From an uncultured bacterium (GTDB lineage: Bacteria > Hydrothermota > Tepidihabitantia > Tepidihabitantales > Tepidihabitantaceae): a DNA stretch of 64,000 nucleotides. Positions within the stretch are counted from its first letter, which is position 1, and every line of letters starts with the position of its first letter. The translations under genes and the position numbers were made by a program. Where the stretch lies: NCBI GenBank assembly GCA_964626075.1, contig CAZVDD010000013.1, forward strand, positions 31,291 through 95,290, in the 5' to 3' direction. This document shows positions 1 to 64,000 of this stretch, piece by piece. Below the pieces are notes generated by a model. That model saw only the letters and a list, made by a program, of their open reading frames with translations, made no database searches and was not told the DNA's origin.

Positions 1-67
1 ACCGATACAAATACCGCTACTACCACTACCGCTATGCGACCAACCCGCAAAAGGCAGAAGGTTAGGG

Positions 68-96
68 TTGACATAAAACAGTTTTCCATCTAATCT
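68..96 (+). promoter_or_regulatory. sigma70-like promoter (TTGACA 68-73, 17 nt spacer, TAATCT 91-96). The -10 ends 7 nt before the ATG at 104, so the transcript would be leaderless.
   Basis: Hexamers and spacing read directly from the sequence. No Shine-Dalgarno between the -10 and the ATG. Confidence 0.45.
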
Positions 97-103
97 ATAT
101 CTG

Positions 104-688
104 ATGAGCCGTATTAAATTTTCCCCCATTTTCCTCGCCGCCCTGTTCAGCGTTGCTGCCCTCTGTGACAATCTGCCCGAACGCCAGTGGGAACGGGGCG
201 CGTTTGAACCGATTGGCGGTAAACCGTACCAACTGCCCAGCGGTATCACCCTCCGGGAAATCAAAGGTCTCGGTGAAGAAACGACCTTTTCTCTCATGCC
301 CCTGCGGGCGGTTCTGCTCAACACCACTTCTCATCGCATCACCGTCAAAATGCCGGCGGGATTGGTATTTTCGCCTTTCGACCACGAGTATCAGTATATG
401 ATGCTTGTCCAGGACTTTTCTTTTTCGGTGCCCGCCGACCAGGACACCGCAATCCTTCTGCCCACCTACGGTTGCAATGAAGATTTAGACGAACCGGACG
501 AAGAGTCCGACTATCAGATTGACATCCAGGTGTGGGAGCGGGAGTTTAACGAACTGTTCACCATCCTCAAGACCAAAAACCTCAACAATATAGATGCCGT
601 AGAACTGGTGCAGGATGCGGTATACGAAATCACCGACGGCAACGGCCTCACCGATTCCACCCGCACGCTTTTGAAACAACTCCCGTGA
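104..688 (+). CDS. Lipoprotein, paralog A (194 aa). N-terminal signal peptide with a lipobox-like AALC. Function unknown.
   Basis: ATG at 104. Hydrophobic N-terminus followed by Cys. Shares an MS(R/K)(I/L)KFS N-terminus and a C-terminal AV(W/Y)xxTDxxGLT motif with the next gene. Stop overlaps the next start (ATGA). Confidence 0.55.
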   Translation: MSRIKFSPIFLAALFSVAALCDNLPERQWERGAFEPIGGKPYQLPSGITLREIKGLGEETTFSLMPLRAVLLNTTSHRITVKMPAGLVFSPFDHEYQYMMLVQDFSFSVPADQDTAILLPTYGCNEDLDEPDEESDYQIDIQVWEREFNELFTILKTKNLNNIDAVELVQDAVYEITDGNGLTDSTRTLLKQLP

Positions 689-1305
689 GTAAACTCAAAT
701 TTTCTTCCCCGCTTCTGCGCCCCGGCGCTACCGCACTGCTGCTTTTCTGCTCTTGCGCACTTCTCTTCTTCTCTGCCTGCGACAACATTTTCTCCCCTTC
801 TGACTTTGAACCCACCGGCACCCCATTTTACCTCAACCCCGGCATCAACACCATCGCCATAACCGGCAACCGCCGCCTGTTCAGCGACCAAGGTCTTTAC
901 ACTCTGGAACTTATCTGCCAGACCACTAATACCAGCCCTCTTCTTGACACCCTTCCCGGCGGCTTACTCTTCACTTCAATTAAAAACTCCACCCAGCATG
1001 TTATCGTTCTTAAAGACCATTTTATCACTGCTCACCCCTCCCGGACAAGCGTCGTCGTCGGCGTGTTCTGCTGTAACCGCTATCGCCAGATCCCGGCAGA
1101 AGACGACACATTTCGCCTCGGACCATTGACTGACAACCCGGACCTCCAGCGGCTGGCGCAACTGGTGAAAAACAAAGACATCTCGCAAAACCTCGGCATG
1201 GTACAACGCGCGGTCTGGATGGTTACCGACTCCACCGGTTTAACCCAGCCTTACATCGACTCAATCAACGCTTTACCCCCGAAATCTGATGGTAACCATC
1301 ATTGA
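685..1305 (+). CDS. Lipoprotein, paralog B (206 aa). Tandem duplicate of the preceding gene.
   Basis: Signal peptide LLFFSAC with lipobox Cys. C-terminal AVWMVTDSTGLTQ motif matches paralog A. Confidence 0.55.
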   Translation: MSKLKFSSPLLRPGATALLLFCSCALLFFSACDNIFSPSDFEPTGTPFYLNPGINTIAITGNRRLFSDQGLYTLELICQTTNTSPLLDTLPGGLLFTSIKNSTQHVIVLKDHFITAHPSRTSVVVGVFCCNRYRQIPAEDDTFRLGPLTDNPDLQRLAQLVKNKDISQNLGMVQRAVWMVTDSTGLTQPYIDSINALPPKSDGNHH

Positions 1306-2422
1306 GGTCAAGACCGCGCAACAGTTAAAGCGGTTTATCGATTTGCCTTTTGCCCTGTATTGGGGAAAACACGGGCTCGGTGCAAAGTACCCCTACTGGG
1401 TACCGCCGCTCAAGAAGGAGGTGGCGGCAATACTTGATTTTCAGCATCACCCATTCTGGGAACACGCCATCGGCACCCTGTTCCTCGCCGAAAAAGCCGG
1501 TAAGACGGTTGGCAGAATCTCGGCGCAGATTGACCACAACTACAACAAACTCTGGGAAGAGAAACTGGGTTCGTTTGGCTTTTTTGAATGTGTTGACGAC
1601 CAGGAGGTGGCGAATGCGCTTTTTGATGCCGCCGCGCAATGGGTCAAGAGCCGCGGGATGAACCGGCTGCGCGGACCAATGAGCCCTTCCTCGAACGACG
1701 AATGGGGCTTTCTCTTTGAAGGCTTTGACCAGCCGCCGGTTTTGATGATGCCCTACAACCCGCCTTACTACCTACGCCTCGCCGAAAACTATGGGTTCGT
1801 AAAGGCGAAAGATCTCCTCGCCTTTATTAAATATGCCCACACCCCGATGCCCGAACGGCTTGTTGCGCTTGCCGAACGCCTCCGCGCCAACCCCAACATC
1901 ACGGTCCGGCCAATTAATATGAAAAAACTGCCTTCGGAGATGGCGATCGTCCGGGAACTGTACAACACCTCCTGGGAGAAAAACTGGGGTTTCTCTCCGA
2001 TGACCGACAAAGAGATGAGCCTCCTTGCCCAAAATTTGAAAACATTTGCCGACCCCAATATGGTGCTTTTTGCCTTCTATCAGGGAAAACCCGCTGGACT
2101 TGCCATCACTTTACCCGATATGAATCAGGTTTTAAAGCATCTAAACGGTAAACTGGGACTTATTGGAATGGTAAAATTCCTCTACTACCGCCGGAAAATC
2201 ACCGGCGCCCGCGCCATCGTGTTCGGGTTCAAGCCCGAGTACCGCCGACTTGGATTACCGGTTCTTCTATTCTACGAAACCGAAAAATATATGCGGCAAA
2301 AGGGCTATCAGTGGTGCGAACTTTCCTGGAACCTTGAAGACAACTGGCTCATCAACGAGTTTGACCGCGAACTGGGCGGAGAAGTGTACAAAAAATACCG
2401 GGTGGTTGAAAAGCCGGTATAA
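1289..2422 (+). CDS. GNAT-fold N-acyltransferase-like protein (377 aa) of the conserved Bacteroidetes/FCB-type family (FemAB/BioF2-like fold).
   Basis: N-terminus KRFIDLPFALYWG..YWVPPL and GFFECVDD motifs recalled from a widely conserved ~380 aa family annotated as N-acetyltransferase. ATG at 1289 overlaps the previous gene by 17 nt. Confidence 0.5.
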   Translation: MVTIIEVKTAQQLKRFIDLPFALYWGKHGLGAKYPYWVPPLKKEVAAILDFQHHPFWEHAIGTLFLAEKAGKTVGRISAQIDHNYNKLWEEKLGSFGFFECVDDQEVANALFDAAAQWVKSRGMNRLRGPMSPSSNDEWGFLFEGFDQPPVLMMPYNPPYYLRLAENYGFVKAKDLLAFIKYAHTPMPERLVALAERLRANPNITVRPINMKKLPSEMAIVRELYNTSWEKNWGFSPMTDKEMSLLAQNLKTFADPNMVLFAFYQGKPAGLAITLPDMNQVLKHLNGKLGLIGMVKFLYYRRKITGARAIVFGFKPEYRRLGLPVLLFYETEKYMRQKGYQWCELSWNLEDNWLINEFDRELGGEVYKKYRVVEKPV

Positions 2423-2648
2423 AGTTTTGACCCCACTTAAATAAAATATTCACGGTCTTTCCTGTAATTCACTATCTATCATAAACTTATTCAACACAAC
2501 CCCCCGTCCCCTGGACCGTTTCCAGGACCGTTTCGGACTCCCTCGGTGCGCAAATACCCTATTTGTGTACCTCTGAACTTGCTATTTTCTACTGTCCAAC
2601 CGCTACTGTGATGCTGTTAACTATCGAAGGACACGGCACTTGGTGCTC

Positions 2649-4109
2649 CTACTCCCACTCAATAGTTGCTGGTGGCTTAGAAGAGATGTCGTAAACCACC
2701 CGATTGATACCCGGCACCTCATTGGTGATGCGCGCGGCGATGCGGGCAAGCAAATCCTCCGGCAACCGCGCCCAATCTGCGGTCATCGCATCGGTTGATG
2801 TCACGGCACGCAGCGCAACAACATTCTCATAGGTGCGCTCATCACCCATCACCCCAACCGAACGCACCGGCAAAAGAACACAGAGCGCCTGCCATACCTT
2901 ATCGTAGTATCCTGCCCGCCGCAGTTCAGTGATAAAAATTTCGTCCGCCGCGCGCACCAGTTTCAGCCGCTCCGGTGTCACCGCGCCCAGGATGCGCACC
3001 GCCAGTCCTGGTCCAGGAAACGGATGGCGCGCAAGAATCACCTTCGGAATGTGCAACGCCCGACCCAGGCGCCGCACCTCATCTTTGAAAAGCTCCTTTA
3101 ACGGCTCAATCAGTTCAAACTTCAAATCCTTTGGCAGACCGCCGACATTGTGGTGGGTCTTGATTGTTGCCGAAGGACCGCCGAACGCCGAGCGGGACTC
3201 AATCAGGTCCGGATAAAGCGTGCCCTGTGCCAGAAATTTAATCCCGCCCAGTTGCTTCCCAACATCTTCAAACACCCGGATAAACTCATTACCGATGATT
3301 TTCCGCTTCTTCTCCGGGTCGCTAACACCCTTCAGCCGGTTCAAAAACCGTTCTGCCGCCGGCACAAACCGCACCGGCAACCGGCAGCGCAAAGTTTTCA
3401 GCACCATTGCCGCTTCCCCGGCGCGCAAAAGCCCGTTGTCAACAAAAACCGCTACCAGTTGCCGGCCAATCGCCCGGTAAAGTAAAGTGGCAAGAACCGT
3501 GGAGTCAACCCCGCCCGAAACCGCACACAGCACCCGCTCCTTGCCCACCGTGTTTCTGATTTCCGCGGTCTTTTCCGCAATGAACTCCTGCATCGTCCAT
3601 TCCGGCTGACAGCGGGCGATGCGGAAAAGAAAGTTTTCCAAAATCTTTTTGCCCAGCGGCGTGTGCTCCACCTCGGGATGAAACTGCACACCGTAAATGC
3701 GCCACGCCTCCTGCCCCATTGCTGCTATTGACAGATGCCCGGTCTTACCCAGCTTCACAAATTCGACGGGCAGACGGGTAACCGAATCGCCATGACTCAT
3801 CCAGACCCTAAACCGTTGCGGCAGTCCGGCAAAAAGCGGGCTAACCTGAATCTTCTCAAACTGGGCGCCGCCGTACTCCCGCACCCCATTACGCGTCACC
3901 TTTCCCCCTAACAGATAGGCGGTGACCTGCATTCCATAGCAAATCCCCAACAGCGGAATGCCCAGGCTGAAAATCGCCGGGTCCGGTAAAGGTGCCTTCG
4001 GCGCAAACACACTCGCCGGCCCGCCCGAAAGAATCAGCGCCCTTGCCTGCCGTTCTAATATCACTTCCGGTGCGATGTTGAAAGGCACAATCTCCGAGAA
4101 AACCCGCAA
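2649..4109 (-). CDS. guaA: GMP synthase, glutamine-hydrolyzing (486 aa).
   Basis: N-terminal class-I glutamine amidotransferase domain (GICYGMQ). ATP-pyrophosphatase P-loop SGGVDSTV. Typical C-terminal dimerisation end ..IEWE. Confidence 0.93.
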   Translation of the reverse strand: MRVFSEIVPFNIAPEVILERQARALILSGGPASVFAPKAPLPDPAIFSLGIPLLGICYGMQVTAYLLGGKVTRNGVREYGGAQFEKIQVSPLFAGLPQRFRVWMSHGDSVTRLPVEFVKLGKTGHLSIAAMGQEAWRIYGVQFHPEVEHTPLGKKILENFLFRIARCQPEWTMQEFIAEKTAEIRNTVGKERVLCAVSGGVDSTVLATLLYRAIGRQLVAVFVDNGLLRAGEAAMVLKTLRCRLPVRFVPAAERFLNRLKGVSDPEKKRKIIGNEFIRVFEDVGKQLGGIKFLAQGTLYPDLIESRSAFGGPSATIKTHHNVGGLPKDLKFELIEPLKELFKDEVRRLGRALHIPKVILARHPFPGPGLAVRILGAVTPERLKLVRAADEIFITELRRAGYYDKVWQALCVLLPVRSVGVMGDERTYENVVALRAVTSTDAMTADWARLPEDLLARIAARITNEVPGINRVVYDISSKPPATIEWE

Positions 4110-4181
4110 CTCCCGAACACGGCGGGCAATCAGCTGAGTGTACTGCGAACCAAAATCTAAGACTAAAACCCTATCCAGTTG

Positions 4182-4598
4182 CTACTTCTCCCTTCTTACC
4201 GGCGGCAGGGTGTCGCTCGCAAGCAGTTCACAAACCCCCGATGCCTTGCCATAGATTAAAAGACATTTATAATAGATGCTGGCTGCGGACTTAACATCCT
4301 TTGTTGCCCGCCACTTGTTCAGCGTCAGTTTCAGCTCTTCAATCTGCCGCTCCAGGTAACCAAGCCGGCGATTAATTAAAAGCCGCTCAACTATTGAAGA
4401 CGACCTCAGCCGGTTGCGCAGTACCACCGCGCTGCTTTCCAGTTCCGCAACACGGCGCTCAAACACCTGTACCGACTCTGGCGTCACCTCAAAAACCATT
4501 ACCCGGGATTTAATCCTCTGCCGTTGATTCACGTTATACAACAAAAGCCCGAACAAAAACGCCAGCACCAAAAGCAGAAACCAGAAAACTCCCTTCAT
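4182..4598 (-). CDS. Hypothetical membrane-anchored coiled-coil protein (138 aa). Possibly FtsB/FtsL-like.
   Basis: One N-terminal TM helix followed by a heptad-like charged region. No diagnostic motif. Confidence 0.35.
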   Translation of the reverse strand: MKGVFWFLLLVLAFLFGLLLYNVNQRQRIKSRVMVFEVTPESVQVFERRVAELESSAVVLRNRLRSSSIVERLLINRRLGYLERQIEELKLTLNKWRATKDVKSAASIYYKCLLIYGKASGVCELLASDTLPPVRREK

Positions 4599-4608
4599 AA
4601 CAACCTCC

Positions 4609-7071
4609 TTACCTGACTACGATATTTACCACCCGGCCCGGTATCAAAACCACCCGGATTACCTCCTTACCCTCAATATAGGGTAGTACCGCACTGTTTT
4701 CCAGCGCCGCTTTTTTCACCTCCTCCGCACCGCTTGTCCGGCTGACAACCACCTTGCCCCGCAGTTTGCCGTTGACCTGAACCGGAATCTCTATTGTATC
4801 AAAATGCACAAACCGCTCATCCCATTCCGGCATCGGCTCGCAAAATATCGACCCCTTTTCCGGATAAAATCGGTGCCACAACTCCTCACTCAAATGGGGG
4901 GCAAACGGCGCCAGCAGTTTAACAAACCGCACCAGGGCAAACCGGAACACCGGCGACTTTTGGTCCGGGAACAGATACAGTTCATTCAAAAACTCCATCA
5001 GGGCGCTGATTGCGGTGTTGAACTGGAAATTGTCTGCATCGGTTATCACCTTCTTATGGGTTTGGTTCATCCGGATGTAAAGCCTCTTCTCCTCGGCGCT
5101 GAACTTTTCCACCTCAATTTTATCGGGCGGCAGTTGATAACCCGCATCTTCAAACAGTCGCCATACCCGGGCGATAAAACGCTTGACACCGGTGACAAGT
5201 TCATTTGACCATTCGAGCGGCTTCTCGGGCGGTGCGGCAAAGAGCACACCGAGTCGGGCACAATCGGCGCCGTGCTCCTCAACAAACGGTCCAACCCAGA
5301 CCCCGTGCCGTCGGGACGAAGACATCGTCTTACCGTCAAGGGAAACCATCCCCTGGGTGTGCAAAACCCGACAGGGTTCTTTTACCGAAACCATTTCGAG
5401 GTCGTGCAAAACCCGGGTAAAGAACCGAAAGAAAATCAGATGGCCACAGGCGTGCTCAATACCGCCGATGTAGTTGTCAATCGGCAACCACTTGTCCGCG
5501 TTCGCCCGGGAAAAGGGCAGTTGGTCGTTGTGCGGGTCGGTGTAGCGCAGGTGGTACCAGGAAGAATCAACAAAAGTATCCATCGTGTCCGGGTCGCGCT
5601 GGGCCGGACCGCCACATTTCGGGCAGGTGGTGTTGATAAACGACTCCACCCCGGCAAGGACCGATTTGCCCTTGGGCTTGTAATCCTTGACATCAGGCGG
5701 CAAAAGCACCGGCAGCTGTTCATAGGGAACCGGCACAATGCCGCACTGCGGGCAGTGAATCATCGGTATCGGTGTGCCCCAGTAGCGTTGCCGAGAGATG
5801 AGCCAGTCTTTTAACCGGTACTGAACCTTGCGCCGGCCGATATTGCGCCTTTCCAGTTCTTCAATAACCAGTTGAATCCCCTTTTCCGAAGGCGTACCAT
5901 CAAACGGCCCGGAGTTGACCATCACCCCGGGCTCGGTGTATGCGCCCGTCATCTCTTCCGGCACAACCGTTTTGCCTTCCGGCACAATCACCACTTTAAT
6001 CGGGATGTTGTACTTGCGGGCAAACTCAAAGTCCCGCTGGTCATGTCCGGGCACACCCATCACCATTCCGGTCCCATACCCGGCAAGCACAAAGTCCGCA
6101 ACCCAGATTGGTACCATTTCGCCGCTCAACGGGTTGCGGGCAAACCGGCCGGTGAAAATCCCCTGCTTCTCCCTGCCCACTGCCGTGCGCTCAATCTCGG
6201 GCTGGATTAGAATTTGGTGACAGAAATCTGCCACCGCATGCTCCTGCGGTGTACCCCGGGCAATTGTTTCCGCCAGCGGCGCATCCGGCGCCAGCGCCAG
6301 AAATGTCACCCCGTAAAGCGTATCAGGCCTTGTTGTCCAAACCGGCAACCTTGTGCCGTCGTCCATTTGAAAATCAACCTCAACCCCTTCGGACCGACCA
6401 ATCCAGTTCCGCTGCATCACCCGCACACTCTCAGGCCAGCCGGTCAACTCTTCAATTCCGTCCAGCAACTCCTGGGCGTACTCGGTGATTTTGAAAAACC
6501 ACTGCGTCAACTTCTTCTTCTCCACCGGTGCCGCACAACTGGAACGGTAACACCGGCCTTCCACCACCTGCTCATTTGCCAGAACCGTCTGGCAGCGCGG
6601 ACACCAGTTCACATAAGCCTCCTTGCGGTAAACCAGCCCGCGCTCGTAAAACTTCAAAAACAACCACTGATTCCACCGGTAATATTCCGGCAGGCAGGTA
6701 GTAACCTCCCGGTCCCAATCATAACCAATGCCCAGCAATTTAAGGTTATTCTTACACAGCTTAATTGAGTCAAATGTCCAAACCCAGGGCGGTATGTTGT
6801 GCTCAATTGCCGCATTTTCCGCCGGTAAACCGAACGCATCCCAGCCAAACGGATGCAACACATCGTACCCCTGCATCATCTTGAGCCGTGCCACACAGTC
6901 GCCGATGCAGTAATTGCGGGCATGACCCATATGCATATCACCCGAAGGATACAGAAACATCTCTAACACATAGTACTTCTTCTTCGGATTAGGATTCGTT
7001 TTAAAAACCCCTTTTTCCTCCCAGAACCGTTGCCATTTCAACTCAATTTCTCTTGTTGGATAATCACTCAT
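4609..7071 (-). CDS. leuS: Leucine--tRNA ligase (820 aa).
   Basis: Class I aaRS HMGH (HIGH) motif near the N-terminus. KMSSS (KMSKS variant). Bacterial LeuS length and typical N-terminus ..ELKWQRFWEE. Confidence 0.93.
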   Translation of the reverse strand: MSDYPTREIELKWQRFWEEKGVFKTNPNPKKKYYVLEMFLYPSGDMHMGHARNYCIGDCVARLKMMQGYDVLHPFGWDAFGLPAENAAIEHNIPPWVWTFDSIKLCKNNLKLLGIGYDWDREVTTCLPEYYRWNQWLFLKFYERGLVYRKEAYVNWCPRCQTVLANEQVVEGRCYRSSCAAPVEKKKLTQWFFKITEYAQELLDGIEELTGWPESVRVMQRNWIGRSEGVEVDFQMDDGTRLPVWTTRPDTLYGVTFLALAPDAPLAETIARGTPQEHAVADFCHQILIQPEIERTAVGREKQGIFTGRFARNPLSGEMVPIWVADFVLAGYGTGMVMGVPGHDQRDFEFARKYNIPIKVVIVPEGKTVVPEEMTGAYTEPGVMVNSGPFDGTPSEKGIQLVIEELERRNIGRRKVQYRLKDWLISRQRYWGTPIPMIHCPQCGIVPVPYEQLPVLLPPDVKDYKPKGKSVLAGVESFINTTCPKCGGPAQRDPDTMDTFVDSSWYHLRYTDPHNDQLPFSRANADKWLPIDNYIGGIEHACGHLIFFRFFTRVLHDLEMVSVKEPCRVLHTQGMVSLDGKTMSSSRRHGVWVGPFVEEHGADCARLGVLFAAPPEKPLEWSNELVTGVKRFIARVWRLFEDAGYQLPPDKIEVEKFSAEEKRLYIRMNQTHKKVITDADNFQFNTAISALMEFLNELYLFPDQKSPVFRFALVRFVKLLAPFAPHLSEELWHRFYPEKGSIFCEPMPEWDERFVHFDTIEIPVQVNGKLRGKVVVSRTSGAEEVKKAALENSAVLPYIEGKEVIRVVLIPGRVVNIVVR

Positions 7072-7156
7072 AACTCTACCTTCCTTTCACCGCTTCACTC
7101 CTTACGCTTCCCCCGCCCACGACAGAAGGGGCAATGGGATAATGTAAACTTCATCG

Positions 7157-8134
7157 CTATCTCCTGGGTCCTAATGCCCAGACGAGCCACATATCAAGCA
7201 GCGCCCAGGGCTCTGGATGACCGGAAACAATCCGGCGGTTAATTTCGTAAAGGGCATCAATCGCCTTATGCAGGCGCCGGGTTCGAATCGTGCCTTCACC
7301 CCAGCCCATCTCTCTGCCATAATAGTCGGGCCGGCGCAAGAGGTTCAACAACGCATAACCCAGATTCACCACAATCCGTATCGGCTCCTCGCCCTTCTCC
7401 TCAAGCCGCCGCAGCATTTGCAGCGCCTGAGCGGGATTCCCCTCCCGTACCAGCCGAATAAACTCCTGCAACTCAAATACCCGGGTGGAACTGGCATACC
7501 GCTTCACCACATCCTCGTTAACCGTTTCGCCCTGTCCCAGAACCGTTGCTAACTTCTCCATCTCCCCTTTAAGAAACCGCAAATCCTGACCACAAACCTC
7601 AACCAGACAGCGCGCCGCCCCATCATCAAACTTTAATCCGTCCGCCGCACCCCAGCTTTTCAACAACCGCACCAGCCCATCACCTTCCGGCGCTCGCAAC
7701 TGCACCACAAACCGTTCCACTCCGGTTTTCTTAAAAACCTCCTTCAACCCCTTCTCGTACTCACAACTTGCCACTATCGTCACCGCCTCGGGCAAACGCG
7801 CAAACACCGCACACACCCTCGCCAGCACCTCCTTGCGCAACTCCTCTAAGTGCTCAATCACCACCAAGCGCCGGGGCGCCGCCACCGGCAACTGACGAAC
7901 CGCCGCCTCAATCGCGCCCCCAACATCACCCCGCACCTCCCGGGCATCAAGCCTTTCAAAATCAAACGCCTCTAAACCTGAAACCAGCAACTCCTCCTTT
8001 AAAAGCCGAACAAACTCCTCAACAAAAAAGGACTCGCTGTCGTAAAATAGATAAAGCGGCTGAAAATTTCCCGCCGCCAACTCGGCAAAAATGTCGCGCG
8101 CCCCACCCTTATGGGCTCTGCTCTTCTCCTGCAT
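7157..8134 (-). CDS. holA: DNA polymerase III delta subunit (325 aa).
   Basis: N-terminal PLYLFYDSESFFVEEF resembles the HolA signature. Located immediately after leuS, as in many bacteria. Confidence 0.6.
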   Translation of the reverse strand: MQEKSRAHKGGARDIFAELAAGNFQPLYLFYDSESFFVEEFVRLLKEELLVSGLEAFDFERLDAREVRGDVGGAIEAAVRQLPVAAPRRLVVIEHLEELRKEVLARVCAVFARLPEAVTIVASCEYEKGLKEVFKKTGVERFVVQLRAPEGDGLVRLLKSWGAADGLKFDDGAARCLVEVCGQDLRFLKGEMEKLATVLGQGETVNEDVVKRYASSTRVFELQEFIRLVREGNPAQALQMLRRLEEKGEEPIRIVVNLGYALLNLLRRPDYYGREMGWGEGTIRTRRLHKAIDALYEINRRIVSGHPEPWALLDMWLVWALGPRR

Positions 8135-8266
8135 ACCGAAAACGATTTTACCTCAAATCCATCTCTGGTCAATCCTCAACCCTTGTCACACTAATCCTTC
8201 CTCACGCTCCTCTCCTCCCTTAAATGCTGAACTAGGGCGCAACGGCAAAAAGGACAATCAGCCCTA

Positions 8267-9034
8267 CTATTCCCCTTTGATGGCATGGGACAAAGGGGAA
8301 GGAACACTCTTCCGTAAGCGGGAAAACTCCTCCTGCAACCGCTGATTGATACGTCTGATTTCCCGCCTCAAATCCTCCGGAGAAGAAGGCGGTTCCGCCG
8401 GCGGCGCAATCGGCTCACCCAGCGCAACCACGATATTACGATTCAGCAAATTCCCGACAACCGAAAAAAATCCCTCCCAGGCTTCATTCAGACCGGCCTT
8501 GGAATTGGGCTCTGGTCCGAGTTTCAACCCCGCAACATACACCGGTAAAACCGGTACCTGCGCCCGCACCGCCAGCCATGCGGTACCGTCGTAAAGATGG
8601 TCAACATCGCCCCGGCGGTTCAACTCGCCCTCCGGATAAACGCCCAACACCGCGCCCTCCCTCAACATCTGGACCCCGCGCCGCAAGGTCGGGATGTTCT
8701 CATTACCCTTGCCAATTGCCACCGGCATCGTATCGCAAAGATTCCTCATCCAGAACCCGACAAACCGCGAATGAAACCACTTTGCCGCCGCCAGAAAGAA
8801 CACCCGCGTCCTCAGCGCCAGTTGAATCACAATTGAGTCTGCACCGGTCAAGTGGTTTGCCGCGACAACAAACCCGCTTTTAATCGGCAGCGCCACCCGT
8901 TCTCTACCAACCACCCGAATCCGGATTAGAAGACCATAAATGGTGAGCAGCACCGACTTTACCAGCGCCCATAACTGGCGGCTGCGGGATGGTTTGACTC
9001 CTGCCCGTGTCTCGAAAATCCTTCCTTTTGACAT
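8267..9034 (-). CDS. plsC: 1-acyl-sn-glycerol-3-phosphate acyltransferase-like (LPLAT family) protein.
   Basis: NHLTGAD (HX4D) acyltransferase motif and VYPEGE (EGTR-like) motif. Confidence 0.7.
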   Translation of the reverse strand: MSKGRIFETRAGVKPSRSRQLWALVKSVLLTIYGLLIRIRVVGRERVALPIKSGFVVAANHLTGADSIVIQLALRTRVFFLAAAKWFHSRFVGFWMRNLCDTMPVAIGKGNENIPTLRRGVQMLREGAVLGVYPEGELNRRGDVDHLYDGTAWLAVRAQVPVLPVYVAGLKLGPEPNSKAGLNEAWEGFFSVVGNLLNRNIVVALGEPIAPPAEPPSSPEDLRREIRRINQRLQEEFSRLRKSVPSPLSHAIKGE

Positions 9035-9314
9035 CTCGCAACTCCTGCATTATTGTAAAATTTCCTCCGACCTGTGTCAATACTCCAGACACCCGCACCT
9101 TTGTTTTCCCTGTTAAGAGAAGAGAAAAACGGGCGGCCGCGCTGGCGTAATAGCTAACTATCGCGCCAATGCTGGCGGTTATCTTTGATTTCTCAAATAC
9201 TTCCAGTAAACTGGGCTGATGCGGCCGGGCACGGCATACTGCGCCCGGATATCCGTTTGACTATTTCGAGCCGTCAAGGTCCGTTAAAAATTACCAGCCA
9301 AAGGAGGCAGCGTG

Positions 9315-9476
9315 ATGGAAGAACACAATAACCATAACGAAGCGGTGGTTGAAGCGCTGATTGAAATTGCGGCGCTCGTTGAAATGTTGATTGACAAAGG
9401 GGTGTTTACCGCTGAGGAGTTTCAGAACAAAATCGGCGAGGTGGTGGAACGGTTTACAACACCTGAACAGGAATAG
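9315..9476 (+). CDS. Small acidic protein (53 aa), unannotated in the ORF track because it is under 60 aa.
   Basis: Strong Shine-Dalgarno AAAGGAGG 6-7 nt upstream of GTG/ATG (9312/9315). Clean ORF MEEHNNHNEAVVEALIEIAALVEMLIDKGVFTAEEFQNKIGEVVERFTTPEQE ending TAG at 9474-9476. Confidence 0.5.
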   Translation: MEEHNNHNEAVVEALIEIAALVEMLIDKGVFTAEEFQNKIGEVVERFTTPEQE

Positions 9477-9553
9477 CCTTACCCTCTTTTCGACCAACCC
9501 TTCCCGCGCAAAGCCGGAAGGGGCTAAGACGATCGCGTTGCACTATGTCCCAA

Positions 9554-10063
9554 CTAAGCCTTACCGTCTTTGATTAACTGGTTGCGGCAGACGGTAAGAA
9601 ACTCCAGGCAAGTTGCGGTGCGGTAGTCCGGGTAAGTCCAGGGCAGAGGTTGAAACTTCCCTTGGTGATAGATTAGGGTCACTTCGGCGTAGATACCCTC
9701 TCCCAGATAGATGCGGTGCGCGTAGTCTTTTGTTGTCGGCAGGATTAAATTGTGCAGGGAAAGGATACCCGGGTCGAGGTTTACCCGACGCCTGCCTGTG
9801 GCATCTTTGAGTTGCGCCTCAAGGGCAATGGTGCTTTTCTTGAATGCAATTAGCCGGTCGGGTGGAAACAGCCCTTGATGGGCAACCCAGCAACGCAGCA
9901 GTTCTGGTCCCATCTCATCTTGATAGTAACGGGAAAAGTCCCAGGGGATAATCGAACTTCTCAACTCAACAGCACCGAAGGTCTGCTCCAGAAGGCGAAC
10001 ACTCTGGTCAAGGATGTCCGGGTTGCGGGCGATAATCCCGATGATAAGTTTAACCGGCTTCAA
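9554..10063 (-). CDS. DUF4416 domain protein (169 aa).
   Basis: YYQDEMG motif and IIGIIARNPD-type N-terminus match the DUF4416 family as recalled. Start overlaps the scpB stop. Confidence 0.55.
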   Translation of the reverse strand: MKPVKLIIGIIARNPDILDQSVRLLEQTFGAVELRSSIIPWDFSRYYQDEMGPELLRCWVAHQGLFPPDRLIAFKKSTIALEAQLKDATGRRRVNLDPGILSLHNLILPTTKDYAHRIYLGEGIYAEVTLIYHQGKFQPLPWTYPDYRTATCLEFLTVCRNQLIKDGKA

Positions 10064-10713
10064 GGTGTAGGTTGCGGTGAATCAGACTCCAGAGTTTCCC
10101 GTTCCGCAAGAAATGTGCCCAGTTCTTCAAGGCTGGGCAGTTCGTCCAGCGACTCCAGTCCAAAGTAGCGCAGAAACTCGCGCGTTGTTCTATAGAGAAA
10201 CGGATTTCCGGGCCGATGTGCCCGGCCCGCGGTCACAATTAAACCGCGCTCCAACAGTGTCAAGAGTGGTGCCGAACAGTCAACCCCGCGCAGTTTCTCT
10301 ATCTCTGGCTTGGTCACCGGTTGCCGATAAGCGATAATGGCAAGAACCTCAAGCGCTGCCGGCGAGAGACGCTGGACCCGCTGGTGCTGGTAAAGTTTTC
10401 TAATCCAGTCGGCGTATTCGGGCAAAGTGTAAAGTTGGTAACCATGGGCAACCCGGCTGATGCGAAACGCCCGGCCGGTGTCGGCGTATTTCTGGTTTAA
10501 TGTTGCGATTACCGTACGGATTTGTTCCTCATCGGCACCGGTTATTGACGCCAGCCGGCTTAAAGGGATTGGTTGGTCACAGGCAAATAGGAGCGCCTCA
10601 ACGATGCCGGACAGTTCGTCGGCCTGATAGTAGCCCACCGCCGCCGAACCGTTTAAATTTTGCTCTTCTGTTCTCCCGTTCTTCTGCTCTTCCTGACTGT
10701 TGTTGTTGTTCAT
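10060..10713 (-). CDS. scpB: Segregation and condensation protein B (217 aa).
   Basis: Conserved ScpB winged-helix core (..VEALLFA..P..L..., ..GLI....R.....G.P.LY.TT..FL..FGL.SL.ELP). Confidence 0.85.
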   Translation of the reverse strand: MNNNNSQEEQKNGRTEEQNLNGSAAVGYYQADELSGIVEALLFACDQPIPLSRLASITGADEEQIRTVIATLNQKYADTGRAFRISRVAHGYQLYTLPEYADWIRKLYQHQRVQRLSPAALEVLAIIAYRQPVTKPEIEKLRGVDCSAPLLTLLERGLIVTAGRAHRPGNPFLYRTTREFLRYFGLESLDELPSLEELGTFLAERETLESDSPQPTP

Positions 10714-11927
10714 CTCTTTTTAGTCAGCCGGAATCGGGTTAGCAGTGCGGTAACCGCAAGGCGCAGCTCTGCGGCGTGAATGAAGCAGGTAAGTCGTAGT
10801 GCCGAAATCGCAAACGCCTCGATGTGAATCTGTGCCCGATGTAGGGTGGCAAAGGTCTCGCCGATGATGTCCGAATCGGTACCCACACCGGGTCCAACGA
10901 GTGAAACCGCACTGAGGTTTTCATCAACCTGTAACCGCCGGGCACCCAATTTTTCAACCAGCGGTCTTAGAAGTTCAACCGCCCGTTTTTGATGTGTTCC
11001 TGGTATGTAGAACAGCAGGTCAAAACGGTCGCGATGGGTGACACCGTGATTGAACAGCAAAACCGGCACCCGGGCAGCACTTAAAATGGTCACGACCTGA
11101 TGTAGACACCTTTTCTTCTTGACAACATCAACCAGGGCAATCCTTGCTACCGCCGCTTCGTGTGTTATCGCCCGGACAAACGGTTTTTCCATCGGTGATT
11201 GTGTTTTTACCATCGTCCCTCGCTTTTTGTTGAAAGACGACCGGATGACCATCGGCACCCGGTACTTTTCGGCTAATGCGCAGGCACGAGGATGAATCAC
11301 ACCCGCTCCCGCCTGCGCCAGTTCGGTCAATTCCTCAAAACTGATTTCTGGAACCTTTTTCAAATTCGGAAACTCCCTTGGGTTCTCGGTAAAGATACCG
11401 TCAACATCTTTGTAAAGTTCGCAGCGGTCGGCTTTGAGCGCTGCGGCAAGTGCCACGGCAGTAACATCAGAACCACCTCGCCCTAAGGTTGTTATCTCGC
11501 GCTCTTCGCTCATGCCTTGAAAACCGGCAACAATTGGCACTTTTCCCCGGCGCAAAGCCTCAGTAACGCGATAAAGCCGGACCTCCTGGATGCGGGCGTC
11601 GGAGTGAAACCGGTCGGTGATGATACCCACCTGCGAGCCGGTAAAGGAAGCCGCCTCCTGTCCTTCATTAAACAGCGCCAGCGAGAGCAATGCCATCGCC
11701 TGCCGTTCACCGGTGGTTAGTAGCATATCCAGTTCCCGGGGCGGCGGTGATGGGTTAACCATCAAGGCTTGCCGATACAGGTCATCGGTTGTGTTGCCCA
11801 TCGCCGAAACAACAACCACCAGCCGGTCACCCAACTGACGCCGTTGGGCAATTTGTCTTGCTATCTGTTTCAGCTGTTTGATACTGGCAAGCGAACTACC
11901 ACCAAACTTCTGAACTATTAACGCCAT
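10710..11927 (-). CDS. lysC: Aspartate kinase (405 aa).
   Basis: N-terminus KFGGSSLAS.. and VVVVSAMG..TD amino-acid-kinase signature. C-terminal ACT-domain region. Confidence 0.9.
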   Translation of the reverse strand: MALIVQKFGGSSLASIKQLKQIARQIAQRRQLGDRLVVVVSAMGNTTDDLYRQALMVNPSPPPRELDMLLTTGERQAMALLSLALFNEGQEAASFTGSQVGIITDRFHSDARIQEVRLYRVTEALRRGKVPIVAGFQGMSEEREITTLGRGGSDVTAVALAAALKADRCELYKDVDGIFTENPREFPNLKKVPEISFEELTELAQAGAGVIHPRACALAEKYRVPMVIRSSFNKKRGTMVKTQSPMEKPFVRAITHEAAVARIALVDVVKKKRCLHQVVTILSAARVPVLLFNHGVTHRDRFDLLFYIPGTHQKRAVELLRPLVEKLGARRLQVDENLSAVSLVGPGVGTDSDIIGETFATLHRAQIHIEAFAISALRLTCFIHAAELRLAVTALLTRFRLTKKR

Positions 11928-13150
11928 ACCGCTCTTGTCTTAGCTCCGGTCATCAGTTTTGTCATTTGCGCCAGCCAGCGCCGGATACGGGCACCGGCGA
12001 CTTTAAGCCTGTTTTCCGGCGCGACCAGCGCAAACCGGACAAACCCTTCACCCTGCTTACCAAAACCAGCCCCGGGCGCGGCAACAATTCGGCATTTTTC
12101 AATTAACTGAAGGCAAAAGGCGTAGGAGCGGGAACCGCGATAAGTTTCCCGCCACCAGTCAGGCAGTTTTGCCCATACATAAAATGTACCTTGGGGTAAA
12201 GTAATATCCCAGCAGCCCTGTGCCAGTTCGGTAACAAAAACATCCCGGCGTTGCTGATACCGGCGCCGCACCGTTGCCGCGATTTTGCTCCCCCTGTTGA
12301 GGGCAAAAACCGCGGCGTCTTGCACCGCGCCAAACGGTCCGGAGTCAACATTCTCTTTTATCTTCAGCAATGCACCGAGCAGCTCTTTATTGCCCACCGC
12401 CACCCCAAGCCGCCAGCCCGGAATTGAAAATGTTTTGGAAAGCGAGTGTAACTCCAGTGCACAATTCTTGCTCTCTGGAACTTGAAGGATGGAAGGCGGC
12501 GGTTCGTTAAAATAGATTTCGGAGTAAACATTGTCATTAACGATGTAGAACCCATATTTCAATGCCAGGGCAACAAGTTCCTGATAGAAAACAAGAGGTG
12601 CAATGGCGGCCGTCGGATTGTTAGGAAAATTAAGGCAAAGCAGTTTCAGCCGGGGGGCAATTCGGCTGATGAAATCAAGGTCGGGAAGAAACCCATTCTT
12701 TTCCTCCAGGGGAACAAGCACCAGCGACGCGCCGCACAGTCGACTCTGATTGACATAAACGGGGTAACCCGGGTCGCAGACCGCAACCGTATCACCTCGG
12801 TCGCACAACGCCCAGAGCAGATGTGCCGCACCCTCTTTAGAACCCAAGAGCACCACCACCTCTTTTTCCGGTTCGAGGTTTACCCCAAACCTTCGCTGAT
12901 ACCAGCGGGCAAAGGCGCGGCGTAAGGTCAGTTTACCGGCATAAGTGGGATAACGGTGATTTTCCGAAACTTTTAACGCGCGGCCGAGTACCTTAAGTAA
13001 CGCGGGTGCGGGCTCAAGGTCCGGATTGCCTTCACCCAGGTCGATTAAACCGCCTTTTGCCCGTGCTTTAAACCTGTTCAGTTCTGAAAAGAGATAGGGG
13101 GGAAGAAGCGTTAACCTTTGCGCAAAAGGGGGCAATCGGCGCTGGCTCAT
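11918..13150 (-). CDS. dapL: Class I/II aminotransferase, LL-diaminopimelate aminotransferase-like (410 aa).
   Basis: LPPYLFSEL N-terminal motif and SKTFSIPGWRLG PLP-lysine region resemble DapL. Adjacent to aspartate kinase. Confidence 0.5.
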   Translation of the reverse strand: MSQRRLPPFAQRLTLLPPYLFSELNRFKARAKGGLIDLGEGNPDLEPAPALLKVLGRALKVSENHRYPTYAGKLTLRRAFARWYQRRFGVNLEPEKEVVVLLGSKEGAAHLLWALCDRGDTVAVCDPGYPVYVNQSRLCGASLVLVPLEEKNGFLPDLDFISRIAPRLKLLCLNFPNNPTAAIAPLVFYQELVALALKYGFYIVNDNVYSEIYFNEPPPSILQVPESKNCALELHSLSKTFSIPGWRLGVAVGNKELLGALLKIKENVDSGPFGAVQDAAVFALNRGSKIAATVRRRYQQRRDVFVTELAQGCWDITLPQGTFYVWAKLPDWWRETYRGSRSYAFCLQLIEKCRIVAAPGAGFGKQGEGFVRFALVAPENRLKVAGARIRRWLAQMTKLMTGAKTRAVWR

Positions 13151-14307
13151 CGCCGGGCTAAAAATCGCTCAATTCTTTCGAGCGCCCGCTGGATGTTCTC
13201 GATAGAGTTGGCGTAACTGAACCGCAGAAACCCATCGCCAAACTTGCCAAAGCAGGTGCCCGCAAGACACGCTACCCCCTCCTCTTCGAGCAGTCTATCC
13301 GCGAGAACCTTACAGTCAATTCCGGTGCCTTCGATATTGGGAAAGACATAAAAAGCGCCCTGCGGTTTAATACAACGAAAACCCGGAAGCCGGTTCAAGC
13401 CCTCGACAATAAGGTCCCGCCGCCGCTTAAACTCCGCCACCATTTGGTCAACAGGTTCACGGGGACCGTTAAGCGCCGCCAAACAGGCACGTTGAATAAA
13501 TGTCGCTGTGCAGGAGTTGATGTTGGTCTCAATCCGCGCCATCTTTTCTGCCAGTTCCGCCGGCATTATACCATAACCGATGCGCCAGCCGGTCATCGCA
13601 AAGGTCTTGGAAAAACCATCGAGAATAATCAAACGGCGTCCCGCCTCGGGAAACTGAGCAATCGACTCAAATTGTCCGTCATAGACAATCTCCGAGTAGA
13701 TTTCGTCGGCGAGAATCCAGACATTGTGTCTTATCGCAACTTCGGCAATCAAGCGCAAATCTTCCCGGGTTAACACTCCACCGGTCGGGTTTGCCGGCGA
13801 GTTGATAATAATCATCTTCGTTCGGGAATTGACCAATGACACCAACTCTTCAACATCCAGCCGAAAACCCCGTTCTTCCCGGAGCCGGATCGGTACCGGT
13901 CTTCCGCCCATATAGTCAATCATTGATTCATAGATAGGAAAACCGGGATTGGGATAAATCACTTCATCCCCGGTCTCAACCAGTGCCATAATCGCAAATG
14001 ACATTACCGGTTTTCCGCCAGGCGTGATTACAACCTGCTCCGGGAAAAACTTCGTTCCCCGCAACCGCCCCGCATATTTCGCAATTGCATCCCGAAGCTC
14101 GCCTAAACCCGCCGAAGGGCAGTAATGGGTCCAGCCCTCATCCAGCGCCTGTTTTGCCGCTTCAACAATGTGTTTGGGTGTCGGGAAGTCAGGTTCGCCA
14201 ATCTCCAGATGAATCACCGCCATTTTGCATTCCAGCTCCTTTGCCCGACACAGACAGTCAAAAGCGGTCTCGGTTCCCAGCCGACTCATCCGCTCTGCCA
14301 GTCTCAT
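13147..14307 (-). CDS. Class I aminotransferase, aspartate aminotransferase-like (386 aa).
   Basis: IHLEIGEPDFPTP and SKTFAMTGWRIGY class-I aminotransferase motifs. Confidence 0.75.
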   Translation of the reverse strand: MRLAERMSRLGTETAFDCLCRAKELECKMAVIHLEIGEPDFPTPKHIVEAAKQALDEGWTHYCPSAGLGELRDAIAKYAGRLRGTKFFPEQVVITPGGKPVMSFAIMALVETGDEVIYPNPGFPIYESMIDYMGGRPVPIRLREERGFRLDVEELVSLVNSRTKMIIINSPANPTGGVLTREDLRLIAEVAIRHNVWILADEIYSEIVYDGQFESIAQFPEAGRRLIILDGFSKTFAMTGWRIGYGIMPAELAEKMARIETNINSCTATFIQRACLAALNGPREPVDQMVAEFKRRRDLIVEGLNRLPGFRCIKPQGAFYVFPNIEGTGIDCKVLADRLLEEEGVACLAGTCFGKFGDGFLRFSYANSIENIQRALERIERFLARR

Positions 14308-16424
14308 TTCTTACCCCCGGGCTTCCGTCTGCTCGCTGCCTTCCGCTTTGGGGTTGGGGTAGAAACCTTGACGCCTCCATCTTTCCCTTTTGCCCTATCA
14401 TACAGCTCCTTTGCCTTGGCGGCGATGTGCTCAGCCGAAACCTCAAACTCCCACATCAACTCCCAGGGCTGGCCTGACTCTCCAAACCGGTCTTTAACAC
14501 CAACCGAACCGAACGCCAGGGGACGACCGTAGAGTTCCGGAGCGGTGTGCAGGACATAAGAAACCCGGTGCGCCAGACCACCAATCTGATGCTCCTCTGC
14601 GGTCAAAACCACACCGGTCTCCAGTGCCGCCTGAATCAAAAACTTTTGATTGGGAATCGTCTCATTCGGATGGGTGCTGGGCGACTTTAAGGTGTGTAAA
14701 TTGATAACCCGGGTTTCAATTCCGAACTCCTCTTTCAAAATCCACGCCGCCCGCAACGCCTCCGGTACCATTGGTCCGCACGCCACAATCGTCAAATGCT
14801 CGCCTTCGTTCTCGTAACTGTCCAAAGTCTTGACCTCAAACGCATCAAGAAATCTGTCCTTCTCCCCCCGGTATCGATAAACATTAGGCATCCCCCAGAT
14901 AAAAGGCGTATCCGGTGTGGTAACAACCGGTGTTGCCTCGCGCGCAAACCGAATATACTTTGGTCCCTGAATACTTAAAAGCAAATGTTCGGTTGCCTTT
15001 TTGGTTTCAAGCGCATCGGCGGGTACTGACACATGCATATTGGGTAACCCACATATCTGGAACAAATCTTCCAGTGCCTGATGTGTCGCACCATCAGGAC
15101 CAACCGAAACCCCACCGTGCGCGCCGGCAATCAAAACATTGAAATTACCATAGCAAACGGTCGTACGCAACTGGTCAAGATTTCGCCCCGCAGCAAAAAC
15201 GCCGTATGTCCCGAAAACCGGCAGTTTCCCTTCCTTTGCCAGCCCTGCCGCCACATTCGTGCCCGACTGCTCGGCAATCCCAACCGAAATCCACCGTTCC
15301 ATTCGCTCTGGATACTTCTCATAAAACTTTGAAATAGCGATTGACCCCGAGATGTCGGCACCAATACAGCATACCCTTTTATCGTCACCCAGTGCTTCCA
15401 GCGCCTCGCCGAACCCGAAACGCGTTGCCTTCATTTCCACCTTCATTTTCTCCTGCTGATTCCAGAAGTAGTCCCGGGAAAACTTTGGCACCTTTGCAGT
15501 CAACTTGGCGGTCGCCTCAGCCTGATATTCCGCAGCCCTTTTCAGCAGTTCCTCGTAATCAATCCGGTAATGAAGACCAAGCTCTTCCAATCCCTTAACC
15601 ATCTCCGCCTTGTTCGGGGCTTTTCCATGCCAGCCGGCGACATTCTCCATAAACGAAACGCCTTTACCCTTGGTCGTGTGGCAGATAATCACCGTCGGCT
15701 GCCCTTTGTGCTTTGCCGCTTTATCAAATGCCGCCAGAATCTGGTGCATGTTGTGGCCATCGATCTCAATCACATTCCAACCAAACGACCGGTACTTTTC
15801 GGCAATCGGGTCAATCGGCATTACATCCTTTACCCAACCGTCAATCTGCAGCCGATTCTTATCCAGAATACAACAAAGGTTATCCAGTTTATACGCACCG
15901 GCTTCCATTATCGCTTCCCAGATCTGTCCCTCCTGATGCTCACCATCACCGGTGATACAGTAAACCCGATAATCCTTCTTATCCAACCGGGCAGCAAGAC
16001 AAATCCCCACCGCCACCGAAAGCCCCTGCCCCAGCGAACCAGAAGAAATCTCAACCCCGGGCAGTTTGAGCCAGTGCGGATGGCCCTGATAAGGAGCGTA
16101 CAGCTTCCTCAACCGCACCACATCCTCAACTGGAAAATAGCCCGCCATTGCCAGTCCTAAGTAAAGCGCCGGCGCCTTATGCCCGGCGGACCAGATAATA
16201 CGGTCCCGGTTTTCCCAGTAAGGATTTTCCGGGTCGTGCCGGGCAACATGAAGATACAGTGCCGCAGTGACATCCATAATAGAAAGCGTCCCGCCTGAAT
16301 GACCCGAACCCGCAGCACAAAGGGCAATAAGGTTATAACCGCGCATTGTATTCGCCGCCTGAATCAACTCCGCCACAGAGTAACTCTTCCGCACCGCATT
16401 GCTCTTTGAGTCAACTATCGGCAT
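14304..16424 (-). CDS. tkt: Transketolase (706 aa). N- and C-terminal split-type subunits fused by a helical linker, plus a ~35 aa lysine-rich C-terminal tail.
   Basis: N-terminal TPP-binding motifs (GHSGG, GDGE..EG). A C-terminal pyrimidine-binding/transketolase C domain follows a KAEMVKGLEELG linker. Tail KDGGVKVSTPTPKRKAASRRKPGGKK. Stop TGA overlaps the aspC-like ATG (ATGA). Confidence 0.88.
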   Translation of the reverse strand: MPIVDSKSNAVRKSYSVAELIQAANTMRGYNLIALCAAGSGHSGGTLSIMDVTAALYLHVARHDPENPYWENRDRIIWSAGHKAPALYLGLAMAGYFPVEDVVRLRKLYAPYQGHPHWLKLPGVEISSGSLGQGLSVAVGICLAARLDKKDYRVYCITGDGEHQEGQIWEAIMEAGAYKLDNLCCILDKNRLQIDGWVKDVMPIDPIAEKYRSFGWNVIEIDGHNMHQILAAFDKAAKHKGQPTVIICHTTKGKGVSFMENVAGWHGKAPNKAEMVKGLEELGLHYRIDYEELLKRAAEYQAEATAKLTAKVPKFSRDYFWNQQEKMKVEMKATRFGFGEALEALGDDKRVCCIGADISGSIAISKFYEKYPERMERWISVGIAEQSGTNVAAGLAKEGKLPVFGTYGVFAAGRNLDQLRTTVCYGNFNVLIAGAHGGVSVGPDGATHQALEDLFQICGLPNMHVSVPADALETKKATEHLLLSIQGPKYIRFAREATPVVTTPDTPFIWGMPNVYRYRGEKDRFLDAFEVKTLDSYENEGEHLTIVACGPMVPEALRAAWILKEEFGIETRVINLHTLKSPSTHPNETIPNQKFLIQAALETGVVLTAEEHQIGGLAHRVSYVLHTAPELYGRPLAFGSVGVKDRFGESGQPWELMWEFEVSAEHIAAKAKELYDRAKGKDGGVKVSTPTPKRKAASRRKPGGKK

Positions 16425-16432
16425 AAACTCTC

Positions 16433-17083
16433 CTATCCTTTTGGTATCCCCTGATAATCCTCGTAGAACTTTTTAATCCCAGCATCAGTCAGAGGATGCC
16501 TAACCATCTTCAAAAGCACATCATAAGGGACCGTTGCTATATGCGCGCCTGCCCGCATCGACTCAACCACATGCAAAGGATGCCTGATACTTGCGGCAAT
16601 CACCTGGGTCGAAAAGTCGTAGTAATCAATCATTGCTGCAATATCCCGAACCAGTTCCATTCCTTCGTGCGAGATGTCGTCCAGTCGTCCTACAAACGGC
16701 GAAACAAAAGTTGCCCCGGCGCGGCACGCTAAAAGCGCCTGATTCGGTGAAAATATCAAAGTGACATTTGTCATTATACCTTTACGCGTTAGCCGGTAAA
16801 CCGCCTGCAACCCCTCGATTCCCATAGGAACTTTCACCGTAACCTTCTTCGGGTCCAACTTTGCCCACTCCTCACCCTCCTTTACCATACCATCCGCATC
16901 TGGTGATATCGCCTCAACCGACACCGGGCCATCCACGACCCTCAGAATCTCTTCCACACATTCCCTAAAAGACTTACCGGTCTTTTTCACCAGTGTTGGA
17001 TTGGTTGTTACTCCATCAATGATGCCCCAGCTGGCAACATCCTTAATCTCCTTGATATCTGCGGAATCAATAAATATCTTCAT
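16433..17083 (-). CDS. tal: Transaldolase / fructose-6-phosphate aldolase family protein (216 aa, short Tal type).
   Basis: [20 protein letters not shown] motif. Start reassigned to the ATG at 17083, preceded by GGAGGAT Shine-Dalgarno (cctcc at 17093-17097). The ORF track's 287 aa extension has no support. Confidence 0.85.
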
Positions 17084-17135
17084 AATGGTTATCCTCCGTT
17101 GACTGAAAATGGAAAGACTCTCGCCAAGGAATTTC

Positions 17136-17163
17136 AGTATAACAACAAAAACCAAAAAGGCAA
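17136..17163 (-). promoter_or_regulatory. Candidate promoter of the tal-tkt-...-DUF4416 operon (minus strand: TTGCCT, 16 nt, TATACT).
   Basis: Hexamers read on the reverse complement. Lies ~55 nt upstream of the tal ATG, which has a Shine-Dalgarno. Confidence 0.35.
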
Positions 17164-17178
17164 GTATTACTACTGGGC

Positions 17179-17760
17179 TTACCTGGTAATGCCGGCACCG
17201 TTGCGGAGCAGGTTGAGAGAGTTGCCCGCTTGTAGTACTGAGCGTACTTCCCCAACCTGCTCCGCTGCCCTGCTCATTAACCTTTCCACCCCGCAACTTA
17301 ACAGTGACGGCGTGTTGAGAACTTTATCCGTCAGCGCCAGGACACGCACCGCGGCACTGGAACGGCTAAGCACGCGCACACTGGGCGGAAACAAAACGAG
17401 GGTAAAGGAAAGACCGAGCCATACCACCGCCAGGCCCTTTGTCAATCCGAAAATACCACCAAGGAAGGTGTCGAGATACTCAAGGCGGCTCCAGTCCAGC
17501 AGTTTTAAAAGCGCCCGTCGGACAAAACGAAGACCCAGTCCGGTGGCAGCAATAAGAATAACGAAGGCTAAAAAAACGGATGCGGGATAGTTGTGCAGAA
17601 ATCGGTCGAACACGGGGGAGACGACCGTTTGATTTCTCAGGCCTATGACAAGTCCAAGCGAAGGGAAAAGTAACGAGCAGAACCTCCTTATCAGGCCGGA
17701 ATAGTAACCACTAATCATAAAACCAAGGACAAATAGAACAATAATCACATCCACCGCCAT
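17179..17760 (-). CDS. cvpA: CvpA family membrane protein (193 aa).
   Basis: Four predicted TM helices. N-terminus [26 protein letters not shown] resembles CvpA. Confidence 0.55.
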
Positions 17761-18094
17761 ATCACACCACTCACTTGAAACTGTGCATTACTTGTGCCAC
17801 CAATTTTACGGTACGTACAGGGCTTAACTTTTTTCTAACATACTTAAAATCAGGCGGTAACAATAATTCAAACTTTGTAATATCAAAATGCCCGCCTGTT
17901 GCACCCCATCCATCACTGTGCCTGTATCATATTCAAACACAACAACATGTCCATCGTGACCGAATTATTTTTAACTGTCGCACCCGTTTCGCAGCAGGAA
18001 TCGTTACCAACCACTTATCTGTTATTGTCAACAAAAGGAACTTAAGGACAAAGCAATTCCCTGTGACCCTAGCTCATAATGCGCTCTCGGTCTA

Positions 18095-18514
18095 TCAAAA
18101 TGACAATAGTTTTAATCCGGTCTCCGGTTCAAGTTGTCGGCTAAGTTTCTTATCACCCGGAAAGATGGAGATCTCACAGGTAACACCTACCCGACCGGCA
18201 AACAGATGGCCCCCATAGGTTGTCATCTGTCTATCGCTAAGAACGATATGACAGTGACAAACCGGCTGTTTTCCATCCCAGGCGACATTACCCAGAAGGG
18301 ATACTATCTCAAACTCGCCTTTTAGCTGACGCCGGCGGTAACTCTTTTTACTGATATTATAGTAACCCAATTCAAAGTCGTATCCAGCACCGAGTCCACT
18401 GATAACCCCGGATTTAATCTTAACCCGCCGGGCAAACTCCACAAGAGTCGTCAATATCTCTTCTCCTTGCAAAAGTCTTAACTGATAGAACTGACTATTT
18501 TTAATCCATTTCAT
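18095..18514 (-). CDS. PPC (DUF296) domain protein (~139 aa).
   Basis: CHCHIVLS..GGHL..G.V..T.EI motif typical of the PPC/DUF296 fold. Start taken at MKWIKN (18514). The upstream K/R-rich residues in the ORF track are the alternate frame of the topA tail. Confidence 0.6.
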   Translation of the reverse strand: MKWIKNSQFYQLRLLQGEEILTTLVEFARRVKIKSGVISGLGAGYDFELGYYNISKKSYRRRQLKGEFEIVSLLGNVAWDGKQPVCHCHIVLSDRQMTTYGGHLFAGRVGVTCEISIFPGDKKLSRQLEPETGLKLLSF

Positions 18515-20615
18515 CTTTCCCCTCTTTTTTCTTGCTCTTTTTCGTTTTTTTAACAAAACGACACTGGGGATACCCGGAACAGGCGATGAATTTCCCAAAC
18601 CGGCTTTGCCGCTCCACCAAAGGCTTACCGCACTTCGGACATGATTCCGCTAGAATTTTAGGCGCCTCTTTAGGTGGACGTTTTATAAAGTCACATTGGG
18701 GATACCCGGAACAGGCGATGAATTTCCCAAACCGGCTCTGCCGCTCCACCAAAGGCTTGCCGCACTTCGGACAGATGTCTGCTAACGGTTTCTCTTCTCC
18801 CTTTTTCACATAGTCACATTCCGGATATTTTGAACAGGATATGAATTTGCCAAACCTGCCCCAGCGTTCAACCAGCACCGCTCCACACTTCGGGCAACTT
18901 TCGTTTAGCTCGCGGGTCAAACCATCTTTAATTTCGGCTGCCTCCGCCTCTGCCCGGTCCAGGTCTTCTTTAAATGGCTGGTAAAAACGCGCCACAACCT
19001 CGCGCCAATTTAATTCCCCCTCTTCAACACCGTCCAGTTCCTTTTCCATCTCGCGAGTGAACCCGATTTCAAATATGTTGGCAAACCGAGGAATTAAAAT
19101 GTCGTTTACAACCGTCCCTAACTCGGTTGGGACCAGTTTTCCCTGTTTCCTCTCAACATACCCACGCTCAACCAGAGTCGGAACGATTGTCGCATAAGTT
19201 GAAGGTCTGCCAATCCCGTTAACTTCTAACCGCTTAATCAAACTTGCTTCAGTGTAACGGGGCGGCGGCTGGGTGAACTTCTGTTCCGGGATAAACTCTT
19301 TCATCTCAACCGGTTCGCCCTTCTGTAATTCGGGCAATGAACTTTCCTTATCCGGTTCGCCGTATATCCGCTCAAAACCCTCAAAAACCCGTCTTACCGC
19401 CTCAGTCCTGAAGGTGTAATCACCCCCTTCAACTAAAACCTCGGTCAAATTGTACAACGCATCCGCCATTTGGCTGGCAACAAACCGGCGGAAAATCAAC
19501 TCGTAAACCTTAAACTCATCAGGGGTTAGATACGGTTTAACCCGCTCTGGGGTCAAATCTAGACGGGTCGGCCTTATCGCTTCATGTGCACCCTGGGTAC
19601 CCTTGCGGTCCGGATAATGCCGCGGCTTATCAGGAAGAAACCGCTCTCCATATGTTTGTGAAATTAAATTACGCACAGCAGTTACCACATCGTCCGCTAC
19701 TCGAAATGAATCGGTGCGGGGATATGTAATTAACCCGACAGTTTCCTCCTTCAAATCTACCCCTTCAAACAGCCTCTGGGCGATACGCATCGTCCGCGCT
19801 GAACCGAACTTAAACAACTGTCCCGTCTCCTTTAAAAGTGTCGCAGTCACAAAAGGCGGTAGTGGTCTCTTATGCCGTTCCCGCTGCTTAACCACGCTTA
19901 CCGTGAAACGGGTTCCCTGGCACCCCTGCCGCACCCCCTCAACTTCGGACCGGTCCTTCAACCGGAAAGTCTGATTCCTGATTTTTATCAGCTGACACTC
20001 AAAACGTTCTCCGCTCGCCCGGGCAAAAATCGCCCGAACAACCCAGAACTCCTCCGGTTTAAAACTTGCAATCTCTCTTTCCCGCTCCACCAGAATCCGA
20101 AGAGCAACGGTTTGCACCCGACCCGCCGACTTCCCTGCTCGCACTGTTCGCCACAGCAAGGGTGAAACAAGATAACCTACAAGCCGATCCAGCACCCGAC
20201 GTGCTCTATGGGCATCAACCTTCCGCAGATCAATTTCGCCCGGTGAATTAAAACCAGCCTCAATACCCCGGGGCGTAATCTCATAAAACAAAACCCGTTT
20301 TATATTCGCCCCATTCTTTATCTCCTGTGCAACCGAATAGGCAATCGCCTCGCCTTCTCGGTCCGGGTCACAACCCAGGTAAACTGTTTTTGCCTGTTTT
20401 GCCGCCGTTTTTAACTCGTTGATGACCGGCGCCTTCCCTCTTATTCTTATATACTCTGGTTCAAATCCATTTTCGATGTCAACCCCGAGTCGGGACTTTG
20501 GCAAATCCGCGATATGTCCCCGGGAGGAAAGAACCTTTACCCTGCCCTTCAGCAATCTGCTGATCGTATGAGCTTTGGTTGGAGACTCGACAATAAGTAA
20601 ATCTTTTTTGCTCAT
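18501..20615 (-). CDS. topA: DNA topoisomerase I (704 aa) with three C-terminal C4 zinc ribbons and a lysine-rich tail.
   Basis: TOPRIM N-terminus LLIVESPTKAHTI. Three CPKCG...C..YP.C repeats. Tail KKTKKSKKKEGKDEMD. Confidence 0.93.
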   Translation of the reverse strand: MSKKDLLIVESPTKAHTISRLLKGRVKVLSSRGHIADLPKSRLGVDIENGFEPEYIRIRGKAPVINELKTAAKQAKTVYLGCDPDREGEAIAYSVAQEIKNGANIKRVLFYEITPRGIEAGFNSPGEIDLRKVDAHRARRVLDRLVGYLVSPLLWRTVRAGKSAGRVQTVALRILVEREREIASFKPEEFWVVRAIFARASGERFECQLIKIRNQTFRLKDRSEVEGVRQGCQGTRFTVSVVKQRERHKRPLPPFVTATLLKETGQLFKFGSARTMRIAQRLFEGVDLKEETVGLITYPRTDSFRVADDVVTAVRNLISQTYGERFLPDKPRHYPDRKGTQGAHEAIRPTRLDLTPERVKPYLTPDEFKVYELIFRRFVASQMADALYNLTEVLVEGGDYTFRTEAVRRVFEGFERIYGEPDKESSLPELQKGEPVEMKEFIPEQKFTQPPPRYTEASLIKRLEVNGIGRPSTYATIVPTLVERGYVERKQGKLVPTELGTVVNDILIPRFANIFEIGFTREMEKELDGVEEGELNWREVVARFYQPFKEDLDRAEAEAAEIKDGLTRELNESCPKCGAVLVERWGRFGKFISCSKYPECDYVKKGEEKPLADICPKCGKPLVERQSRFGKFIACSGYPQCDFIKRPPKEAPKILAESCPKCGKPLVERQSRFGKFIACSGYPQCRFVKKTKKSKKKEGKDEMD
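18561..18772 (-). repeat. Near-identical tandem direct repeat inside topA (two ~80 nt copies, period 132 nt, 3 mismatches), encoding zinc-ribbon repeats 2 and 3.
   Basis: Copies at 18561-18640 and 18693-18772 compared directly. The encoded peptides CPKCGKPLVERQSRFGKFIACSGYPQC are identical. Confidence 0.85.
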
Positions 20616-20649
20616 TGGGCGTGTAGAATAACCTATTTCGATTTAAAAG

Positions 20650-21039
20650 TCAACCCTCAATTATAACCACCGCCGCCGCATAATCCTCTAAGTGGGTCAA
20701 ACTTAAATGCACCCGGCGCTTACCCAAAAACTGCTTTGCCCGACCGGAGACTTTAAGTGTAGGCCGGGTCTTCTCGTTGTCACAAACCTCTATCTCCTGC
20801 CAGGAGACCGCACCGCGTAAACCGGTTCCCAGTGCCTTGGAAAAAGCCTCCTTTGCAGCAAACCGGGCAGCGTAAGAAGGGTAGGGATGCGCAAGTTTCT
20901 GACAGAATTCAACCTCTGCGGGCGTAAAAATCCGCTCGATAAACCGGTGCCCAAAGTTCTCAATAGCCCGACGAATCCTGCTTACACTCATCAGGTCAAT
21001 GCCGACACCGAATATTCCCGGGAGGTCTTTCCGCAACAC
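20650..21039 (-). CDS. acpS: Holo-[acyl-carrier-protein] synthase (129 aa).
   Basis: GIDLMSVSRI.. and FAAKEAFSKALGTG motifs of AcpS-type phosphopantetheinyl transferases. Confidence 0.85.
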   Translation of the reverse strand: MLRKDLPGIFGVGIDLMSVSRIRRAIENFGHRFIERIFTPAEVEFCQKLAHPYPSYAARFAAKEAFSKALGTGLRGAVSWQEIEVCDNEKTRPTLKVSGRAKQFLGKRRVHLSLTHLEDYAAAVVIIEG

Positions 21040-21726
21040 CTACCCCCTCTGATTCAATCGCTCAACTATTGGAATCAACTCTAAGATGTCATTAACCTCA
21101 TAGTCGGCGCCGGAGTTTAAAGTGCCAAAACTGTCGCCGTATCGGGCAAAAACCGTAATCATTCCGAGCTCCTTAGCGCCAACAATATCCCGCTCCGCCC
21201 AGTCGCCAACCATAATTGCCTCGGCAGGCATAACCTGCAAAAGTTCCAAAACCTTTTCGAACGGCTCCCGGGCGGGCTTACGCTTGCCGGTATCATCAAA
21301 TGTTACGACCACATCAAAAAATCGGTCCACACCCAATGAGACCAGGCGCATCCAGACCGGCAAACGTGGTGCATCCGAAACCACCGCCAGCTTCAACCCC
21401 AGGCGAAAAAGTTTCAAGAGCGCCAGGTTTACATGGGGATAAGGAACGAGCGCTCCTTCCCGTGCCCGGCGATAAGCAATAATTCCACTCGCCAGAATCC
21501 GATAATCGATATACCCCAGAACCTCCTGGAGAAAGTCGTTAAAAACCTCTTGATACTCAATCCCTTTCTCTTGATAGATTTCGTAAATCTTCTTCTTCGC
21601 CGCTTCCGGTGTTAAATCCAGCCCAGCGTCAATCATCGCCATTACCGCTGCATCCACCGCCGCTTTTTTCCACTTGTCGAAGTCCACCAGGGTGTTGTCA
21701 ACATCAAACACTACCGCTTTCACCAT
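21040..21726 (-). CDS. HAD-superfamily hydrolase (228 aa).
   Basis: Motif I VVFDVDNTL. Motif IV GDW.ERDI near the C-terminus. Confidence 0.75.
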   Translation of the reverse strand: MVKAVVFDVDNTLVDFDKWKKAAVDAAVMAMIDAGLDLTPEAAKKKIYEIYQEKGIEYQEVFNDFLQEVLGYIDYRILASGIIAYRRAREGALVPYPHVNLALLKLFRLGLKLAVVSDAPRLPVWMRLVSLGVDRFFDVVVTFDDTGKRKPAREPFEKVLELLQVMPAEAIMVGDWAERDIVGAKELGMITVFARYGDSFGTLNSGADYEVNDILELIPIVERLNQRG

Positions 21727-21728
21727 AA

Positions 21729-22226
21729 TTAGCCCCCAACCATCCGCCTGAACCGCGGTGATAGCCTTTCGTAAGTTCTATCTAAATGTTCACTTACCAC
21801 CTTAGTCTCAGCAAATAAGGGCATAAAGTTCGTGTCCCCCTGCCAGCGCGGTACGATGTGCAGATGGAGGTGGCCGGTAACTCCAGCACCAGCAACCGCA
21901 CCTAAATTCGCCCCGATATTAAAACCCTGGGGCTTAAACTCCCGGCGTAATGCCCTCAAACTCAACTTCACCAGTTCGAGAAGATCGTCTCCTTCATCGG
22001 GCTTTAAATTTTCAAAACTGGCGATGTGGCGCAACGGCGCAACCATCAAATGACCGCTGTTGTAGGGATACCGGTTCATCACCACAAACGCCCGCTTCCC
22101 CCGGTAAAGAATCAACCCCTTTTTGTCGTCCTTCAACTTTTTTAAATAACAGAAAAGGCAGCCCTGACATTCCGGTGCCCTATTGCTAAAATACTCCACG
22201 CGCCACGGTGCCCAGAGCCTTTTCAC
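21729..22226 (-). CDS. HIT-family protein (165 aa).
   Basis: Histidine triad HLHLHIVPR. N-terminal WAPWR..Y motif. Confidence 0.75.
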   Translation of the reverse strand: MKRLWAPWRVEYFSNRAPECQGCLFCYLKKLKDDKKGLILYRGKRAFVVMNRYPYNSGHLMVAPLRHIASFENLKPDEGDDLLELVKLSLRALRREFKPQGFNIGANLGAVAGAGVTGHLHLHIVPRWQGDTNFMPLFAETKVVSEHLDRTYERLSPRFRRMVGG

Positions 22227-22239
22227 TTATCCCTCCTAT

Positions 22240-23499
22240 TTAAAACAACCTCATCTGTCTATCATCGGTCTTAACATCTTGCCCCGGTTCAATCGTCCGG
22301 CGCCGTTCTCCGGGAAGAACCTGCACTACACCGAAAACCCCATCGTAACCAGGCTCAACCGTCACATCCCCCTTTCGCATCCTTTCGACACCTTCGCCAA
22401 CCCTCGCATCAACCCGCTTGATATCATCAATCGGCACATCCATCAAAATCTCAAACTCGCTCCCCAGCGCCTTAACCAGTTCTTCGTACCGACGGGCAAC
22501 TCCAGCGGTGTCACGCCCCAGCTCCAGCGCCTCAGCGATAATCTCCTCCAGCGGCACCAGATGCTTAAACGGTATTACATCATCGGGGCAGGAATCCGGC
22601 TTTCGGTCTGCCAGTTCCTCTACCCGATGTAACACACCGACCGTAAGTGGCTTTCGGCATATCGGACACACATTACCCGAAAGCATAGCCTCGGCTGGAC
22701 TCATCCGCACCCCACAGTTACGATGGCCATCGTAATGATACTTCCCCTCTTCAGGAAAGAACTCAATCGTAAACAGAAATCGACTTTTGTCTTTGGTCTT
22801 CAACACAGTACGCAGTGCGTCGTAATCCAACTCGCAGTTGAAAACATTCGCCTCCCGTCCCAGACGGCTCGGCGAATGGGCATCGGAATTCGAAATCAAA
22901 GTCTTTTTGTCCAATGCTGATAACCGCCAGTTCATCGGCGGGTCTGAAGAAAGACCGGTCTCAACCGCAAACACCTCATCCGCCAGGTCACCAAAACAAT
23001 CCTCAAATGAGTCAAATCCGGAGTTGGAACCGAAAAGCGAAAACCACGGTGTCCAGATGTGTGCCGGTACTATAAACGCCCGGGGTTCAATTTCAATCAC
23101 CCTCGCCAGCAGATCATAACTGGAAATGCTAACCGTGGGTCTACCATCAACCTCCAGCCTGCCGTAGCGGGCGAGCATCTTGTTAATCTCTTGGGCGCTC
23201 TTCATGCTCGGACAGTAAATCAGGTTGTGAATGCGCCGTAACTTACCGCCCGCAGAATAGATGTTGTTGACTTCGGTGGAAAGGATAAAATATGTGTCGC
23301 CGTATAGATATAACCCATTAGCTCCTTCTTTCAGATGTTCGCTTAACGATGCAAAATACCGGGGGTGAGTGAAATCTCCAGTGGCAACCAGTTTGATCCC
23401 TTTAATTCGCGCCGCCCGGGCAATCGCCGGAATGTCCATCTCCTGGCTTGTTGCCCTCGAATAGCGCGAGTGAATATGCAAATCGGCAATAAAACGCAT
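22240..23499 (-). CDS. Endonuclease Q-like PHP-domain nuclease (419 aa).
   Basis: ADLHIHSRYS PHP start, GTGD, PAHIWTPW, SNSDAHSP..LGRE and a C-terminal Cys4 zinc finger (CGV...CPIC). These match archaeal EndoQ (TIGR00375) as recalled. Confidence 0.55.
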   Translation of the reverse strand: MRFIADLHIHSRYSRATSQEMDIPAIARAARIKGIKLVATGDFTHPRYFASLSEHLKEGANGLYLYGDTYFILSTEVNNIYSAGGKLRRIHNLIYCPSMKSAQEINKMLARYGRLEVDGRPTVSISSYDLLARVIEIEPRAFIVPAHIWTPWFSLFGSNSGFDSFEDCFGDLADEVFAVETGLSSDPPMNWRLSALDKKTLISNSDAHSPSRLGREANVFNCELDYDALRTVLKTKDKSRFLFTIEFFPEEGKYHYDGHRNCGVRMSPAEAMLSGNVCPICRKPLTVGVLHRVEELADRKPDSCPDDVIPFKHLVPLEEIIAEALELGRDTAGVARRYEELVKALGSEFEILMDVPIDDIKRVDARVGEGVERMRKGDVTVEPGYDGVFGVVQVLPGERRRTIEPGQDVKTDDRQMRLF

Positions 23500-23541
23500 C
23501 GTCCTATTTTAACTCACTTAAACTGAATTTCAAATCTGCCC

Positions 23542-24288
23542 TCATCTTTGCGCCACCACCATCATCCGCACCGTTAAAGGACCAACCGGAAAAAAACCGC
23601 CGTGGTGGTAAAAATGCGTCCCGGAAAAACCCGCTGCCCTCAGCGCGCGCCTCACCTCTTCAACTGTGTAGGCACGCTCCTCGTGTATCTCTTCATACCT
23701 TCCCCCCAGTGTGCCATCACCCATCTTCTCCCAGAAGGTCAAATGGAGGGTGGAAATCCTGGTTTGCCGGTCATAACTGTTCTGCCAGATAGAAACAATC
23801 TCCTCGGTCTCGCGGGTAATCGTCCTTGTTCCCCAACCCTCGGAAAGCCCATACACCGTATTCATATCAAACACAAATATCCCCTGCCCGACTAAACTTT
23901 TGAATACACACCCAAAACAGCGCTCAAGGTCCTCTTCGGTCAGAAGGTAGTTGATGCTGTCGTAAAGCGAAATCGCCGCATCAACCGGTTCTGAAATTTT
24001 AAAATCTCTAATGTCGGCACACACCAACTCAATCGGCAAATCTCCCCGTTTACTCTCGAGCACCGCGAGCATCTCTTTTGACCGGTCAACGCCGATCATT
24101 CGATAACCCTTTTGCGCCAGAAGTACTGTTGGAATACCGCTGCCGCAAGCAACATCAAGAATCGTCCTCGGGACAACCTTAAACCGCCGGAAAATTTTCA
24201 AGATATAGCTGACCCAGCCCGGATAGTCCACGAACTTCGTCATGAACCGGTCGTAATGCCGGGCAAACCGGGCAAACGGCGCCACCAT
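23542..24288 (-). CDS. Class I SAM-dependent methyltransferase (248 aa).
   Basis: Motif I ILDVACGSG and a downstream acidic residue. Confidence 0.75.
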   Translation of the reverse strand: MVAPFARFARHYDRFMTKFVDYPGWVSYILKIFRRFKVVPRTILDVACGSGIPTVLLAQKGYRMIGVDRSKEMLAVLESKRGDLPIELVCADIRDFKISEPVDAAISLYDSINYLLTEEDLERCFGCVFKSLVGQGIFVFDMNTVYGLSEGWGTRTITRETEEIVSIWQNSYDRQTRISTLHLTFWEKMGDGTLGGRYEEIHEERAYTVEEVRRALRAAGFSGTHFYHHGGFFPVGPLTVRMMVVAQR

Positions 24289-24401
24289 CTAACTCAATAT
24301 AAAAAGTTCGTCTCTCCTGTCAACACCAAAATCCATGCCCCCAGCCAGTTAACGCGTTAGCCGAAAGTTTACCTGTTGCTACTGCACTTTCCGGTCTCTT
24401 T

Positions 24402-24429
24402 TTGACATCTGCAAACTACCGGCTAAAAT
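24402..24429 (+). promoter_or_regulatory. sigma70-like promoter (TTGACA, 16 nt, TAAAAT). The -10 ends 10 nt before the ATG, so the leader is essentially absent.
   Basis: Read directly. No Shine-Dalgarno. Confidence 0.45.
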
Positions 24430-24439
24430 AATACTTAAA

Positions 24440-25795
24440 ATGAACTACCACGCCCATATCCGGATGCGTCCTCATATGCCCCTTCTAATAATCTCACATA
24501 TTGTGCTCCTCACCCTCCCGGCTGCTGCCACTTACTGGCCCATTCCACCGATAAACCAAGTTCACCCCTTAGGAAACAATTGGGGCAACTACCAGAACTA
24601 CGGTTCTTCCCCCTACTTTCACCCCGGAATTGATATCATCACCACGGACACCAGTGGTGTTGAAGTCCGGGCGGTTGCCCACGGCTGGGTCAAAGCCTGG
24701 GGCACGATTCAAGCAGAACTGCACTACCGACTCGCGGTGTGTGATTCGCCTTTAACCTACTCTGGTCGTGCTGAAGGATGGCTTTACGCCCATATTGACC
24801 CTAACCGCTGGCACAAAAACCTTGGTGATGAGGTGCAAGAAGGGGAAGTCATTGGCTATCTTGTCGCCTGGCCCATCGATGCTTCTTTCGACCATCTTCA
24901 CTTTGCCCGCATCTCCGACACCGGCGCCACCTGGCAGCGTTTTCCCCAACCCACCTGGTGGTTTATACAGAATCCATTGACAATTATTCAACCCAATACC
25001 GACCTTGAACCACCGGTATTTGAAAATGCCCGTACCAACGCCCTTTTTGCCTTCTGCCGCAACAATACCTCAACCTACTTAAATCCCAACAACCTCACCG
25101 GTGATGTTGACATCATCGCGAAAATTTACGATCGCACCGGCTTTTCAACCGGTAATTCAACCTGGGATAAACTCGCACCTTTTCTGATTGAATACTCAAT
25201 TAAAAGTGTCGGAGGCTCGATTGTTGTTCCCTGGACCATCGGCGTCATATTTTCCGGCCGTTTGGAAGATGCCCTTGTCTCGGTAGTTTACAAAAACGAC
25301 AACACCTGCCGCTCTCAGGGTGATTACGAAAACCGTTCTTACTACTACATCGTCACCAACACCGATGGTGACAGCATAATTGAATCTACCGACATTCAGG
25401 GAAAATGGGCAACCGCCGAGGTTGGTGACGGCGACTATTGGGTACTCATCCGCGCCTCTGATGTCGTCGGTAACACAACCGTCGACTCAATGCTTGTTCA
25501 CACTGCCAACGGCGTCGCACTTGCCGAACAAAACTCAACCTTTCTCACCGCACCGCTGCGGGCAACACCGGCAAATGGCAACTGGCAAATTGATTTTGGT
25601 ATCTCCCGAGCCGCACCGGTCCGCTTGACGGTCTTTGACCCGACCGGCAGACAAGTCACAATCCTTGCCGAGCAACAGCTCGCACCCGGCAACCATCGTG
25701 TGTCATTCCGACCCTCGGCTTCTGGTGTCTATTTTGTCAACATGACCGTTGGATTTAACCAGACCTACCAGACAAAACTAACCGTAATAAAATAA
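24440..25795 (+). CDS. Secreted M23-family (LytM-like) metallopeptidase with a T9SS-type C-terminal sorting domain (451 aa).
   Basis: HPGIDI and DHLHF (HxxxD ... HxH) zinc-ligand motifs. Signal-peptide-like N-terminus. C-terminal ~70 aa ...VFDPTGRQV..APGNHRVSF..ASGVYFV..KLTVIK matches Por_Secre_tail-type domains. Confidence 0.7.
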   Translation: MNYHAHIRMRPHMPLLIISHIVLLTLPAAATYWPIPPINQVHPLGNNWGNYQNYGSSPYFHPGIDIITTDTSGVEVRAVAHGWVKAWGTIQAELHYRLAVCDSPLTYSGRAEGWLYAHIDPNRWHKNLGDEVQEGEVIGYLVAWPIDASFDHLHFARISDTGATWQRFPQPTWWFIQNPLTIIQPNTDLEPPVFENARTNALFAFCRNNTSTYLNPNNLTGDVDIIAKIYDRTGFSTGNSTWDKLAPFLIEYSIKSVGGSIVVPWTIGVIFSGRLEDALVSVVYKNDNTCRSQGDYENRSYYYIVTNTDGDSIIESTDIQGKWATAEVGDGDYWVLIRASDVVGNTTVDSMLVHTANGVALAEQNSTFLTAPLRATPANGNWQIDFGISRAAPVRLTVFDPTGRQVTILAEQQLAPGNHRVSFRPSASGVYFVNMTVGFNQTYQTKLTVIK

Positions 25796-25818
25796 GTAGG
25801 TCAAGAACGGTAACTGAC

Positions 25819-27144
25819 TTACTTGTTTGTCAGTGCTGAAGATGCGGCACGGGCGGCGGTGCCACCTGAAGCCCAGGCAAAGTGCAAATTGTAGCCCCCA
25901 CTTTCTGCCCAGAGGTCTAACGCTTCGCCGACAACGAATAGCCCGGGGAACCGAAACACCGCCATCGTCCTCATATCCACCTCATCCAGACTCACTCCGC
26001 CCCCGGTCACAGTGGCTCTTTCTATCGGTTCGGTACCTACAATCTCAAACCTCGTTCCCTTGAGTTGCTCAATCAAACGCTGCACCGCCACCTTGCTCAG
26101 GTTAGTCAACCTGCTATCCGGTGCCACATCCGCCCGAGCACAGAGAAACATCGCAAACTTGCGGGCAACAAACCTGGTCAAAGCGGTCTTTGCTTGAATC
26201 AACGGCCGCTCCTGCCGGAGGCGATCGATATAAGCTTTCAACTCTTGAAAACTCTTATCCGGTACCCAGTCAACAGTAAGTCCCACCTTATCTGTTTGCA
26301 TCAATGCCCGGGCCACAAAACCCGAAATGTTCATTATCGCCGAGCCGGAAATGTACTTATGTGCAAATATGAAATTACCCGGTCTTGGGGCAACATTTGG
26401 TATATCCACTTTTACCCTAACTGAAGGCTGGCTGATTCCGGCGAAATTTTCAATTTCCTCCTTGGGCTTCAGCGCAGCAAGGGCGGGAAAAAAAGGGGTC
26501 ATTTTGACACCTAATGAGTTGACCAAACGATTACCATCACCTGAGGATCCAGTCTGGGGATAACTGGCACCACCGGTCGCAATTACGACACTTCTTGCGT
26601 GAATGGTCTCACCGCTTTTTAGAACAATATACCAGCCCGGCAATACTTCATTCACATTTGCCTTTGTTCTTATCTCGCCCCCGGCTTGAATCACCGCTTC
26701 AACGAGCCGTTCCCGAACTATTCCAGCACCGGTTTGAGCTCTTTCTAACCGACTGATGTCAGGAGGATTAATCTCAAACATGAACGCACTCTCGGTTTTT
26801 CCCGCCGACCTATGTACCTTCCTGCTAACCCAGACGCATCCATCCTCGTCAATCCGTGGTTCTATACCCAGCATTCTAAAAAATTTAATTGCCTCCTGAG
26901 CCGGAAACTGGCGTAGCAAAAGTAAAATTTTATCTTTAGGACAATCAAACCTTTTTGCCATCAAATTGGGCGGTTCCAGATGGGTAAAATTACACCTTTT
27001 GCCCCCGGTCAAAGCAACCTTATTCCCACACCGGTCGGTCTTCTCTAAAATTAGAACCTTCAATCCCAACCGGCACCCCTCGAGCGCACAAGCAAGACCC
27101 GCGGCGCCACCGCCAACCACTACCAAATCCATAACGTTATGCAT
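25819..27144 (-). CDS. HI0933/BaiN-family FAD-dependent oxidoreductase (441 aa).
   Basis: Rossmann dinucleotide motif VVVGGGAAGL. Family-typical length and ..GGK.CNFTH motif. Confidence 0.7.
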   Translation of the reverse strand: MHNVMDLVVVGGGAAGLACALEGCRLGLKVLILEKTDRCGNKVALTGGKRCNFTHLEPPNLMAKRFDCPKDKILLLLRQFPAQEAIKFFRMLGIEPRIDEDGCVWVSRKVHRSAGKTESAFMFEINPPDISRLERAQTGAGIVRERLVEAVIQAGGEIRTKANVNEVLPGWYIVLKSGETIHARSVVIATGGASYPQTGSSGDGNRLVNSLGVKMTPFFPALAALKPKEEIENFAGISQPSVRVKVDIPNVAPRPGNFIFAHKYISGSAIMNISGFVARALMQTDKVGLTVDWVPDKSFQELKAYIDRLRQERPLIQAKTALTRFVARKFAMFLCARADVAPDSRLTNLSKVAVQRLIEQLKGTRFEIVGTEPIERATVTGGGVSLDEVDMRTMAVFRFPGLFVVGEALDLWAESGGYNLHFAWASGGTAARAASSALTNK

Positions 27145-27358
27145 ATCAAAAAATTATGATAGTAAAGACCAACTGTAATTTGCCGGTGCGCCGGGCTTGA
27201 ATCCTCGGACTTTTTTCTGTAGTCTAAATATCGAGGGCACGAAGGCCCGGTACACTAAAAACGGCTCGGTCAACAAAATTGCCGCGTAACTGGGCTTTCC
27301 GTGACCCTCACCATTTTTATGTGTTATCTACTCTCGGAAACATTCGCATCATCTCAGG

Positions 27359-28615
27359 TTACTCAAGAAAGAAGATGTTGCGTTTGGCGCAAATCTCTTT
27401 GAGCACCTTGGGCCAGACCGTAACCGATACCTCGCCCAGACTTGCGGTCCTAAGCAGATACATATAGGTCCGCGACTGGCCAATACCACCACCGATAGAA
27501 AGGGGCACCCGATCGTTCATAATCGCCTGATGATAGGGCAACTCAAGGAAATGCTCCTGTTTCGCCATCTTCAACTGCTGAACAAGCGTCTCTTTCGTCA
27601 CACGGATACCCATTGAGGTCAACTCGTGTCGTCTTCTTGTTACCGGATTCCAAACCAGGATGTCGCCGTTCATACCGTGGGTCGGCTTTCCGGTCCAATG
27701 GGAAGTGTCGGTAATCCAGTCGTCGTAGTCGGCTGCCCGCATCTCATGGGGCAACCCATCAGCCAGCGGATAGCCAATACCGATGATGAAAACCGCCGGC
27801 GCATACTCCTGAAGCAGTTTGGTCTCCCGCTGCTTTCGTGGTAAGTCCGGGTACATCTCAAGAATCTCCTCGGCGTGGATGAAGGTCAACTCTTCAGGAA
27901 TGGGCGGATACTTTGTCGTGCGCAACTCCGGAAACTGCTCCTGAACCAGGTGAGATGCTCCCACAATCACCTTCCAGATTTTCCTTACGACATCCTTAAG
28001 ATAATCAAGGTTCCGGTCCTGCGCAGTAATAACCTTCTCCCAGTCCCACTGGTCAACATAAGAGGAGTGGTCGTGGTCCAGGAAATAATCTTTCCGCACT
28101 GCTCGCATATCGGTGCAAATCCCTTCACCTACCTTGCACCCAAACTGCGCCAGCGCCAACCGCTTCCACTTGGTCGCTGCCTGAACAATCTGAGCGTTGA
28201 TTCGTGGGGAAATGCCCAGTCCACAGGGAAATTCGACCGGAGTCCTGGAACCATCCCGGTCCAGATAGTCGTTGACCCCTGACTCCCGCTCCACAATCAA
28301 GGGCACCTGAACCATATGCAGGTTCAGTTCCCGGCACAGGTTCTTCTCAATGTACTCCTTGATCATAAAGAGCGCGTCCATCCGTTTTAGCGGCGGTAGA
28401 ATCGGCTCGTAATCGGTGGGTAAAATTTTCTCCACCTCTTCATAGGTGCCGACACCTGGACCGGCTAAATCGGCTCGCTTCTTATCCAGAAGCGTCGGTG
28501 CTGCGCTCTTGAGCGAGGCTTTCTTCGGTATCTTTTTTGCCACTTTTTTCTTAGTGACTTTTTTCACCGTCTTGCGTGCGGTCTTCTTCACCGCCTTTTT
28601 CTGCTTTTTCTTCAT
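27359..28615 (-). CDS. asnA: Aspartate--ammonia ligase (asparagine synthetase A) with a ~75 aa N-terminal extension, including a 40 aa lysine-rich histone-H1-like tail.
   Basis: Core aligns to E. coli AsnA (SSYVDQWDWE, GDILVWNP, SMGIRV, IGGGIGQSR). ATG at 28615 preceded by AAAGGAG Shine-Dalgarno. N-terminus MKKKQKKAVKKTARKTVKKVTKKKVAKKIPKK. Confidence 0.85.
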   Translation of the reverse strand: MKKKQKKAVKKTARKTVKKVTKKKVAKKIPKKASLKSAAPTLLDKKRADLAGPGVGTYEEVEKILPTDYEPILPPLKRMDALFMIKEYIEKNLCRELNLHMVQVPLIVERESGVNDYLDRDGSRTPVEFPCGLGISPRINAQIVQAATKWKRLALAQFGCKVGEGICTDMRAVRKDYFLDHDHSSYVDQWDWEKVITAQDRNLDYLKDVVRKIWKVIVGASHLVQEQFPELRTTKYPPIPEELTFIHAEEILEMYPDLPRKQRETKLLQEYAPAVFIIGIGYPLADGLPHEMRAADYDDWITDTSHWTGKPTHGMNGDILVWNPVTRRRHELTSMGIRVTKETLVQQLKMAKQEHFLELPYHQAIMNDRVPLSIGGGIGQSRTYMYLLRTASLGEVSVTVWPKVLKEICAKRNIFFLE

Positions 28616-28775
28616 CTGCTACACTCCTTTTTGTTAATCTACTTCTTACATCATATTTAAAGGAAAATCGGCATATTAAGGATAACAACCCCGACTTAAT
28701 CTGTCAAGGATTAATGACACCCGAAACGCCGTTCGATGCTCAATTTACCACTCCAAAATTGATTAAGGATTTTTG

Positions 28776-28804
28776 TTGACAAGCGGCTTAGGGGGTGTTA
28801 AAAT
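28776..28804 (+). promoter_or_regulatory. Near-consensus sigma70 promoter (TTGACA 28776-81, 17 nt spacer, TAAAAT 28799-804) driving the candidate sRNA.
   Basis: Read directly from the sequence. Confidence 0.55.
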
Positions 28805-28810
28805 TAACCA

Positions 28811-28967
28811 CAATTTGGTGAGGTGGAGGCGGTTGTTTCAGGCGACGGAACGGCATCTCAACCTCCTCAAAAAGCCCAAAGGAATGCCCTCGCATTCCAA
28901 TCCCACCAAAAAAGCCTCGCCTGAAACCGGCCCTGGCCGCATCCACCTCACATTTTGTTTTATATTT
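28811..28967 (+). ncRNA. Candidate ~150 nt rod-shaped small RNA. The 5' and 3' ends pair and it has an intrinsic-terminator-like 3' end.
   Basis: 5' GGUGAGGUGGAGGCGG (28817-32) pairs with CCGCAUCCACCUCAC (28937-51) with one mismatch. An inner perfect 10 bp helix pairs UUUCAGGCGA (28836-45) with UCGCCUGAAA (28917-26). An apical 7 bp hairpin GGAAUGC-CCUC-GCAUUCC lies at 28881-98. A U-tract AUUUUGUUUUAUAUUU follows the closing helix. The overlapping 81 aa ORF has no coding support. Confidence 0.45.
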
Positions 28968-29022
28968 ATAACTCCAAGAATGTCAAAATATTACACAATC
29001 AGGCTCGCTTTGATTTAACCGC

Positions 29023-29943
29023 TTATCGGGCAAGTTTGCGGGCAAGCTGAATCGCTGCCAGCGTAGAGTGGTGTGATGCAATGCCCTGGCCCGCAATGTC
29101 AAAGGCAACGCCGTGCAGCGGAGACGTGCGCACCGCTTCTAAACCAAGGGTCACATTCACCCCCCTCCCCTGTGAGAGCAGTTTTGCCGGAATCATCGCC
29201 TGGTCGTGATACATCGCCACGAATCCATCAAAATCATCCAGATGGGCGAAAATGGCATCCGCGGGTATGGGACCGAATGCCGCTACCTTTTTCTTCTGTG
29301 CCGATTTAACACCGGCTTCAATCCGCTTTTCTTCACCAGTAGAGAACTCCCGCCCGTGCGGATTGAACGCCAAAACCGCAATCTTAGGTTGCGCGCCGTG
29401 TCGGAATCGTTTGGGGGCTTCTCGTCTCAAAAATTCGTCAATGAGCAGTATCTTCTCCTGCACCGCTCGGGCTGTAATCAACGGCGCAACACGACCCAGA
29501 GGCACATGGATTGTTACAAAAATCACCTTGAACCGCCTTGACCAGGCAAGCATCGCATAACGCCGAGCCCTTAACCGTTGGGCAAGAAACTCAGTTTGCC
29601 CCGGAAACGGAAAACCGGCAAGCCGCAGCGCCTCTTTGGACACCGGTGCAGTAACAAGGGCGCCAATCGTACCGTTTCTCAGTAACTCCACCCCTCTTTC
29701 CAGCGCGCGCCACGCTGCAACACCACAACCTTTCTGCACCCTGCCGTACTCGTATTTACCAACCGGCCCAGTGTCTATCACCCCAACCCCATCATAGTTA
29801 ACCTTCAGCCGTTTTGCCTCCCACTTCAACACCTCTTCCGAACCGATGAGCAAAATATTTCTCCGCTCGGTTTCCTGAACAGCCCGCAACACCGTTTCCG
29901 GACCAACTCCTGCCGGGTCGCCAAGGGTAATACCGATCTTCAT
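29023..29943 (-). CDS. pdxA: 4-hydroxythreonine-4-phosphate dehydrogenase family protein (PdxA/PdxA2 family, 306 aa).
   Basis: N-terminus IGITLGDPAGVGPE typical of the PdxA family. Confidence 0.75.
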   Translation of the reverse strand: MKIGITLGDPAGVGPETVLRAVQETERRNILLIGSEEVLKWEAKRLKVNYDGVGVIDTGPVGKYEYGRVQKGCGVAAWRALERGVELLRNGTIGALVTAPVSKEALRLAGFPFPGQTEFLAQRLRARRYAMLAWSRRFKVIFVTIHVPLGRVAPLITARAVQEKILLIDEFLRREAPKRFRHGAQPKIAVLAFNPHGREFSTGEEKRIEAGVKSAQKKKVAAFGPIPADAIFAHLDDFDGFVAMYHDQAMIPAKLLSQGRGVNVTLGLEAVRTSPLHGVAFDIAGQGIASHHSTLAAIQLARKLAR

Positions 29944-29944
29944 C

Positions 29945-30826
29945 TCAGTAATGGCTCAATGTGCCGGAACGCCGGGTCCGGCGGTCAATCAACATAAAAA
30001 CAAACAGCCCAAAACCAACCCACAACAGAGATAAAAGCCCGAGACGAACAAAGGCATCACTTAAGGTGAAATCAATCTTCTCGCCCATCAGAAAGTGGCG
30101 GGCGGTCAATATCCCATAAGTTGTTGGTACAAACAGCGCCAGTTTCTGCAAAAACACCGGTAAAACCGCCAGCGGATAGGCAATCGGTGTAAGAATCATC
30201 AATATGCTGGATAGCGCCTCACTCACCAGCCAGCCCTGCTTAAAAAGCAGGGTAAAACTTGCCATAAACATCCCGATGCCGTAAAGTGCCACCAGCATCA
30301 ATCCGATAACCAGCAATGTTGGCAGCAGCCCCAGGGGGTTGATTTTCAGGCTGAAAACGAGCAGGATAAAAACAATCTGCACCGCAATCATCAACAACTG
30401 GTGCAAAATTGAGTGCAGCGCCATCCCCATACTGAAAACCCAGCGGGGCACCGGCGCCGCAAATACCGATTCCAGCGTTCCGTAGAACTGCTCCTTCCTC
30501 AGACTGAACCCCATCGCCCACAACGCCATATTGAGGAACCCGATAAACAGATACCCCAGAGTAATAAATGTAACAATGTCCGAGGTGCCAACGAGGTTTT
30601 GTAAACTTGCGGACTCCCTGCCGCCAACCAGTGCAATCCCGTAGAGAAGATAGGGAAGGAGGTAAACCACCGGGTCAATTAAACCGCGGGCAAAGTCCGC
30701 CTTGTAGGTCAACTCCAGTTTCCACTCCTTGATATTTTCTGCCCAGACCGCAGCACCATAATGGCGCAGCAACCGAATCACTTTATGAACTCCCCTTCCC
30801 GTGGAAACTGTTTCATTACAATTCAT
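29945..30826 (-). CDS. ABC-2 type transporter permease (293 aa).
   Basis: Six predicted TM helices with ABC-2 topology. Operonic with an ABC ATPase. Confidence 0.65.
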   Translation of the reverse strand: MNCNETVSTGRGVHKVIRLLRHYGAAVWAENIKEWKLELTYKADFARGLIDPVVYLLPYLLYGIALVGGRESASLQNLVGTSDIVTFITLGYLFIGFLNMALWAMGFSLRKEQFYGTLESVFAAPVPRWVFSMGMALHSILHQLLMIAVQIVFILLVFSLKINPLGLLPTLLVIGLMLVALYGIGMFMASFTLLFKQGWLVSEALSSILMILTPIAYPLAVLPVFLQKLALFVPTTYGILTARHFLMGEKIDFTLSDAFVRLGLLSLLWVGFGLFVFMLIDRRTRRSGTLSHY

Positions 30827-30828
30827 CT

Positions 30829-31659
30829 TTAATGCATCCCCACTGTGCCGTCGCGCCGGGTCTTTTTCTCAAGATAAACAAAAAGAAAATAGCCAGCGGT
30901 CAAAAGAATTGCGTCCATCACCAGTAAAATCAAAACCGTCTGCCATAAGTTAACCTCCGACTTATTCAACAAAATAATCCCTCGAATCGCAATCAGAGCC
31001 CAAGTAAGGGGAATCAATGTGCTCACCATTGCGGTAATCGGGTTCACCTGCACCGGATACCGAATTGGTGAAAACAGAAAAAATATCCACTCTAAGGTAT
31101 GAACCCAGCCATGGACCTCTTTAATCAATAGTGTGAAACCGGCAAAGGCAATGGCAAATCCGTAAAACCCAATCATCAAGAGCCCGACCAGCAGGATAAT
31201 GGGCAGAACCTTGTCAATGGTAAACCGCACGCCAAAGAATATGCTGATTATCGTCGCTTGAAACACCGCCATCACCGTTGACCATGCCCACTCGGCTAAT
31301 GTCTTGCCGATTAAAATCACCAGCGGGTGCGTCGGCGACGCGATGATGTATTCCATCGTTCCCCAGTAGGTCTCCTCGCGTAGCGAATTTCCCACCCCCC
31401 AAAGTGCGGAAAATACAAAAGTCGAAATCATCGCACCAATCAGCACAAACGCCAGATAGTTTCCCGAACCGGTTAACTGCCGGAACGATTCGCTTGTTGC
31501 CCCGCCCACCAGCGCCCTACCCTGAAAAACATAGGGCATCACCCAGATGAGCGGAAAGATTGCCCAGAAGAAAATCATTATCGGATAGGACAACCAGATG
31601 CGCACCGTCTTACCAAACTCGGCACCCAGCGCCCGCAGTTCCACTCCCGGTGCCCGCAT
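30829..31659 (-). CDS. ABC-2 type transporter permease (276 aa).
   Basis: Multi-TM protein, paralogous in topology to the adjacent permease. Confidence 0.65.
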   Translation of the reverse strand: MRAPGVELRALGAEFGKTVRIWLSYPIMIFFWAIFPLIWVMPYVFQGRALVGGATSESFRQLTGSGNYLAFVLIGAMISTFVFSALWGVGNSLREETYWGTMEYIIASPTHPLVILIGKTLAEWAWSTVMAVFQATIISIFFGVRFTIDKVLPIILLVGLLMIGFYGFAIAFAGFTLLIKEVHGWVHTLEWIFFLFSPIRYPVQVNPITAMVSTLIPLTWALIAIRGIILLNKSEVNLWQTVLILLVMDAILLTAGYFLFVYLEKKTRRDGTVGMH

Positions 31660-31663
31660 CGCT

Positions 31664-32668
31664 TCACTCCTCGGTTGTATCCGCCGCCAGCGAGGTACCG
31701 GTCATATAGATAAACACATCCTCCAGCGTTGGTTCCTGAACATCAATCGTTAAAATTTTTGCCCCGGTCCGCACCAGTTCAATCACATCGCTCAAAATCC
31801 CTTCGGCGCGCGGGGCAAGAATCTTCACTGTTGTCACCCCATCCTGGCTATCGGCGCTCAACCGCTCCACGCCGGGCAGCGACTTTAATCGGCTGATGTC
31901 CACCTCCCCCTGACAGCGCACCGAAAGAACCTCTTTGTGAGGAATGTCCCGCTTGAAATCCTCCGGTGACTTAATGTCAACAATCTTACCCCGGTTGATA
32001 AAGGCAATCCGCTCGCACAACTCATCCGCCTCATCCATATAGTGGGTTGTCAAAAGAATCGTCTTTCCCTGTTTTTGATTCAACTCCTCCTTGATAAACT
32101 GCCGGATGAACCGGCCAAACTGCGGGTCGAGCCCAAGTGTCGGCTCATCCAGAAGTAGAAGTCGCGGGTCGTGCAGCATCGCCCGCGCCAGACTCACCTT
32201 CTGCTTCATACCCGAGGAGTAGCGCTCGAGCCGCTCATTTGCGACCTCTTTCAGCCCTAACAGTTCCAGCAGATAGTCAATCCGGCGGTCGCGCTCCTTT
32301 CCTGACAGTCCGTAGAGAGCGGCAAAGAACTTAAGATTGTCCCGGGCCGAAAGTTTCCAGTAGAGCGTCCGCTCCCCCGAAGTCAAAAGCCCGATTTGCT
32401 GGCGGCAGAACAGTGTATCCTTAAAAACATCGTGCCCAAACAGCCGAATTGTCCCCTCATCAGGAATCAAAAGCGTGGCGATACAACGCACCAGCGTCGT
32501 CTTTCCTGCGCCGTTCGGTCCCAGCAATCCAAAAAGCTCTCCGGCGCGCAGGGATAGCGTCGCGCCATCCAGCGCCCTTAATGTCCGCCGCTTCAACCCT
32601 TTACCGCGCCGAAACTTCTTCACCACATTCTGGCACTCAAGTGCCGTTGTCCAACTATCTGTGCCCAT
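31664..32668 (-). CDS. ABC transporter ATP-binding protein, ABC-2 exporter type with a C-terminal extension (~334 aa).
   Basis: Walker A GLLGPNGAGKTTL, signature YSSGMKQKV, Walker B LLLLDEPT. Start reassigned to the ATG at 32668 (MGTDSW...). The ORF-track N-terminal extension is R-rich and unsupported. Confidence 0.8.
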   Translation of the reverse strand: MGTDSWTTALECQNVVKKFRRGKGLKRRTLRALDGATLSLRAGELFGLLGPNGAGKTTLVRCIATLLIPDEGTIRLFGHDVFKDTLFCRQQIGLLTSGERTLYWKLSARDNLKFFAALYGLSGKERDRRIDYLLELLGLKEVANERLERYSSGMKQKVSLARAMLHDPRLLLLDEPTLGLDPQFGRFIRQFIKEELNQKQGKTILLTTHYMDEADELCERIAFINRGKIVDIKSPEDFKRDIPHKEVLSVRCQGEVDISRLKSLPGVERLSADSQDGVTTVKILAPRAEGILSDVIELVRTGAKILTIDVQEPTLEDVFIYMTGTSLAADTTEE

Positions 32669-33776
32669 TTTTTCTTTCCGCCGCGGTGTGCGATAGCATC
32701 TTTTCAATATTATCCGCCGCACTATCCCAGGTCCACTGCCGCGCCCAATCAACCGCCTGAACCCCAAGCCGGTTTCGGAGCGCCTCGTCCTGTAAAAGCC
32801 GGTCAATCTTCTCTGCCAGCTCCGTCACATTGCCATAAGTGTAAAACAGTCCGTTGACACCTTCACGCGAAGAGTCCACCAGACCCGGTGAACGGGCAAC
32901 AACCACCGGTGTGCCGCAACCGTTTGCCTCCATCACAATCAACCCCCACCCCTCCTTGATTGAACTCTCAACCAGCAGCGCACTGCGTCGGTACCAGTTG
33001 ACCTTCTCTGCCTCGGAAACAAAACCGGTAAAGACCACCGTATCCTGTATCCTCAGTTTCTCACTCAATTCCTTAAGCCGGGGCAAATCATCGCCGGTTC
33101 CTACCACCACCACCTTGAACTGTCGCCCTCGCTCCTTCAGAATCCGTGCCGCATAAAGCAGATGGTCGGTTGACTTGTATTTCTTCAACCGTCCGACATG
33201 AAGCACCACCGGCTCCCGCGCCACCGTTGGGTCGGGTTTAAACTTCTCAAAGTCTGTCCCCGGTGGCACAACGGTAATCATCTCGGGGGCGATACCAATC
33301 CGGACCACATCCCGCTTTGAACTCTCCGACAGCACGGCAAAGCGACACCGCTTATACGCCAAAGGAATCATACTCTCGGCCAGGTAAACATAAGCGGCCA
33401 GCGGTGCAACAACCTCCTTAAAAATACTCCCCCGAAAAAGATGCATCAAAAGCACCGCCACCGGCTTATTTACAAACCAGGGCGAATAAAACGGAATCTT
33501 GTTCAAATCATCCACCACCACATCGTAATCGCCTGCCGCGACAACACGGGGCAACTGGCGGTAAACGGTGAAATTAAAAGTCCACTTTCCACCCCGGCGC
33601 AATACTCTTATCCCATCGATATCCTCTTCGGGCGCTGAACCTTTGAACCGTTCACACAGAAGCGTCACCTCATGCCCCCGCGCCACCAGCCGCCGAAAAA
33701 CCTCTTGCAAGTAAACCTCGGCGCCGCCTGCCTCTGGGTTCTGAATACACCGCCAGTTGACAACCAGTATGCGCAT
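32655..33776 (-). CDS. Glycosyltransferase family 4 (373 aa).
   Basis: GT-B retaining GT4 features (N-terminal MRILVV..GGAE, C-terminal EGWGLIVMEANGCGTPVV). Stop overlaps the ABC ATPase start. Confidence 0.8.
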   Translation of the reverse strand: MRILVVNWRCIQNPEAGGAEVYLQEVFRRLVARGHEVTLLCERFKGSAPEEDIDGIRVLRRGGKWTFNFTVYRQLPRVVAAGDYDVVVDDLNKIPFYSPWFVNKPVAVLLMHLFRGSIFKEVVAPLAAYVYLAESMIPLAYKRCRFAVLSESSKRDVVRIGIAPEMITVVPPGTDFEKFKPDPTVAREPVVLHVGRLKKYKSTDHLLYAARILKERGRQFKVVVVGTGDDLPRLKELSEKLRIQDTVVFTGFVSEAEKVNWYRRSALLVESSIKEGWGLIVMEANGCGTPVVVARSPGLVDSSREGVNGLFYTYGNVTELAEKIDRLLQDEALRNRLGVQAVDWARQWTWDSAADNIEKMLSHTAAERKNGHR

Positions 33777-33784
33777 TGACTCTT

Positions 33785-33813
33785 ATCTTAAACCGATTAC
33801 CCATTTCGGTCAA
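33785..33813 (-). promoter_or_regulatory. Leaderless-type promoter for the GT4-ABC operon (minus strand: TTGACC, 17 nt, TAAGAT, 8 nt, ATG at 33776).
   Basis: Read on the reverse complement. Confidence 0.4.
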
Positions 33814-33822
33814 GCCCGTGCC

Positions 33823-33851
33823 TTGCCCGATCGAGAACCCTGGTCTATAAT
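33823..33851 (+). promoter_or_regulatory. Leaderless-type promoter (TTGCCC, 17 nt, TATAAT, 6 nt, ATG at 33858).
   Basis: Perfect -10 TATAAT at 33846-51. Divergent, back-to-back with the previous promoter. Confidence 0.5.
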
Positions 33852-33857
33852 AGCAGT

Positions 33858-34223
33858 ATGTGCCTCAACTGGACCAAAAAACAGTTCTTGAACTGGCTGC
33901 TCCTCGGCATCGGCTATCTCCTTTCACCTTTGTCCTGGTGGAACGACCTGTTTATCAACCTTCCTCTTGCCTATCTTTTCGCCTGTCTTTTCTCCCTTTT
34001 CTCGCCCCGGATTTTCACCCTTGCCATCATCGCCGGTTACTGGCTCACCAACATCACCGGCTTGCTTCTCATCCATCTTGCCGCGCTGCGTTTTGCTGGC
34101 GTCAAACGCCTTAACCGGCGTCAGTGGTTGATCAACGGTCTTATTACTGCCGGTTACAGCCTCCTTATTTTGCTATTGGTCATGCGCCGCATCCTCAAAC
34201 CATTCTGGCTCTACCAGCGTTGA
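33858..34223 (+). CDS. Small integral membrane protein (121 aa, ~3 TM). Function unknown.
   Basis: Hydrophobic profile only. No YbaN PTTPF motif. Confidence 0.45.
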   Translation: MCLNWTKKQFLNWLLLGIGYLLSPLSWWNDLFINLPLAYLFACLFSLFSPRIFTLAIIAGYWLTNITGLLLIHLAALRFAGVKRLNRRQWLINGLITAGYSLLILLLVMRRILKPFWLYQR

Positions 34224-34255
34224 CTTTCCAGTTGCCGTTAAGAAAATAACTTTCG

Positions 34256-35008
34256 ATGATCTGGCTCCTGATTCTGGCGATTCTCCCCGGCGTCGGCCTG
34301 ATGCTTTTTTTCTACTTCCGGGACAAATACAAAAAAGAGCCCTTCGGACCCATATTTCTCGCTTTCCTTTTGGGCGCAGTTGTTACCCTGCCGGCATCCG
34401 CAACATCTTCCCTTGTGCAGCGTCTCACCGGCTGGTTCAGTCCCCCTTTTACCATTACAAAAATCTTTCTCGGCGCCTTCATCGTCGCTGGTCTGATAGA
34501 AGAGTTCTGGAAGTTCTTTGTTGTCCGGTTCTACTGCTATCACCGCCCGGAGTTCGATGAACCCTACGATGGCATTCTTTACGCCACCGCCGTGGCGCTC
34601 GGTTTTGCCACTCTGGAAAACATCATCTACATCTTCGGTACAGCTGCGTTCAGCGGACTGCGCACCGGCGTAATGCGTGCCTTACTCGCGGTTCCGAGCC
34701 ACGCCTTCTACGGCGTCTTAATGGGCTACTTCCTCGGTGAGGCAAAATTTGCCCCAACCGAAACCAAGGCAAATCTCCTCGGGCTCTTCGGGCTCCTTTT
34801 GGCAATCTGTGCCCACGGCGTATACGACTTTGTCGTCGTCGCCCTTGCCCAGCGCCCGCTCCTTATCGGCAGCCTCATTGTATTTTCAGTCCTCGTCTGG
34901 GTGGTATTTTTCGAACTCACCCGGCGTCAGGCAGAACAGTCTGCTCACCAGTCGCCAAGACTCGCCGCACTGAAAAAAGGTCCACCGCCCGACGAACCTT
35001 CTCGCTGA
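34256..35008 (+). CDS. prsW: PrsW-family intramembrane metalloprotease (250 aa).
   Basis: FRDKYKKEPF, GLIEEFWKF and HAFYG..MGYFLGEAKF motifs typical of the PrsW (YpdC) family. Confidence 0.7.
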   Translation: MIWLLILAILPGVGLMLFFYFRDKYKKEPFGPIFLAFLLGAVVTLPASATSSLVQRLTGWFSPPFTITKIFLGAFIVAGLIEEFWKFFVVRFYCYHRPEFDEPYDGILYATAVALGFATLENIIYIFGTAAFSGLRTGVMRALLAVPSHAFYGVLMGYFLGEAKFAPTETKANLLGLFGLLLAICAHGVYDFVVVALAQRPLLIGSLIVFSVLVWVVFFELTRRQAEQSAHQSPRLAALKKGPPPDEPSR

Positions 35009-35025
35009 TTATTAAAAACAGTTGT

Positions 35026-35053
35026 TTGACACCTCTTGGGGCGTGGTTAGTAT
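35026..35053 (+). promoter_or_regulatory. Leaderless-type promoter (TTGACA, 16 nt, TAGTAT, 6 nt, ATG at 35060).
   Basis: Read directly. Confidence 0.45.
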
Positions 35054-35059
35054 CAACTG

Positions 35060-36052
35060 ATGAACAAACAACTCTGGCCGCTAATCCTGGCGGTGGTTAA
35101 TTTAGGACTGTTCACAATAAACGGATGTAAGAAACCCCTTTTAGTTAAAGACCGGGCGGAAACGATTCCGCCCGGCGCGGTAAAGATGCAACCGGAAATG
35201 GATTCGTTCCCTCCAATACTGTTCTCTAACGAATGGGAGCCACCCGTGCCAATGCCCGGACCGGTGAATACCGCCGGCGCTGAGGATTCCCCATTCATCA
35301 CCCCGAACGGTACTGAGTTCTACTTCGTTTTTACGCCCGATGTCTCCGTCCCGGTGGAAAAACAAGCCGCCGACGGCGTTACCGGTATATGGTATTGCCG
35401 GCTGGAAAATGGTCATTGGACCGAGCCGGAGCGCGTGATACTTAACAACGACATTTCGCTTGATGGAGCGCAGTTCGTAATGGGCGACACAATGTGGTTT
35501 GCGTCCGTACGGCCCGGTAACTATGGCGAAATTGACTGGTATCTGGCACTCCGCCGCAATGGTAAATGGGGTAACTGGCGCAACGCCGGCAGGCAGATAA
35601 ATAAAGAACTCAAGCCCGGCGAACTCCACATCAGTGCCGACCATAGCACGATGTACTATGGCAAAACTGGCATTCACGGTGGCCTTGACATCGTTCGTTC
35701 CCAACGCACTCCGTCCGGCTGGGGCGAGCCAGTTAACCTTGGGCCACTGGTAAACAGCGCCCGAGATGAAGGTCAGCCCTTTATATCATCAGACGACAAA
35801 GAGTTGTGGTTCACCGGCTGGACTGACAGCTTAGTTGGACCGTGCGTCTACCGATGCCGGAAAGACAGCACCGGGCGATGGCAACCGGCAGAGCTAATCG
35901 TCGGTCAATTTGCCGGCGAACCTACCCTTGACGACGCCGGCAACCTCTACTTTGTCCACCATTTTTACTCCGGCGGCGACTCCTCGCGGATGATTGAAGC
36001 CGACATCTACCTCTGCCGTCGCAAAACCGCTCTTTCAAAAATCATTAGGTAA
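35060..36052 (+). CDS. Lipoprotein with PD40/TolB-like beta-propeller repeats (330 aa).
   Basis: Lipobox LFTINGC. Repeated PFITPNGTEFYF / PFISSDDKELWF / DDAGNLYFV motifs characteristic of PD40 (WD40-like) repeats. Confidence 0.55.
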   Translation: MNKQLWPLILAVVNLGLFTINGCKKPLLVKDRAETIPPGAVKMQPEMDSFPPILFSNEWEPPVPMPGPVNTAGAEDSPFITPNGTEFYFVFTPDVSVPVEKQAADGVTGIWYCRLENGHWTEPERVILNNDISLDGAQFVMGDTMWFASVRPGNYGEIDWYLALRRNGKWGNWRNAGRQINKELKPGELHISADHSTMYYGKTGIHGGLDIVRSQRTPSGWGEPVNLGPLVNSARDEGQPFISSDDKELWFTGWTDSLVGPCVYRCRKDSTGRWQPAELIVGQFAGEPTLDDAGNLYFVHHFYSGGDSSRMIEADIYLCRRKTALSKIIR

Positions 36053-37034
36053 TCATCGGCTCGCCCGGTATTTCACAGGTTTCTGAAGTGTGCGTCTCAA
36101 GCCAACTCAGCAACTCTTTGAGGCTTGCCGTGGCGAGACAGATTGAAGTATCCGCGGCGCCATAGTAAACCCGTAAGGTGTCGCCATCCGGTTCCAGCAC
36201 CGCACCGCACGGAAAGACAACACTGGGCACATCACCTACCCGCTCGTAAGGCTTCACTGGACCGAATATCCATTCGCTGCTCCGGCGCACACAGCGCCAG
36301 GGTTGCTCTAAATCCAGTAGCGCGAGACCAACCCGGTAAATTGCACCGCTGGGGGTATCTTTCACCCCGTGATAAAAAATTAGCCAGCCGTGCGCTGTTT
36401 CCAGGGGCGGTGTTGCCAGCCCAACTCGACTGGCATCCCACCAGGCACCCTGCCGTGCTGGCATTACCAGATGGTGTCTACCCCAATGAATCAAATCCGG
36501 TGACTGGGAGATATAGATATGCGCTCCGAGCGATGTCGTGGGCCGATGAACCATCAACCAGTACCCGTTGAACCGCCGGGGTAAAAGTGCCGCATCCTTA
36601 TCTGCCGGCGGCATCACCACGCCCAACCGCTCGTACTCCTTGAAATCTTTGGTCAACGCCAGTCCAACAGCCGGACCTGCCCGAGAATAGGCGGTGTAGG
36701 TAACTGCATACTTTCCCAGTTCCTCAACATAGGTGATGCGCGGGTCTTCAACCCCCCACAACTCTTCCGGAAATCGGCTGGGGTCGGGCGCAAAACTCGG
36801 CTCCGGTTCAATCTCCCAGTTGTCAATCCCGTTAGCGGAACGGGCAACGCATAAGTGCGAAATCCCGCGCCGGTCCTCAACCCGGCACAAAAGCAAGGTT
36901 GCGCCGTCGGGCAACAACACCGCGCCCGGGTTGAACACGGTGTTAACCGTATATGGCCAGTCAGCCGCGGTCAGTATCGGGTTCTTTTCCCAGCGCCGGA
37001 GTAACAACTGCCGGTCCTGTTCAATGTGCCTCAA
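36045..37034 (-). CDS. Glycoside hydrolase family 130 protein (beta-mannoside phosphorylase/hydrolase-like, 329 aa).
   Basis: GVEDPRITY, YTAYS, NGYWLMVHRP, HGWLIFYHGV, VVFPCG and VYYGAADT motifs match GH130 5-bladed propeller enzymes. Confidence 0.75.
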   Translation of the reverse strand: MRHIEQDRQLLLRRWEKNPILTAADWPYTVNTVFNPGAVLLPDGATLLLCRVEDRRGISHLCVARSANGIDNWEIEPEPSFAPDPSRFPEELWGVEDPRITYVEELGKYAVTYTAYSRAGPAVGLALTKDFKEYERLGVVMPPADKDAALLPRRFNGYWLMVHRPTTSLGAHIYISQSPDLIHWGRHHLVMPARQGAWWDASRVGLATPPLETAHGWLIFYHGVKDTPSGAIYRVGLALLDLEQPWRCVRRSSEWIFGPVKPYERVGDVPSVVFPCGAVLEPDGDTLRVYYGAADTSICLATASLKELLSWLETHTSETCEIPGEPMIT

Positions 37035-39292
37035 CCTTCCTCCGTTGTCTGCGCTGTCCGCATCGTCAAGAGGGCGCCGATAAACGACAGTGTTGCCTCT
37101 GCCCCTTCATTGCCATTCACCCCGTCGGGATGCAGCCCATCATGGCAGCCACCGGTCGTGTAGTCGTAAATCGGTAAACCGAGGTCGTTGCGTCCCAAAT
37201 ACCACTCAAACGCCCGGCGCATCTCCTCGCGCCACTTGGGCTCCCGGGTGCTCAAAAATGCTTGATAGCACGCCTCCACTGTGCACTCTGCCTCAATCGG
37301 CTGCTGGTCAAACCGCAGCCGCGCTGTTCCCCGCCGCCATCCCGTATGTGCGACCGGTACAAAGTGCCCCTGCTCCGCAGTCTGCACCGCTATCAACCAT
37401 CTTAAAGAATCCAATCCGGCATCAACCATCTCTCTTTTTCCCAGTTCCCGGCCGGCAACAATCAGCGCCTCGCTCAATCGGGCGTTCGCATAGGCAAGGA
37501 CCGGTTCAAACCAGCGCCAATCTTCAGTAGCGTTGCGCCGGTAGAGGTCGAGCAGTCTTTCCGCCAGAACCTCGCGAAATCGCCGGGCATTACTGTCGCC
37601 CGGAAAACGCCGGCTATAAGCACATAACCCCAGCAAGGTGTAAGCCCAGGCGCGCGGGCTGGTAAAAAGTTCCACCGCGGGCAAACCCGAGGCAAACAAA
37701 TTCATCGCCAGCGCCACCACCCCGTCCTCACTTGCCGAACTTACCGCATAACCCAGCGCCCATAGCGCCCGACCCTGACTGTCTTCCGAACCCGCCTCCT
37801 CAGTCCAGCGCCGTTCATAACTCAAAAAATTCCGAAACCGGCTGTTGTCCCGGTTGAAGGCAAAATCGAGAAACGCCAGATAGCGCCGGACCAGCCGATT
37901 GAGAAAAGGCTTATCCGCCGCCACCTCCTGTGCCCTGAGTACCATCAAAAGCGCCCGGGCGTTGTCGTCCGTTGTATAACCTTCAGCAAGATTGGGCACG
38001 GTGCGCCGGGCATGCTGCAGGATTCCGGTGTCATCGGTCAAGGTCAAAAGATGATTCAAGTTCAACTCCGGCAGGTCGATGTCTAACGGGTCAGCACTGC
38101 CCATCACCGGTGCCACCGCAAGCGGCGCCCGCATCCGCTCCTCGGCGGCACGCTGAAACGAGTTCAAATAGACGCGGGCAACCTCCTTCCAAACCATCAT
38201 TCTTCCAAAGGCGTAGGCACGCTTGCGCATCGAATGGCGCTCGGTTTCATTTTCAAACAATCCGATAATTGTTTCCGCCAGCGCCTTTGAATCGCGAAAC
38301 GGCACCAGTCTTCCCCTGCCTTCCGCCAGCATCTCCTCCGCATACCAGTAAGGGGTTGACACCACCGCCTTACCAACCCCCATTGAATAGGCAAGCGTTC
38401 CGGAAACAATCTGCGCCGGATTGAGATAAGGTGTCACATAGATGTCGGCCGCGCCGAGAAACTGGCACAACTCCTCCAGCGTGACAAACTGATTGTAAAA
38501 TATTAAATTCCGGTCTACCCCTTGCTCGCGTGCCCGTCTTTGCAGGCGCAGCCGGTACTCCTCACCCTGTTCCCGCTTCACATGGGGGTGGGTGACACCG
38601 AGCACGATGTAAACCACATCAGGAAACCGGGCGGCAATCGCCGGCAGGGCGTCAATCATATATTCGATACCCTTGTTGGGTGACAAAAGCCCAAATGTGA
38701 GAATCACCCTTCGGCCCTCAACCCCGAACAAATCCTTGTAGTAGTTCGGGTCAACAAAAGGCATATCCGGAATCCCGTGATGGATAAAATCAATCTTTTT
38801 CTCCGGCACCTGGTAAATCTCTTTTAAAAACCGCACCGCCCGCTCACTCATCACCACGACCCTTTCCGAAATCCGGCAAATCTCCTCCATAACCGAGCGC
38901 TGCTGTTCATTCGGTTCGGCAAGAACCGTATGCAATGTCGTCACAATCGGCATCCGCAACCGGCGCAGCGTTACCAGGATATGCCCGCCCGCGGGCCCGC
39001 CAAATATCCCGAACTCATGCTGAAGACAGGTCAAGTCAACCCGGGTCATATTGAGAAACTCTGCCAGTTGCCGGTAATAATCCTGATTGTTCTGGGCGAC
39101 CTCGAACTTCACCTCCTCAGGATAAGGGTAACCATCCGGCGTATCGTTCAACGCCACAACCAGCCCGTTCAACTCCGGCGCTTCCTGAGTAACCGAATGG
39201 TAAAGGTCTGAGGTAAAGGTGGCAATCCCGCACTTCCGCGGCAGATAAGTTCCAATAAACGCTATCTTCTTAAATAGATACGGACCACGCAT
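37031..39292 (-). CDS. Bifunctional-type protein (753 aa): an N-terminal GT4 glycosyltransferase (~400 aa) fused to a C-terminal ~350 aa (alpha/alpha)6-toroid-like (six-hairpin glycosidase-like) domain.
   Basis: N-terminal half has GT4 features (LSPNKG, GT-B fold). C-terminal half shows repeated aromatic-rich helix pairs (DDNARALLMVL, ALWALGYAV, AWAYTLLGL, VLAYANARL) typical of six-hairpin folds. Shine-Dalgarno GAGGTGA upstream of the ATG at 39292. Confidence 0.6.
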   Translation of the reverse strand: MRGPYLFKKIAFIGTYLPRKCGIATFTSDLYHSVTQEAPELNGLVVALNDTPDGYPYPEEVKFEVAQNNQDYYRQLAEFLNMTRVDLTCLQHEFGIFGGPAGGHILVTLRRLRMPIVTTLHTVLAEPNEQQRSVMEEICRISERVVVMSERAVRFLKEIYQVPEKKIDFIHHGIPDMPFVDPNYYKDLFGVEGRRVILTFGLLSPNKGIEYMIDALPAIAARFPDVVYIVLGVTHPHVKREQGEEYRLRLQRRAREQGVDRNLIFYNQFVTLEELCQFLGAADIYVTPYLNPAQIVSGTLAYSMGVGKAVVSTPYWYAEEMLAEGRGRLVPFRDSKALAETIIGLFENETERHSMRKRAYAFGRMMVWKEVARVYLNSFQRAAEERMRAPLAVAPVMGSADPLDIDLPELNLNHLLTLTDDTGILQHARRTVPNLAEGYTTDDNARALLMVLRAQEVAADKPFLNRLVRRYLAFLDFAFNRDNSRFRNFLSYERRWTEEAGSEDSQGRALWALGYAVSSASEDGVVALAMNLFASGLPAVELFTSPRAWAYTLLGLCAYSRRFPGDSNARRFREVLAERLLDLYRRNATEDWRWFEPVLAYANARLSEALIVAGRELGKREMVDAGLDSLRWLIAVQTAEQGHFVPVAHTGWRRGTARLRFDQQPIEAECTVEACYQAFLSTREPKWREEMRRAFEWYLGRNDLGLPIYDYTTGGCHDGLHPDGVNGNEGAEATLSFIGALLTMRTAQTTEEG

Positions 39293-39335
39293 AACCGTTC
39301 ACCTCAAACCCTTTTTTATCTCTCATTTAATATCC

Positions 39336-39364
39336 ATTTTAGTCCCACCGTTAAGGAATGTCAA
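39336..39364 (-). promoter_or_regulatory. Promoter of the GT4-fusion/GH130 operon (minus strand: TTGACA, 17 nt, TAAAAT). Leader ~37 nt with a Shine-Dalgarno.
   Basis: Read on the reverse complement. Same TAAAAT -10 as two other promoters in the window. Confidence 0.5.
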
Positions 39365-39689
39365 CATATGTAACTCTAAACCCCTATGCGCCACCGCGTT
39401 AGGGCAAACCCGGCAACCAACTTTTGCCCCGGACCACCGCTATCACCTATTAGACCCCAACCGAAGAAAAAATTAACGCCCTTTCTCCTAACTGATTGTC
39501 AGTCCATAGGTTAACCGTATAGGATACGGTCCCCTGACCCGTTCCGGGGACTGCTTCTTACACCCTGACCTGTTTCTGTACCGGCAGGTTTTGATAGCCA
39601 ACCGCACCAATCCCGGTAAGTTACCCGACTTGCGCGCTGCGCCCGCCAATTTCACCCAACCACCGATACTTTTTTGGGCAACAAGCTGG

Positions 39690-40325
39690 CTATTTGCGCA
39701 CCGCTGCCTTTTCAAACTCTGCTATCGCCTCATCGGAAAGGGGATGATTACCCAGCGCTAACAGCACCTCATAGGGCAGGGTTAAATGGTGGGCACCAGC
39801 GATAAACGCTCGCAGCGCCTCTTCCGGCGACTTAACACTTGCCGCCACAAGTTCCACCGGCCTGCCACTTGCCTGAATCACCGCTGCCATTTCGGCAATC
39901 AGTTTTATCCCGTCGCCCAAAAGCCTGGTTGCCCGGTTGACATAAGGGATGACATAAGTGCACCCGGCTTCAATCGCAAGGAGCGTTTGGTGCCCGCTGA
40001 ACACCGCGGTCGCGGCACAGGGGATTTCCGGTGCAAGGCGGGTGACGAGCGCCAGGTTTTCGGTTGTCGCCGGAATCTTCAACACAATCTTGTCCGGCGC
40101 AATCTGGTAAAACTCCCTTGCCTCCTGCTCCTTTTCCCGCAAAGCCTTGCCGGTCAACTGATAAAATACCGGACCGGGCACAATCTGACACAACCTTTTA
40201 ATCACCGTATCAGGTGCCGCCGCCACCTTTGATAGTAGGATAGGATTGGTCGTGCACCCGCGCACGAACCCCAGTTTTACTGCCTGCGTTACCTCATCAA
40301 CAACCGCACTGTCAATGAACAGCAT
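39690..40325 (-). CDS. Second transaldolase / fructose-6-phosphate aldolase family protein (211 aa).
   Basis: MLFIDSAVVDEV..GCTTNP motif. Start reassigned to the ATG at 40325 with AGGAGGG Shine-Dalgarno. Translationally coupled to the upstream ribokinase gene. Confidence 0.8.
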   Translation of the reverse strand: MLFIDSAVVDEVTQAVKLGFVRGCTTNPILLSKVAAAPDTVIKRLCQIVPGPVFYQLTGKALREKEQEAREFYQIAPDKIVLKIPATTENLALVTRLAPEIPCAATAVFSGHQTLLAIEAGCTYVIPYVNRATRLLGDGIKLIAEMAAVIQASGRPVELVAASVKSPEEALRAFIAGAHHLTLPYEVLLALGNHPLSDEAIAEFEKAAVRK

Positions 40326-40326
40326 C

Positions 40327-41247
40327 TTAACCCTCCTGTTCCTTGAGCAACCGCTCAACCTCTTCCCTTCGGGGCATAGACGGTTCTGCCCCGAGTACCG
40401 TGCAGGCGACTGCACCGCACGCATTGGCAAACCGCACCGCCTCATCCAGACTCCGACCCTCGGCGATACTTACCACCAGACCGGCGCGAAAGGCGTCACC
40501 GGCACCGGTCGAATCTATCGCCTTAACCTTAAACGGTGGAAACCGCCTTTTGCCATTTTCGTCAAACACCAGCGCGCCATCTGCGCCCACCGAAATAATT
40601 ACCGCCCGGCGTCCGGATTTAAGTTCGGCTTTTGCCCAGTCATCAATCGCCATCCCGCCTGCCAGTTCTGCCGCCTCAATCTCGTTCGGAACGATGTAAT
40701 CAATTGGCTGGCTGATGGGCAGTTCAATCTTGTGAAACGGTGCCGGGTCAAGAAACACCAGACACCCGGCATTGCGGGCAATGGTCGCCGCCTGAAACGA
40801 AACCCGGTGCGGAATCTCAAACTGCAGCATCAGGGCATCCGCCGCCTCAATTTCCGGCTTTACCATCGCTATCTGTTCCTCACCCAGGCGGAGATTGGCA
40901 CCGGCAACACCGATAATCGCATTCTGCCCGGCACTGTCAATCATCGGGCAGGCAACACCCGTTGGCACTTCGGGGTCAACAGCGACGAAATCGGTCCTCA
41001 TCCCTTCCTCTTTCATCTTCTTCAAAAACAACTCGCCGAAGTAGTCCATTCCCACCTTGCCCACCATCACAACATCGGCCCCCAGCCGATGCGCCGCAAC
41101 CGCCTGATTAAAACCCTTGCCGCCTAAAAAAAGTCCAAACCCATCACCGGCCATTGACTCGCCTGGTCGGGGCAACCGCTTGACCCGAAACACCATATCG
41201 GTCATAAAAGAACCAACAACGCAGATTTTAACCCGCTTATTTTTCAT
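40327..41247 (-). CDS. rbsK: Ribokinase-like PfkB-family sugar kinase (306 aa).
   Basis: N-terminal GSFMTDMVFRV..PGES and C-terminal DSTGAGDAFRAGL...ANACGA.CTV.GA.PS motifs, as in RbsK. Confidence 0.75.
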   Translation of the reverse strand: MKNKRVKICVVGSFMTDMVFRVKRLPRPGESMAGDGFGLFLGGKGFNQAVAAHRLGADVVMVGKVGMDYFGELFLKKMKEEGMRTDFVAVDPEVPTGVACPMIDSAGQNAIIGVAGANLRLGEEQIAMVKPEIEAADALMLQFEIPHRVSFQAATIARNAGCLVFLDPAPFHKIELPISQPIDYIVPNEIEAAELAGGMAIDDWAKAELKSGRRAVIISVGADGALVFDENGKRRFPPFKVKAIDSTGAGDAFRAGLVVSIAEGRSLDEAVRFANACGAVACTVLGAEPSMPRREEVERLLKEQEG

Positions 41248-41298
41248 AATGTTAAGTTTATCGCCGCAATACGCCCCCTGTCAAACCAGACGAAAAAA

Positions 41299-41326
41299 TT
41301 GACCACCCGAAAATTGTCCTTATTGT
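41299..41326 (+). promoter_or_regulatory. Leaderless-type promoter (TTGACC, 16 nt, TATTGT, 6 nt, ATG at 41333).
   Basis: Read directly. Confidence 0.35.
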
Positions 41327-41332
41327 TAAACT

Positions 41333-41854
41333 ATGCTGCTAAATTTCCACGGCAAACAGCCGCAAATTGCCCCGGATGTTTTTGTTGCGCCCAATGCGGT
41401 CATCGTTGGCGACTGCGAAATTAAATCCGGGGCAACAATCTGGTTCGGTGTGCTGATTCGGGCTGATGTCAACCGTATCGTCATCGGTTCAATCACCAAC
41501 ATCCAGGATTTATCCGTCATCCACTGTGACGAAGCCGAACCACCGGTTGTACTCGGTACTCGGGTAACCGTGGGCCACCGGGCGATTGTGCACGGTTGCA
41601 CGATAGAAGACGAGGCGATGATTGGCATGGGTGCGGTCATTCTCAACCGGGCAAAAGTTGGCAGGAACTCAATTGTTGCTGCCGGCAGCCTGGTCAAAGA
41701 AGATTTCGTAGTGCCTCCGGGCACTCTTGTTGCCGGGGTGCCGGCGCAAATCAAACGGGAACTGCAACCGGCAGAAATTGAATGGCTCAAAAAGGTGGCA
41801 GAGGGTTATTATCAACTGGGCAAAAAGTATCGTCAGTTAACTCCGACAACCTGA
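41333..41854 (+). CDS. Gamma-class carbonic anhydrase family / hexapeptide-repeat protein (173 aa).
   Basis: Left-handed beta-helix hexapeptide repeats with a YrdA/PaaY-like N-terminus. Confidence 0.8.
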   Translation: MLLNFHGKQPQIAPDVFVAPNAVIVGDCEIKSGATIWFGVLIRADVNRIVIGSITNIQDLSVIHCDEAEPPVVLGTRVTVGHRAIVHGCTIEDEAMIGMGAVILNRAKVGRNSIVAAGSLVKEDFVVPPGTLVAGVPAQIKRELQPAEIEWLKKVAEGYYQLGKKYRQLTPTT

Positions 41855-41896
41855 TTAGAAACCATTAGAACCGGGTTTTGCTCAACCCCAAAACAA

Positions 41897-42613
41897 CTAT
41901 TCAAAAATCCGTTCCACCGCCTGGTCTTCAACCCAGCCGCCTATACCACCCGGAATCTGAATCAACACAAACCCGGGCCGGCGCTCAACAATCTTGACCT
42001 CCAACCCATCGTGCACCGCGGCGATCTCCTTGTACTCTTCACCCGGTCCGGAGCGTAAAATCGCCTCAGCCACCACCACCACCGCCTTTGCCCGATTGAC
42101 CATACCTTGCCAGATTAGCGCCCCGGCACCAAAGTAGAGAAAAACAACTGTTAACCCGATTGCCCCATAACCCAAAAACTTTTTGCCCGTGCTCAGATAG
42201 AGCCCGAGACAAAGCGCCAGGACGAAAAACAAAAACCCGGCAAGAAAACGGGTTGTCAATCGGTCAAACGGTGTCAGGAGATTACGCACCGTTGTTGTCA
42301 ACGGGCTTTCCGGATTGGGATTTTTATCCGGTCGGAAGTTGCGCACAAAGGCGATGTTGCTCGTTATGTCCGGGTCGTGCGGCTTGAGCGCCCAGGCACG
42401 GAGATAGTCCGCGAGCGCCCTGCCCAACCTACCTAACTTGAAATGGGTATTGCCCCGATTGTAATAAATCTCCACCGCCGCGGCCTCCTGCGCCGCCGAG
42501 TCGTAAAGGACAATGGCATCTTCAAACCGTCCTGCCTCGTAAAGTTTGTTTGCCCGTTCCAACTGTTCAACCGGTAGTGCAAACACCAATATCAGCGTCG
42601 CAAGTAAACTCAT
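41897..42613 (-). CDS. batE: BatE-like TPR plus SH3b-domain protein (238 aa).
   Basis: N-terminal TPR, central TM, C-terminal SH3-like region. Terminal position in the Bat operon. Confidence 0.55.
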   Translation of the reverse strand: MSLLATLILVFALPVEQLERANKLYEAGRFEDAIVLYDSAAQEAAAVEIYYNRGNTHFKLGRLGRALADYLRAWALKPHDPDITSNIAFVRNFRPDKNPNPESPLTTTVRNLLTPFDRLTTRFLAGFLFFVLALCLGLYLSTGKKFLGYGAIGLTVVFLYFGAGALIWQGMVNRAKAVVVVAEAILRSGPGEEYKEIAAVHDGLEVKIVERRPGFVLIQIPGGIGGWVEDQAVERIFE

Positions 42614-44367
42614 ATCTTTTTGACAACTCCGCGTGCCTTTTGTAAAACCGCCCGCGGGTTACAGTCGCTCATCCCGGGCGAAAACCGGGCAAGGGCACAA
42701 AGCTGCACCGTGTCCAGCAAATCCTGCACCGCTCCCGCATCGGCGCCCTGTCGGGTCAACGCATCTTTTATCTCCGCACCGGTCAAAGCACCGGTTTCAA
42801 TGTTGAACCGGTCCCCAGCATAAGAAAGTAACGCCTGATACACCAGACTGTAAAAGTCGGCAATCCGGTTTGCGCCCAGCGCTTTTTCCGCCTGTTTCAA
42901 CCGGCGGGTTGCAACCTTCCGCGCATTACTGCGGCGGGCATAACCCGGGTCAAGTTGCAACTTGCGCCGCCGGACACCAAACCCGATGCCGAACGCCATC
43001 ACAACCAGCCCCACTATGTAAAACAACTTAAACCAGGATTCATAACCCGCCAACCGGTTACCGGTCAAGCGCAGTTCGGTCTTGATATGCCTGATGTCCG
43101 TACCCAGAACCCTCATTCCGGTCGCGGTCGTATAATCCTCCCCGCTTCTTGCCGGCACACCGAGAGCGACAAACTCCAAAGGCGGCGTCTTTCTTATGTA
43201 GTAACTACCCGTATTCGGGTCAAAGAAACCAATCTCAACCTCCGGAATCCGGAATTTACCGTCGGCCAGCGGCAAAAGTGGATATTCAAACCGCCTTGTA
43301 CCCTTGAGCCCGCCGCTGGCGTAATTGCAATCGTCCTTTGTCTCCGGGCTCAAGACCTTCAAACCGGTAATCGCCGGCAGAGTTGGCGCACCAATTAAAC
43401 CAAGGTTACCGGTTCCGGTGATAACAAGCGAAAGCATAACCGGTTCACCACCCTTTGCCGTTTCCGGCACCACCCGGGCACTAACCTGAAACGAACCAAC
43501 ACCACCGGTGAACGATGTTGGTCTTCCTGTTTCGGGCAGCGCCTTTACCTCAACCGTCACCTCTTCCGAATTAACCTCAAACGGCTTAGCGGTTGAGAAG
43601 AAAAACCCCGGCGCCACCATCTCACCGGCAAGGCTCATCTTGCCAATCTTCAACTGCCCGGCACGGGTGGGAAACAGCGCGGTCTTTCGCACCACCGCGC
43701 CGAACATCTGCCTGCCCCGATAGTTTCGCCTTTCATAATTCAGTTTTTGCGGTTGATAAACCTCTTGAGTCCAGAAACCGCTCAGGGGCGGCGGCTCTTT
43801 GATATTCAAACTTACCACCTGCCCTGTGGTGTAAAATGTCCAGGTTGCGGTTACCATCTCACCCTGATAAACCGTTTTTCGGTCCACGCTCACATCAAGA
43901 AAAACCTCGCCTCGGGCCGGTTCCGGCTCTTCAAAGATATCAAAGGGGCTGCGCTGGGGTTGCGAGCGCTTTGTCTGAGTCCCGGTTTTTGTCACCTTAA
44001 CCGTTATTGGTTCGGTTGTGTACTCCGTCCCGTTGTAGTTCAACCGGCAGGGTCCGATTACCAGCTCGCCGGTCTTTTTCGGAATCAGGGTGTAGATAAA
44101 ACTGATTGTCTGCTCCTGAGTCACCCGGCCCTGAACAATTGAAATACTTGTTGACTGTGACTGGCTACTGCCGACATTGTCAAACCCGGCCAGTTCGGGC
44201 AACTGCGGCTTCGGCACCCGGCCTACATTCGTTCCGCTTACCTGAACAATCAACTGCAACGGCTCACCCAGCCCAACCGTCATCCGGTCAACCTCGGCAG
44301 TAAACCGCAACTCACCCCCGGTCGCGAGGGCCAAAAACAAACCAAAGGTCGCAATCCAGCGCCGCAT
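42610..44367 (-). CDS. batD: BatD (oxygen tolerance) protein (~585 aa).
   Basis: Signal peptide plus a large beta-rich extracytoplasmic domain, C-terminal TM and basic tail. Start reassigned to the ATG at 44367, which is TAAGATG-coupled to the batB/C stop. Confidence 0.6.
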   Translation of the reverse strand: MRRWIATFGLFLALATGGELRFTAEVDRMTVGLGEPLQLIVQVSGTNVGRVPKPQLPELAGFDNVGSSQSQSTSISIVQGRVTQEQTISFIYTLIPKKTGELVIGPCRLNYNGTEYTTEPITVKVTKTGTQTKRSQPQRSPFDIFEEPEPARGEVFLDVSVDRKTVYQGEMVTATWTFYTTGQVVSLNIKEPPPLSGFWTQEVYQPQKLNYERRNYRGRQMFGAVVRKTALFPTRAGQLKIGKMSLAGEMVAPGFFFSTAKPFEVNSEEVTVEVKALPETGRPTSFTGGVGSFQVSARVVPETAKGGEPVMLSLVITGTGNLGLIGAPTLPAITGLKVLSPETKDDCNYASGGLKGTRRFEYPLLPLADGKFRIPEVEIGFFDPNTGSYYIRKTPPLEFVALGVPARSGEDYTTATGMRVLGTDIRHIKTELRLTGNRLAGYESWFKLFYIVGLVVMAFGIGFGVRRRKLQLDPGYARRSNARKVATRRLKQAEKALGANRIADFYSLVYQALLSYAGDRFNIETGALTGAEIKDALTRQGADAGAVQDLLDTVQLCALARFSPGMSDCNPRAVLQKARGVVKKI

Positions 44368-44368
44368 C

Positions 44369-46030
44369 TTACCAGTCCTTTTCCACCTGACGCCTTGCCC
44401 GGGGCTTGCGCACATCCTTCTGAACCTGGCGCTCCTTGTTTTCCACCGCCTGCAAAACCCGCTCCGCCTCATCCTTCGCCATTCCCGATTGCCCCTGATA
44501 TTCTGGCGCCCGCGGCTGTTCTTGTTGCCTTCCTCCTGATTGCTGCTGCTGGCTCTGACTGGAATCTGGCGCCTGCTTCATTTCTTCCTTTCTCTTCAAA
44601 CAGAACTCTAAATTCTCCTTTGCCTGTCGGTCGTTCGGATTGGAGAGCAAAGCCATTTTATAAGAATTAATCGCCTCATCCAGTTTCCCCATCCGATAAA
44701 AACTGTTACCCAGATTGTAAAAGGCGTTACTGCGTTTGCGCTGATTTCTGTCCACCGTTGCCAGCGAAAGCTCTTTGATTGCCTCATCAAATTTACCCAG
44801 CCGATAGTAGGTGTTGCCGATATTGTAGTGAATCGCCAGGGCATCGGGCTCCAGCACCTCAGCCCGTTGATAAAAACTGAGCGCCTCCTGATACTTGCCC
44901 CGCCGGAACAAACCATTGCCCGCCCGCAACAAATTGGGCACATCGCCGTTTGCCGTTTGCACAACAACAAGAGAAACAACAAACCCGACCAGCGCTGCCC
45001 GCCGCCGATTAGAAGTGAATCGCCCCTTAATAAAGGGGCTCAGCGGGTTGCGGACCGCCGGTAAAGCAAGGCTAAAGAACAGCAGCAAAATGCCCGTCAA
45101 CAAAAAAACTTGATACCGCTCCACATAGTTAGAAAAACTGCCCCCACTCAACTCCTCTTTTTCCAGCCGGTCAAACTCTCCGGCCAGTTTCGGTGCCGAA
45201 AACCCCTCCATTCGATAAAAACGGCCGCCGGTTGCCTGCGCGATAAGAATCAACTTGCGTTCATCCATCCTTGAAATCACCACCTGCCCAGCACGGTCTT
45301 TTTTGTAAACCACACCCCCTTCTTTTCTTTCCGGAATTGGCGCCCCCTCCGCACTGCTGAACGCCACCGGATAAATCCGCACCCCCAGTTCCTTCGCCAC
45401 CTGCACCGCCTGTTCAGTCTGGGTTCCGAGGTCCTCGCCATCGGTGATTAAAACGAGCGCCCTGCTACCCGGTGCAGTACTCCTAAACAGTTCACTCGCT
45501 TTCCGAATCGCCTTGCCGTAATCGGTGCCCGGCACCGGCATCAAATCCGGGCTGATGATGTCAAGGAACAGTTTTGCCGCCTCGATATCGGTTGTCAGCG
45601 GGCATAGGATATGAGCATCACCGGCAAAGGCGACAATGCCCACCGCGTTACCGGTAAGTTCATCAAGCAAAGCGGCGACTTCGGTCCGGGCGCGCTCAAG
45701 CCGGTTCGGCTTGACATCCTCGGCAAGCATCGACTTTGAGGCGTCAAGGGCAATCACCACCGCCACACCCCGACTCTTAAACATCTGTAATCTCTCGCCC
45801 CATCTCGGTCGCGCCAGCGCAACGACCATCAGCCCGAGCCCGAGAACCAAGAGCATCAGTTTCACCCATTCAAGAAAAGGCGCGCGGCTGGGTTCAATCC
45901 GGGCAAGCAACTGCGGTTCAATAAAACGGGTAACCCGTTTTCGGTCCCGATTTCGGACAACGATAAAAAACACCATGATTACCGGCAGGGCAAGCAGAAG
46001 ATACAGTATGCGCGGTGCGCCCCAGTGCAT
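44369..46030 (-). CDS. batB: BatB/BatC fusion: von Willebrand factor A domain plus TPR repeats (553 aa).
   Basis: N-terminal TM, VWA MIDAS motif VIALDASKSM, C-terminal TPR repeats, then a Q-rich tail. Confidence 0.65.
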   Translation of the reverse strand: MHWGAPRILYLLLALPVIMVFFIVVRNRDRKRVTRFIEPQLLARIEPSRAPFLEWVKLMLLVLGLGLMVVALARPRWGERLQMFKSRGVAVVIALDASKSMLAEDVKPNRLERARTEVAALLDELTGNAVGIVAFAGDAHILCPLTTDIEAAKLFLDIISPDLMPVPGTDYGKAIRKASELFRSTAPGSRALVLITDGEDLGTQTEQAVQVAKELGVRIYPVAFSSAEGAPIPERKEGGVVYKKDRAGQVVISRMDERKLILIAQATGGRFYRMEGFSAPKLAGEFDRLEKEELSGGSFSNYVERYQVFLLTGILLLFFSLALPAVRNPLSPFIKGRFTSNRRRAALVGFVVSLVVVQTANGDVPNLLRAGNGLFRRGKYQEALSFYQRAEVLEPDALAIHYNIGNTYYRLGKFDEAIKELSLATVDRNQRKRSNAFYNLGNSFYRMGKLDEAINSYKMALLSNPNDRQAKENLEFCLKRKEEMKQAPDSSQSQQQQSGGRQQEQPRAPEYQGQSGMAKDEAERVLQAVENKERQVQKDVRKPRARRQVEKDW

Positions 46031-47010
46031 TACACCAGCCTCCGGTTGATAACCATCCCAAAACTAAATCCGGCAAATGTAAATATCAAGCCGAGAAGTA
46101 ACGGCAGCGCCATCCGCTCCTGATACAGCGTATAACGCCGGGCTTTAAAGGTCGAAGGTTCCAGCCGGTCAATCTCTTCATAAACCCGCTTCAGCGCCTC
46201 CGGGTCGGTGGCAAGAAAGAACTTGCCACCGGTAATCGCGGCAATCTTCTCCAGCGTCTCGGTGTCAAGGTCAACCTCCACCTGAACATACCGCCTGCCA
46301 AAGAGCGGGTCGTCAACCGGAAACGGTACCGGACCCTTACTGCCAACCCCAATCGTGTAAATCTTAATACCCAGCGCCGCTGCCGCCTGCGCTGCGGTCA
46401 AAGGGTCGATATCGCCCGTGTTGTTGCGGCCATCGGTCAAGAGGATAATCACCTTTTCCCGCGCCTTCGACCCCTTGAGCCGCGCCGCGGCACTGGCGAT
46501 GCCCATTCCAATTGCGGTGCCATCTTCCAGCGTGCCAAACTCCACCCGGTCCAAGATGTCGTTGACAATACTATGGTTCAGCGTCAAGGGACACTGGGTT
46601 AAACTGGTTGCGGCAAAAATCACCAGGCCGATGCGGTCCCCGGTTCGGCGGTTGACAAACTCCTTTGCCCGCTCCTTAGCAACGGTGAGGCGGTCTTTGG
46701 GCAGAAAGTCTGCCGCCTGCATCGTACCCGAAATGTCCAGACAGAGCATAATGTCAATCCCCCGGGTCTCCAGTTCCTCAAACATCCGTCCCTTTTGCGG
46801 TCGCGCCAGCGCCAGCGTGGAAAACACCAGCGCCAGCGAATAACAGAAAAGGGGCAACTGCGTCAGCACCTGCTCGAAAACCGTCGGTGCCGGCAGCAGG
46901 GTCGTGTCACTAAACTGCAGGCAACTGCGCCGGCGCTGGCGCTCCCACCACCACAAAATTGGCACCAGCGCCAGAAGTGCCAGATAACCCGGATGCGCCA
47001 GATGCCACAT
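46030..47010 (-). CDS. batA: BatA: von Willebrand factor A domain membrane protein (326 aa).
   Basis: Two N-terminal TM helices. VWA MIDAS DIMLCLDISGTM. Confidence 0.7.
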   Translation of the reverse strand: MWHLAHPGYLALLALVPILWWWERQRRRSCLQFSDTTLLPAPTVFEQVLTQLPLFCYSLALVFSTLALARPQKGRMFEELETRGIDIMLCLDISGTMQAADFLPKDRLTVAKERAKEFVNRRTGDRIGLVIFAATSLTQCPLTLNHSIVNDILDRVEFGTLEDGTAIGMGIASAAARLKGSKAREKVIILLTDGRNNTGDIDPLTAAQAAAALGIKIYTIGVGSKGPVPFPVDDPLFGRRYVQVEVDLDTETLEKIAAITGGKFFLATDPEALKRVYEEIDRLEPSTFKARRYTLYQERMALPLLLGLIFTFAGFSFGMVINRRLV

Positions 47011-47013
47011 CGC

Positions 47014-48126
47014 CTAACCTCCGCTTTGCACCGACGTGTTACCACGCGCCCCTGCACCGTTGCTGCCGGTCGATTCCGGCGCCGGCATCGTCAGTTCCAC
47101 CAGTTGCCGTGCCTGAACCACCACCTCTTGCGGCTTATCCGGAATATGCTTGGCATACTTCACCCGGTCGGTTTCAAAAAAGAACAACCGGAACCGTTCA
47201 ACTTCCGGCACCTTCCGCTGCCGCAACTCCCGCAGAATCTCGCTCGTTGTCTGGTCAATTGCGGGAAACCCAAAACGCCGGGTCAAGTACCGCTTCACAA
47301 TCTCCGATATTGTGTAGTAATACCGCTTCACCTGGCCATTGCCCAACAACTCTTCAACCGGCACCTGTTCCAGCGCCCTTAACGCCTCCTCCCAGGGTGA
47401 AAGCAAGGGTGCCAACTCAGCCTGTTTCTGCCGGAAACGCCTCAACAGCCGGTAACCCCAATACCCGCCTGCAACTAATACCAGCGCGCCGAGCAACACC
47501 CAGAGCGGCATTAGATTGGGAAACTCCACCTGGGGTTTGATGTCGTTGATGTCCTGCATCCGTTCGTTAATTAAACTCAGCACCCTCACCGGCAGTGAAT
47601 CGCTCGCCGCGGCACACAACCCGCTTCCATCCTGATAGGTCACGAGAAAGGGCGGCAGTTTTCGCTCGCCCACTGTCCACAAAACCAGCGTCAGATTGTA
47701 AACATCAAAGGCGGTGTCGCCCCGGAAGTGAATCTGATGTCTCTGCTCACTGACGGTAAAATCGTCGCCCTTTTCCACAAACGGTGGCGAAACGGTCAAA
47801 TTGCGCGGATGGGAAACTGTCACCGCCACCTTTAACCGGTCGCCAATCGTCAAGGCTTTGCCTTTTTTCTCTGTAACCCGCACCGCGACCCGCACCGGTC
47901 CATCTTGAACCAGACGATAAGGTCGAGGGGGCGTTGTGTCTGCCAGACTGTCCGCCTGAGCCCATAGTAGCCCAAAAAGCAACCCTAACGCCAAAACTAT
48001 CCCGGCCGCTTTTCTTTTTCTCTCTCCTTGTCTGACCTTCCCTTGATGGAAAAAGACAAAGCGGAGGTTGCCCGCTTCCACCCTGCCGCGCTTCTGCTCT
48101 GCTGTCCTGCGCCGCATTTCCCTCAC
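47014..48126 (-). CDS. Bat-operon membrane protein of unknown function (~370 aa; start GTG 48126 or ATG 48117).
   Basis: Signal/TM helix, periplasmic domain, second TM, cytoplasmic C-terminus. Conserved position between DUF58 and batA. Confidence 0.5.
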   Translation of the reverse strand: MREMRRRTAEQKRGRVEAGNLRFVFFHQGKVRQGERKRKAAGIVLALGLLFGLLWAQADSLADTTPPRPYRLVQDGPVRVAVRVTEKKGKALTIGDRLKVAVTVSHPRNLTVSPPFVEKGDDFTVSEQRHQIHFRGDTAFDVYNLTLVLWTVGERKLPPFLVTYQDGSGLCAAASDSLPVRVLSLINERMQDINDIKPQVEFPNLMPLWVLLGALVLVAGGYWGYRLLRRFRQKQAELAPLLSPWEEALRALEQVPVEELLGNGQVKRYYYTISEIVKRYLTRRFGFPAIDQTTSEILRELRQRKVPEVERFRLFFFETDRVKYAKHIPDKPQEVVVQARQLVELTMPAPESTGSNGAGARGNTSVQSGG

Positions 48127-49025
48127 CGATAACGCCGTGCCCGTTCCTGAAAGAACCGATGTAGCTTCGGGGTAAACGGTTCGTCGGTTAAAAGGGAAAT
48201 ATGGTCCACCCCGAGCCGCTGAAACAACCGGCTCAATGCCTCCTGCTGCCGCTCCGTTCTCTGCCGGAACTCATCCTGAACCCGCCGGGCACTCGTGTTC
48301 ACCAGAACCCGTTTGCCCGTTTCCGCATCAACAAACTCCCGCAACCCCAGCGCCGGCAGATTCAGCTCTGCCCGGTCATTGATGCTCAACACCACCAGAT
48401 CGTGCTGCCGGCTCATAATCGAAAGTGGCTTCTCAAACTCGGCACCGACAAAACCCGGACCGAGCAAATCCGACACCAGAAACACAATCGCCCGGCGTTT
48501 AAGGATGTGCAAAACAAACTCCAGTGCTGTGCCCGGTGCTGTTCCCAAACCTTCCGGCTGAAAGTAGAGGATGTCTCGTACCAGGCGTAACACCTGCGTC
48601 CGTCCCTTTGATGGGGGCACAAAGTGCTCAATCCGGTCGGTAAAAAATACCAGCCCCACCTTGTCGTTGTTCTTAATTGCCGAAAACGCCAGTGTCGCGC
48701 TCACCAGCGCCGCCTGCTCAATCTTCAACGCCCCCCTTGTGCCAAACCGATTGGAACCCGAAGCGTCCACCACCAGCATTACCAGAAGTTCCCGCTCCTC
48801 GGCAAACAACTTGACAAACGGCTTGCCAAACCTTGCGGTCAAGCGCCAGTCAATCGTCCGCACATCGTCGCCCACCTGATATTCCCTGGTGTCGGCAAAC
48901 TCCACCCCGCGCCCCTTGAAACTCGACCGGTAATCACCGGCAAACACCGTGTTAACCAAACGCCGGGTGCGAATCTCAATCTGCCGGATTTGGGAAAGTT
49001 CCCGTCGCAGTGTCACCGTCCGCAT
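48123..49025 (-). CDS. DUF58 domain protein (300 aa).
   Basis: DWRLTARFGKPFVK..VVDASGS motif of the DUF58 family. Always paired with MoxR. Confidence 0.75.
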   Translation of the reverse strand: MRTVTLRRELSQIRQIEIRTRRLVNTVFAGDYRSSFKGRGVEFADTREYQVGDDVRTIDWRLTARFGKPFVKLFAEERELLVMLVVDASGSNRFGTRGALKIEQAALVSATLAFSAIKNNDKVGLVFFTDRIEHFVPPSKGRTQVLRLVRDILYFQPEGLGTAPGTALEFVLHILKRRAIVFLVSDLLGPGFVGAEFEKPLSIMSRQHDLVVLSINDRAELNLPALGLREFVDAETGKRVLVNTSARRVQDEFRQRTERQQEALSRLFQRLGVDHISLLTDEPFTPKLHRFFQERARRYR

Positions 49026-49030
49026 CGTCT

Positions 49031-50032
49031 TTACGGCACCTCCACCCCTTCCAGCACGCGCCGGATGATATCATCAGTTGTCAACTCCTCCGCCTCTGCC
49101 TCGTAAGTCAAAATCAGCCGATGCCGCAGCACATCGTAGGCGAGTTCCTTGATATCCTCCGGAATCACAAAACCCCGGCGCCTTAAAAACGCCATCGCCC
49201 GACTCGCCGTCAACAGATAAATTGACGCCCGCGGTGAAGCGCCATAGCGAATCAGCGGCACCAGGTCGGCAAGATTGTGCTCCCTGGGAAACCGGGTCGC
49301 AAACACCAAATTAACGATGTAATCCTTCAACTTTTCATCAACATAGATACGGGTACACAACTCCCGGGCCCGCAGTATCGTTGCGCTGTCAACCACCGGC
49401 GTCACCTTCGGCTCAACCCCTTTTGTCATCCGCTCAACAATCTGTTTCTCCTCTTCCTTTGAAGGATAACTCACCCGCAGTTTCAGCAAAAACCGGTCAG
49501 TCTGCGCCTCCGGCAAGGGATAGGTCCCCTCCTGCTCAATCGGGTTCTGGGTCGCCAGAACCAGAAACGGCTCCTCCAGCCGAAAGGTCTCTTCCCCAAT
49601 CGTCACCTGCCGTTCCTGCATCGCCTCGAGCAGCGCGCTCTGCACCTTAGGTGGTGCCCGGTTGATTTCATCCGCCAGGACAAAATTGGCAAAAATCGGC
49701 CCCTTGCGCGCGGTAAACTCGCCGGTGCGTTGATTGTAAATCTGCGTGCCGATGATGTCGGCGGGCAAAAGGTCGGGCGTAAACTGAATCCGCTGAAACC
49801 GGGCGCTGATTGCACCGGCAAGCGCCTTCACCGCATAGGTCTTTGCCAGTCCGGGCACGCCCTCAATCAAAATGTGCCCGTTTGCTAAAAGCCCGATGAG
49901 CAGCCTCTCAATCAAATACTTCTGCCCGACAATCACCTTGCCGACCTCAGCGGTCAGCGCCTGAACAAACACACTCTCTCTTTCTATCTCCTCATGAATC
50001 CGTCTGATATCATCCTGCTGTAACTCGCTCAT
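49031..50032 (-). CDS. moxR: MoxR-family AAA+ ATPase (333 aa).
   Basis: Walker A GVPGLAKT. MoxR-typical ..RIQFTPDLLPADI.G. Walker B ADEINRA. Confidence 0.88.
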   Translation of the reverse strand: MSELQQDDIRRIHEEIERESVFVQALTAEVGKVIVGQKYLIERLLIGLLANGHILIEGVPGLAKTYAVKALAGAISARFQRIQFTPDLLPADIIGTQIYNQRTGEFTARKGPIFANFVLADEINRAPPKVQSALLEAMQERQVTIGEETFRLEEPFLVLATQNPIEQEGTYPLPEAQTDRFLLKLRVSYPSKEEEKQIVERMTKGVEPKVTPVVDSATILRARELCTRIYVDEKLKDYIVNLVFATRFPREHNLADLVPLIRYGASPRASIYLLTASRAMAFLRRRGFVIPEDIKELAYDVLRHRLILTYEAEAEELTTDDIIRRVLEGVEVP

Positions 50033-50137
50033 CGCCTACTCCTTTTTTATAAAAAGCCTTTAACCCCCATCTCCCATTTTATTATATAAGACTAAACCGT
50101 TAACCCCCTGGTTGCAAGAAAAACAGGCAAGTTTTAC

Positions 50138-50166
50138 TTGATTTATCAATACCGCCGCGGTAAGCT
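50138..50166 (+). promoter_or_regulatory. Leaderless-type promoter (TTGATT, 17 nt, TAAGCT, 7 nt, ATG at 50174).
   Basis: Read directly. The ORF-track TTG start at 50138 is rejected in favour of the ATG at 50174. Confidence 0.35.
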
Positions 50167-50173
50167 ATCAACG

Positions 50174-50755
50174 ATGCTCTACTCACTCCTTCAGCTAATT
50201 ATCCTGTTCTTTGTCATCTTTGACCCGCTCTTGAGTTTTGTTGTCTTCTTTGGTGCCACCGCGGATATGAGCCCAGAAGAAAAACGGAAAACCGCGCTAC
50301 TTGCGGTCATTGTTGCCTTTTCCATATCAGTCCTCTGTCTCATCTTCGGTGCCGGCATCCTGCGCCTCTTCAACACCAACATCCAGGACTTCAAAATCGC
50401 CGGCGGCATCATCCTCGCCATCCTCGGCATCAAGATGTCTCTTGGTCAGTCCGACTCGGAAAAGGTGATGGGCACCAAACGCTCGGCAAAGGCAATCGCC
50501 TCAATCATCGCCACCCCGCTTTTAACCGGCCCGGCGTCAATCACCGCCATCATCATCAGCGTCCACGACTACGGCAGACTCCTCACCGCCATTGCCGTCC
50601 TTCTTGTCCTCATCATCACCCTGATTCTGTTCCTCCAGGCGCCCCGCATCACCCGCTTCACCGGCGAAACCGCGCTGCAGGTCGTCTCCACCTTGATGGG
50701 CTTAATCACCCTCTCCTGGGGCATAATGTTCATCAAACAGGGTTTCGGCTCCTGA
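50174..50755 (+). CDS. marC: MarC-family (UPF0056) integral membrane protein (~193 aa).
   Basis: N-terminus LLQLIILFFVIFDPL and multi-TM profile of MarC. Confidence 0.65.
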   Translation: MLYSLLQLIILFFVIFDPLLSFVVFFGATADMSPEEKRKTALLAVIVAFSISVLCLIFGAGILRLFNTNIQDFKIAGGIILAILGIKMSLGQSDSEKVMGTKRSAKAIASIIATPLLTGPASITAIIISVHDYGRLLTAIAVLLVLIITLILFLQAPRITRFTGETALQVVSTLMGLITLSWGIMFIKQGFGS

Positions 50756-52378
50756 ACCGACCGCGCTGCCTCTTTCCTTCTTCCCCGCTCGTAAAACAAA
50801 AACCATCACCCAGAACAGCAAACCGATAAGCAGGAAGTGAAACCAGAGCCACAACGGCAACCCCAGAACAACCGGTCGCGGCCGGTGCCAGTTGTAAAAG
50901 TCAAGGCTTAACACAAAGATGACGAAAAATGGCGCCACCTGCCACCATTTTATTCGCCCGCCTGTCACCCATGGCTTTAGCCCGCGCGCCGGTAACAAAA
51001 AACTCCCCCCAATCAAAATACCGCTGACGACAACAACCACCGGCACCACCGCCAGAAAACCAAAACTGGGCAAAAGTTTAAAATGGTAAAGAACCACCAG
51101 CACCTCACCGGTAACAATTGCGGCAAAACCTGCCCAGGGGTTTGCCTTCTGCCAGTAAGCCGCGGCAACCGTCACCGGAAAAAGCACCGCCAGCCCGGTA
51201 AAGGTTTCGGTCGCAATCTGTAAAATTGTGCCCCACGGTCTTAACGCCAGAAAAAGCCCAATTAGGGCAAGGATAACAACCACCAAAAAGTGAAGTGGCT
51301 TTGAACCCTCGGCCGGCTTTCCCAGCAAAACCCTTATGTCCCGAACCAGCATCGACGACAGGGTCAAAAGTTGCGAATCCATCGTTGACATCAACGCCGC
51401 AATCCCGCACACGGTCAAAACCCCACTGAAAAATCCGGGCAGACTCTTATTCACCAACAGGGGCAAAATCTGGTCGGTCTTTGTGCCTTCAATTCCGGGC
51501 AAAACCTTGTGCGCCATCACACCCAGCGCCACCGGAAAGAAAAACAGGACCCCGGTCACAAGCGGATAAAACAGCGCGGCCATTTTCAGCGCCTTCTCAT
51601 CTCGCGCGGCAAAAAACCGCTGAAACAACTGGGGAAACATCGGGTCGCAAACAAACCAGAGAAAAAGATAAGAAAACCAGACCTGCGGTGTAAAAAAATT
51701 ACCTCCGCCCGGTCGGGAAAAAAGTTCTCCCTGATTTGCGAGCAAATCGTTGTTCACCAAAGCAAAACCACCCAGCGCCTTGACCGTCGCCCCGAACAGA
51801 ACCGCCAAACCGGCCAGCATCACCAACCCCTGCAAAAAATCGGTCCAGGCATCACCGCGCATCCCGGCAAGCAGCACATAACCCAGACCCACGAAAACTA
51901 CCAAACCGGCGCCCGCTGCATACGGCAGACCAAAAAGCGCATTCAGCATATAACCGGCACCCATCGGTTGCAGCGCCAGGTACGGCAGGGTAAATACAAC
52001 CATTACCAAAAGATAGGCAAGATGGAGCGCCCGGTTTTCAAACCGCAACCCGATCAACTCCGGCGGCGTAATTGCACCCTGCGCCTTTGCCGCTCGATGA
52101 GCCGGAATCCCGAGCAAAAGAAAGGTCAAAGCCATAAACCCGGTGCCAAACGCCATTATCGGATAATAAGAATAGCCCAACCGGTAACCGGCACCGGCAA
52201 ACCCGAACACCGTAAAAGAGGAAAAGTTTGTTGCGGCGAGCGTCAAGAGCAAAACAAGCGGCCCAAGCCGCCGCCGGGCAAGAAAAAAGTCCTCGTGCCC
52301 TGGTCTTGACCGCAACCGGGCGAAAACCCCGAGGATTAAAAGCAAAACAAAATAGCCCGCAAACAAAACGACCGTCAT
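50702..52378 (-). CDS. Sodium:solute symporter family transporter (558 aa).
   Basis: 13-14 TM helices. SSS-typical N-terminus (..FFLA.R.LGP....). Overlaps the marC 3' end convergently by 54 nt. Confidence 0.75.
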   Translation of the reverse strand: MTVVLFAGYFVLLLILGVFARLRSRPGHEDFFLARRRLGPLVLLLTLAATNFSSFTVFGFAGAGYRLGYSYYPIMAFGTGFMALTFLLLGIPAHRAAKAQGAITPPELIGLRFENRALHLAYLLVMVVFTLPYLALQPMGAGYMLNALFGLPYAAGAGLVVFVGLGYVLLAGMRGDAWTDFLQGLVMLAGLAVLFGATVKALGGFALVNNDLLANQGELFSRPGGGNFFTPQVWFSYLFLWFVCDPMFPQLFQRFFAARDEKALKMAALFYPLVTGVLFFFPVALGVMAHKVLPGIEGTKTDQILPLLVNKSLPGFFSGVLTVCGIAALMSTMDSQLLTLSSMLVRDIRVLLGKPAEGSKPLHFLVVVILALIGLFLALRPWGTILQIATETFTGLAVLFPVTVAAAYWQKANPWAGFAAIVTGEVLVVLYHFKLLPSFGFLAVVPVVVVVSGILIGGSFLLPARGLKPWVTGGRIKWWQVAPFFVIFVLSLDFYNWHRPRPVVLGLPLWLWFHFLLIGLLFWVMVFVLRAGKKERGSAVGSGAETLFDEHYAPGEGD

Positions 52379-52413
52379 CTTGAACTCCTTTCAAAATCCC
52401 TATTAAACAAACA

Positions 52414-52436
52414 AGCCATCCCTGGTTGGGATGGCT
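52414..52436 (-). promoter_or_regulatory. Perfect 9 bp GC-rich hairpin (AGCCAUCCC-UGGUU-GGGAUGGCU) in the 5' leader of the symporter gene, followed on the minus strand by a U-rich tract. Possible attenuator or stabilising stem-loop.
   Basis: Inverted repeat read directly. A minus-strand promoter (TTGACA 52489-84, 16 nt, TACAAT 52467-62) lies just upstream. Shine-Dalgarno AAAGGAG follows. Confidence 0.35.
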
Positions 52437-52612
52437 TGCGCCTGACATAACCAGCAAAACAATTGTAAACCCGATTTGCCACCTGTCAAGCCCGCGCTAA
52501 GAGGCGCCGTTACAGCAATCATCACCATAAAAAGGGGAAAGGTACCAGCACCAATCGAAAATTCCAAGATAGAACAGGTCCGACCTAACTTCTAATACCC
52601 CATCAGCCCATT

Positions 52613-52641
52613 TTGACCGCGGGCAAAATCTCGGCTAAATA
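52613..52641 (+). promoter_or_regulatory. Leaderless-type promoter (TTGACC, 17 nt, TAAATA, 8 nt, ATG at 52650).
   Basis: Read directly. Confidence 0.35.
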
Positions 52642-52649
52642 ATTAACCG

Positions 52650-53432
52650 ATGATAAAAACCCGGGTCAACGGCATCAACCTTTGGCTCTTCCCCAACCTT
52701 GCCGGTTACAAAACGATTACCCACTTTGTCACCACCCGGCAGGGCGGGGTAAGTCCGAAACCCTTTGACACCCTCAACCTCGCCTTCCACACCCAAGACC
52801 ATTTCAACAATGTCCTGCGCAACCGTCTCATCCTTGCCCGTGCCCTGAAAATCGACCCGGATGCACTCATCAACGGCGAACAGGTCCACGGTGCCCAGAT
52901 TGCCATTGTCCAGCACAAAAACACGCCCCTACCCGACACCGACGGTCTCATCACCAATAAACCCGGCATCTGCCTTTTAGTCCTTGTTGCCGACTGTGTC
53001 CCGCTTATCTTCTATCACCCCCAAAAACAGGTGGTCGGTGTTGCCCATGCCGGCTGGAAAGGAACCGTCGCCCGCATCGCACAAAAGACCGTCCAGAAAC
53101 TGCAACAAAAATTCGCCTGTGAACCAGAACAACTACTTGTCGGCATCGGTCCGGCAATCGGCCCCTGCTGCTACCAGGTCCAGGACGATGTTGTCCAGAT
53201 TGTCAAAAAGACCCAGCCCCAAAGCGAAAAACTCCTTATCCGGCGCGTGGGCAACTGGTACCTTGACATTATCAAGGCGAACGAAGCCCAGCTACTCGAC
53301 TCCGGGGTCAGAAAAGAAAACATCCAGACCGCCAACCTCTGCACCCGCTGCCACAGCAAAACCTTCTACTCTGCCCGCGACCGCAAAGGACCAACGGGCC
53401 GATTCGGCGCCGGAATTATGCTCAACCCCTGA
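52650..53432 (+). CDS. pgeF: Peptidoglycan editing factor / purine nucleoside phosphorylase YfiH (DUF152, 260 aa).
   Basis: ADCVPL, HAGWKG and CTRCHS..FYSARD motifs of the YfiH/PgeF family. Confidence 0.8.
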   Translation: MIKTRVNGINLWLFPNLAGYKTITHFVTTRQGGVSPKPFDTLNLAFHTQDHFNNVLRNRLILARALKIDPDALINGEQVHGAQIAIVQHKNTPLPDTDGLITNKPGICLLVLVADCVPLIFYHPQKQVVGVAHAGWKGTVARIAQKTVQKLQQKFACEPEQLLVGIGPAIGPCCYQVQDDVVQIVKKTQPQSEKLLIRRVGNWYLDIIKANEAQLLDSGVRKENIQTANLCTRCHSKTFYSARDRKGPTGRFGAGIMLNP

Positions 53433-53846
53433 ACCTATCCTACCCTATGATTAGACCCCAAAATCGGCATAAGATTAACGAACCGGTTAACACATTGACA
53501 ACCGGTTGATTAGCGCCCGAAACCGTCCCGGAAACGGTCCCCTCCCCCCTTCCGGGGATAGTCTCCAAAGCCCAAATCGCACCAACCTCGCATCATTCCT
53601 AACCGTCCCCGGACAAAACCCTCAAAACCCCGACACCAGCCACCGCGCCCCTTTCATCCTCTGCACACCATTTTAATAGACCGAACAAAAGGCTGCGGTT
53701 TAAGAACACCAGAGAGCAACCACTCCAAGCCAATACTTTAATCTTTTGAATTGGGAGGAAAAGCCGCAGTGGGAGCGGTGTCAAATAAAAAATGAAGCCC
53801 CTCTTGAGCTACCATTGCCGGTTGGGTGCTGTCAATCCAGAAAGTT

Positions 53847-55061
53847 TTAACTTCCCCGGCCCAGCATCGTCCGGATGAATTCGTCGCCCTGCAAGACCCC
53901 TAAGGCGCCGGTCAAAACCGCCTGTTCATCAAACCGCTGTACCGAATCCGCCGGCAAATGCGGGTTGTAGATTGCCACCGGCACCGGTCCGTGCGTGTGG
54001 TTGCCCCTTGCCACGGGTGTTTTGTGGTCGGGCAGGACCGCAACCGTTGCCTGAATCTTTTTTTCTTCTAAACCCGCCATCACCCGGGAAACAAGCCTTG
54101 CGTCAAACAGCTCAATCGCTTTGACCTTCTGTTTGACATCACGGCTGTGGCCCGCCTCATCTGGTGCCTCAAGATGAAGGTAGACAAAGTCGTGGTCGTC
54201 AAGCGCCCGCAAGCAAGCGTCCGCCTTGCCTTCGTAGTTGGTGTCAATCAAGCCGGTGGCACCTGGTACCTCAATCACATCCAATCCGGCATAAACGCCC
54301 AAGCCTTTAATTAAATCAACCGCCGCGATGACCGCACCTTTTAAGCCGAAAAGTTCCTGATATGTGGGCATTGACGGCTTTTTGCCCGGGGACCAGAACC
54401 AGATGGAGTTTGCCGGGTCTTTGCCCTGGAGCGTGCGGTTAAGGTTGACCGCCTGTCCGGGCAGAATGTCCCAGGAGGATAAAGTCAGGTGGCGCAACAG
54501 TTGCGCGGTCGGTTCTGCCGCCGGCGTTTTTGCCCGGGGCAAAAGTTCCAGCGCCTTTTCGCCCACATAGTCGTGGGGTGGGAAGCATTCAATCTCGGCA
54601 GAACCCTTTTTCAGCACACACAGATGACGGTAGGTGAAGCCAGGATAGAATCGGACCGTCTCGTTTGCCAGTTGCCGGTTGACCTCTTCAATCAATAGTG
54701 CCGCCTCTTCGGTCGTGATATGGCCCGCGGAGTGGTTTTTGATTTTGCCGTCCTGGATGCAGATGAGGTTGCAGCGCAGCGCAACATCGTCCGGTTCCAG
54801 TTTCACCCCTAAACTTGCCGCCTCAATCACGCCCCGGCCCTGGTAGTAGCGATGCGGGTCATAGCCGAGGATCGTCAGGTTGGCAACCTCAGAGCCTGGT
54901 GGCATATCTTCGGTGACGGTGATGAAACTGCCGCACCTGCCAAGCCGGGCGATGCGGTCCAGGGTTGGTTTTTCTGCCACCTGTAAAGGGGTCTTGTTGC
55001 CCAGTTCTGGCACCGGGTCGTCCGCCATTCCATCACCTAAAAATACGATGTACTTCATCAC
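53847..55061 (-). CDS. Cofactor-independent phosphoglycerate mutase (ApgM)-like metalloenzyme (404 aa). Immediately downstream of thrC, so a candidate for the proposed non-orthologous homoserine kinase (TIGR02535-like).
   Basis: N-terminus YIVFLGDGMAD and metalloenzyme-superfamily organisation. Lies 6 nt downstream of thrC. Confidence 0.6.
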   Translation of the reverse strand: MMKYIVFLGDGMADDPVPELGNKTPLQVAEKPTLDRIARLGRCGSFITVTEDMPPGSEVANLTILGYDPHRYYQGRGVIEAASLGVKLEPDDVALRCNLICIQDGKIKNHSAGHITTEEAALLIEEVNRQLANETVRFYPGFTYRHLCVLKKGSAEIECFPPHDYVGEKALELLPRAKTPAAEPTAQLLRHLTLSSWDILPGQAVNLNRTLQGKDPANSIWFWSPGKKPSMPTYQELFGLKGAVIAAVDLIKGLGVYAGLDVIEVPGATGLIDTNYEGKADACLRALDDHDFVYLHLEAPDEAGHSRDVKQKVKAIELFDARLVSRVMAGLEEKKIQATVAVLPDHKTPVARGNHTHGPVPVAIYNPHLPADSVQRFDEQAVLTGALGVLQGDEFIRTMLGRGS

Positions 55062-55067
55062 CCGTTT

Positions 55068-56411
55068 TTAATTCGCCACCTTCTTCTTCAAGTAATCTTT
55101 GAACCAGTTGTAGTCTACCGGTCCGGTTTCGTAATTCTCCGGTTTTGTGTCCAGTCCCAGCAGCGCCTCGGGCGGTTCCGGCTCAATCCCGAGCAGACTT
55201 TTAATTTCTTCTGGGAACTTTGCCGGATGTGCGGTCTCAATCGCAATTGCCAGGTTGGGCTCTTTTTCCGCCCCGTACCGTTCCAGCGCTGCCCAGCCCA
55301 CCGCGCCGTGCGGCTCAAGCAGGATGTGATACTTTTTGTAGGTGTTGACGATTGTCTGACGGGTCTCGGCGTCGGTGATACTCAAGGAGAAGATATCGCG
55401 CTGCATCGCCTTGAGGTCAGGCGGTTTTATGATGTTGCCCTGTTCGTCCATCACCCCGGAGTAGAGCGCCACGAGCCGGGGTAAATTAGAAGGATGCCCG
55501 ACATTCATCGCATTGGAGATGCACTTGCGCGAGGGCACAATCTTTTCGTATCTACCGGTTTGTAAAAAATTCGGGAATTCGTCGTTCTCGTTGGTGGCGA
55601 TGATAAACCGTTCGGCGGGCAAACCCATTCGCCAGGCAAGCATTCCGGCGCACATATTGCCAAAGTTGCCGGATGGTACACAGAACACCGCCCGCGTGCC
55701 TTTTTCCGCCAGCTGGGCATAGGCGTAGAAGTAGTAAACCGCCTGGGGCAGAAGTCTACCAATGTTGATTGAGTTCGCCGAAGAGAACGGAATCTGTTTT
55801 AACTCCGGGTCGGCAAACGCCCGTTTGACCAACGCCTGACAGTCGTCAAACTTGCCGTCAATCCCGATTGTCGTCACATTGCCACCCAAGGTGGTCATCT
55901 GCTTGCGCTGCCGGTCAGACACCTCGGCAATCGGAAACAAAACCACCATCTTGATGCGGTCCACATTGTAAAACGCATGGGCAACCGCGCTGCCGGTGTC
56001 GCCTGAAGTCGCGGTCAATATGACCAGTTCGCCCCCAGACTGTTTTAAGATATAGCGCAGGAGCCGTGCCATCATCCGGGCGGCAAAGTCTTTGAAGGAG
56101 GCGGTGGGACCGCGGTCAAGTCGCATCAGAAACCGGTTGCCAACCACATTTTCTAAGGGCACCGGGTAGTTGTAGCACTCATAGCAGATTTTCAGAAGTT
56201 CATCATCGGGCAGGAGATGGGAAGTCCAGCGCCGCATCACCGCAAACGCCACCTCGGGATAAGGCTGGTCCGCGAGTTCATAAATCTCCTCTTCTGGAAT
56301 CACCGGAATCTGTTCCGGCATATACAACCCTTTGTCCGGTGCCTGACCAACAAGGAGCGCAGTGCCTAAATCAACCGGTGGCGCCTTCTGGTTGGTGGAA
56401 TAAAAGCGCAT
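55068..56411 (-). CDS. thrC: Threonine synthase (long form, 447 aa).
   Basis: PLP-lysine motif TASFKDFAAR and overall ThrC-like architecture. Confidence 0.85.
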   Translation of the reverse strand: MRFYSTNQKAPPVDLGTALLVGQAPDKGLYMPEQIPVIPEEEIYELADQPYPEVAFAVMRRWTSHLLPDDELLKICYECYNYPVPLENVVGNRFLMRLDRGPTASFKDFAARMMARLLRYILKQSGGELVILTATSGDTGSAVAHAFYNVDRIKMVVLFPIAEVSDRQRKQMTTLGGNVTTIGIDGKFDDCQALVKRAFADPELKQIPFSSANSINIGRLLPQAVYYFYAYAQLAEKGTRAVFCVPSGNFGNMCAGMLAWRMGLPAERFIIATNENDEFPNFLQTGRYEKIVPSRKCISNAMNVGHPSNLPRLVALYSGVMDEQGNIIKPPDLKAMQRDIFSLSITDAETRQTIVNTYKKYHILLEPHGAVGWAALERYGAEKEPNLAIAIETAHPAKFPEEIKSLLGIEPEPPEALLGLDTKPENYETGPVDYNWFKDYLKKKVAN

Positions 56412-56414
56412 CGG

Positions 56415-57818
56415 TTAAGCCCCTTCCAGCGCCTGCTTCAGGTCGGCGATGATGTCTTCCGGGTCTTCGCCACCCACCGAGAGCCTAATCAAATCCGCCG
56501 GAATGCACGCCATCTCTCGGCACTCTTCACCCTGAAGAAGGTGGGTGGAGATGGACGGGATGGTTGCCACCGTCTTGATTCTGCCCAAATCGGTTGCCCG
56601 CCAGATTAACTGGAAGCGGTCAAAAACCCGGCGCGTTGCCTGATGGCCACCTTTGAGCCGAAACGCCAAAAGATGGGTGTAACGGTTTATCGGCTTTAAG
56701 TAGCGCGGGTCTTTCTCGGCATCGACCAGATACAGGTATTTTGTGGCAACTTTGTGCCGGGGATGACTCTCCAGCCCGAGGTAACTCACCTCAAGAACCG
56801 CGGGATGCGCGGCGAGAAATTGCGCAACCCGTAGCGCATTCTGACTGAAAAGGTCCACCCGATGGCGCAGGTCGCGCAGGTCGTTTAATGTCATCAGCGC
56901 CTGAAACGGGTGTAAACAGCCGCCCTGGTCGCGCTGCGGATAGCGCTTGAGATAAAGGGCAAAGTCCTGCTTCATCTCTTCGTTGGTGATTGGGGAGACA
57001 ATCGGTTTGCGGGCGATAACCGCACCGGCCATTCCCATTCCCGAGGTACTCATCACCTTGGTCACCGAATGTATCACGATGTCGGCGCCCAGGGTTAAGG
57101 GACGCAGCAGTGCGGGTGAAGCAATCGTAGAATCCACGACCATCGGTATGCCGTGCTCGTGCGCCAGTTCAATCACCGGTTTTAAGTCAAAGAACTGAAG
57201 CCCGGGGTTGGATGGTACCTCAGCGTAAAGGAACCGGGTGTTGCGGTCAATCTTTTTGCGCCACTCGTCAAGGTCTTCCGGGTGCAGAACCCAGCGCACC
57301 TCAATGCCCCGCTCTGCCATCTTGCGGACATTGAACTGTTGGAAGGTGCCACCGTAAATCTGGCACTGGGAAACAAAGTTGGGTTTCTCGTCATTCTGCC
57401 GCACCAAAAGCGCATCGGTAACATTTTCAATCGCCGCCATTCCCGACGAGTAAACACAGCAACCCGCCTCAAGGTCAGCGCCGTAGGTTTCAAGTAAGGC
57501 AAGGGTGTTTTCCAAATAACCCAATGTCGGGTTGTGAATCCGGGTGTAGCACCAGGTTGGAATCTGGTAGGAGAGCGCCGCCTCCAGTTCGTCGGAGTCC
57601 CGATACGCCTGCGCCGAAGAGAGAAACAGCGGTTCGATAATTGCGCCCTGGTTTTTCTCAATCGCCTCTTCTACGGTGTACATACCCCGCACCGCAATCG
57701 TGTCAAACCGCTTCCTTTTCGCCCGCTCCCAGCGTCGCTTTTCTGCCGCCAGTTGCTCTTTTGCTGCGGCGATGTAGCGTTCGACGCCGGTTGCGGGCGC
57801 CGGTTTATTCATATCCAT
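56415..57818 (-). CDS. Divergent Cys/Met-metabolism PLP-dependent enzyme (MetY/MetZ/MetB-like, 467 aa) with a ~40 aa charged N-terminal extension.
   Basis: FDTIAVRG, AMENVT-like region and PLP-lysine region DIVIHSVTKVMSTSG (a degenerate match to the family signature). Confidence 0.55.
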   Translation of the reverse strand: MDMNKPAPATGVERYIAAAKEQLAAEKRRWERAKRKRFDTIAVRGMYTVEEAIEKNQGAIIEPLFLSSAQAYRDSDELEAALSYQIPTWCYTRIHNPTLGYLENTLALLETYGADLEAGCCVYSSGMAAIENVTDALLVRQNDEKPNFVSQCQIYGGTFQQFNVRKMAERGIEVRWVLHPEDLDEWRKKIDRNTRFLYAEVPSNPGLQFFDLKPVIELAHEHGIPMVVDSTIASPALLRPLTLGADIVIHSVTKVMSTSGMGMAGAVIARKPIVSPITNEEMKQDFALYLKRYPQRDQGGCLHPFQALMTLNDLRDLRHRVDLFSQNALRVAQFLAAHPAVLEVSYLGLESHPRHKVATKYLYLVDAEKDPRYLKPINRYTHLLAFRLKGGHQATRRVFDRFQLIWRATDLGRIKTVATIPSISTHLLQGEECREMACIPADLIRLSVGGEDPEDIIADLKQALEGA

Positions 57819-57993
57819 AAGTTCCTCCCTTATATTTTATCAACTAAAAGCATAAGAACCTTAAACCTTATTGTCAAACAAGGAGCGCGCGACCGGTTAA
57901 ATCCCACCTCGCAAAGGGCGAAAAAAGTGCCGCAGTTTGGTTTTGGCTTTCCGGGTTTTGCTCTATCCGGCAAGAAGTTGTGCCTGTCCAAGG

Positions 57994-58022
57994 TTGACCG
58001 TTTATGGATTTTCCGGTATTAT
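57994..58022 (+). promoter_or_regulatory. Leaderless-type promoter (TTGACC, 17 nt, TATTAT, 7 nt, ATG at 58030).
   Basis: Read directly. Supports the 58030 start rather than the ORF-track 57937. Confidence 0.5.
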
Positions 58023-58029
58023 AATTAAA

Positions 58030-59529
58030 ATGCGGTCTCTATTGAGGCTGAAAACGATTGGCGCCGGGCTTTTCGCGCTCCTCACCTTATCTGTCGCCGG
58101 GGTGAGAACTACAACCGACACCCTGCCACCACCGATTATCAACCGCCACTCTTTTGAACTTCTGCTCAACAGCCGGTACTCGGTGCATAGCGGTTTTGAA
58201 GACAGCCTTCCTGAACAAATCCTTGCCAATGTGCTCTGGGCAATGGCACGCGTGCCCTGCTCGGGCTCTTATCGGGAGTTCTATGTTGCCACCCGAGAAA
58301 ATGTGTATCGCTATCAGCCGGCAACACGCTCTTTGACCGTGCACCTTGCCGGTGACCATCGCTACTACTCCGGCTCGGCTTTTGAGATTGGCATCGCCAC
58401 ACCCCGGCACGAAGACGCCGGCATGGCGATTCAGGCGGGATTGATTGCCGCCACCGCTTTCCGGGATGAAACCGGCGGCAACGTTGTCTGCTGCCCAATG
58501 AAATGGGCGGCGGATTACGCCAACAGCAACTGGCACCCAGACCACCCGATAATGCTGGTCAATCTGTTTGGCAACGCACCGGCAAGGCATCTGGACTCAA
58601 CCCGGGCGGCACTCTCTTCTGACTCCAGTTTGCCCGCCCCCATTACCAAAGGGACCGACACCTTTGAACTGGCACTGATGGAGTTAACCCAGGATTCGCT
58701 CTTTTCGTCCGGTAACCTTTCGATCGAAACCGTTTCCCAGTTACTCTGGGCAGGTTATGGTGTTACCCCGCACACCACATCCAACAACCGTCAGGGTTTA
58801 ACCGTACCCAGTGCGGTCGCCGGCTACTTCCTAACCGGGAAAATTTACCTCGTCCGGGAAGAAGGTATTGAACGGTATCACAACCGGCTACCGCCGGGTA
58901 CCAACCTTACTACGCGCGACCATCGGCTGGAACGGGTTTTGAGCGGCGACCGCCGTGCCGATTTGCGACAAGCGGTAAGCCGGATCCCTTCAACCGCTCC
59001 TGCCTACATCGTTGTCTGTGTTGACGACACCTCCTCTTATCGGACAATGGCAGAGGTGGGGTTTGTTGCCTTCAACCTTTTGATGCAGGCACATATCCTC
59101 GGCCTCTCCGCTTTCCTAACAATGCCCCTGACCCCAAGCGAAAGAAGCGCCATTCAGAACGCCCTGCTTTTGCCCTCAAACCATTATCCCGCACTGGTGT
59201 TTTCGGTTGGTGGCACCGCGGTTGGCATCCGGGAACGCCGCGCCCGAACCGGAACCGTTCAAATTGTCCGTGCCCAGCCTGCGGTGCGGCATGGTTATCT
59301 GCGTATCGAATATCTCCTGCATCAATCCGGTATGGTGCGCGCCGAGGTTTTTGACCTCGTTGGCAGACCGGTACGCACCCTGTTTGAAGAGCGCCAGACC
59401 CCGGGTTACCATTCAATCGTGTGGGATGGCACCGATGAAAACGGTCGTGTCGTACGCCGCGGCACCTATCTTATCGCCATCTCAGCGAACGGTTTCGTGG
59501 CCCAACACAAGGTCAACTGGGCGAAGTAA
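58030..59529 (+). CDS. Secreted protein with two tandem SagB-type nitroreductase-like domains and a T9SS-type C-terminal sorting domain (499 aa).
   Basis: Signal peptide MRSLLRLKTIGAGLFALLTLSVAG. Two repeats of the SagB-like pattern (NRHSFE..LWAMARVP..FYVATRENVYRYQP..L / LWAGYGVT..R..PSA..YFLTGKIYLV..YHNRLP). The C-terminus VFDLVGRPV..TPGYHSIVWDGTDENGRVV..GTYLI..HKV is Por_Secre_tail-like. Confidence 0.6.
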   Translation: MRSLLRLKTIGAGLFALLTLSVAGVRTTTDTLPPPIINRHSFELLLNSRYSVHSGFEDSLPEQILANVLWAMARVPCSGSYREFYVATRENVYRYQPATRSLTVHLAGDHRYYSGSAFEIGIATPRHEDAGMAIQAGLIAATAFRDETGGNVVCCPMKWAADYANSNWHPDHPIMLVNLFGNAPARHLDSTRAALSSDSSLPAPITKGTDTFELALMELTQDSLFSSGNLSIETVSQLLWAGYGVTPHTTSNNRQGLTVPSAVAGYFLTGKIYLVREEGIERYHNRLPPGTNLTTRDHRLERVLSGDRRADLRQAVSRIPSTAPAYIVVCVDDTSSYRTMAEVGFVAFNLLMQAHILGLSAFLTMPLTPSERSAIQNALLLPSNHYPALVFSVGGTAVGIRERRARTGTVQIVRAQPAVRHGYLRIEYLLHQSGMVRAEVFDLVGRPVRTLFEERQTPGYHSIVWDGTDENGRVVRRGTYLIAISANGFVAQHKVNWAK

Positions 59530-59544
59530 TCTGAAAATTCGCTG

Positions 59545-59573
59545 TTGACAATTCGCTTGTCCCGTTTTAGAAT
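59545..59573 (+). promoter_or_regulatory. sigma70-like promoter of yebC (TTGACA, 17 nt, TAGAAT), with a ~40 nt leader and AGGAGG Shine-Dalgarno at 59606-11.
   Basis: Read directly. Confidence 0.5.
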
Positions 59574-59616
59574 AAGAAGGTGAAAATTTGTTTAACACTG
59601 ATCGCAGGAGGATATT

Positions 59617-60375
59617 ATGTCTGGCCATTCTAAATGGGCAACAATTAAGCATAAGAAGAGTAAGGCGGATGCTGCCCGGGGGCGCGCATTTTCCAAATTG
59701 ATTCGGGAAATCACCACTGCCGCCCGCATCGGTGGTGGCGACATTGAAGCCAACCCCCGTCTGCGTAGCGCAGTTGAAGCCGCAAAAGCAATCAATATGC
59801 CCGCCGAGAACATCGAACGGGCGATTAAACGGGGTACCGGTGAACTTCCGGGCGTAACTTATGAAGAGATTTTTTATGAAGGTTATGCACCAGGAGGCGT
59901 CGCGCTCCTTGTACGGGTTTTAACCGACAACAAAAACCGCACCACCGCAGAAATCCGCCATGTGTTTGACAAGTACGGCGGTTCGATGGGCGCTGCCGGT
60001 TGCGTTGCCTGGCAGTTTAAGCCCAAAGGGCTAATCGTGATTGAAAAAGGTAAGACGGACGAGGACACTGTCTTGTCGGTCGCGCTCGAAGCCGGTGCCG
60101 ACGATGTTCAAACAGATTCTGCCGGCTACACCGTGGTCACTTCAGTGGAAAACTTTGAAGGGGTAAAGCGGCAGTTGAAGGCTGCGGGCATCGAATGGCT
60201 CAACGCCGAACTTACCCAGGTGGCAACCAACACCGTGCCCGTTTCGGAAGCCGATGCGCCCAAAGTTTTGAAACTGATTGAGATGCTTGAAGAGCTGGAA
60301 GAAGTCCAGCAGGTTTATGCCAACTTCGACATCCCGGACGAGGTCCTCGAAAGAGTATCATCTGCCGGGAGTTAA
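59617..60375 (+). CDS. yebC: YebC/PmpR-family transcriptional regulator (252 aa).
   Basis: N-terminus MSGHSKWATIKHKK and overall family conservation. Confidence 0.9.
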   Translation: MSGHSKWATIKHKKSKADAARGRAFSKLIREITTAARIGGGDIEANPRLRSAVEAAKAINMPAENIERAIKRGTGELPGVTYEEIFYEGYAPGGVALLVRVLTDNKNRTTAEIRHVFDKYGGSMGAAGCVAWQFKPKGLIVIEKGKTDEDTVLSVALEAGADDVQTDSAGYTVVTSVENFEGVKRQLKAAGIEWLNAELTQVATNTVPVSEADAPKVLKLIEMLEELEEVQQVYANFDIPDEVLERVSSAGS

Positions 60376-60841
60376 ATTTAACCGCATCATCGGCATTGAC
60401 CCGGGGTTGAGTGCCACCGGGTTCGGTGTCCTGGAAAAGGGTAAGGTGCTCGGTTTTGGAGTGATAAGGACCGATGCTCGGGTACCAGTAGCCCAACGGC
60501 TTGCCCAACTGGGAAACGAACTGGAACAGGTTTTGAACCGGTTTAAACCTTCCTGCTGCGCAATAGAAACCCTTTTCTTTAAAAACGGTGGCGCGCGCAG
60601 TGTCATTCTCTCTGCCCAATCGCGCGGGGTGCTTATGTTCATATTAGCCCAAAAGAAAATCCCGATTTTTGAACTCACCCCCGCAACGATAAAACTGGCG
60701 ATAACCGGCTCGGGCCGGGCATCAAAGACCCAGTTGAACTTTATGGTACGGAAGGTGTTAAAGATTACCGGTGCGGTTCAGGAGCATGCCGCGGATGCGC
60801 TTGCGGTTGCCTACTGCCTTCAAAATCGACAGCCACGGTGA
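60317..60841 (+). CDS. ruvC: Crossover junction endodeoxyribonuclease RuvC. The start is uncertain: ATG 60317 would give a 26 aa extension overlapping yebC by 59 nt, and no canonical start lies nearer the IIGIDPG motif.
   Basis: IIGIDPGLSATGFGV catalytic motif and C-terminal HAADALAVA. ATGA/GTGA coupling to ruvA. Confidence 0.8.
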   Translation: MPTSTSRTRSSKEYHLPGVKFNRIIGIDPGLSATGFGVLEKGKVLGFGVIRTDARVPVAQRLAQLGNELEQVLNRFKPSCCAIETLFFKNGGARSVILSAQSRGVLMFILAQKKIPIFELTPATIKLAITGSGRASKTQLNFMVRKVLKITGAVQEHAADALAVAYCLQNRQPR

Positions 60842-61416
60842 TTGCCCAGATTCAGGGTCATTTAATCTCCAAAGAACCAACCCGGGTCCTTGTCAGTGCC
60901 GGTGGCATTGGGTTTGAACTCATCGTCCCCCTTTCCACCTCACGCCAGTTGCCCGACTGTGGCGAACCGGTAACCCTTCTCGTTGTGTTTAAACTTGACC
61001 GCTCGGGTGTTCAACTGTACGGATTTAACACCCGGGAGGAGAAGGAGGTTTTTGAACTCCTGACCGGCGTAAAAGGGGTAGGACCAAAAGCGGCTTTAAA
61101 CCTATTGTCCCGCTGGCCACCAGAAGAGATAACCATTGCGATTCGTCAGGGTAAAACCGAACTCCTCAGGTCCGCACCAGGAATCGGCCCCAAAAAGGTC
61201 GATGCCATACTCAAACGGTTTTCGGAAAATGTAGCGGTTGGCGTCGCAACAACGGCTGACCTGTGCAAACCAACAAACTTCGCCGAGGCGTTAAACGCCC
61301 TTGTTTCCCTTGGCTTAACCCGTAAAGAGGCGCAGGAAAGGCTAAATAGACTAAAAATCACACCCGAAATGAACCTCCAGGACATCTTGAAGCAGGCGCT
61401 TGCCCAGAAGGGTTAA
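60838..61416 (+). CDS. ruvA: Holliday junction DNA helicase RuvA (192 aa).
   Basis: N-terminus IAQIQG.L.......V....GIG(Y/F)E. HhH region [16 protein letters not shown] start overlaps the ruvC stop. Confidence 0.88.
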
Positions 61417-61420
61417 AACT

Positions 61421-62452
61421 ATGCCCCGGGTTGAAAGGCTGTCTTCACCCCATCCGCTGCGGGGTGAAGATGCAATCGAAGAAAGTTTAAGACCAAGGAG
61501 TCTAAACGAGTTTATAGGCCAGAGCCGACTGAAAGACAACCTCAGGGTGTTCATTCAGGCGGCAAAACTGCGCCAAGAGCCGCTCGAACATGTCCTTTTG
61601 TCTGGACCCCCTGGTCTCGGTAAAACAACCCTTGCCCACATCCTTGCCTATGAACTGGGCGGCGCAATTCACTGCTCATCCGGACCGGTGCTGGAAAGAC
61701 CCATTGACCTCGCCGGAATTTTAACCCGTCTTAACCGGGGAGACATCCTGTTTATCGATGAAATCCATCGGACAACAAAAGCGGTTGAGGAGTTTCTTTA
61801 TCCGGCACTGGAAGATTTTGCCATCGACATCCTGCTGGATAAAGGCCCTGGCGCCCGCTCGGAACGGATTGCGCTGGAAGGGTTTACGCTCGTCGGCGCC
61901 ACCACCCGGACCGGACTTTTAACCGCACCCCTACGCTCCCGGTTTGGCATCATACTCCGGCTGGATTACTACCCGCCCGATGAGTTGTGCGCCATCGTCC
62001 ATCGCAGTGCCCGTATTCTGCGGATTGATATCGAGGCAGACGGGGCAAAAGAGATTGCCACCCGTGCCCGTGGTACCCCAAGAATCGCCAATAGGCTTTT
62101 GCGCCGGGTTAGGGACTTCGCCCAGGTACAGGGCAAAAAAGAGATTGATAAGGAGATTGTTCAATTTGCCCTAAACCAGCTGGAGGTGGACTCGCGCGGT
62201 CTTGATGAAATGGATAAGAAAATCCTTTTAACCGTAATCGACAAATTCAATGGCGGACCGGTCGGCATCACCTCAATATCCGCCGCTGTTAGCGAAGACC
62301 CGGGAACAATTGAAGAAGTTTATGAGCCCTATTTACTCCAGCAGGGGTTTATCCAGCGCACCCCAAGAGGCAGGGTTGCAACGCCATTGGCGTACCAGCA
62401 CTTCGGCAGAAAACCGCCTTCCGGAACCCAACCAACGCTTGGGTTTGACTGA
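61421..62452 (+). CDS. ruvB: Holliday junction DNA helicase RuvB (343 aa).
   Basis: LRP.SL.EFIGQ, Walker [20 protein letters not shown] at 61421 is 5 nt after the ruvA stop. Confidence 0.92.
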
Positions 62453-62544
62453 GTTCTGTTGTATAACTAAATATAAATAAATAACTTATAAAATTGGCGG
62501 TATTTTCTTGACAGACAACCTCCTGCCGGTAATTATTTTATCCT

Positions 62545-63189
62545 ATGAACCGATGGGCGATTTTCGCCTTTTTTCTCGTTTCGGGCTGCCTTGGTCCCCG
62601 CGTCCAGAACGTTTATCTGGACCCGGTCCGGCAACTGCCGCCCGCCTGGCTTTTCTCTGGGGTTGGACCCGAGCAGGAGGTAAAAACCGCCCGCTACCTT
62701 GGCAAATTCAAAATCACATATTATTGGGTAGTGGAAGAAAAGGATTACCCGAGTAGCCGAACCGTTCCCTTATACACCGCAGACGGTTCACTTCTCGGTA
62801 GATTTTCCCCCTCATTTGTAAACGACTTCAAAACCGAATCTGCTGCCCGGCTCAAGGACGGTACCTGCCTCAGTTACTTAAAAAAGCAGAATCGGGCTAA
62901 AGTGGTAAAAAAATTTCTGGGCCACGGCGGATACACACTTACAGAACTCAAGTCCGTCGCAGTTGACCCTAAGGTAATACCTCTTGGCTCAACAATTTAC
63001 ATTCCCCAGGCAGAGAATGTCGTCGTTGAAGGTAAACGCCTGAACGGTATCTTTTATGCCCATGATATCGGCAGCGCGGTAGAAGGCAAGCACATCGACA
63101 TCTTTATCGGTAAAAAGTCCAATATGGCGGCGCTTGCCTCAGCGGGGTTGAAAAGTTCTGGTAGCGTCGATGTCTACATACTTGAATAA
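62545..63189 (+). CDS. 3D-domain (MltA-like) lipoprotein (214 aa).
   Basis: Lipobox LVSGC. C-terminal 3D-domain pattern (VAVDPKVIPLGS.IYI....DIGSAV.G.HIDIF). Confidence 0.6.
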   Translation: MNRWAIFAFFLVSGCLGPRVQNVYLDPVRQLPPAWLFSGVGPEQEVKTARYLGKFKITYYWVVEEKDYPSSRTVPLYTADGSLLGRFSPSFVNDFKTESAARLKDGTCLSYLKKQNRAKVVKKFLGHGGYTLTELKSVAVDPKVIPLGSTIYIPQAENVVVEGKRLNGIFYAHDIGSAVEGKHIDIFIGKKSNMAALASAGLKSSGSVDVYILE

Positions 63190-64000
63190 AGAGTCGCTGT
63201 ATAGCAAGTCGTTTGCCGGCCTGATTTCCGATATCAACTTCGCAACCACCTCCCGCCGCCAATCATAATAAAGGTCGGCAATTGTAACAGTCTTTACCCC
63301 TTCTTGGTCCAGCCAATCTAAAAATTCGGCAAACTCTTTCGCCGGCCATTCGGTAAAAAATTGGGGCTGTTCCACAATCCGGTGCAGAAGGATGATTGAA
63401 ACCCGGTGGTTTTTAACATAACTCTTTGCCGCGACAAGAGAAACCTCTTTCCGCAGTTCGAATTCGGGCAACCGATAAGGGTCCAGCCAGAAGTTAACAT
63501 CGCCGGAACGCACCGCCCGGGCAGCCTGATAACCGGCACGTTTTACCAGCCGCCGCACCCTCTCGTCCATATCACCATAAGGGTAGACAAATGTAATAAC
63601 CGGAACCCCGAAAAGTGATTCAAGTATCATCCGGGACTGATAAATCTCCTGCCATGCCCGGGAACTGTCCAGCCTCGTTAGCCAAGGATGGGAAAGGGTA
63701 TGGCTTGCCACCTCAATGCCGCACGAGTCAATCATCTCCTTTATCTCACCGCGTGTCAGGTAGTAAGGACTTCCGCCGGGGTAATAGTTAACACCCTGAC
63801 CGGTAAGCGTGTTAACAATCACTGCGAGCGTGGCGGTCATCCGGTACCGTTTAAGCAAAGGGTATACCTTTTCGTAAACCGAACGGTGGCCATCATCGAT
63901 TGAAAGTACCACATAATGACCGGTCAGCGACTTTTCAACCTCGAACGTATCCTTAAATGAAGTTTCAAACTGCGGTTGTTGCCCATCACCATCAACGGTC
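63139..64000 (-). CDS. Polysaccharide deacetylase (CE4 / NodB homology domain) protein, 5'-truncated by the window edge.
   Basis: LSIDDG, HT.SHP and YPYGD motifs of CE4. The reading frame stays open to position 64000. The listed GTG start at 63912 may be internal. Confidence 0.7.
   Translation of the reverse strand, partial: TVDGDGQQPQFETSFKDTFEVEKSLTGHYVVLSIDDGHRSVYEKVYPLLKRYRMTATLAVIVNTLTGQGVNYYPGGSPYYLTRGEIKEMIDSCGIEVASHTLSHPWLTRLDSSRAWQEIYQSRMILESLFGVPVITFVYPYGDMDERVRRLVKRAGYQAARAVRSGDVNFWLDPYRLPEFELRKEVSLVAAKSYVKNHRVSIILLHRIVEQPQFFTEWPAKEFAEFLDWLDQEGVKTVTIADLYYDWRREVVAKLISEIRPANDLLYSDSLFKYVDIDATRTFQPR

What the first reader, a model, noticed from the sequence alone, without database searches (positions are those of the whole stretch)
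28776..28967. Candidate ~150 nt rod-shaped sRNA with its own consensus promoter
A TTGACA-17-TAAAAT promoter drives a transcript whose 5' end pairs with its 3' end: GGUGAGGUGGAGGCGG with CCGCAUCCACCUCAC. Inside that helix sit a perfect inner 10 bp helix and an apical 7 bp hairpin, which are separated by asymmetric single-stranded bubbles. A U-tract follows the closing stem, like an intrinsic terminator. The architecture (closing stem, central bubble, apical stem) recalls 6S RNA, though it is shorter. It also carries SD-like GGAGG and anti-SD-like CCUCCUC motifs, which could alternatively pair. It lies between asnA and pdxA and is transcribed away from asnA.
Basis: seen in the sequence. Interest (0 to 1): 0.6.

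Follow-up and report, generated by a model that had tools for sequence, protein, structure and literature searches.

The report
Conserved small RNA with anti-Shine-Dalgarno loop
This is a real, previously uncatalogued small non-coding RNA gene of uncultured WOR-3-type bacteria, with its own strong promoter, a stable stem scaffold and one never-changing loop that looks built to pair with ribosome-binding sites; it is not a 6S RNA.

Summary
Window 28776-28961 (+) carries a TTGACA-17-TAAAAT promoter, a ~140-150 nt transcript whose ends pair, and a T-tract (fold -61 kcal/mol, z = -5.5).

It is a genuine gene. I found the same element, always convergent with pdxA, in 12 distinct sequence versions from metagenomes and MAGs, whose PdxA is only 56-83% identical. 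Flanking intergenic DNA diverges, while the -35/-10 hexamers and their 16-17 nt spacing persist in all of them.

In two GC-rich relatives the RNA is only 45% identical overall. Every helix there (P1, P2, P3, P4) is kept by compensatory changes: 25 of 40 pairs, 96% of cells paired against about 40% when the partners are slid. G·U pairs fix the strand as +, and 1-nt indels exclude a coding ORF.

The architecture is a rod (P1, conserved 7-nt bulge, P2) capped by a three-way junction, not a 6S-type bubble. No Rfam 15 family matches even at E ≤ 10.

The only long invariant stretch is the P3 loop 16-mer GCAUCUCAACCUCCUC, which contains the anti-SD heptamer ACCUCCU. The unpaired interior is C/A-rich, with 1 G in 45 nt.

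Best reading (about 0.45): a trans-acting anti-SD base-pairing sRNA, working like the αr14/CcsR "cuckoo" RNAs but unrelated to them. No target was identified.

The parts
28776..28781 (+). -35 hexamer TTGACA
   Evidence: TTGACA is invariant in the 11 AT-richer promoter sequences read and is TTTACA in the two GC-rich ones, while the spacer sequence diverges.
28796..28804 (+). Extended -10 element: TGT + TAAAAT
   Evidence: TG before the hexamer: yes. Homologs carry TAAAAT, TATAAT, TAAAGT, TAATAT or TAAATT, always 16-17 nt after the -35.
28812..28961 (+). Predicted transcript of ~150 nt. The start is inferred 6-9 nt after the -10 and the end lies in the T-tract. The covariance-model match covers 28817-28955.
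   Evidence: In several homologs the -10 lies only 6 nt before the first G of the closing stem, so the conserved RNA starts at the stem.
28818..28834 (+). P1 5' strand (closing stem, purine-rich: GUGAGGUGGA-G-GCGGUU)
   Evidence: Pairs with 28935-28951. 11 of its 17 pairs show changes on both sides across 11 sequences.
28835..28848 (+). P2 5' strand (GUUUCAGGCGA, bulged C, GG)
   Evidence: Pairs with 28915-28927. Invariant among close relatives; 6 of 11 pairs are compensated in L108/L109.
28852..28876 (+). P3 hairpin: a 3-4 bp stem (GGC/GCC) presenting a 19-nt loop
   Evidence: The stem pair G-C changes to A-U in L108/L109 (columns 37/63). The loop is unpaired in the ensemble.
28853..28868 (+). 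Invariant 16-mer GCAUCUCAACCUCCUC, containing the anti-SD heptamer ACCUCCU. It is the proposed seed.
   Evidence: Identical in all 11 aligned homologs, including those only 45% identical overall. Its complement reads GAGGAGG-UUGAG-AUG, an SD plus spacer plus start codon.
28881..28898 (+). P4 hairpin (7 bp, loop CCUC)
   Evidence: 6 of 7 pairs are compensated in distant homologs. The loop varies (CCUC, ACUC, AUCC, UCCUU, CCCCA) but stays pyrimidine-rich.
28899..28914 (+). J4/2 single strand AAUCCCACCAAAAAAG (second C-rich motif, UCCC(C)AC)
   Evidence: Unpaired. The GC-rich homologs have ...GCCUCCCCAC... here.
28915..28927 (+). P2 3' strand
28928..28934 (+). Conserved 7-nt bulge CGGCCCU between P2 and P1, with an invariant GCCC core
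   Evidence: GCCC is invariant in all 11 sequences. The same bulge position appears in the L109 fold.
28935..28951 (+). P1 3' strand (pyrimidine-rich)
28953..28961 (+). T-tract (UUUUGUUUU) directly after P1, giving terminator-like 3' end formation
   Evidence: A T-run follows P1 in 9 of the 12 versions and is weak in L105. L108 instead has a separate canonical terminator hairpin downstream, and L109 has none obvious.

Best explanation
Window 28776-28961 (+) is the gene for a stand-alone, probably abundant small RNA that is confined, in the DNA I could search, to WOR-3-related uncultured bacteria.

**Transcription.** A near-consensus sigma-70 promoter fires a ~140-150 nt transcript. Its first and last ~17 nt form a long G·U-tolerant closing stem (P1). 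Together with the following U-tract, P1 ends transcription and protects both ends.

**Scaffold.** P1, a conserved 7-nt bulge and a second helix (P2) form a rigid rod. A three-way junction sits on top of it.

**Business end.** The junction displays G-free, C/A-rich single strands. The main one is the invariant P3 loop, AUCUCAACCUCCUC. The others are the C/U-rich P4 loop and the UCCC(C)AC strand.

**Proposed mechanism.** These strands pair with purine-rich Shine-Dalgarno and start-codon regions of one or several mRNAs. The perfect complement would be GAGGAGGUUGAGAUG. Pairing would block 30S binding and repress translation, with possible effects on mRNA decay.

**Shown:** the gene, promoter, strand, secondary structure, non-coding nature, invariance of the loop and its accessibility.

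**Inferred:** base-pairing as the mode of action, translation as the process affected, and trans action.
For: **Real gene**
- The promoter hexamers and their 16-17 nt spacing are kept in 13 sequence variants, while the spacer and flanks diverge.
- RNA identity to the window is 86-99% in relatives whose PdxA is only 59-83% identical. Overall alignment identity drops to 45% in L108/L109, yet the fold is kept.

**Structure**
- 25 of 40 pairs have changes on both sides and 96% of cells are paired, against 36-47% when partners are slid.
- 0 of 500 shuffles reach the observed values.
- z = -5.46.

**Strand and coding**
- G·U pairs fix the strand as +.
- 1-nt indels in the A-runs exclude a coding ORF.

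**Seed-like pattern**
- The only long invariant block is the 16-mer in the P3 loop. It is unpaired with probability above 0.9.
- The unpaired interior has 1 G in 45 nt, against 23% G overall.
- The P4 loop and J4/2 vary in sequence but stay C/U-rich.

**SD use by the host**
- GGAG lies at -20..-4 of 16 of 57 ORFs, against 5% background. GGAGG is at 12% against 1.2%.

**Precedent**
- αr14/NfeR1 and CcsR 'cuckoo' sRNAs carry an ultraconserved CCUCCUCCC anti-SD motif in unpaired loops, while their stems differ strongly in sequence (PMC10746234, PMC8034643).

**The complement occurs as real start sites**
- GAGGAGGTTGAGATG occurs as a genuine SD+ATG gene start in several unrelated viral contigs, for example L129, L116 and L138.
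Against: - No target was found. Nothing in the 64-kb window or in about 170 kb of related loci shows conserved complementarity at a start site. This includes the syntenic glycosyltransferase-ABC-pdxA operon.
- Sixteen invariant nucleotides plus an invariant bulge (GCCC) is more than a typical 6-9 nt seed needs. That fits recognition by a protein or a large RNP at least as well.
- P2 is sequence-invariant across nine versions in which P1 has changed repeatedly. This again hints at sequence-specific recognition of the scaffold.
- There is no expression data.
- No chaperone is known for this clade.
Confidence: 0.45

Rival explanations
1. The RNA is a protein-binding or sequestering RNA, or the RNA subunit of an RNP. 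The invariant loop, the invariant bulge and the sequence-constrained P2 helix would be a composite binding site for a conserved protein or machine. That partner could be RNA polymerase, as with 6S or Ms1, but not necessarily. P1 would only be a stabilising stem.
For: - Conservation is housekeeping-grade: a 16-nt invariant loop, an invariant GCCC bulge, and P2 unchanged in nine versions while P1 drifts.
- A near-consensus promoter suggests high constitutive expression.
- Truncated B. subtilis 6S-1 RNAs with only short arms still complete the 6S cycle in vitro (abstract of PMC8876501). Shortness alone therefore does not exclude RNAP binding.
Against: - No Rfam 6S, SRP, Y, RNase P or tmRNA match at E ≤ 10 on three divergent homologs.
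- The architecture is a three-way junction with a 19-nt hairpin loop, not an open-promoter-like bubble between two long helices.
- The helical length beyond the junction is only 5-8 bp.
- P2 and P4 sequences are freely replaced in L108/L109. The scaffold sequence is therefore not universally required.
- No candidate partner gene is linked to the RNA.
Confidence: 0.25
2. The RNA is a mimic or decoy of the 16S rRNA 3' tail. It would present AUC..ACCUCCU, as the ribosome's anti-SD tail does. It would act globally by titrating SD-led mRNAs in bulk, or by titrating a factor that recognises the 16S 3' end, such as a maturation RNase, bS21/bS1-type proteins or a toxin. This would make it a translational counterpart of 6S.
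For: - The loop contains the exact anti-SD heptamer ACCUCCU, preceded by AUC as in ...GGAUCACCUCCUUUCU-3' (the 16S sequence is from general knowledge; the loop is).
- Two further aSD-like pyrimidine tracts occur: the P1 3' strand CCACCUCAC, and the 3' tail UUCCUCC in L109.
- The promoter is strong.
- The host uses SD sequences.
Against: - The resemblance upstream of the heptamer (GGAAC, like the helix-45 loop) is not kept in L105, L108 or L109.
- A 7-mer plus a 3-mer match is statistically weak.
- The invariant part extends 5' of the aSD (GCAUCUCA), where it does not match 16S.
- There is no evidence on abundance.
Confidence: 0.12
3. The element's role is local to pdxA. Either the convergent transcripts interfere with each other, or the rod acts as a 3' barrier or terminator element for pdxA. 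The RNA product itself would be secondary.
For: - The only constant neighbour is pdxA, always convergent, with 24-62 nt between the pdxA stop and the RNA 3' end. This held in all 12 versions.
- The other flank varies: asnA, DUF72-rtcA, a TPR protein, a polysaccharide deacetylase, a glyoxalase.
Against: - The transcripts need not overlap.
- On the pdxA strand the stem is not followed by a T-tract.
- A mere terminator would not keep a consensus promoter, a three-way junction and a 16-nt invariant loop.
- pdxA exists without the element in L106 and L110.
- Synteny may simply reflect the narrow clade sampled.
Confidence: 0.06

Closest known systems
αr14 (NfeR1) and CcsR 'cuckoo' sRNAs of Alphaproteobacteria
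   Same: - Stand-alone sRNAs in which an ultraconserved CCUCC-type anti-SD motif sits in unpaired loops.
- The stems differ strongly in primary sequence.
- Several C-rich presentation sites occur per molecule (PMC10746234, PMC8034643).
- The same conservation pattern is seen here.
   Different: - No sequence or covariance-model relationship: Rfam scans are empty.
- The motif here is (AUCUCAA)CCUCCUC, present once. It is not CCUCCUCCC repeated in every loop.
- The scaffold is a long 5'/3' closing rod with a bulge and a three-way junction, not 2-3 tandem hairpins.
- The phylum is different (WOR-3-like).
- There is no DUF1127 gene association.
6S RNA
   Same: - Its own strong promoter.
- 5' and 3' ends paired into a long closing stem.
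- A large unpaired interior.
- High conservation within its clade.
   Different: - No covariance-model hit.
- About 140 nt, against about 180 nt.
- The interior is a three-way junction (P3 and P4, both with compensatory changes), not a bubble followed by a long terminal helix.
- Only 5-8 bp lie beyond the junction.
Cyanobacterial Yfr1 and Firmicute RsaE/RoxS (from my own knowledge, not tested here)
   Same: Clade-wide sRNAs whose most conserved part is an unpaired C/U-rich stretch flanked by stems (Yfr1: ACUCCUCACAC; RsaE/RoxS: C-rich loops). That stretch pairs with SD regions.
   Different: - Much shorter and simpler scaffolds.
- Unrelated sequences.
- Rfam models for them did not hit.
Bacterial Y RNAs (rsr/rtcBA-linked)
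   Same: - A 5'/3' paired stem with a large structured module.
- In three lineages the gene lies directly downstream of rtcA.
   Different: - No Ro/TROVE or rtcB gene in any held locus.
- No tRNA-like domain and no Rfam Y/YrlA hit.
- The window lineage has lost DUF72-rtcA from the locus but kept the RNA.

Membership tests
6S RNA (RF00013 and clan) | Matches the 6S covariance model | tested here: not met
   No hit at the gathering threshold in the window. No hit at E ≤ 10 on the window locus, L109 or L108.
6S RNA (RF00013 and clan) | A single irregular rod: closing stem, central bubble, then a long terminal stem (~180 nt) | tested here: not met
   The interior is a three-way junction with P3 (3-4 bp, 19-nt loop) and P4 (5-8 bp), each kept by compensatory changes. 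Total length is about 140 nt.
6S RNA (RF00013 and clan) | Binds the sigma-70 holoenzyme and templates product RNAs | not testable with these tools
   Needs biochemistry or pRNA reads.
αr14 / CcsR 'cuckoo' sRNAs | CCUCCUCCC motif in the loop of each hairpin | tested here: not met
   One loop carries CCUCCUC. The other unpaired parts are C-rich but different: CCUC, UCCCAC, and GCCUCCCC in L108/L109.
αr14 / CcsR 'cuckoo' sRNAs | Loops ultraconserved while the stems vary | tested here: met
   The 16-mer is invariant in 11 of 11 sequences. 25 of 40 stem pairs have double changes.
αr14 / CcsR 'cuckoo' sRNAs | Homology, meaning a match to an Rfam model of the family | tested here: not met
Bacterial Y RNA | Encoded next to rsr (Ro, TROVE domain), with a tRNA-like module | tested here: not met
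   No TROVE gene in any locus table. ARAGORN found nothing. There is no Rfam hit. Only rtcA adjacency was seen, in 3 lineages.
Bacterial SRP (4.5S) RNA | Domain IV motifs with a GNRA tetraloop, and a covariance-model match | tested here: not met
   No Rfam hit. The molecule is not a single hairpin.
Retron msr-msd | a1/a2 terminal repeats with a reverse transcriptase gene downstream | tested here: not met
   The downstream neighbour is always convergent pdxA. No RT domain appears in any neighbouring gene.
Small protein gene | Reading frame preserved among homologs | tested here: not met
   Single-base indels in the A-runs and in P2 differ between versions. The ORFs called on either strand (81 aa +, 52 aa -) have no Pfam match.
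Sigma-70 promoter plus intrinsic-type 3' end | -35 and -10 hexamers at 16-18 nt spacing, and a stem followed by a U-run | tested here: met
   for the window. The hexamers are conserved in 13 variants. A U-run follows P1 in 9 of the 12 versions, and L108 uses a separate terminator hairpin. Use of either element in vivo was not tested.

The most novel reading that the evidence does not exclude
The RNA is an abundant, clade-specific global regulator of translation. It would mimic the anti-SD tail of 16S rRNA. It would either compete with 30S subunits for SD-led mRNAs or titrate a factor that reads the 16S 3' end. That would make it a translational counterpart of what 6S RNA does for transcription, and a kind of riboregulator not yet described.
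Probability: 0.1. Interest if true: 0.85.

Novelty: new member of a known kind. Interest (0 to 1): 0.55.

Why it matters
Candidate division WOR-3 and its relatives are mostly known from metagenomes, and I found no paper on their RNA regulators (one full-text search returned nothing).

This would be a well-supported RNA family for that clade. It has clear gene boundaries, a secondary structure backed by compensatory changes, and a 16-nt invariant single strand that gives an immediately testable handle. The covariance models built here (R1, R2) could seed an Rfam family and help stop gene callers from placing spurious 44-52 aa ORFs on it.

If the anti-SD reading is right, it extends the 'ultraconserved anti-SD loop on variable stems' design from Alphaproteobacteria, Firmicutes and Cyanobacteria to a deep-branching uncultured lineage. 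That would point to convergent evolution of this regulatory solution.

If the protein-binding or 16S-mimic reading is right instead, it would be a new housekeeping-type RNA.

Tried and rejected
1. **Rfam.** The gathering scan of the whole window and permissive scans of three divergent homologs gave only chance snoRNA, CRISPR-DR or HCV fragments outside or across the element. Membership in any known family is rejected.
2. **AsnA-anchored loci.** I used the single genome-contig scan on AsnA. AsnA turned out to be patchily distributed across phyla. None of the 80 loci has the RNA by nhmmer/blastn, model R1 or model R2. In hindsight PdxA would have been the better anchor.
3. **Metagenome 20-mer scan**. 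It gave 6 true loci and 2 chance matches (L099 and L101, both inside unrelated sequence).
4. **Viral-contig 16-mer scan**. The 36 hits are about the number I estimated for chance. None is a homolog by the covariance model. Many lie inside coding sequence, and a few are real SD+ATG starts.
5. **Target search.** I looked for fuzzy matches to the loop complement and to the J4/2 complement. I also ran duplex energies against all start regions of the window and against the conserved upstream operon in 10 lineages. Nothing was conserved or outstanding. The 12-nt match at 43232-43248 lies inside batD and lacks the AUG.
6. **rtcA / Y-RNA lead.** rtcA lies upstream in 3 lineages only. There is no Ro or rtcB, and the window has no rtcA.
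7. **Coding hypothesis.** Rejected because of indels and the absence of any Pfam match.
8. **Alternative GGAGG/CCUCC pairing and product-RNA-type refolding**. No stable alternative fold appeared and there is no covariation for it.
9. **Helix-45 (GGAAC) mimicry.** The motif is not conserved in L105, L108 or L109.

Full report
**1. The observation**

The sequence at 28776-28967 is as described.
- The consensus scan finds TTGACA (28776-81), a 17-nt spacer and TAAAAT (28799-804) with an upstream TG. That is 11 of 12 matches.
- The downstream 156 nt fold to -61.4 kcal/mol, against -39.1 ± 4.1 for 200 dinucleotide shuffles. This gives z = -5.46, and no shuffle folds as well.
- The reverse strand folds less exceptionally, z = -3.9.
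- The fold has five parts:
  - a closing stem, 28818-34 with 28935-51, carrying one G·A mismatch;
  - a 7-nt bulge on the 3' side, 28928-34;
  - an 11+2 bp inner helix, 28835-48 with 28915-27;
  - a 7-bp hairpin, 28881-98;
  - long unpaired C/A-rich stretches between them.
- A T-tract (28953-61) follows the stem directly.
- Pfam confirms asnA (27359-28615, -) and pdxA (29023-29943, -) as the neighbours.

**2. Is it a real gene? Comparative evidence**

*Close relatives*
- Contigs carrying the identical PdxA are 100% identical across the intergenic region and so carry no information.
- PdxA homologs point to candidate division WOR-3 as the nearest named group, at 63-64% identity.
- I fetched contigs for PdxA relatives of 98, 83 and 77% identity. 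The 407-nt intergenic region has diverged except for one block. That block starts at the -35 hexamer and ends at the T-tract (alignment A1).

*Wider sampling*
- PdxA relatives of 56-64% identity and a metagenome scan with a 20-mer raised the count to 12 distinct versions.
- In all 12 the element sits directly downstream of pdxA and converges on it.
- The other neighbour varies: asnA, DUF72-rtcA on the same strand, a TPR protein, a polysaccharide deacetylase or a glyoxalase.

*Promoter*
- The -35 is TTGACA, or TTTACA in the two GC-rich lineages.
- The -10 is TAnnnT, always 16-17 nt further on.
- The spacer sequence itself is not conserved.
- That pattern is what a used promoter looks like.

*Distribution*
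- The element is absent from this position in two further relatives, L106 and L110.
- It is also absent from 80 AsnA loci of other phyla.
- There is one copy in the window.

**3. Structure, strand and coding potential**

*Closely related versions*
- Among the eight distinct close sequences aligned, only the closing stem varies.
- It varies by compensation, for example U-A to C-G, G-C to A-U and G-C to U·G. Five pairs have double changes.
- 0 of 500 shuffles reach the observed count of such pairs (1 of 500 for the covariation score), and slid controls show 0-2 such pairs.

*The two GC-rich homologs*
- L108 and L109 were found only by the covariance model, at 27-39 bits with R1.
- They are 45% identical to the window RNA overall but fold the same way.
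- With them included, 25 of 40 pairs show changes on both sides.
- 96% of cells are paired, against 36-47% when the partners are slid.
- P1, P2, P3 and P4 each have compensated pairs.
- Caveat: that alignment was fitted to the model, which favours the structure. The independent MFE folds of L108 and L109 still agree on P1, the bulge, P2 and P4.

*Strand and coding*
- Numerous G·U pairs would be A·C mismatches on the other strand. Together with the promoter and T-tract this sets the strand as +.
- Single-base indels in the A-runs and in P2 differ among versions.
- The 81-aa (+) and 52-aa (-) ORFs have no Pfam match.
- It is therefore not a protein gene, although gene callers annotate short antisense ORFs on it.

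**4. What is conserved**

Across all 11 aligned sequences only 39 columns are invariant.
- Sixteen of them are contiguous: GCAUCUCAACCUCCUC (28853-68), which is the 3' part of the short P3 stem plus most of its loop.
- Four more are the GCCC of the bulge.
- The loop is unpaired in the Boltzmann ensemble.
- The unpaired interior of the window RNA (45 nt) contains 21 A, 17 C, 6 U and a single G. The whole RNA is 23% G.
- The P4 loop changes (CCUC, ACUC, AUCC, UCCUU, CCCCA) but stays pyrimidine-rich.
- The strand returning from P4 to P2 keeps a UCCC(C)AC or GCCUCCCC motif.
- The invariant loop contains ACCUCCU, the anti-Shine-Dalgarno heptamer of 16S rRNA (general knowledge).
- Its full complement reads GAGGAGG-UUGAG-AUG-C, which is an SD, a 5-nt spacer and a start codon.
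- The host uses SD sequences. GGAG lies at -20..-4 of 16 of 57 ORFs against 5% background, and asnA itself has AAGGAG.

**5. Mechanism**

The pattern is variable stems, one ultraconserved G-free loop carrying an anti-SD core, and additional C-rich single strands.
- It matches what is described for αr14/NfeR1 and CcsR 'cuckoo' sRNAs (PMC10746234, PMC8034643).
- From my own knowledge, it also matches Yfr1 and RsaE/RoxS.
- I therefore favour a trans-acting base-pairing sRNA that occludes ribosome-binding sites. P1-P2 would serve as a nuclease-resistant scaffold, and in most lineages as the terminator stem.

This step is inferred, and I could not find a target.
- No start region in the window or in related loci shows outstanding or conserved complementarity. 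This includes the syntenic glycosyltransferase-ABC-pdxA operon in ten lineages.
- The best stray match, 12 nt at 43232-48, is inside batD and lacks the AUG.
- Only about 240 kb of relevant DNA was available, so this is weak negative evidence.

**6. Rivals**

*(a) A protein or RNP partner, including an RNAP-binding 6S-like role*
- For: the extent of invariance (16 nt plus the bulge, with P2 frozen among nine versions) exceeds seed requirements. The promoter also looks constitutive.
- Against: no covariance-model hit, a three-way-junction architecture, and free replacement of the P2 and P4 sequences in distant homologs.

*(b) A 16S 3'-tail mimic or decoy acting globally*
- This is attractive but rests on a 7-mer.
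- The extra GGAAC resemblance to helix 45 is not conserved.

*(c) A role local to pdxA*
- This rests on synteny only.
- A terminator would not need a promoter, a junction and an invariant loop.
- pdxA exists without the element.

**7. Comparison with known families**

- No Rfam 15 family matches at gathering thresholds in the whole window. None matches at E ≤ 10 on three homologs spanning the family's diversity.
- The 6S defining features that could be tested, the model match and the bubble-plus-terminal-helix rod, are not met.
- Y RNA, SRP RNA, retron msr-msd and small-protein readings each fail a defining feature (see the membership table).
- It works most like the cuckoo/αr14 type but is not a member of that family.

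**8. Verdict**

This is a genuine, uncatalogued small RNA family of WOR-3-related bacteria.
- The 6S analogy is not supported.
- It is new as a family, while the likely mode of action is a known kind.
- My confidence that it is a transcribed structured ncRNA gene is about 0.95.
- My confidence that it acts by anti-SD base pairing is about 0.45.
- Interest is 0.55. It is a solid, well-bounded new RNA with an unusually long invariant single strand in an unexplored phylum, but it has no target, no partner and no expression data yet.

Noticed in passing
window 27359-28615 (-): AsnA (aspartate-ammonia ligase) is 418 aa and carries a ~75-aa lysine-rich N-terminal extension (MKKKKQKKAVKK...). Relatives of 60-79% identity over residues ~40-418 turn up in MAGs labelled as many different phyla and even archaea. 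The distribution is patchy and looks like horizontal transfer.
   Followed up: partly
L096 6150-7196 (-), L097 4131-5183 (+), L104 3347-4141 (-): In three lineages the RNA gene lies immediately downstream of a DUF72-rtcA (RNA 3'-phosphate cyclase) pair on the same strand, and its promoter overlaps the rtcA 3' end. asnA sits further out, so the window lineage appears to have lost DUF72-rtcA from this locus. I saw no Ro or RtcB gene.
   Followed up: partly
window 41897-50032 (-): A complete aerotolerance-type operon: MoxR AAA ATPase, DUF58, DUF4381, BatA-like VWA, BatB-like VWA+TPR, BatD and a TPR/SH3 protein.
   Followed up: no
L087 (Logan SRR10519663 contig), end = window 28812: One short public contig that covers pdxA and the RNA gene stops exactly at the predicted transcription start. 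This could be chance, or it could mark a transcript end if that run is RNA-derived. I could not check the library type.
   Followed up: no
L085 4165-4323, L094 6187-6321, L107 4024-4170; window 28788-28946 (-): Public gene calls place 44-52 aa hypothetical ORFs on the RNA gene, mostly antisense to it. These are almost certainly artefacts.
   Followed up: yes
window 28679-28707 (-): A TTGACA-17-TATCCT promoter-like site for asnA, divergent from the sRNA promoter. Its -35 region (TCTGTCAAGGA on the + strand) is one of the few other conserved blocks of the intergenic region.
   Followed up: no
window 1-64000: There is no tRNA gene (ARAGORN) and no Rfam hit at gathering thresholds in 64 kb.
   Followed up: yes
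L129, L116, L138 and others (IMG/VR contigs): The exact complement of the invariant loop, GAGGAGGTTGAGATG, serves as an SD + spacer + ATG start of unrelated viral genes. Eight other hits are one conserved internal coding segment (MRMEELCKTYAV...) of a phage protein family.
   Followed up: partly

What the first reader, a model, noticed from the sequence alone, without database searches (positions are those of the whole stretch)
29023..39292. Candidate envelope glycan synthesis and export locus (GT4, ABC-2 exporter, PdxA-family dehydrogenase, PrsW, PD40 lipoprotein, GH130, GT4-(alpha/alpha)6 fusion)
Two divergent operons face a plus-strand trio. On the minus strand, one operon runs GT4, ABC ATPase with C-terminal domain, two ABC-2 permeases, then a PdxA-family dehydrogenase. 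This is a Wzm/Wzt- or TagGH-like exporter module. The second minus operon is GH130 followed by a GT4 fused to a six-hairpin glycosidase-like domain, driven by TTGACA-17-TAAAAT. Between them, on the plus strand, are a small membrane protein, the PrsW intramembrane protease and a PD40 beta-propeller lipoprotein. GH130 enzymes can act biosynthetically, as beta-mannoside phosphorylases and in mannogen synthesis. Paired with retaining GT4s and an ABC-2 exporter, this suggests assembly and export of a mannose-containing oligosaccharide or glycolipid. The PdxA-family member may act on a sugar-acid phosphate rather than in vitamin B6 synthesis. No characterised system has this composition.
Basis: inference. 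Interest (0 to 1): 0.6.

Follow-up and report, generated by a model that had tools for sequence, protein, structure and literature searches.

The report
Three unrelated gene units, one conserved mannoside pair
The ten genes are real, but they are three separately inherited units that sit together only in one small branch of the WOR-3 bacteria; the interesting one is a two-gene pair (an unusual sugar-transferase fusion plus a predicted beta-1,2-mannoside phosphorylase) that stays together in at least a dozen bacterial phyla and has no known function.

Summary
All ten genes, their order, their domain assignments and the TTGACA-17-TAAAAT promoter are confirmed. The reading as one envelope-glycan synthesis and export locus is not supported.

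Comparison with 80 loci from at least 12 phyla, plus 11 WOR-3 contigs, resolves three independent units:
- **Unit A:** GT4, DrrA/NodI-type ABC ATPase, two ABC-2 permeases and PdxA. This five-gene block stays intact in WOR-3 in unrelated contexts. It is not Wzm/Wzt- or TagGH-like.
- **Unit B:** DUF7980, PrsW and PD40. These are variably present.
- **Unit C:** a GT4-(alpha/alpha)6 fusion ("FUS") overlapping a GH130 gene by 4 nt.

Unit C is the notable part.
- 66 of 72 informative loci have a GH130 within 6 kb of FUS, and no other gene is co-conserved.
- The GH130 carries the full phosphorylase signature with the beta-1,2 subsite pattern (R-E-K-D).
- The FUS C-terminal domain is a family without a Pfam model. 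Its only sequence-level solved relative is Y. pestis YPO2471, whose function is unknown.
- The FUS GT4 domain lacks the canonical E-x7-E and Arg motifs.
- Both proteins are cytoplasmic.

My best reading is a cytoplasmic module that builds or recycles beta-mannosides. Its substrate and direction are unknown.

The parts
29023..29943 (-). Unit A, gene 5: PdxA-family NAD-dependent dehydrogenase (306 aa). It starts 1 nt after the stop of the preceding permease gene.
   Evidence: Pfam PdxA E 2e-77. TIGR00557 scores 271 bits, below its cut-off of 290. The best solved relatives are PdxA2/D-threonate-4-P dehydrogenase (3e-51) and E. coli PdxA (4e-39). It follows the permeases in L082, L084, L086, L087, L088, L089 and the locus.
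29945..30826 (-). Unit A, gene 4: ABC-2 permease (293 aa, about 6 hydrophobic segments).
   Evidence: Pfam ABC2_membrane E 6e-14; weak match to the DrrB subfamily. Hydropathy.
30829..31659 (-). Unit A, gene 3: second, different ABC-2 permease (276 aa).
   Evidence: Pfam ABC2_membrane E 8.5e-7. Only 216 homologues were found; every listed one that a source names is WOR-3.
31664..32668 (-). Unit A, gene 2: ABC ATPase of DrrA/NodI type with a DrrA1-3_C domain. The ORF runs up to 32806, but the probable start is ATG 32668.
   Evidence: TIGR01188 drrA scores 279 bits; NodI models E about 1e-49; Pfam DrrA1-3_C. Orthologue lengths are 335-347 aa.
32655..33776 (-). Unit A, gene 1: canonical cytoplasmic GT4 glycosyltransferase (373 aa) with G-R-x5-K and E-x7-E motifs. 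A promoter-like site lies at 33813-33785.
   Evidence: Pfam Glycos_transf_1 E 1e-38. Motifs. The listed homologues share 61-100% identity, and all that carry a name are WOR-3. Promoter scan.
33858..34223 (+). Unit B: small membrane protein of the DUF7980 family (121 aa).
   Evidence: No hit in the local Pfam or NCBIfam copies. Its counterpart in L081 is annotated PF25937 DUF7980. Hydrophobic segments. Absent in L084.
34256..35008 (+). Unit B: PrsW-family intramembrane protease (250 aa).
   Evidence: Pfam PrsW-protease E 1.7e-39. NF033739 scores 176 bits, below its cut-off of 225. It is adjacent only in the close relatives L081-L084.
35060..36052 (+). Unit B: PD40 beta-propeller lipoprotein (330 aa). 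Its 3' end overlaps the GH130 3' end by 8 nt, convergently.
   Evidence: PD40 repeat hit; partial similarity to the propeller part of CHU_0125 and PorE proteins. Present in the window and L081, absent in L082 and L084.
36045..37034 (-). Unit C, gene 2: GH130, predicted cytoplasmic beta-1,2-mannoside phosphorylase (329 aa, TTG start overlapping the fusion's TGA stop).
   Evidence: Pfam GH130 E 1e-60. Solved relatives are TM1225 (2e-60), UhgbMP and Uhgb_MS. Signature residues R51, E96, D97, K146, R164, H222 and D295 were mapped onto Table 2 of PMC7660257. No signal peptide.
37031..38095 (-). Unit C, gene 1, C-terminal domain (aa 400-753): (alpha/alpha)6 barrel of an unnamed family. Invariant carboxylates are D442, D443, E667, D710, D718 and E732 (E503 in at least 90%).
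38096..39292 (-). Unit C, gene 1, N-terminal domain (aa 1-399): GT-B fold, GT4-like, but with Q294...Y302 in place of E-x7-E and Leu in place of the phosphate-binding Arg.
   Evidence: Pfam GT4 families. PimA is the nearest solved sequence, 3e-14. Foldseek hits are GT4 structures. Motif comparison.
39336..39364 (-). Sigma-70-like promoter TTGACA-17-TAAAAT upstream of the fusion gene.
   Evidence: 11 of 12 matches. This is a consensus match only; WOR-3 promoter rules are unknown.

Best explanation
The 10-kb region is a lineage-specific juxtaposition of three independently inherited units, not one system.

**Unit C** (37031-39292 plus 36045-37034) is a self-contained, translationally coupled two-gene cassette found in many phyla. 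Its first protein ("FUS") joins an atypical GT4-like domain to an (alpha/alpha)6 domain of an undescribed family. Its second protein is a GH130 enzyme.

Most likely mechanism for Unit C (inferred, not shown):
- All three activities work in the cytoplasm on one endogenous beta-mannoside-containing oligosaccharide.
- The GT4-like domain makes an alpha-linked primer or cap from an activated sugar.
- GH130 reversibly adds or removes beta-1,2-mannose, using mannose-1-phosphate and phosphate.
- The carboxylate-rich (alpha/alpha)6 domain cleaves or transglycosylates the chain.
- The logic resembles Leishmania mannogen cycling, the mycobacterial ManT/MmpH pair and cyclic beta-1,2-glucan synthase.

**Unit A** (29023-33776) is a WOR-3 core operon. 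A canonical GT4 is coupled to a DrrAB/NodIJ-type ABC-2 exporter and PdxA, and it probably exports a small glycoconjugate.

**Unit B** (DUF7980, PrsW, PD40) is variable envelope housekeeping.

Confidence in the three-unit structure is about 0.85. Confidence in the mechanism proposed for Unit C is about 0.35.
For: Shown:
- The scan for fusion homologues returned 80 loci from at least 12 phyla, at 51-80% full-length identity.
- In 39 of 72 loci with at least 1.2 kb downstream, a GH130 of about 60% identity follows directly on the same strand. In 27 more, a GH130 lies within 6 kb.
- De novo clustering of 1118 ORFs found only the fusion (75 loci) and GH130 (60 loci) to be widely shared. The next cluster (11 loci) is an extra GT4.
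- No locus had PdxA, ABC-2 permease, PrsW, ribokinase or TAL (FSA/transaldolase-family) homologues.
- Within WOR-3, the full arrangement is kept only where the fusion is at least 81% identical (L081-L084). At 68-72% identity, the pair stands alone next to gyrA and ribosomal genes, or next to TonB and peptidase genes.
- The five-gene Unit A recurs intact in unrelated contexts without the pair.
- The GH130 residues D97, R164/H222 and R51/E96/K146/D295 match the phosphorylase and beta-1,2 criteria of PMC7660257 Table 2. They are invariant in 35-36 of 36 orthologues.
- Neither Unit C protein has a signal peptide or a membrane segment.
- The start and stop codons overlap by 4 nt in the window, L081, L084, L090 and L091, and by 8 nt in L082.

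Inferred: the cytoplasmic cycle itself, by analogy with PMC9883506 (ManT/MmpH), with mannogen enzymes as described in PMC8950772 and PMC12814180, and with cyclic beta-1,2-glucan synthase (the last from my own knowledge).
Against: - No substrate, product or direction is shown.
- GT4 enzymes are retaining and GH130 enzymes are inverting, so the two cannot simply make and break the same bond.
- The GT4-like domain lacks E-x7-E and the Arg of R-x5-K, so it may not be an ordinary nucleotide-sugar transferase.
- PMC12814180 argues that the weak transferase activity of bacterial GH130 enzymes may have no physiological role.
- In Fibrella rubiginis the pair is followed by SusC/SusD genes, which hints at catabolism of an imported glycan.
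- Six of 72 loci lack a nearby GH130.
- For Unit A, nothing shows what is exported or why PdxA is retained.
- Synteny was scored with tblastn at E 1e-5 and at least 50% coverage, so very divergent small proteins (DUF7980, PD40) could be missed.
Confidence: 0.6

Rival explanations
1. The whole region is one envelope-glycan or glycolipid synthesis-and-export locus. The GT4s and GH130 build a mannose-containing product, and the ABC-2 transporter exports it.
For: The genes are physically adjacent in the window and in relatives whose fusion is at least 81% identical. Both units contain glycosyltransferase-type genes. An exporter sits next to a GT4.
Against: - The units separate as soon as the comparison leaves the sub-clade.
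- No exporter accompanies the pair in 80 loci.
- The pair is cytoplasmic.
- The ATPase has no Wzt-type carbohydrate-binding domain.
- The units are divergently transcribed and are separated by an unrelated, variably present trio.
Confidence: 0.06
2. The fusion-GH130 pair is catabolic. It salvages imported beta-mannosides (fungal or yeast mannan, or N-glycan fragments). GH130 releases mannose-1-phosphate, the (alpha/alpha)6 domain acts as a glycosidase, and the GT4-like domain acts as a retaining phosphorylase or re-uses the sugar.
For: - All characterised bacterial GH130 phosphorylases are assigned catabolic or salvage roles (PMC7660257, PMC4264767).
- Family GT4 contains retaining phosphorylases (PMC8950772). 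Loss of the ribose-binding Glu would fit a donor without a nucleotide.
- In Fibrella rubiginis, SusC/SusD follow the pair on the same strand.
Against: - No transporter, mannanase or regulator is co-conserved in 80 loci. The pair is usually flanked by unrelated genes, often on the opposite strand.
- 51-60% identity across phyla over 750 aa suggests a housekeeping-type constraint rather than niche-specific foraging.
- SusC/SusD adjacency was seen once.
Confidence: 0.22
3. The C-terminal domain is an AGE-family 2-epimerase. It works with GH130 as in the known mannobiose epimerase plus mannosylglucose phosphorylase pathway.
Against: - No GlcNAc_2-epim Pfam hit, even at E 10.
- Sequence identity is only 12-14%.
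- By my recollection, the AGE catalytic His pair lies in the second half of the barrel. No His is invariant there; the conserved residues are carboxylates and Trp/Asn.
- The GH130 has the R-E-K-D (beta-1,2) pattern, not the R-Y-R-D (beta-1,4) pattern of mannosylglucose phosphorylases.
- The true sequence relative is YPO2471.
Confidence: 0.04
4. Within Unit A, PdxA is simply the vitamin-B6 pathway enzyme riding in a mixed operon. The GT4/ABC-2 genes have an envelope role unrelated to it.
For: The match to the canonical PdxA equivalog is near threshold (271 against 290 bits). No DUF1537-type sugar-acid kinase lies next to it. From my own knowledge, E. coli pdxA sits in a mixed surA-pdxA-rsmA-apaGH operon.
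Against: PdxA stays directly after the permeases in all 7 WOR-3 contexts that show the full block, although every flanking gene changes. It is slightly closer to PdxA2/D-threonate-4-P dehydrogenase than to E. coli PdxA.
Confidence: 0.5

Closest known systems
GH130 beta-1,2-mannoside phosphorylases (Teth514_1788/1789, Lin0857, Uhgb_MS)
   Same: - Same family (Pfam E 1e-60).
- Same proton donor, phosphate-binding Arg/His and R-E-K-D +1 subsite pattern.
- Shares the N/D-K-D motif with Uhgb_MS.
- No signal peptide.
- Extended clusters carry two GH130 genes side by side, as Thermoanaerobacter does (PMC4264767).
   Different: - Overall it is closer to the beta-1,4 enzymes TM1225 and UhgbMP (2e-60, 6e-54) than to the beta-1,2 enzymes (1e-41 to 1e-49).
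- It scores far below the NCBIfam cut-offs (211 against 550 bits).
- Its context is a GT4-(alpha/alpha)6 fusion, not sugar ABC importers, GH5 or mannose-1-P guanylyltransferase.
Mycobacterial methylmannose polysaccharide system (ManT GT4 plus MmpH (alpha/alpha)6 hydrolase)
   Different: - There the two are separate proteins. Here they are fused.
- There are no methyltransferases here, and no GH130 there.
- MmpH is not the closest fold neighbour.
- ManT is listed as an alpha-(1->4)-mannosyltransferase in PMC9883506, but its motifs were not examined here. The fusion lacks E-x7-E.
Leishmania mannogen cycle (GT108 mannosyltransferase/phosphorylases)
   Same: A cytoplasmic beta-1,2-mannan reserve is built and degraded by enzymes with the GH130 fold and mechanism (PMC8950772, PMC12814180).
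   Different: GT108 is a separate family and is eukaryotic. No GT4 or (alpha/alpha)6 partner is described. No bacterial mannogen is known.
Cyclic beta-1,2-glucan synthase Cgs (GT84 plus (alpha/alpha)6 cyclization domain plus GH94 phosphorylase)
   Different: - The families differ (GT4 against GT84, GH130 against GH94).
- In Cgs the transferase and the phosphorylase act on the same beta-1,2-glucan linkage. Here, retaining GT4 and inverting GH130 cannot.
- Cgs is membrane-bound.
YPO2471 of Yersinia pestis (PDB 7tem)
   Different: It is a stand-alone 'putative exported' protein of unknown function with 20% identity. No paper was found.
DrrAB / NodIJ-type ABC-2 exporters
   Same: - The Unit A ATPase is closest to the DrrA subfamily (279 bits) and to NodI (E 1e-49).
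- It has the DrrA1-3_C domain.
- The permeases are ABC2_membrane proteins.
- NodIJ exports a glycolipid-like signal made by adjacent transferases (my own knowledge).
   Different: - It scores below the subfamily cut-off (312 bits).
- It has two distinct permease genes.
- The permease family was found only in WOR-3.
- The substrate is unknown.

Membership tests
GH130 glycoside phosphorylase (as opposed to GH130 hydrolase) | Catalytic proton-donor Asp (UhgbMP D104). | tested here: met
   D97 lies in the E-D-P-R motif aligned to UhgbMP and TM1225. It is invariant in 36 of 36 close and 33 of 33 distant fusion-linked GH130s.
GH130 glycoside phosphorylase (as opposed to GH130 hydrolase) | Phosphate-binding Arg/His pair (UhgbMP R168, H231). 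This criterion comes from PMC7660257. | tested here: met
   R164 and H222 are invariant in all 69 linked GH130 sequences.
GH130 glycoside phosphorylase (as opposed to GH130 hydrolase) | No signal peptide (cytoplasmic). | tested here: met
   The N-terminus MRHIEQDRQLLLRRWEKNPILT has no hydrophobic segment by a Kyte-Doolittle scan. SignalP was not available.
GH130 glycoside phosphorylase (as opposed to GH130 hydrolase) | Absence of the second carboxylate (general base) found in the beta-1,2-mannosidases. | not tested
   No BT3780 sequence was at hand to map E227. Indirectly, the BT3780 model scores only 71 bits, against 211 for a phosphorylase model.
Beta-1,2-specific GH130 phosphorylases | +1 subsite pattern R-E-K-D (UhgbMP positions 59, 103, 150, 304). 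| tested here: met
   The residues are R51, E96, K146 and D295. K146 is present in 36 of 36 orthologues. The short second GH130 of extended clusters has Arg at this position, which is the beta-1,3 pattern. This is a sequence prediction only.
Beta-1,2-specific GH130 phosphorylases | Measured phosphorolysis or synthesis of beta-1,2-mannosides. | not testable with these tools
   An enzyme assay is needed.
GT4 retaining nucleotide-sugar glycosyltransferase (fusion N-terminal domain) | GT-B fold with significant matches to GT4 Pfam models. | tested here: met
   Glycos_transf_1 E 2.5e-17 and Glyco_transf_4 E 2e-8. Foldseek top hits are MshA, PimB', BshA and PimA.
GT4 retaining nucleotide-sugar glycosyltransferase (fusion N-terminal domain) | E-x7-E motif and the phosphate-binding Arg/Lys pair (PimA E274/E282 and R196/K202; residue roles recalled from my own knowledge). 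| tested here: not met
   The fusion family has Q294 and Y302 in place of the two Glu, and Leu201 in place of the Arg. Only the Lys (K207) is kept. The window's other GT4, the cluster-2 GT4s and PimA all show the canonical motifs in the same alignment.
Wzm/Wzt O-antigen-type or TagGH teichoic-acid-type ABC exporter | Wzt/TagH-type ATPase (Wzt C-terminal carbohydrate-binding domain, or the TagH extension) with a single Wzm/TagG permease. | tested here: not met
   The C-terminal domain is DrrA1-3_C. The best models are DrrA, GldA and NodI. No Wzt or TagH model appears among the 25 best NCBIfam models shown, and no Wzt_C domain appears in Pfam. There are two different permease genes.
Wzm/Wzt O-antigen-type or TagGH teichoic-acid-type ABC exporter | Embedded in a polysaccharide locus with an initiating phosphoglycosyltransferase and several polymerising transferases. 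| tested here: not met
   The conserved block is one GT4, the ATPase, two permeases and PdxA. The flanks are unrelated housekeeping genes in every context.
AGE-superfamily 2-epimerase (cellobiose/mannobiose 2-epimerase) | Sequence membership (Pfam GlcNAc_2-epim) and a conserved catalytic His pair in the barrel (placement of the pair recalled from my own knowledge). | tested here: not met
   No Pfam hit at E up to 10. There is no invariant His in the C-terminal two-thirds of the domain. Only fold similarity is seen.
PdxA (4-hydroxythreonine-4-phosphate dehydrogenase, vitamin B6 pathway) | Score above the curated equivalog cut-off. | tested here: inconclusive
   TIGR00557 scores 271.3 bits against a cut-off of 290.35. 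The D-threonate-4-P dehydrogenase model scores 191 against 583. The ranking of solved relatives is ambiguous.
PdxA (4-hydroxythreonine-4-phosphate dehydrogenase, vitamin B6 pathway) | Presence of the partner enzyme PdxJ in the same genome. | not tested
   Only a 64-kb window was available. Of the 59 ORFs called in the window, 40 were scanned against Pfam and none matched PdxJ; the other 19 were not scanned.

The most novel reading that the evidence does not exclude
The fusion-GH130 cassette defines a widespread, so far undescribed bacterial cytoplasmic pathway. The pathway would make and phosphorolytically recycle a beta-1,2-mannoside (a bacterial counterpart of mannogen, or a new mannosylated solute). 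It would use a new (alpha/alpha)6 carbohydrate-active family (YPO2471-like, no Pfam model) and a GT4-derived domain that has given up the canonical nucleotide-sugar binding motifs.
Probability: 0.3. Interest if true: 0.75.

Novelty: new variant of a known kind. Interest (0 to 1): 0.5.

Why it matters
As a single envelope-glycan locus, the finding does not hold. That saves effort on a system that does not exist.

What remains is a concrete, testable lead:
- A strongly conserved two-gene cassette is present in hundreds of species-level genomes. The phyla include Acidobacteriota, Verrucomicrobiota, Chloroflexota, Planctomycetota and Desulfobacterota.
- Public annotation calls the fusion only 'glycosyltransferase family 4 protein'.
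- The cassette pairs a predicted beta-1,2-mannoside phosphorylase with an unnamed (alpha/alpha)6 domain family and an atypical GT4 domain.

If it proves to make an endogenous beta-mannoside, three things would follow. It would give bacterial GH130 enzymes a first anabolic or storage role. It would define a new carbohydrate-active enzyme family. It would also offer new catalysts for beta-mannoside synthesis, which is chemically difficult.

Separately, the GT4/ABC-2/PdxA operon appears to be a phylum-level trait of WOR-3, a group known here only from metagenome assemblies.

Tried and rejected
- **Rfam and tRNA scans of the window:** nothing found.
- **Pfam and NCBIfam on the C-terminal domain at E up to 10:** nothing found.
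- **Foldseek with the full-length fusion model:** swamped by GT-B hits. I re-modelled the C-terminal domain alone.
- **afdb50 fold library:** not available.
- **Literature:** searches for a described GT4-GH130 pairing, for YPO2471, and for bacterial beta-1,2-mannan synthesis found no description of this cassette.
- **Other co-conserved genes:** I looked for mannose-activation genes, transporters and regulators around the pair. The next most frequent clusters were lineage-specific neighbours of Acidobacteriaceae (Crp-type regulator, Ysc84, response regulators, OmpA, radical SAM), and I rejected them as parts of the system.
- **Upstream PfkB and TAL genes:** I considered them as part of the mannoside unit and rejected them. 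They are ribokinase and an FSA/transaldolase-family protein, and they are linked only in the sub-clade with at least 81% fusion identity.
- **AGE-type epimerase reading of the C-terminal domain:** considered and rejected (see rivals).
- **Proteins from the representative search:** The gene contexts of stand-alone C-terminal-domain proteins therefore remain unknown.

Full report
**1. Observation**

- Minus strand: PdxA (29023-29943), two ABC-2 permeases (29945-30826, 30829-31659), an ABC ATPase with a C-terminal domain (31664-32806) and a GT4 (32655-33776).
- Plus strand: a 121-aa membrane protein (33858-34223), PrsW (34256-35008) and a PD40 lipoprotein (35060-36052).
- Minus strand again: GH130 (36045-37034) and a 753-aa GT4 fusion (37031-39292).

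The promoter TTGACA-17-TAAAAT is at 39364-39336.

Some details need correcting:
- The ATPase most likely starts at ATG 32668, giving 334 aa. Orthologues are 335-347 aa.
- Its C-terminal domain is DrrA1-3_C.
- The small protein belongs to DUF7980.
- The fusion gene is transcribed first, and its TGA stop overlaps the TTG start of GH130.

Composition is uniform across the window. The window contains no tRNA or Rfam feature. The rest of the window is housekeeping. Homologues identical or nearly identical to the window's proteins carry the name candidate division WOR-3.

**2. Is it one locus?**

I built an alignment of fusion homologues and scanned one genome per bacterial species. 594 stretches were confirmed, and the best 80 loci were kept. 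They come from Acidobacteriota, Verrucomicrobiota, Chloroflexota, Planctomycetota, Desulfobacterota, Bacteroidota, Fibrobacterota, Zixibacteria, Hydrogenedentes and others, at 51-80% full-length identity.

I searched these loci with all 14 proteins of the region and its flanks.
- Only GH130 recurs with the fusion.
- Of 72 loci with at least 1.2 kb downstream, 39 have a GH130 of about 60% identity directly after the fusion on the same strand.
- 27 more have a GH130 within 6 kb, and 6 have none.
- Clustering all 1118 ORFs of the loci without reference to the window gave the same answer: fusion 75 loci, GH130 60 loci, and then a drop to 11 loci for an extra GT4.
- The remaining clusters are lineage-specific neighbours.
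- The pair is typically flanked by unrelated genes, often on the other strand.

Within WOR-3:
- Contigs whose fusion is 81-95% identical keep the window's order: ribokinase, FSA/transaldolase-family gene (TAL), fusion, GH130, (PD40), PrsW, (DUF7980), GT4, ATPase, two permeases, PdxA. PD40 and DUF7980 come and go.
- At 68-72% identity, the pair stands alone, still with the 4-nt overlap. In one case it lies between gyrA and ribosomal protein genes. In the other it lies between TonB and peptidase genes.
- The locus at 80% identity (L001) also lacks all the flanking genes.
- Conversely, only 216 homologues of the ABC-2 permease were found, and all that carry a name are WOR-3. The small GT4 is similarly a conserved WOR-3 gene.
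- In five further contexts chosen at 66-69% identity, the block GT4, ATPase, permease, permease, PdxA is intact. Every flanking gene differs, and no fusion, GH130 or PrsW lies within 9-10 kb.

The region is therefore three units that happen to adjoin in one sub-clade.

**3. Unit C in detail**

*GH130.*
- It is most similar overall to TM1225 and UhgbMP.
- Table 2 of Li et al. 2020 (PMC7660257) gives residue criteria. Applied here, the enzyme has the proton donor (D97), the phosphate-binding Arg/His (R164, H222) and the +1 subsite pattern R51-E96-K146-D295. That is the pattern of beta-1,2-mannoside phosphorylases, not the R-Y-R-D pattern of beta-1,4 enzymes.
- The residues are invariant in the 36 orthologues.
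- A longer form of about 485 aa, which replaces it in many loci, has the same pattern.
- A short second GH130 in extended clusters has Arg at the 146 position, which is the beta-1,3 pattern.
- The two best NCBIfam models are both beta-1,2-mannobiose phosphorylase models, though far below their cut-offs.

*Fusion, C-terminal domain.*
- It models confidently (pLDDT 87 in the full-length model, 91 for the C-terminal domain alone).
- The invariant residues are mostly carboxylates (D442, D443, E667, D710, D718, E732), Trp and Asn. There is no conserved His pair, which argues against an AGE-type epimerase and for a glycosidase or transglycosylase-type site.
- The domain family is large, with 4840 representative clusters. 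It occurs both alone and fused.

*Fusion, N-terminal domain.*
- It is GT-B and GT4-like, and PimA is the nearest solved sequence.
- It was aligned with the window's other GT4, the GT4s of extended clusters and PimA. In that alignment it has Leu in place of the phosphate-binding Arg, and Q294 and Y302 in place of the two Glu of E-x7-E. This feature is unexplained.

Neither protein has a signal peptide or a membrane segment.

**4. Mechanism**

Shown:
- The two genes are translationally coupled.
- They are co-inherited across phyla.
- Both proteins are cytoplasmic.
- GH130 has a phosphorylase-type, beta-1,2-type active site.

Inferred: the three activities act on one endogenous mannoside.
- The GT4-like domain supplies an alpha-linked primer or cap.
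- GH130 exchanges beta-1,2-mannose with the mannose-1-phosphate pool.
- The (alpha/alpha)6 domain cuts or transfers chains.

Precedents for this logic:
- ManT plus MmpH in mycobacterial methylmannose polysaccharide recycling (PMC9883506).
- The mannogen enzymes of Leishmania (PMC8950772, PMC12814180).
- The three-module cyclic beta-1,2-glucan synthase (my own knowledge).

I put this reading at about 0.35. The main rival is catabolic salvage of imported beta-mannosides, at about 0.2. It is helped by the catabolic precedent for bacterial GH130 enzymes and by a single SusC/SusD neighbour in Fibrella rubiginis. It is weakened by the absence of any conserved transporter or mannanase.

**5. Units A and B**

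*Unit A.* It couples a canonical cytoplasmic GT4 to a DrrA/NodI-type ATPase and two ABC-2 permeases. Export of a small glycoconjugate is the natural guess, but nothing here tests it.
- It fails the features of Wzm/Wzt and TagGH systems.
- PdxA is retained at the end of the block in every context that shows it in full. Whether this means function or operon inertia cannot be decided from the window.
- The PdxA equivalog score is just under its cut-off, and the nearest solved proteins are split between PdxA2 and PdxA.

*Unit B.* The genes are envelope proteins of variable presence. DUF7980 turns up near Unit A in other arrangements too.

**6. Novelty and verdict**

The composite locus is not a real system. 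The fusion-GH130 cassette combines known enzyme classes in an arrangement I could not find described. It contains an unnamed domain family and an atypical GT4 domain.

I rate it a new variant of a known kind, with moderate interest (0.5). The upside depends on enzyme assays and a knock-out in a cultured carrier.

Noticed in passing
window 38096-39292 (-), fusion residues 201-207 and 294-302: The GT4-like domain of the fusion family replaces the GT4 hallmark residues. Leu stands in place of the phosphate-binding Arg, and Q294 and Y302 stand in place of the two Glu of E-x7-E. A paralogous GT4-like gene in extended clusters (L009:12174-13508, L010:8978-10198) shares the SGTLA motif.
   Followed up: partly
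L020:12293-15755, L022:5135-8646, L010:5550-10198: An extended form of the cassette has the fusion, then a canonical GT4 (about 340 aa), a short GH130 with the beta-1,3 pattern, a long GH130 (about 490 aa) with the beta-1,2 pattern, and sometimes another GT4-like gene. The 170-260-aa N-terminal extension of the long GH130 has no Pfam match.
   Followed up: partly
L080:10001-18971 (Fibrella rubiginis HMF5335): In this cultured Bacteroidota isolate, the fusion and a long GH130 are followed on the same strand by SusC-like and SusD-like genes. This is the only PUL-like context seen.
   Followed up: partly
window 39293-39689: The gap between the TAL gene and the fusion gene is 397 nt here and 553 nt in L081, but only 54-65 nt in L082 and L084. 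Rfam finds nothing. The content of the extra sequence is unexplained.
   Followed up: no
window 27359-28615 (-): The AsnA ORF begins with a lysine-rich tail (MKKKQKKAVKKTARKTVKKVTKKKVAKKIP), and the Pfam match covers only residues 81-326. It is either a real basic N-terminal extension or a wrongly extended start.
   Followed up: no
window 41897-50032 (-): This is a complete Bat/MoxR-type operon: TPR-SH3, BatD, two VWA/BatA proteins, DUF4381, DUF58 and an AAA_3 MoxR ATPase. It also lies beside the fusion locus in L081 and L082.
   Followed up: no
L089:15661-16020 and the locus without DNA: DUF7980 small membrane proteins recur within about 3 kb of the GT4/ABC-2/PdxA operon in a different arrangement (downstream, beyond a TPR protein). 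This hints at a loose link with Unit A.
   Followed up: no
L085:10001-12200 (CP070680.1, a 3.26-Mb WOR-3 chromosome): Here the two permease genes are followed by a PdxA fragment of only 105 aa. No GT4 or ATPase gene is called upstream. This is either operon decay or frameshifts in the assembly.
   Followed up: no
window 24440-25795 (+) and 35060-36052 (+): An M23 peptidase carries a type IX secretion sorting domain. The PD40 lipoprotein resembles the propeller part of PorE and CHU_0125 proteins. Together these suggest the organism has a type IX secretion system.
   Followed up: no

What the first reader, a model, noticed from the sequence alone, without database searches (positions are those of the whole stretch)
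37031..39292. GT4 glycosyltransferase fused to an (alpha/alpha)6-toroid-like domain
A single 753 aa polypeptide couples a retaining GT4 to a ~350 aa domain with repeated aromatic helix-hairpin signatures, like those of GDE_C, GH63 or AGE-type six-hairpin folds. A synthase-glycosidase (or synthase-epimerase) fusion next to GH130 is unusual. It could make and trim or edit a glycoside in one enzyme.
Basis: partly seen in the sequence, partly recalled or inferred. Interest (0 to 1): 0.5.

Follow-up and report, generated by a model that had tools for sequence, protein, structure and literature searches.

The report
Glycosyltransferase fused to orphan sugar-barrel domain
A real, widely conserved bacterial protein joins a sugar-adding enzyme to an unstudied barrel-shaped sugar-processing domain and is almost always co-encoded with a mannose-chain phosphorylase, pointing to an undescribed pathway that builds and recycles a mannose-containing sugar inside the cell.

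Summary
Window 37031-39292 (-) encodes one 753-aa protein: an N-terminal GT4 glycosyltransferase, an 8-residue disordered linker, and a C-terminal (alpha/alpha)6 barrel (AlphaFold pLDDT 92.8).

It is not a frameshift. 78 of 80 species-level genomes from more than 12 phyla carry the same fusion.

The GH130 neighbour is conserved (71 of 76 assessable loci) and translationally coupled. Its residue signature predicts a beta-1,2-mannoside phosphorylase.

Independently, the YPO2471 branch is the periplasmic member of a Serratia beta-1,2-mannoside utilisation cluster, beside a Lin0857-like GH130 and a GT108 mannogen-enzyme homolog.

The GT4 half conservatively lacks the canonical E-x7-E motif.

Best reading: a cytoplasmic make-and-process enzyme which, with GH130, cycles a mannose-containing oligosaccharide. 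The barrel is probably a carboxylate-based glycosidase or transglycosylase. The function is inferred, not shown.

The parts
39336..39364 (-). Promoter-like site TTGACA-17 nt-TAAAAT, about 45 nt upstream of the fusion gene's ATG
   Evidence: It matches 11 of 12 consensus positions, and the sequence was read directly. This is a consensus match only, not shown to be functional. A GAGGTGA ribosome-binding site lies 6 nt before the ATG at 39292.
37031..39292 (-). Fusion gene, 753 aa: GT4 glycosyltransferase, linker, then YPO2471-type (alpha/alpha)6 barrel
   Evidence: ORF. Full-length homologs. Full-length AlphaFold model with pLDDT 88.9 and pTM 0.76. Fused in 78 of 80 genome loci.
38120..39292 (-). 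GT4 (GT-B fold) half, residues 1-391
38387..38413 (-). QIVSGTLAY (residues 294-302), at the position of the canonical GT4 E-x7-E motif
   Evidence: In the alignment to PimA, E274 aligns to A293/Q294 and E282 aligns to Y302. Q294, S297, G298, L300 and Y302 are invariant or nearly so across the family. Coordinates checked.
38669..38695 (-). FGLLSPNKG (residues 200-208): the phosphate-binding Lys is kept (K207 = PimA K202), but PimA R196 is replaced by G201/L202
   Evidence: Alignment to PimA. Conservation. Coordinates.
38096..38119 (-). Disordered inter-domain linker AVAPVMGS (residues 392-399)
   Evidence: This is the only internal segment with pLDDT below 50 in the full-length model.
37034..38095 (-). 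(alpha/alpha)6 barrel domain, residues 400-753, YPO2471/7tem family
37955..37969 (-). DDNAR (D442-D443-N-A-R446) at the N-terminus of the first long barrel helix; candidate catalytic carboxylates
   Evidence: Conserved in the GT4-fused branch and in the YPO2471 branch, where it reads IDDVAR. It lies at the start of helix 441-457.
37136..37153 (-). GGCHDG (G714-G719), containing the superfamily-invariant D718
   Evidence: D718 (D324 in domain numbering) is invariant across both branches.
37094..37111 (-). NEGAEA (N728-x-G-A-E732), with the superfamily-invariant Glu at the start of the last barrel helix
   Evidence: N728, G730, A731 and E732 are invariant across both branches. It aligns to 7tem 'NKNSGAEST'. 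The helix spans 731-748.
36045..37034 (-). GH130, predicted beta-1,2-mannoside phosphorylase, translationally coupled to the fusion gene
   Evidence: Pfam GH130 E 1e-60. Closest PDB sequences are TM1225, Uhgb_MP and RaMP2. It has the E-D / K pair, which indicates beta-1,2 by the rule in PMC7660257, and it keeps the phosphate-binding Arg and His. Its TTG start overlaps the fusion gene's TGA stop (TTGA), with GGAGGA just upstream. An ortholog lies less than 400 nt downstream in 46 of 80 genomes.

Best explanation
The locus is a two-gene cytoplasmic operon. Gene 1 encodes a bifunctional protein. Its N-terminal half is a divergent retaining-type GT4 glycosyltransferase that adds a sugar, most likely mannose from a nucleotide or phosphate donor, to an intracellular acceptor. 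A flexible linker joins it to an (alpha/alpha)6 barrel of the uncharacterised YPO2471 family. The barrel has a carboxylate-rich pocket (D442/D443, D718, E732, plus Arg, Asn and Trp residues) that most likely cleaves or transfers a glycosidic bond in the same glycan, acting as a glycosidase or transglycosylase. Gene 2 is translationally coupled and encodes a GH130 predicted to phosphorolyse, or reversibly extend, beta-1,2-mannosides to and from alpha-mannose-1-phosphate. Together they would build, trim or re-prime, and energy-efficiently recycle a mannose-containing oligosaccharide inside the cell. This resembles the ManT(GT4)/MmpH((alpha/alpha)6 hydrolase) recycling of mycobacterial methylmannose polysaccharide and the mannogen cycle of Leishmania.

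Shown here: the gene, the two folds, conservation of the fusion, the GH130 linkage, and the family relationship to 7tem.

Inferred: the catalytic nature of the barrel, the sugar identity, the donor, and the cycle itself.
For: Architecture and conservation:
- The ORF and its domains are established.
- The protein is fused in 78 of 80 genomes across Acidobacteriota, Verrucomicrobiota, Planctomycetota, Chloroflexota, Desulfobacterota, Leptospira, WOR-3 and others.

GH130 partnership:
- In an unbiased neighbour census, only the fusion (79 loci) and GH130 (65 loci, median 115 nt downstream, same strand in 73 of 76 copies) are conserved.
- 71 of 76 assessable loci hold a GH130.
- The stop and start codons overlap, with a Shine-Dalgarno sequence upstream.

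Mannose link:
- The GH130 has the E/K pair with the phosphate-binding Arg and His kept (rule from PMC7660257).
- Some clusters add PMM, ManC and a GT4 fused to a mannose-6-P-isomerase cupin.

The barrel as a sugar-active module tied to beta-1,2-mannosides:
- That Serratia gene lies with a porin-like protein, ABC permeases, a Lin0857-like beta-1,2-mannobiose phosphorylase (E 1.5e-103) and a GT108 mannogen-enzyme homolog (E 2e-47).
- A third context has three GH130 ORFs, the barrel and a GH2 beta-mannosidase-like gene.
- Residues conserved across both branches sit at the N-termini of alternate helices, the usual active-site face of (alpha/alpha)6 enzymes.
- The domain also occurs alone and fused to a Gfo/Idh/MocA oxidoreductase or an esterase.

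Against: - No member of the barrel family has a known activity, and no catalytic residue has been tested.
- I could not superpose coordinates, so equating D442/D443/E732 with catalytic residues of MmpH, GH15 or GH76 rests on position in the sequence only.
- GT4 enzymes retain configuration and would make alpha-linkages from GDP-alpha-mannose, whereas GH130 acts on beta-mannosides. The two enzymes therefore cannot simply make and break the same bond, and an unidentified mixed-linkage product or primer has to be assumed.
- The GT4 half lacks both glutamates of E-x7-E and the PimA R196 equivalent, so its donor, or even its activity, is uncertain.
- No transporter, ManC or PMM belongs to the conserved core.
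- pTM 0.76 and a disordered linker do not establish a fixed inter-domain geometry.
- The window GH130 scores far below the NCBIfam equivalog cut-offs (211 against 550).
Confidence: 0.45

Rival explanations
1. The barrel is an AGE-like sugar 2-epimerase or isomerase (Glc<->Man type). It would edit the reducing-end sugar of the GT4 product or of a mannoside so that GH130 can process it, as cellobiose/mannobiose 2-epimerase does for GH130 mannosylglucose phosphorylase in mannan catabolism.
Confidence: 0.12
2. The barrel is non-catalytic. It would serve as an acceptor- or glycan-binding, oligomerisation or regulatory module that positions the GT4, like the GH15-like domains of phosphorylase kinase subunits. 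Only the GT4 and GH130 would carry out chemistry.
Against: Across only 20 % overall identity, about 20 polar and aromatic residues remain invariant or nearly so, including three carboxylates (D442/D443, D718, E732). They sit at the N-termini of alternate helices, the pattern of a catalytic funnel and not of a binding surface. The domain also functions alone, as an exported protein in a catabolic cluster, and fused to unrelated enzymes.
Confidence: 0.2
3. The operon is a salvage route and not a cycle. GH130, helped by the barrel as a beta-1,2-mannan-cleaving enzyme, would convert acquired beta-1,2-mannosides to mannose-1-phosphate. After conversion to GDP-mannose, this would feed the GT4 to build an unrelated alpha-mannosylated envelope glycoconjugate, as proposed for the Thermoanaerobacter Teth514_1785-1796 cluster.
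For: Chiku et al. 2014 (PMC4264767) proposed exactly this for a cluster holding two beta-1,2-mannoside phosphorylases, ManC, a GT4 alpha-mannosyltransferase and a hypothetical protein. It removes the alpha/beta anomer conflict. The YPO2471 branch sits in import-type clusters.
Against: The conserved core of the fused form contains no transporter and usually no ManC. Covalent fusion of the barrel to the GT4 and translational coupling to GH130 argue for action on one shared substrate. The window proteins have no signal peptides.
Confidence: 0.15
4. The fusion is an assembly or frameshift artefact joining two separate genes.
For: One related locus (L006, a nanopore assembly) shows the gene split into 354-, 75- and 368-aa pieces.
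Against: There is a continuous ORF here. 120 or more full-length homologs occur in independent assemblies from NCBI, JGI, ENA and Logan. 78 of 80 species-level genomes are fused. The L006 split is what nanopore indel errors produce.
Confidence: 0.01

Closest known systems
YPO2471 of Yersinia pestis (PDB 7tem; structural-genomics 'putative exported protein') and its enterobacterial and Bacteroidota/Ignavibacteria relatives
   Different: It is a standalone protein of ~425 aa with a signal peptide (periplasmic), in import or catabolic clusters with a porin, ABC permeases, a Lin0857-like GH130 and a GT108 homolog. It lacks E596, D662 and E667 of the fused branch. Its function is unknown, and no paper mentions it.
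Mycobacterial methylmannose-polysaccharide system: ManT (GT4) plus MmpH ((alpha/alpha)6 endo-alpha-1,4-mannosidase), PMC9883506
   Different: They are separate genes, not a fusion. There is no GH130, and methyltransferases are present instead. MmpH is only 7-8 % identical and is closer to GH15/GH125. The residue equivalence was not tested by superposition.
AGE superfamily (cellobiose/mannobiose 2-epimerase, GlcNAc 2-epimerase, mannose isomerase, YihS) and its partnership with GH130 mannosylglucose phosphorylase
   Different: There is no sequence-level match and no conserved catalytic histidine pair. AGE enzymes are not fused to GTs. The partner GH130 there is beta-1,4-specific (Y/R pair), whereas here it is E/K.
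Thermoanaerobacter sp. X-514 cluster Teth514_1785-1789 (PMC4264767)
   Same: A GT4 alpha-mannosyltransferase, a hypothetical protein, ManC and two characterised GH130 beta-1,2-mannoside phosphorylases sit in one operon. The gene content resembles the extended clusters seen here.
   Different: The genes are separate and linked to an ABC importer and a GH5. Whether Teth514_1785 is a barrel homolog could not be checked.
Leishmania mannogen cycle (GT108 MTPs) and bacterial GT108/GH130 dual transferase-phosphorylases (PMC10913872, PMC12814180)
   Same: Intracellular beta-1,2-mannan is made and phosphorolysed by five-bladed-propeller enzymes related to GH130. A GT108 homolog sits next to the YPO2471-type barrel in Serratia.
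   Different: No GT4 or (alpha/alpha)6 component is described in that system. The physiological role of the bacterial enzymes is stated to be unknown.
Cyclic beta-1,2-glucan synthase Cgs (GT84 + (alpha/alpha)6 cyclisation domain + GH94 phosphorylase); comparison from my own knowledge
   Different: The families differ (GT84 and GH94 against GT4 and GH130) and the sugar is glucose, not mannose. Cgs is a membrane protein with all three modules in one chain.
PimA and other GT4 mannosyltransferases
   Different: E274, E282 (the E-x7-E motif) and R196 are replaced by A/Q, Y and G/L, and these replacements are conserved family-wide. There is a 360-aa C-terminal barrel and no membrane-association features.

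Membership tests
GT4 glycosyltransferases (CAZy GT4; Pfam Glyco_transf_4 + Glycos_transf_1) | Sequence match to the family HMMs above the curated thresholds | tested here: met
   PF13439 scores 34.8 bits (cut-off 28.5), PF00534 63.4 (26.4) and PF13692 64.1 (27).
GT4 glycosyltransferases | GT-B fold with two Rossmann-like domains | tested here: met
GT4 glycosyltransferases | E-x7-E motif in the C-terminal Rossmann domain (sugar and ribose contacts) | tested here: not met
   PimA E274 aligns to A293/Q294 and E282 to Y302. QI[VT]SGTLAY is conserved family-wide.
GT4 glycosyltransferases | Phosphate-binding Arg/Lys pair (PimA R196/K202) and active-site His (PimA H118) | tested here: inconclusive
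   K207 and H121 are conserved, but R196 aligns to G201/L202. This rests on a pairwise HMMER alignment at ~21 % identity.
GT4 glycosyltransferases | Retaining transfer from a nucleotide sugar | not testable with these tools
   This needs an enzyme assay and product NMR.
YPO2471 / PDB 7tem family (unnamed, no Pfam) | Significant sequence and structure similarity over the whole barrel, with shared motifs | tested here: met
YPO2471 / PDB 7tem family | Standalone exported protein | tested here: not met
   The window domain is fused behind a GT4 and has no signal peptide. The Serratia ortholog has one. The window protein therefore represents a distinct branch of the superfamily.
AGE superfamily (PF07221; GlcNAc / cellobiose 2-epimerases, mannose / sulfoquinovose isomerases) | (alpha/alpha)6 barrel fold | tested here: met
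AGE superfamily | Sequence membership (family HMM) | tested here: not met
   No PF07221 hit in any of 49 members at E<=10. There is no AGE chain in the PDB sequence or profile searches at E<=10.
AGE superfamily | Two conserved catalytic histidines on inner helices in the middle and C-terminal parts of the barrel | tested here: not met
   The only conserved His residues are H414 and H427, before the first long helix. No His in 440-753 is conserved. Caveat: this was judged from conservation, not from a coordinate superposition.
GH76 alpha-1,6-mannanases | Family HMM match and catalytic consecutive Asp-Asp | tested here: inconclusive
GH130 beta-mannoside phosphorylases (the neighbour gene) | Family HMM; catalytic Asp; phosphate-binding Arg and His; no signal peptide | tested here: met
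   PF04041 E 1e-60. The motifs EDPR, HRP, YHGV and AADT align to Uhgb_MP D104, R168, H231 and D304. The N-terminus is not signal-like.
GH130 beta-1,2-specific subgroup | E/K pair at Uhgb_MP positions Y103/R150 (rule of PMC7660257) | tested here: met
   The window protein has E-D and ADKDA. 45 orthologs carry K at this position, 43 of them in a D-K-D context. The protein is below the NCBIfam equivalog cut-offs (211 against 550 and 187 against 450), so its specificity is predicted, not assigned.

The most novel reading that the evidence does not exclude
The YPO2471-type barrel founds a new glycoside hydrolase or transglycosylase family specific for beta-1,2-mannosides. The GT4-barrel/GH130 operon would then be the missing biosynthetic and turnover machinery for an endogenous, mannogen-like intracellular mannose oligosaccharide (a reserve or compatible solute) that is widespread in Acidobacteriota, Verrucomicrobiota, Planctomycetota, Chloroflexota, Desulfobacterota, Leptospira and candidate phyla. 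This would explain why so many bacteria keep cytoplasmic beta-1,2-mannoside phosphorylases that have no known substrate source.
Probability: 0.25. Interest if true: 0.75.

Novelty: new variant of a known kind. Interest (0 to 1): 0.55.

Why it matters
Bacterial beta-1,2-mannoside phosphorylases are well characterised in vitro, but their physiological substrate is unknown. Chiku et al. found 'no potential source' of it in Thermoanaerobacter (PMC4264767). [quoted passage not shown]

This work shows that a very large, unannotated (alpha/alpha)6 family is tied to GH130/GT108 enzymes in two independent architectures. The family has 4,846 50 %-identity clusters, one orphan PDB entry and no Pfam model. 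One architecture is a periplasmic form in import clusters. The other is a cytoplasmic form covalently fused to an atypical GT4.

That gives three directly testable hypotheses:
- a function for PDB 7tem;
- a candidate new CAZy family;
- a bacterial counterpart of the mannogen or MMP type of intracellular glycan cycle.

It also flags a GT4 subfamily that conservatively lacks E-x7-E, which bears on donor recognition in GT-B enzymes.

Tried and rejected
1. Frameshift or assembly artefact: rejected. The split version in L006 is a nanopore assembly.

2. I first read the GH130 segment 'ADKDA', where Uhgb_MP and TM1225 have 'FNRNG', as loss of phosphate binding (a hydrolase or synthase). I rejected this after reading PMC7660257. 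That position is the +1-subsite R/K specificity residue, and the true phosphate-binding residues R168 and H231 are kept.

3. Membership of AGE, GH63, GDE, GH47 or GH76 by sequence: the permissive Pfam scan of 49 members gave nothing meaningful.

4. Literature on YPO2471, on a GT4 plus six-hairpin fusion, on DUF1861, and on any beta-1,2-mannanase: nothing relevant was found.

6. AFDB fold search: the library was not available.

8. The standalone barrel P0184 in L007 has no GT4 or GH130 nearby. I noted it as a genuine standalone form and did not pursue it further.

9. Residue-level superposition on MmpH, RmCE or GH76 was not possible, because model coordinates are not exposed to the scripting tool.
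Full report
OBSERVATION

Window 37031..39292 (minus strand) is a single uninterrupted ORF of 753 codons with an ATG start and a TGA stop. It has a GAGGTGA ribosome-binding site 6 nt upstream. A near-consensus promoter-like site (TTGACA-17-TAAAAT) lies at 39364..39336; this is a consensus match only.

Pfam places GT4 models on residues 73-360, above their gathering thresholds. It finds nothing on residues ~395-753, and NCBIfam finds nothing there either.

The next gene downstream on the same strand (36045..37034) is GH130 (E 1e-60). Its TTG start overlaps the fusion gene's TGA stop (T-T-G-A), and a GGAGGA Shine-Dalgarno sequence sits just upstream. This arrangement is typical of translational coupling. 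The gene after GH130 is convergent, so the operon consists of these two genes. Neither protein has a signal-peptide-like N-terminus.

IS THE FUSION REAL?

Yes. A search of 5.8 billion proteins returned at least 120 full-length homologs. They are 745-822 aa long, cover 96-100 % of the query and are 57-95 % identical. They come from independent NCBI, JGI, ENA and Logan assemblies of WOR-3, Aminicenantes, Anaerolineae/Chloroflexota, Planctomycetota, Thermodesulfobacteriota and Eisenbacteria. All are annotated only as 'glycosyltransferase family 4 protein' and carry only GT Pfam domains.

A scan of one genome per species returned 594 confirmed matches. Among the best 80 loci, 78 have the GT4 half fused directly upstream of the C-terminal domain, and the other two are cut by a contig end. 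The one 'split' example (L006) is a nanopore assembly in which the gene is broken into three ORFs. The frameshift hypothesis is refuted.

THE C-TERMINAL DOMAIN

With a 49-sequence alignment, AlphaFold2 gave pLDDT 92.8 and pTM 0.93 for residues 395-753. The model has eleven long helices and one short helix in six hairpins, with small beta-hairpins between them.

Foldseek agrees: 7tem at E 5e-14 and TM 0.79, and the AGE family at E 2e-9 to 1e-6.

At the sequence level only 7tem is detectable, with phmmer E 3e-6 and family-profile E 7.5e-15. A permissive Pfam scan of all 49 members at E<=10 found no (alpha/alpha)6 family beyond sporadic GH47 (3 of 49) and GH76 (2 of 49) hits at E>0.03.

So the toroid fold is confirmed. 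However, the domain belongs to an unnamed family whose only solved member has no known function. It is not a member of AGE, GH63 or GDE.

SIZE AND ARCHITECTURES OF THE FAMILY

An exhaustive HMMER search of 1.84 billion 50 %-identity representatives found 4,846 proteins at E<=1e-3 and 1,086 at E<=1e-30. Most have the domain at ~400-750 behind a GT4. Others are ~350-aa standalone proteins. At least one of these is genuine: L007, which has no GT4 or GH130 nearby. A few carry the domain at the N-terminus, followed by a Gfo/Idh/MocA oxidoreductase (P0305) or a BD-FAE/alpha-beta-hydrolase esterase (P0291). The domain is therefore an autonomous module that recombines with carbohydrate-type enzymes.

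CONSERVED RESIDUES

Within the GT4-fused branch (51 sequences, 37-68 % identity), the invariant or near-invariant barrel residues include D420, H427, Y439, D442, D443, N444, R446, N488, R494, W496, R508, R547, W592, W594, E596, N603, W632, Q663, Q664, P665, W697, N702, C716, D718, N728, G730 and E732.

I aligned this branch with ten members of the YPO2471 branch (19-23 % identity). That leaves a common core: D442-D443-x-x-R446, F486-x-N488, R508/W511, W594, N603, Q663, W697/N702, G714, D718-G719 and N728-x-G-A-E732-S.

Mapped on the model's secondary structure, these residues sit at or just before the N-termini of alternate helices (441-457, 503-519, 546-562, 604-617, 665-682, 731-748). These are the six inner helices, whose N-termini form the funnel that is the active site in (alpha/alpha)6 enzymes. 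This mapping is an inference, because I could not access the coordinates.

The core is built on carboxylates. No histidine in residues 440-753 is conserved, which argues against the two-histidine mechanism of AGE epimerases.

THE GT4 HALF

- PimA H118 and K202 correspond to the conserved H121 and K207.
- Both glutamates of the GT4 hallmark E-x7-E (PimA E274 and E282) align to A293/Q294 and Y302.
- R196 aligns to G201/L202.

The replacement motifs QI[VT]SGTLAY and FGLLSPxKG are conserved across the family. This is a constrained, divergent subfamily and not a decaying domain. Its donor substrate cannot be read off by homology.

The full-length model has pLDDT 88.9 and pTM 0.76, and its only disordered internal segment is the linker at 392-399. 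No solved structure covers both halves.

GENE CONTEXT OF THE FUSED FORM

I called ORFs in the 80 genome loci and clustered them without prior labels:
- The fusion forms a cluster present in 79 loci.
- GH130 forms a cluster present in 65 loci. It lies a median 115 nt downstream and is on the same strand in 73 of 76 copies.
- A second, ~345-aa GT4 is present in 16 loci and is in some genomes fused to a mannose-6-phosphate-isomerase cupin.
- Every other cluster is present in 10 loci or fewer.

By tblastn:
- 46 loci have an orthologous GH130 (>=50 % identity) within 400 nt downstream.
- 25 have another GH130 within the locus.
- 4 cannot be assessed.
- 5 have none.

That makes 71 of 76 assessable loci with a GH130.

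In a Thermodesulfobacteriota genome the cluster grows to fusion-GT-PMM-GH130-(GT4+PMI cupin)-GH130-ManC. This ties the system to GDP-mannose metabolism.

WHAT KIND OF GH130?

The closest PDB sequences are TM1225 (E 2e-60), Uhgb_MP and RaMP2.

I initially suspected a defective phosphate site, because 'FNRNG' in those enzymes reads 'ADKDA' here. The GH130 survey PMC7660257 shows that this Arg (Uhgb_MP R150) is a +1-subsite residue. Together with Y103, it predicts the linkage: Y/R means beta-1,4, E/K means beta-1,2 and E/R means beta-1,3. The phosphate binders are R168 and H231.

The window enzyme has E-D at the catalytic site, K in ADKDA, and keeps HRP, YHGV and AADT. Forty-five orthologs carry K at this position, 43 of them within D-K-D.

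It is therefore a predicted cytoplasmic beta-1,2-mannoside phosphorylase. It scores well below the NCBIfam equivalog cut-offs.

INDEPENDENT EVIDENCE FROM THE 7TEM BRANCH

I searched with the 7tem segment recovered from the HMMER alignments. The family has no Pfam domain, and NCBI labels it 'sugar phosphotransferase'.

In Serratia the ortholog is a 424-aa protein with a clear signal peptide (MKLLNTLVCIIGLTTFSAAAA...). It lies next to a signal-peptide-bearing, porin-like protein. Just downstream of ABC permeases come a GH13, a GH130 and a DUF1861 protein. That GH130 is a close homolog of Lin0857 beta-1,2-mannobiose phosphorylase (E 1.5e-103). The DUF1861 protein is a homolog of Leishmania MTP-4, MTP-1 and MTP-2, the GT108 mannogen beta-1,2-mannosyltransferase/phosphorylases (E 2e-47) (family background from PMC10913872).

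In a second genome the barrel lies between three GH130 ORFs and a GH2 beta-mannosidase-like gene, behind a solute-binding protein and permeases.

Both branches of the barrel superfamily are thus partnered with beta-mannoside phosphorylases. In the Serratia cluster the partners are specifically beta-1,2 enzymes. A periplasmic location fits a cofactor-free hydrolase that shortens a glycan before import.

I found no paper describing such an enzyme, the fusion, or YPO2471.

MECHANISTIC READING

The most economical model has three steps.
1. The GT4 half glycosylates an intracellular acceptor.
2. The tethered barrel cleaves or transfers a glycosidic bond of the same glycan.
3. GH130 reversibly adds or removes beta-1,2-mannose units via mannose-1-phosphate.

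The closest worked-out precedent is the mycobacterial methylmannose polysaccharide. There, the GT4 ManT elongates primers that the (alpha/alpha)6 hydrolase MmpH (acid Asp47/Asp50, base Glu262) cuts out of mature chains (PMC9883506).

Other parallels are Leishmania mannogen (GT108) and, from my own knowledge, cyclic beta-1,2-glucan synthase, which combines a GT, an (alpha/alpha)6 transglycosylase and a phosphorylase.

The main difficulty is stereochemical. A retaining GT4 makes alpha-linkages, whereas GH130 handles beta-mannosides. The substrate must therefore be a mixed-linkage molecule (for example an alpha-linked primer carrying beta-1,2-mannose), or the enzymes act at different steps.

Alternative readings are listed under the rival explanations, with the evidence and a refuting experiment for each:
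- an AGE-like epimerase;
- a non-catalytic glycan-binding module;
- a salvage route feeding an unrelated alpha-mannosyltransferase, as proposed for Thermoanaerobacter in PMC4264767.

NOVELTY AND VERDICT

The specific family guesses (GDE_C, GH63, AGE) are not met. The fusion is not rare; it is a common but unannotated architecture.

What is new here:
- assignment of the C-terminal domain to the orphan YPO2471/7tem family;
- the demonstration that this family is linked to GH130/GT108 enzymes in two unrelated architectures;
- the conserved loss of E-x7-E in the GT4 half.

This is a new variant of a known kind of system, in which a synthase, an (alpha/alpha)6 processing enzyme and a phosphorylase act on one glycan. 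It is not a new principle. All functional statements are inferences from fold, conservation and gene context.

Interest is moderate to good (0.55). It offers a concrete, testable route to the unknown physiological substrate of bacterial beta-1,2-mannoside phosphorylases, and to a function for PDB 7tem.

Noticed in passing
L088:6383-7657 (+) and neighbours at L088:1-7657; the same layout occurs in L089: The Serratia ortholog of YPO2471 (PDB 7tem) is annotated as only 218 aa, but the ORF is 424 aa and has a signal peptide. It sits in an apparent beta-1,2-mannoside utilisation locus: ABC permeases, GH13, a Lin0857-like GH130, a GT108/DUF1861 mannogen-enzyme homolog and a porin-like protein. NCBI names the barrel 'sugar phosphotransferase', which looks like a mis-annotation.
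   Followed up: partly
L090:1442-10614: Another context for the barrel family: solute-binding protein, two permeases, three GH130 ORFs (one apparently split at 5662-5919 / 5939-6844), the barrel (7001-8131, whose N-terminus is probably mis-called) and a GH2 beta-mannosidase-like protein. A GH94 lies further downstream.
   Followed up: partly
Proteins P0305, P0291 and P0317: The barrel domain also occurs at the N-terminus of longer proteins. It is followed by a Gfo/Idh/MocA oxidoreductase (P0305), a BD-FAE/alpha-beta-hydrolase esterase (P0291), or ~300 aa with no Pfam match (P0317). I could not look up their gene contexts.
   Followed up: no
L007:6001-7053: A genuine standalone barrel (350 aa, 53-55 % identical to the window domain) with no GT4 or GH130 within 6 kb. 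It lies between a PEPCK gene and an ADP-forming acyl-CoA synthetase gene.
   Followed up: no
L004:13920-15272 and L079:6517-7989: A second GT4, fused to a mannose-6-phosphate-isomerase-type cupin, recurs just downstream of the fusion gene in some genomes. The unfused ~345-aa GT4 occurs in 16 of 80 loci. In those loci the GH130 partners are divergent paralogs with NKGM or [D]xRNV motifs instead of DKD.
   Followed up: partly
window 29945-33776 (-): A separate GT4 (32655-33776; best NCBIfam resemblance MshA-like, far below cut-off) is followed by an ABC ATPase (the listed ORF 31664-32806 overlaps the GT4 end, so its real start is probably internal) and two ABC-2-type permease-like membrane proteins (30829-31659, 29945-30826). 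This looks like a glycan or glycolipid export module. No link to the fusion operon was established.
   Followed up: no
window 27359-28615 (-): An AsnA-type aspartate-ammonia ligase carries an ~80-residue N-terminal extension whose first 40 residues are extremely lysine-rich (MKKKQKKAVKKTARKTVKKVTKKKVAKKIPKK...), resembling a histone-H1-like or nucleic-acid-binding tail.
   Followed up: no
window 39690-41247 (-): A PfkB-family sugar kinase (40327-41247) and a transaldolase/fructose-6-phosphate-aldolase family protein lie directly upstream of the fusion operon on the same strand. The listed aldolase ORF (39690-40445) overlaps the kinase by ~120 nt, so its true start is probably the internal Met (MLFIDSAV...). 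A 400-nt gap holding the promoter-like site separates them from the fusion gene. They are not conserved neighbours in other genomes.
   Followed up: partly
window 41897-47010 (-): A Bat-type (aerotolerance-operon-like) gene set: BatA/vWA (46030-47010), BatA-vWA-TPR (44369-46030), BatD (42610-44472) and a TPR-SH3 protein (41897-42613).
   Followed up: no
window 1-64000: GC skew is strongly negative (-0.1 to -0.3) from 1 to ~54 kb and close to zero from ~54 kb to the end, with an AT-skew change at the same place. This probably reflects a switch in the coding strand. No tRNA genes occur in the whole window.
   Followed up: no
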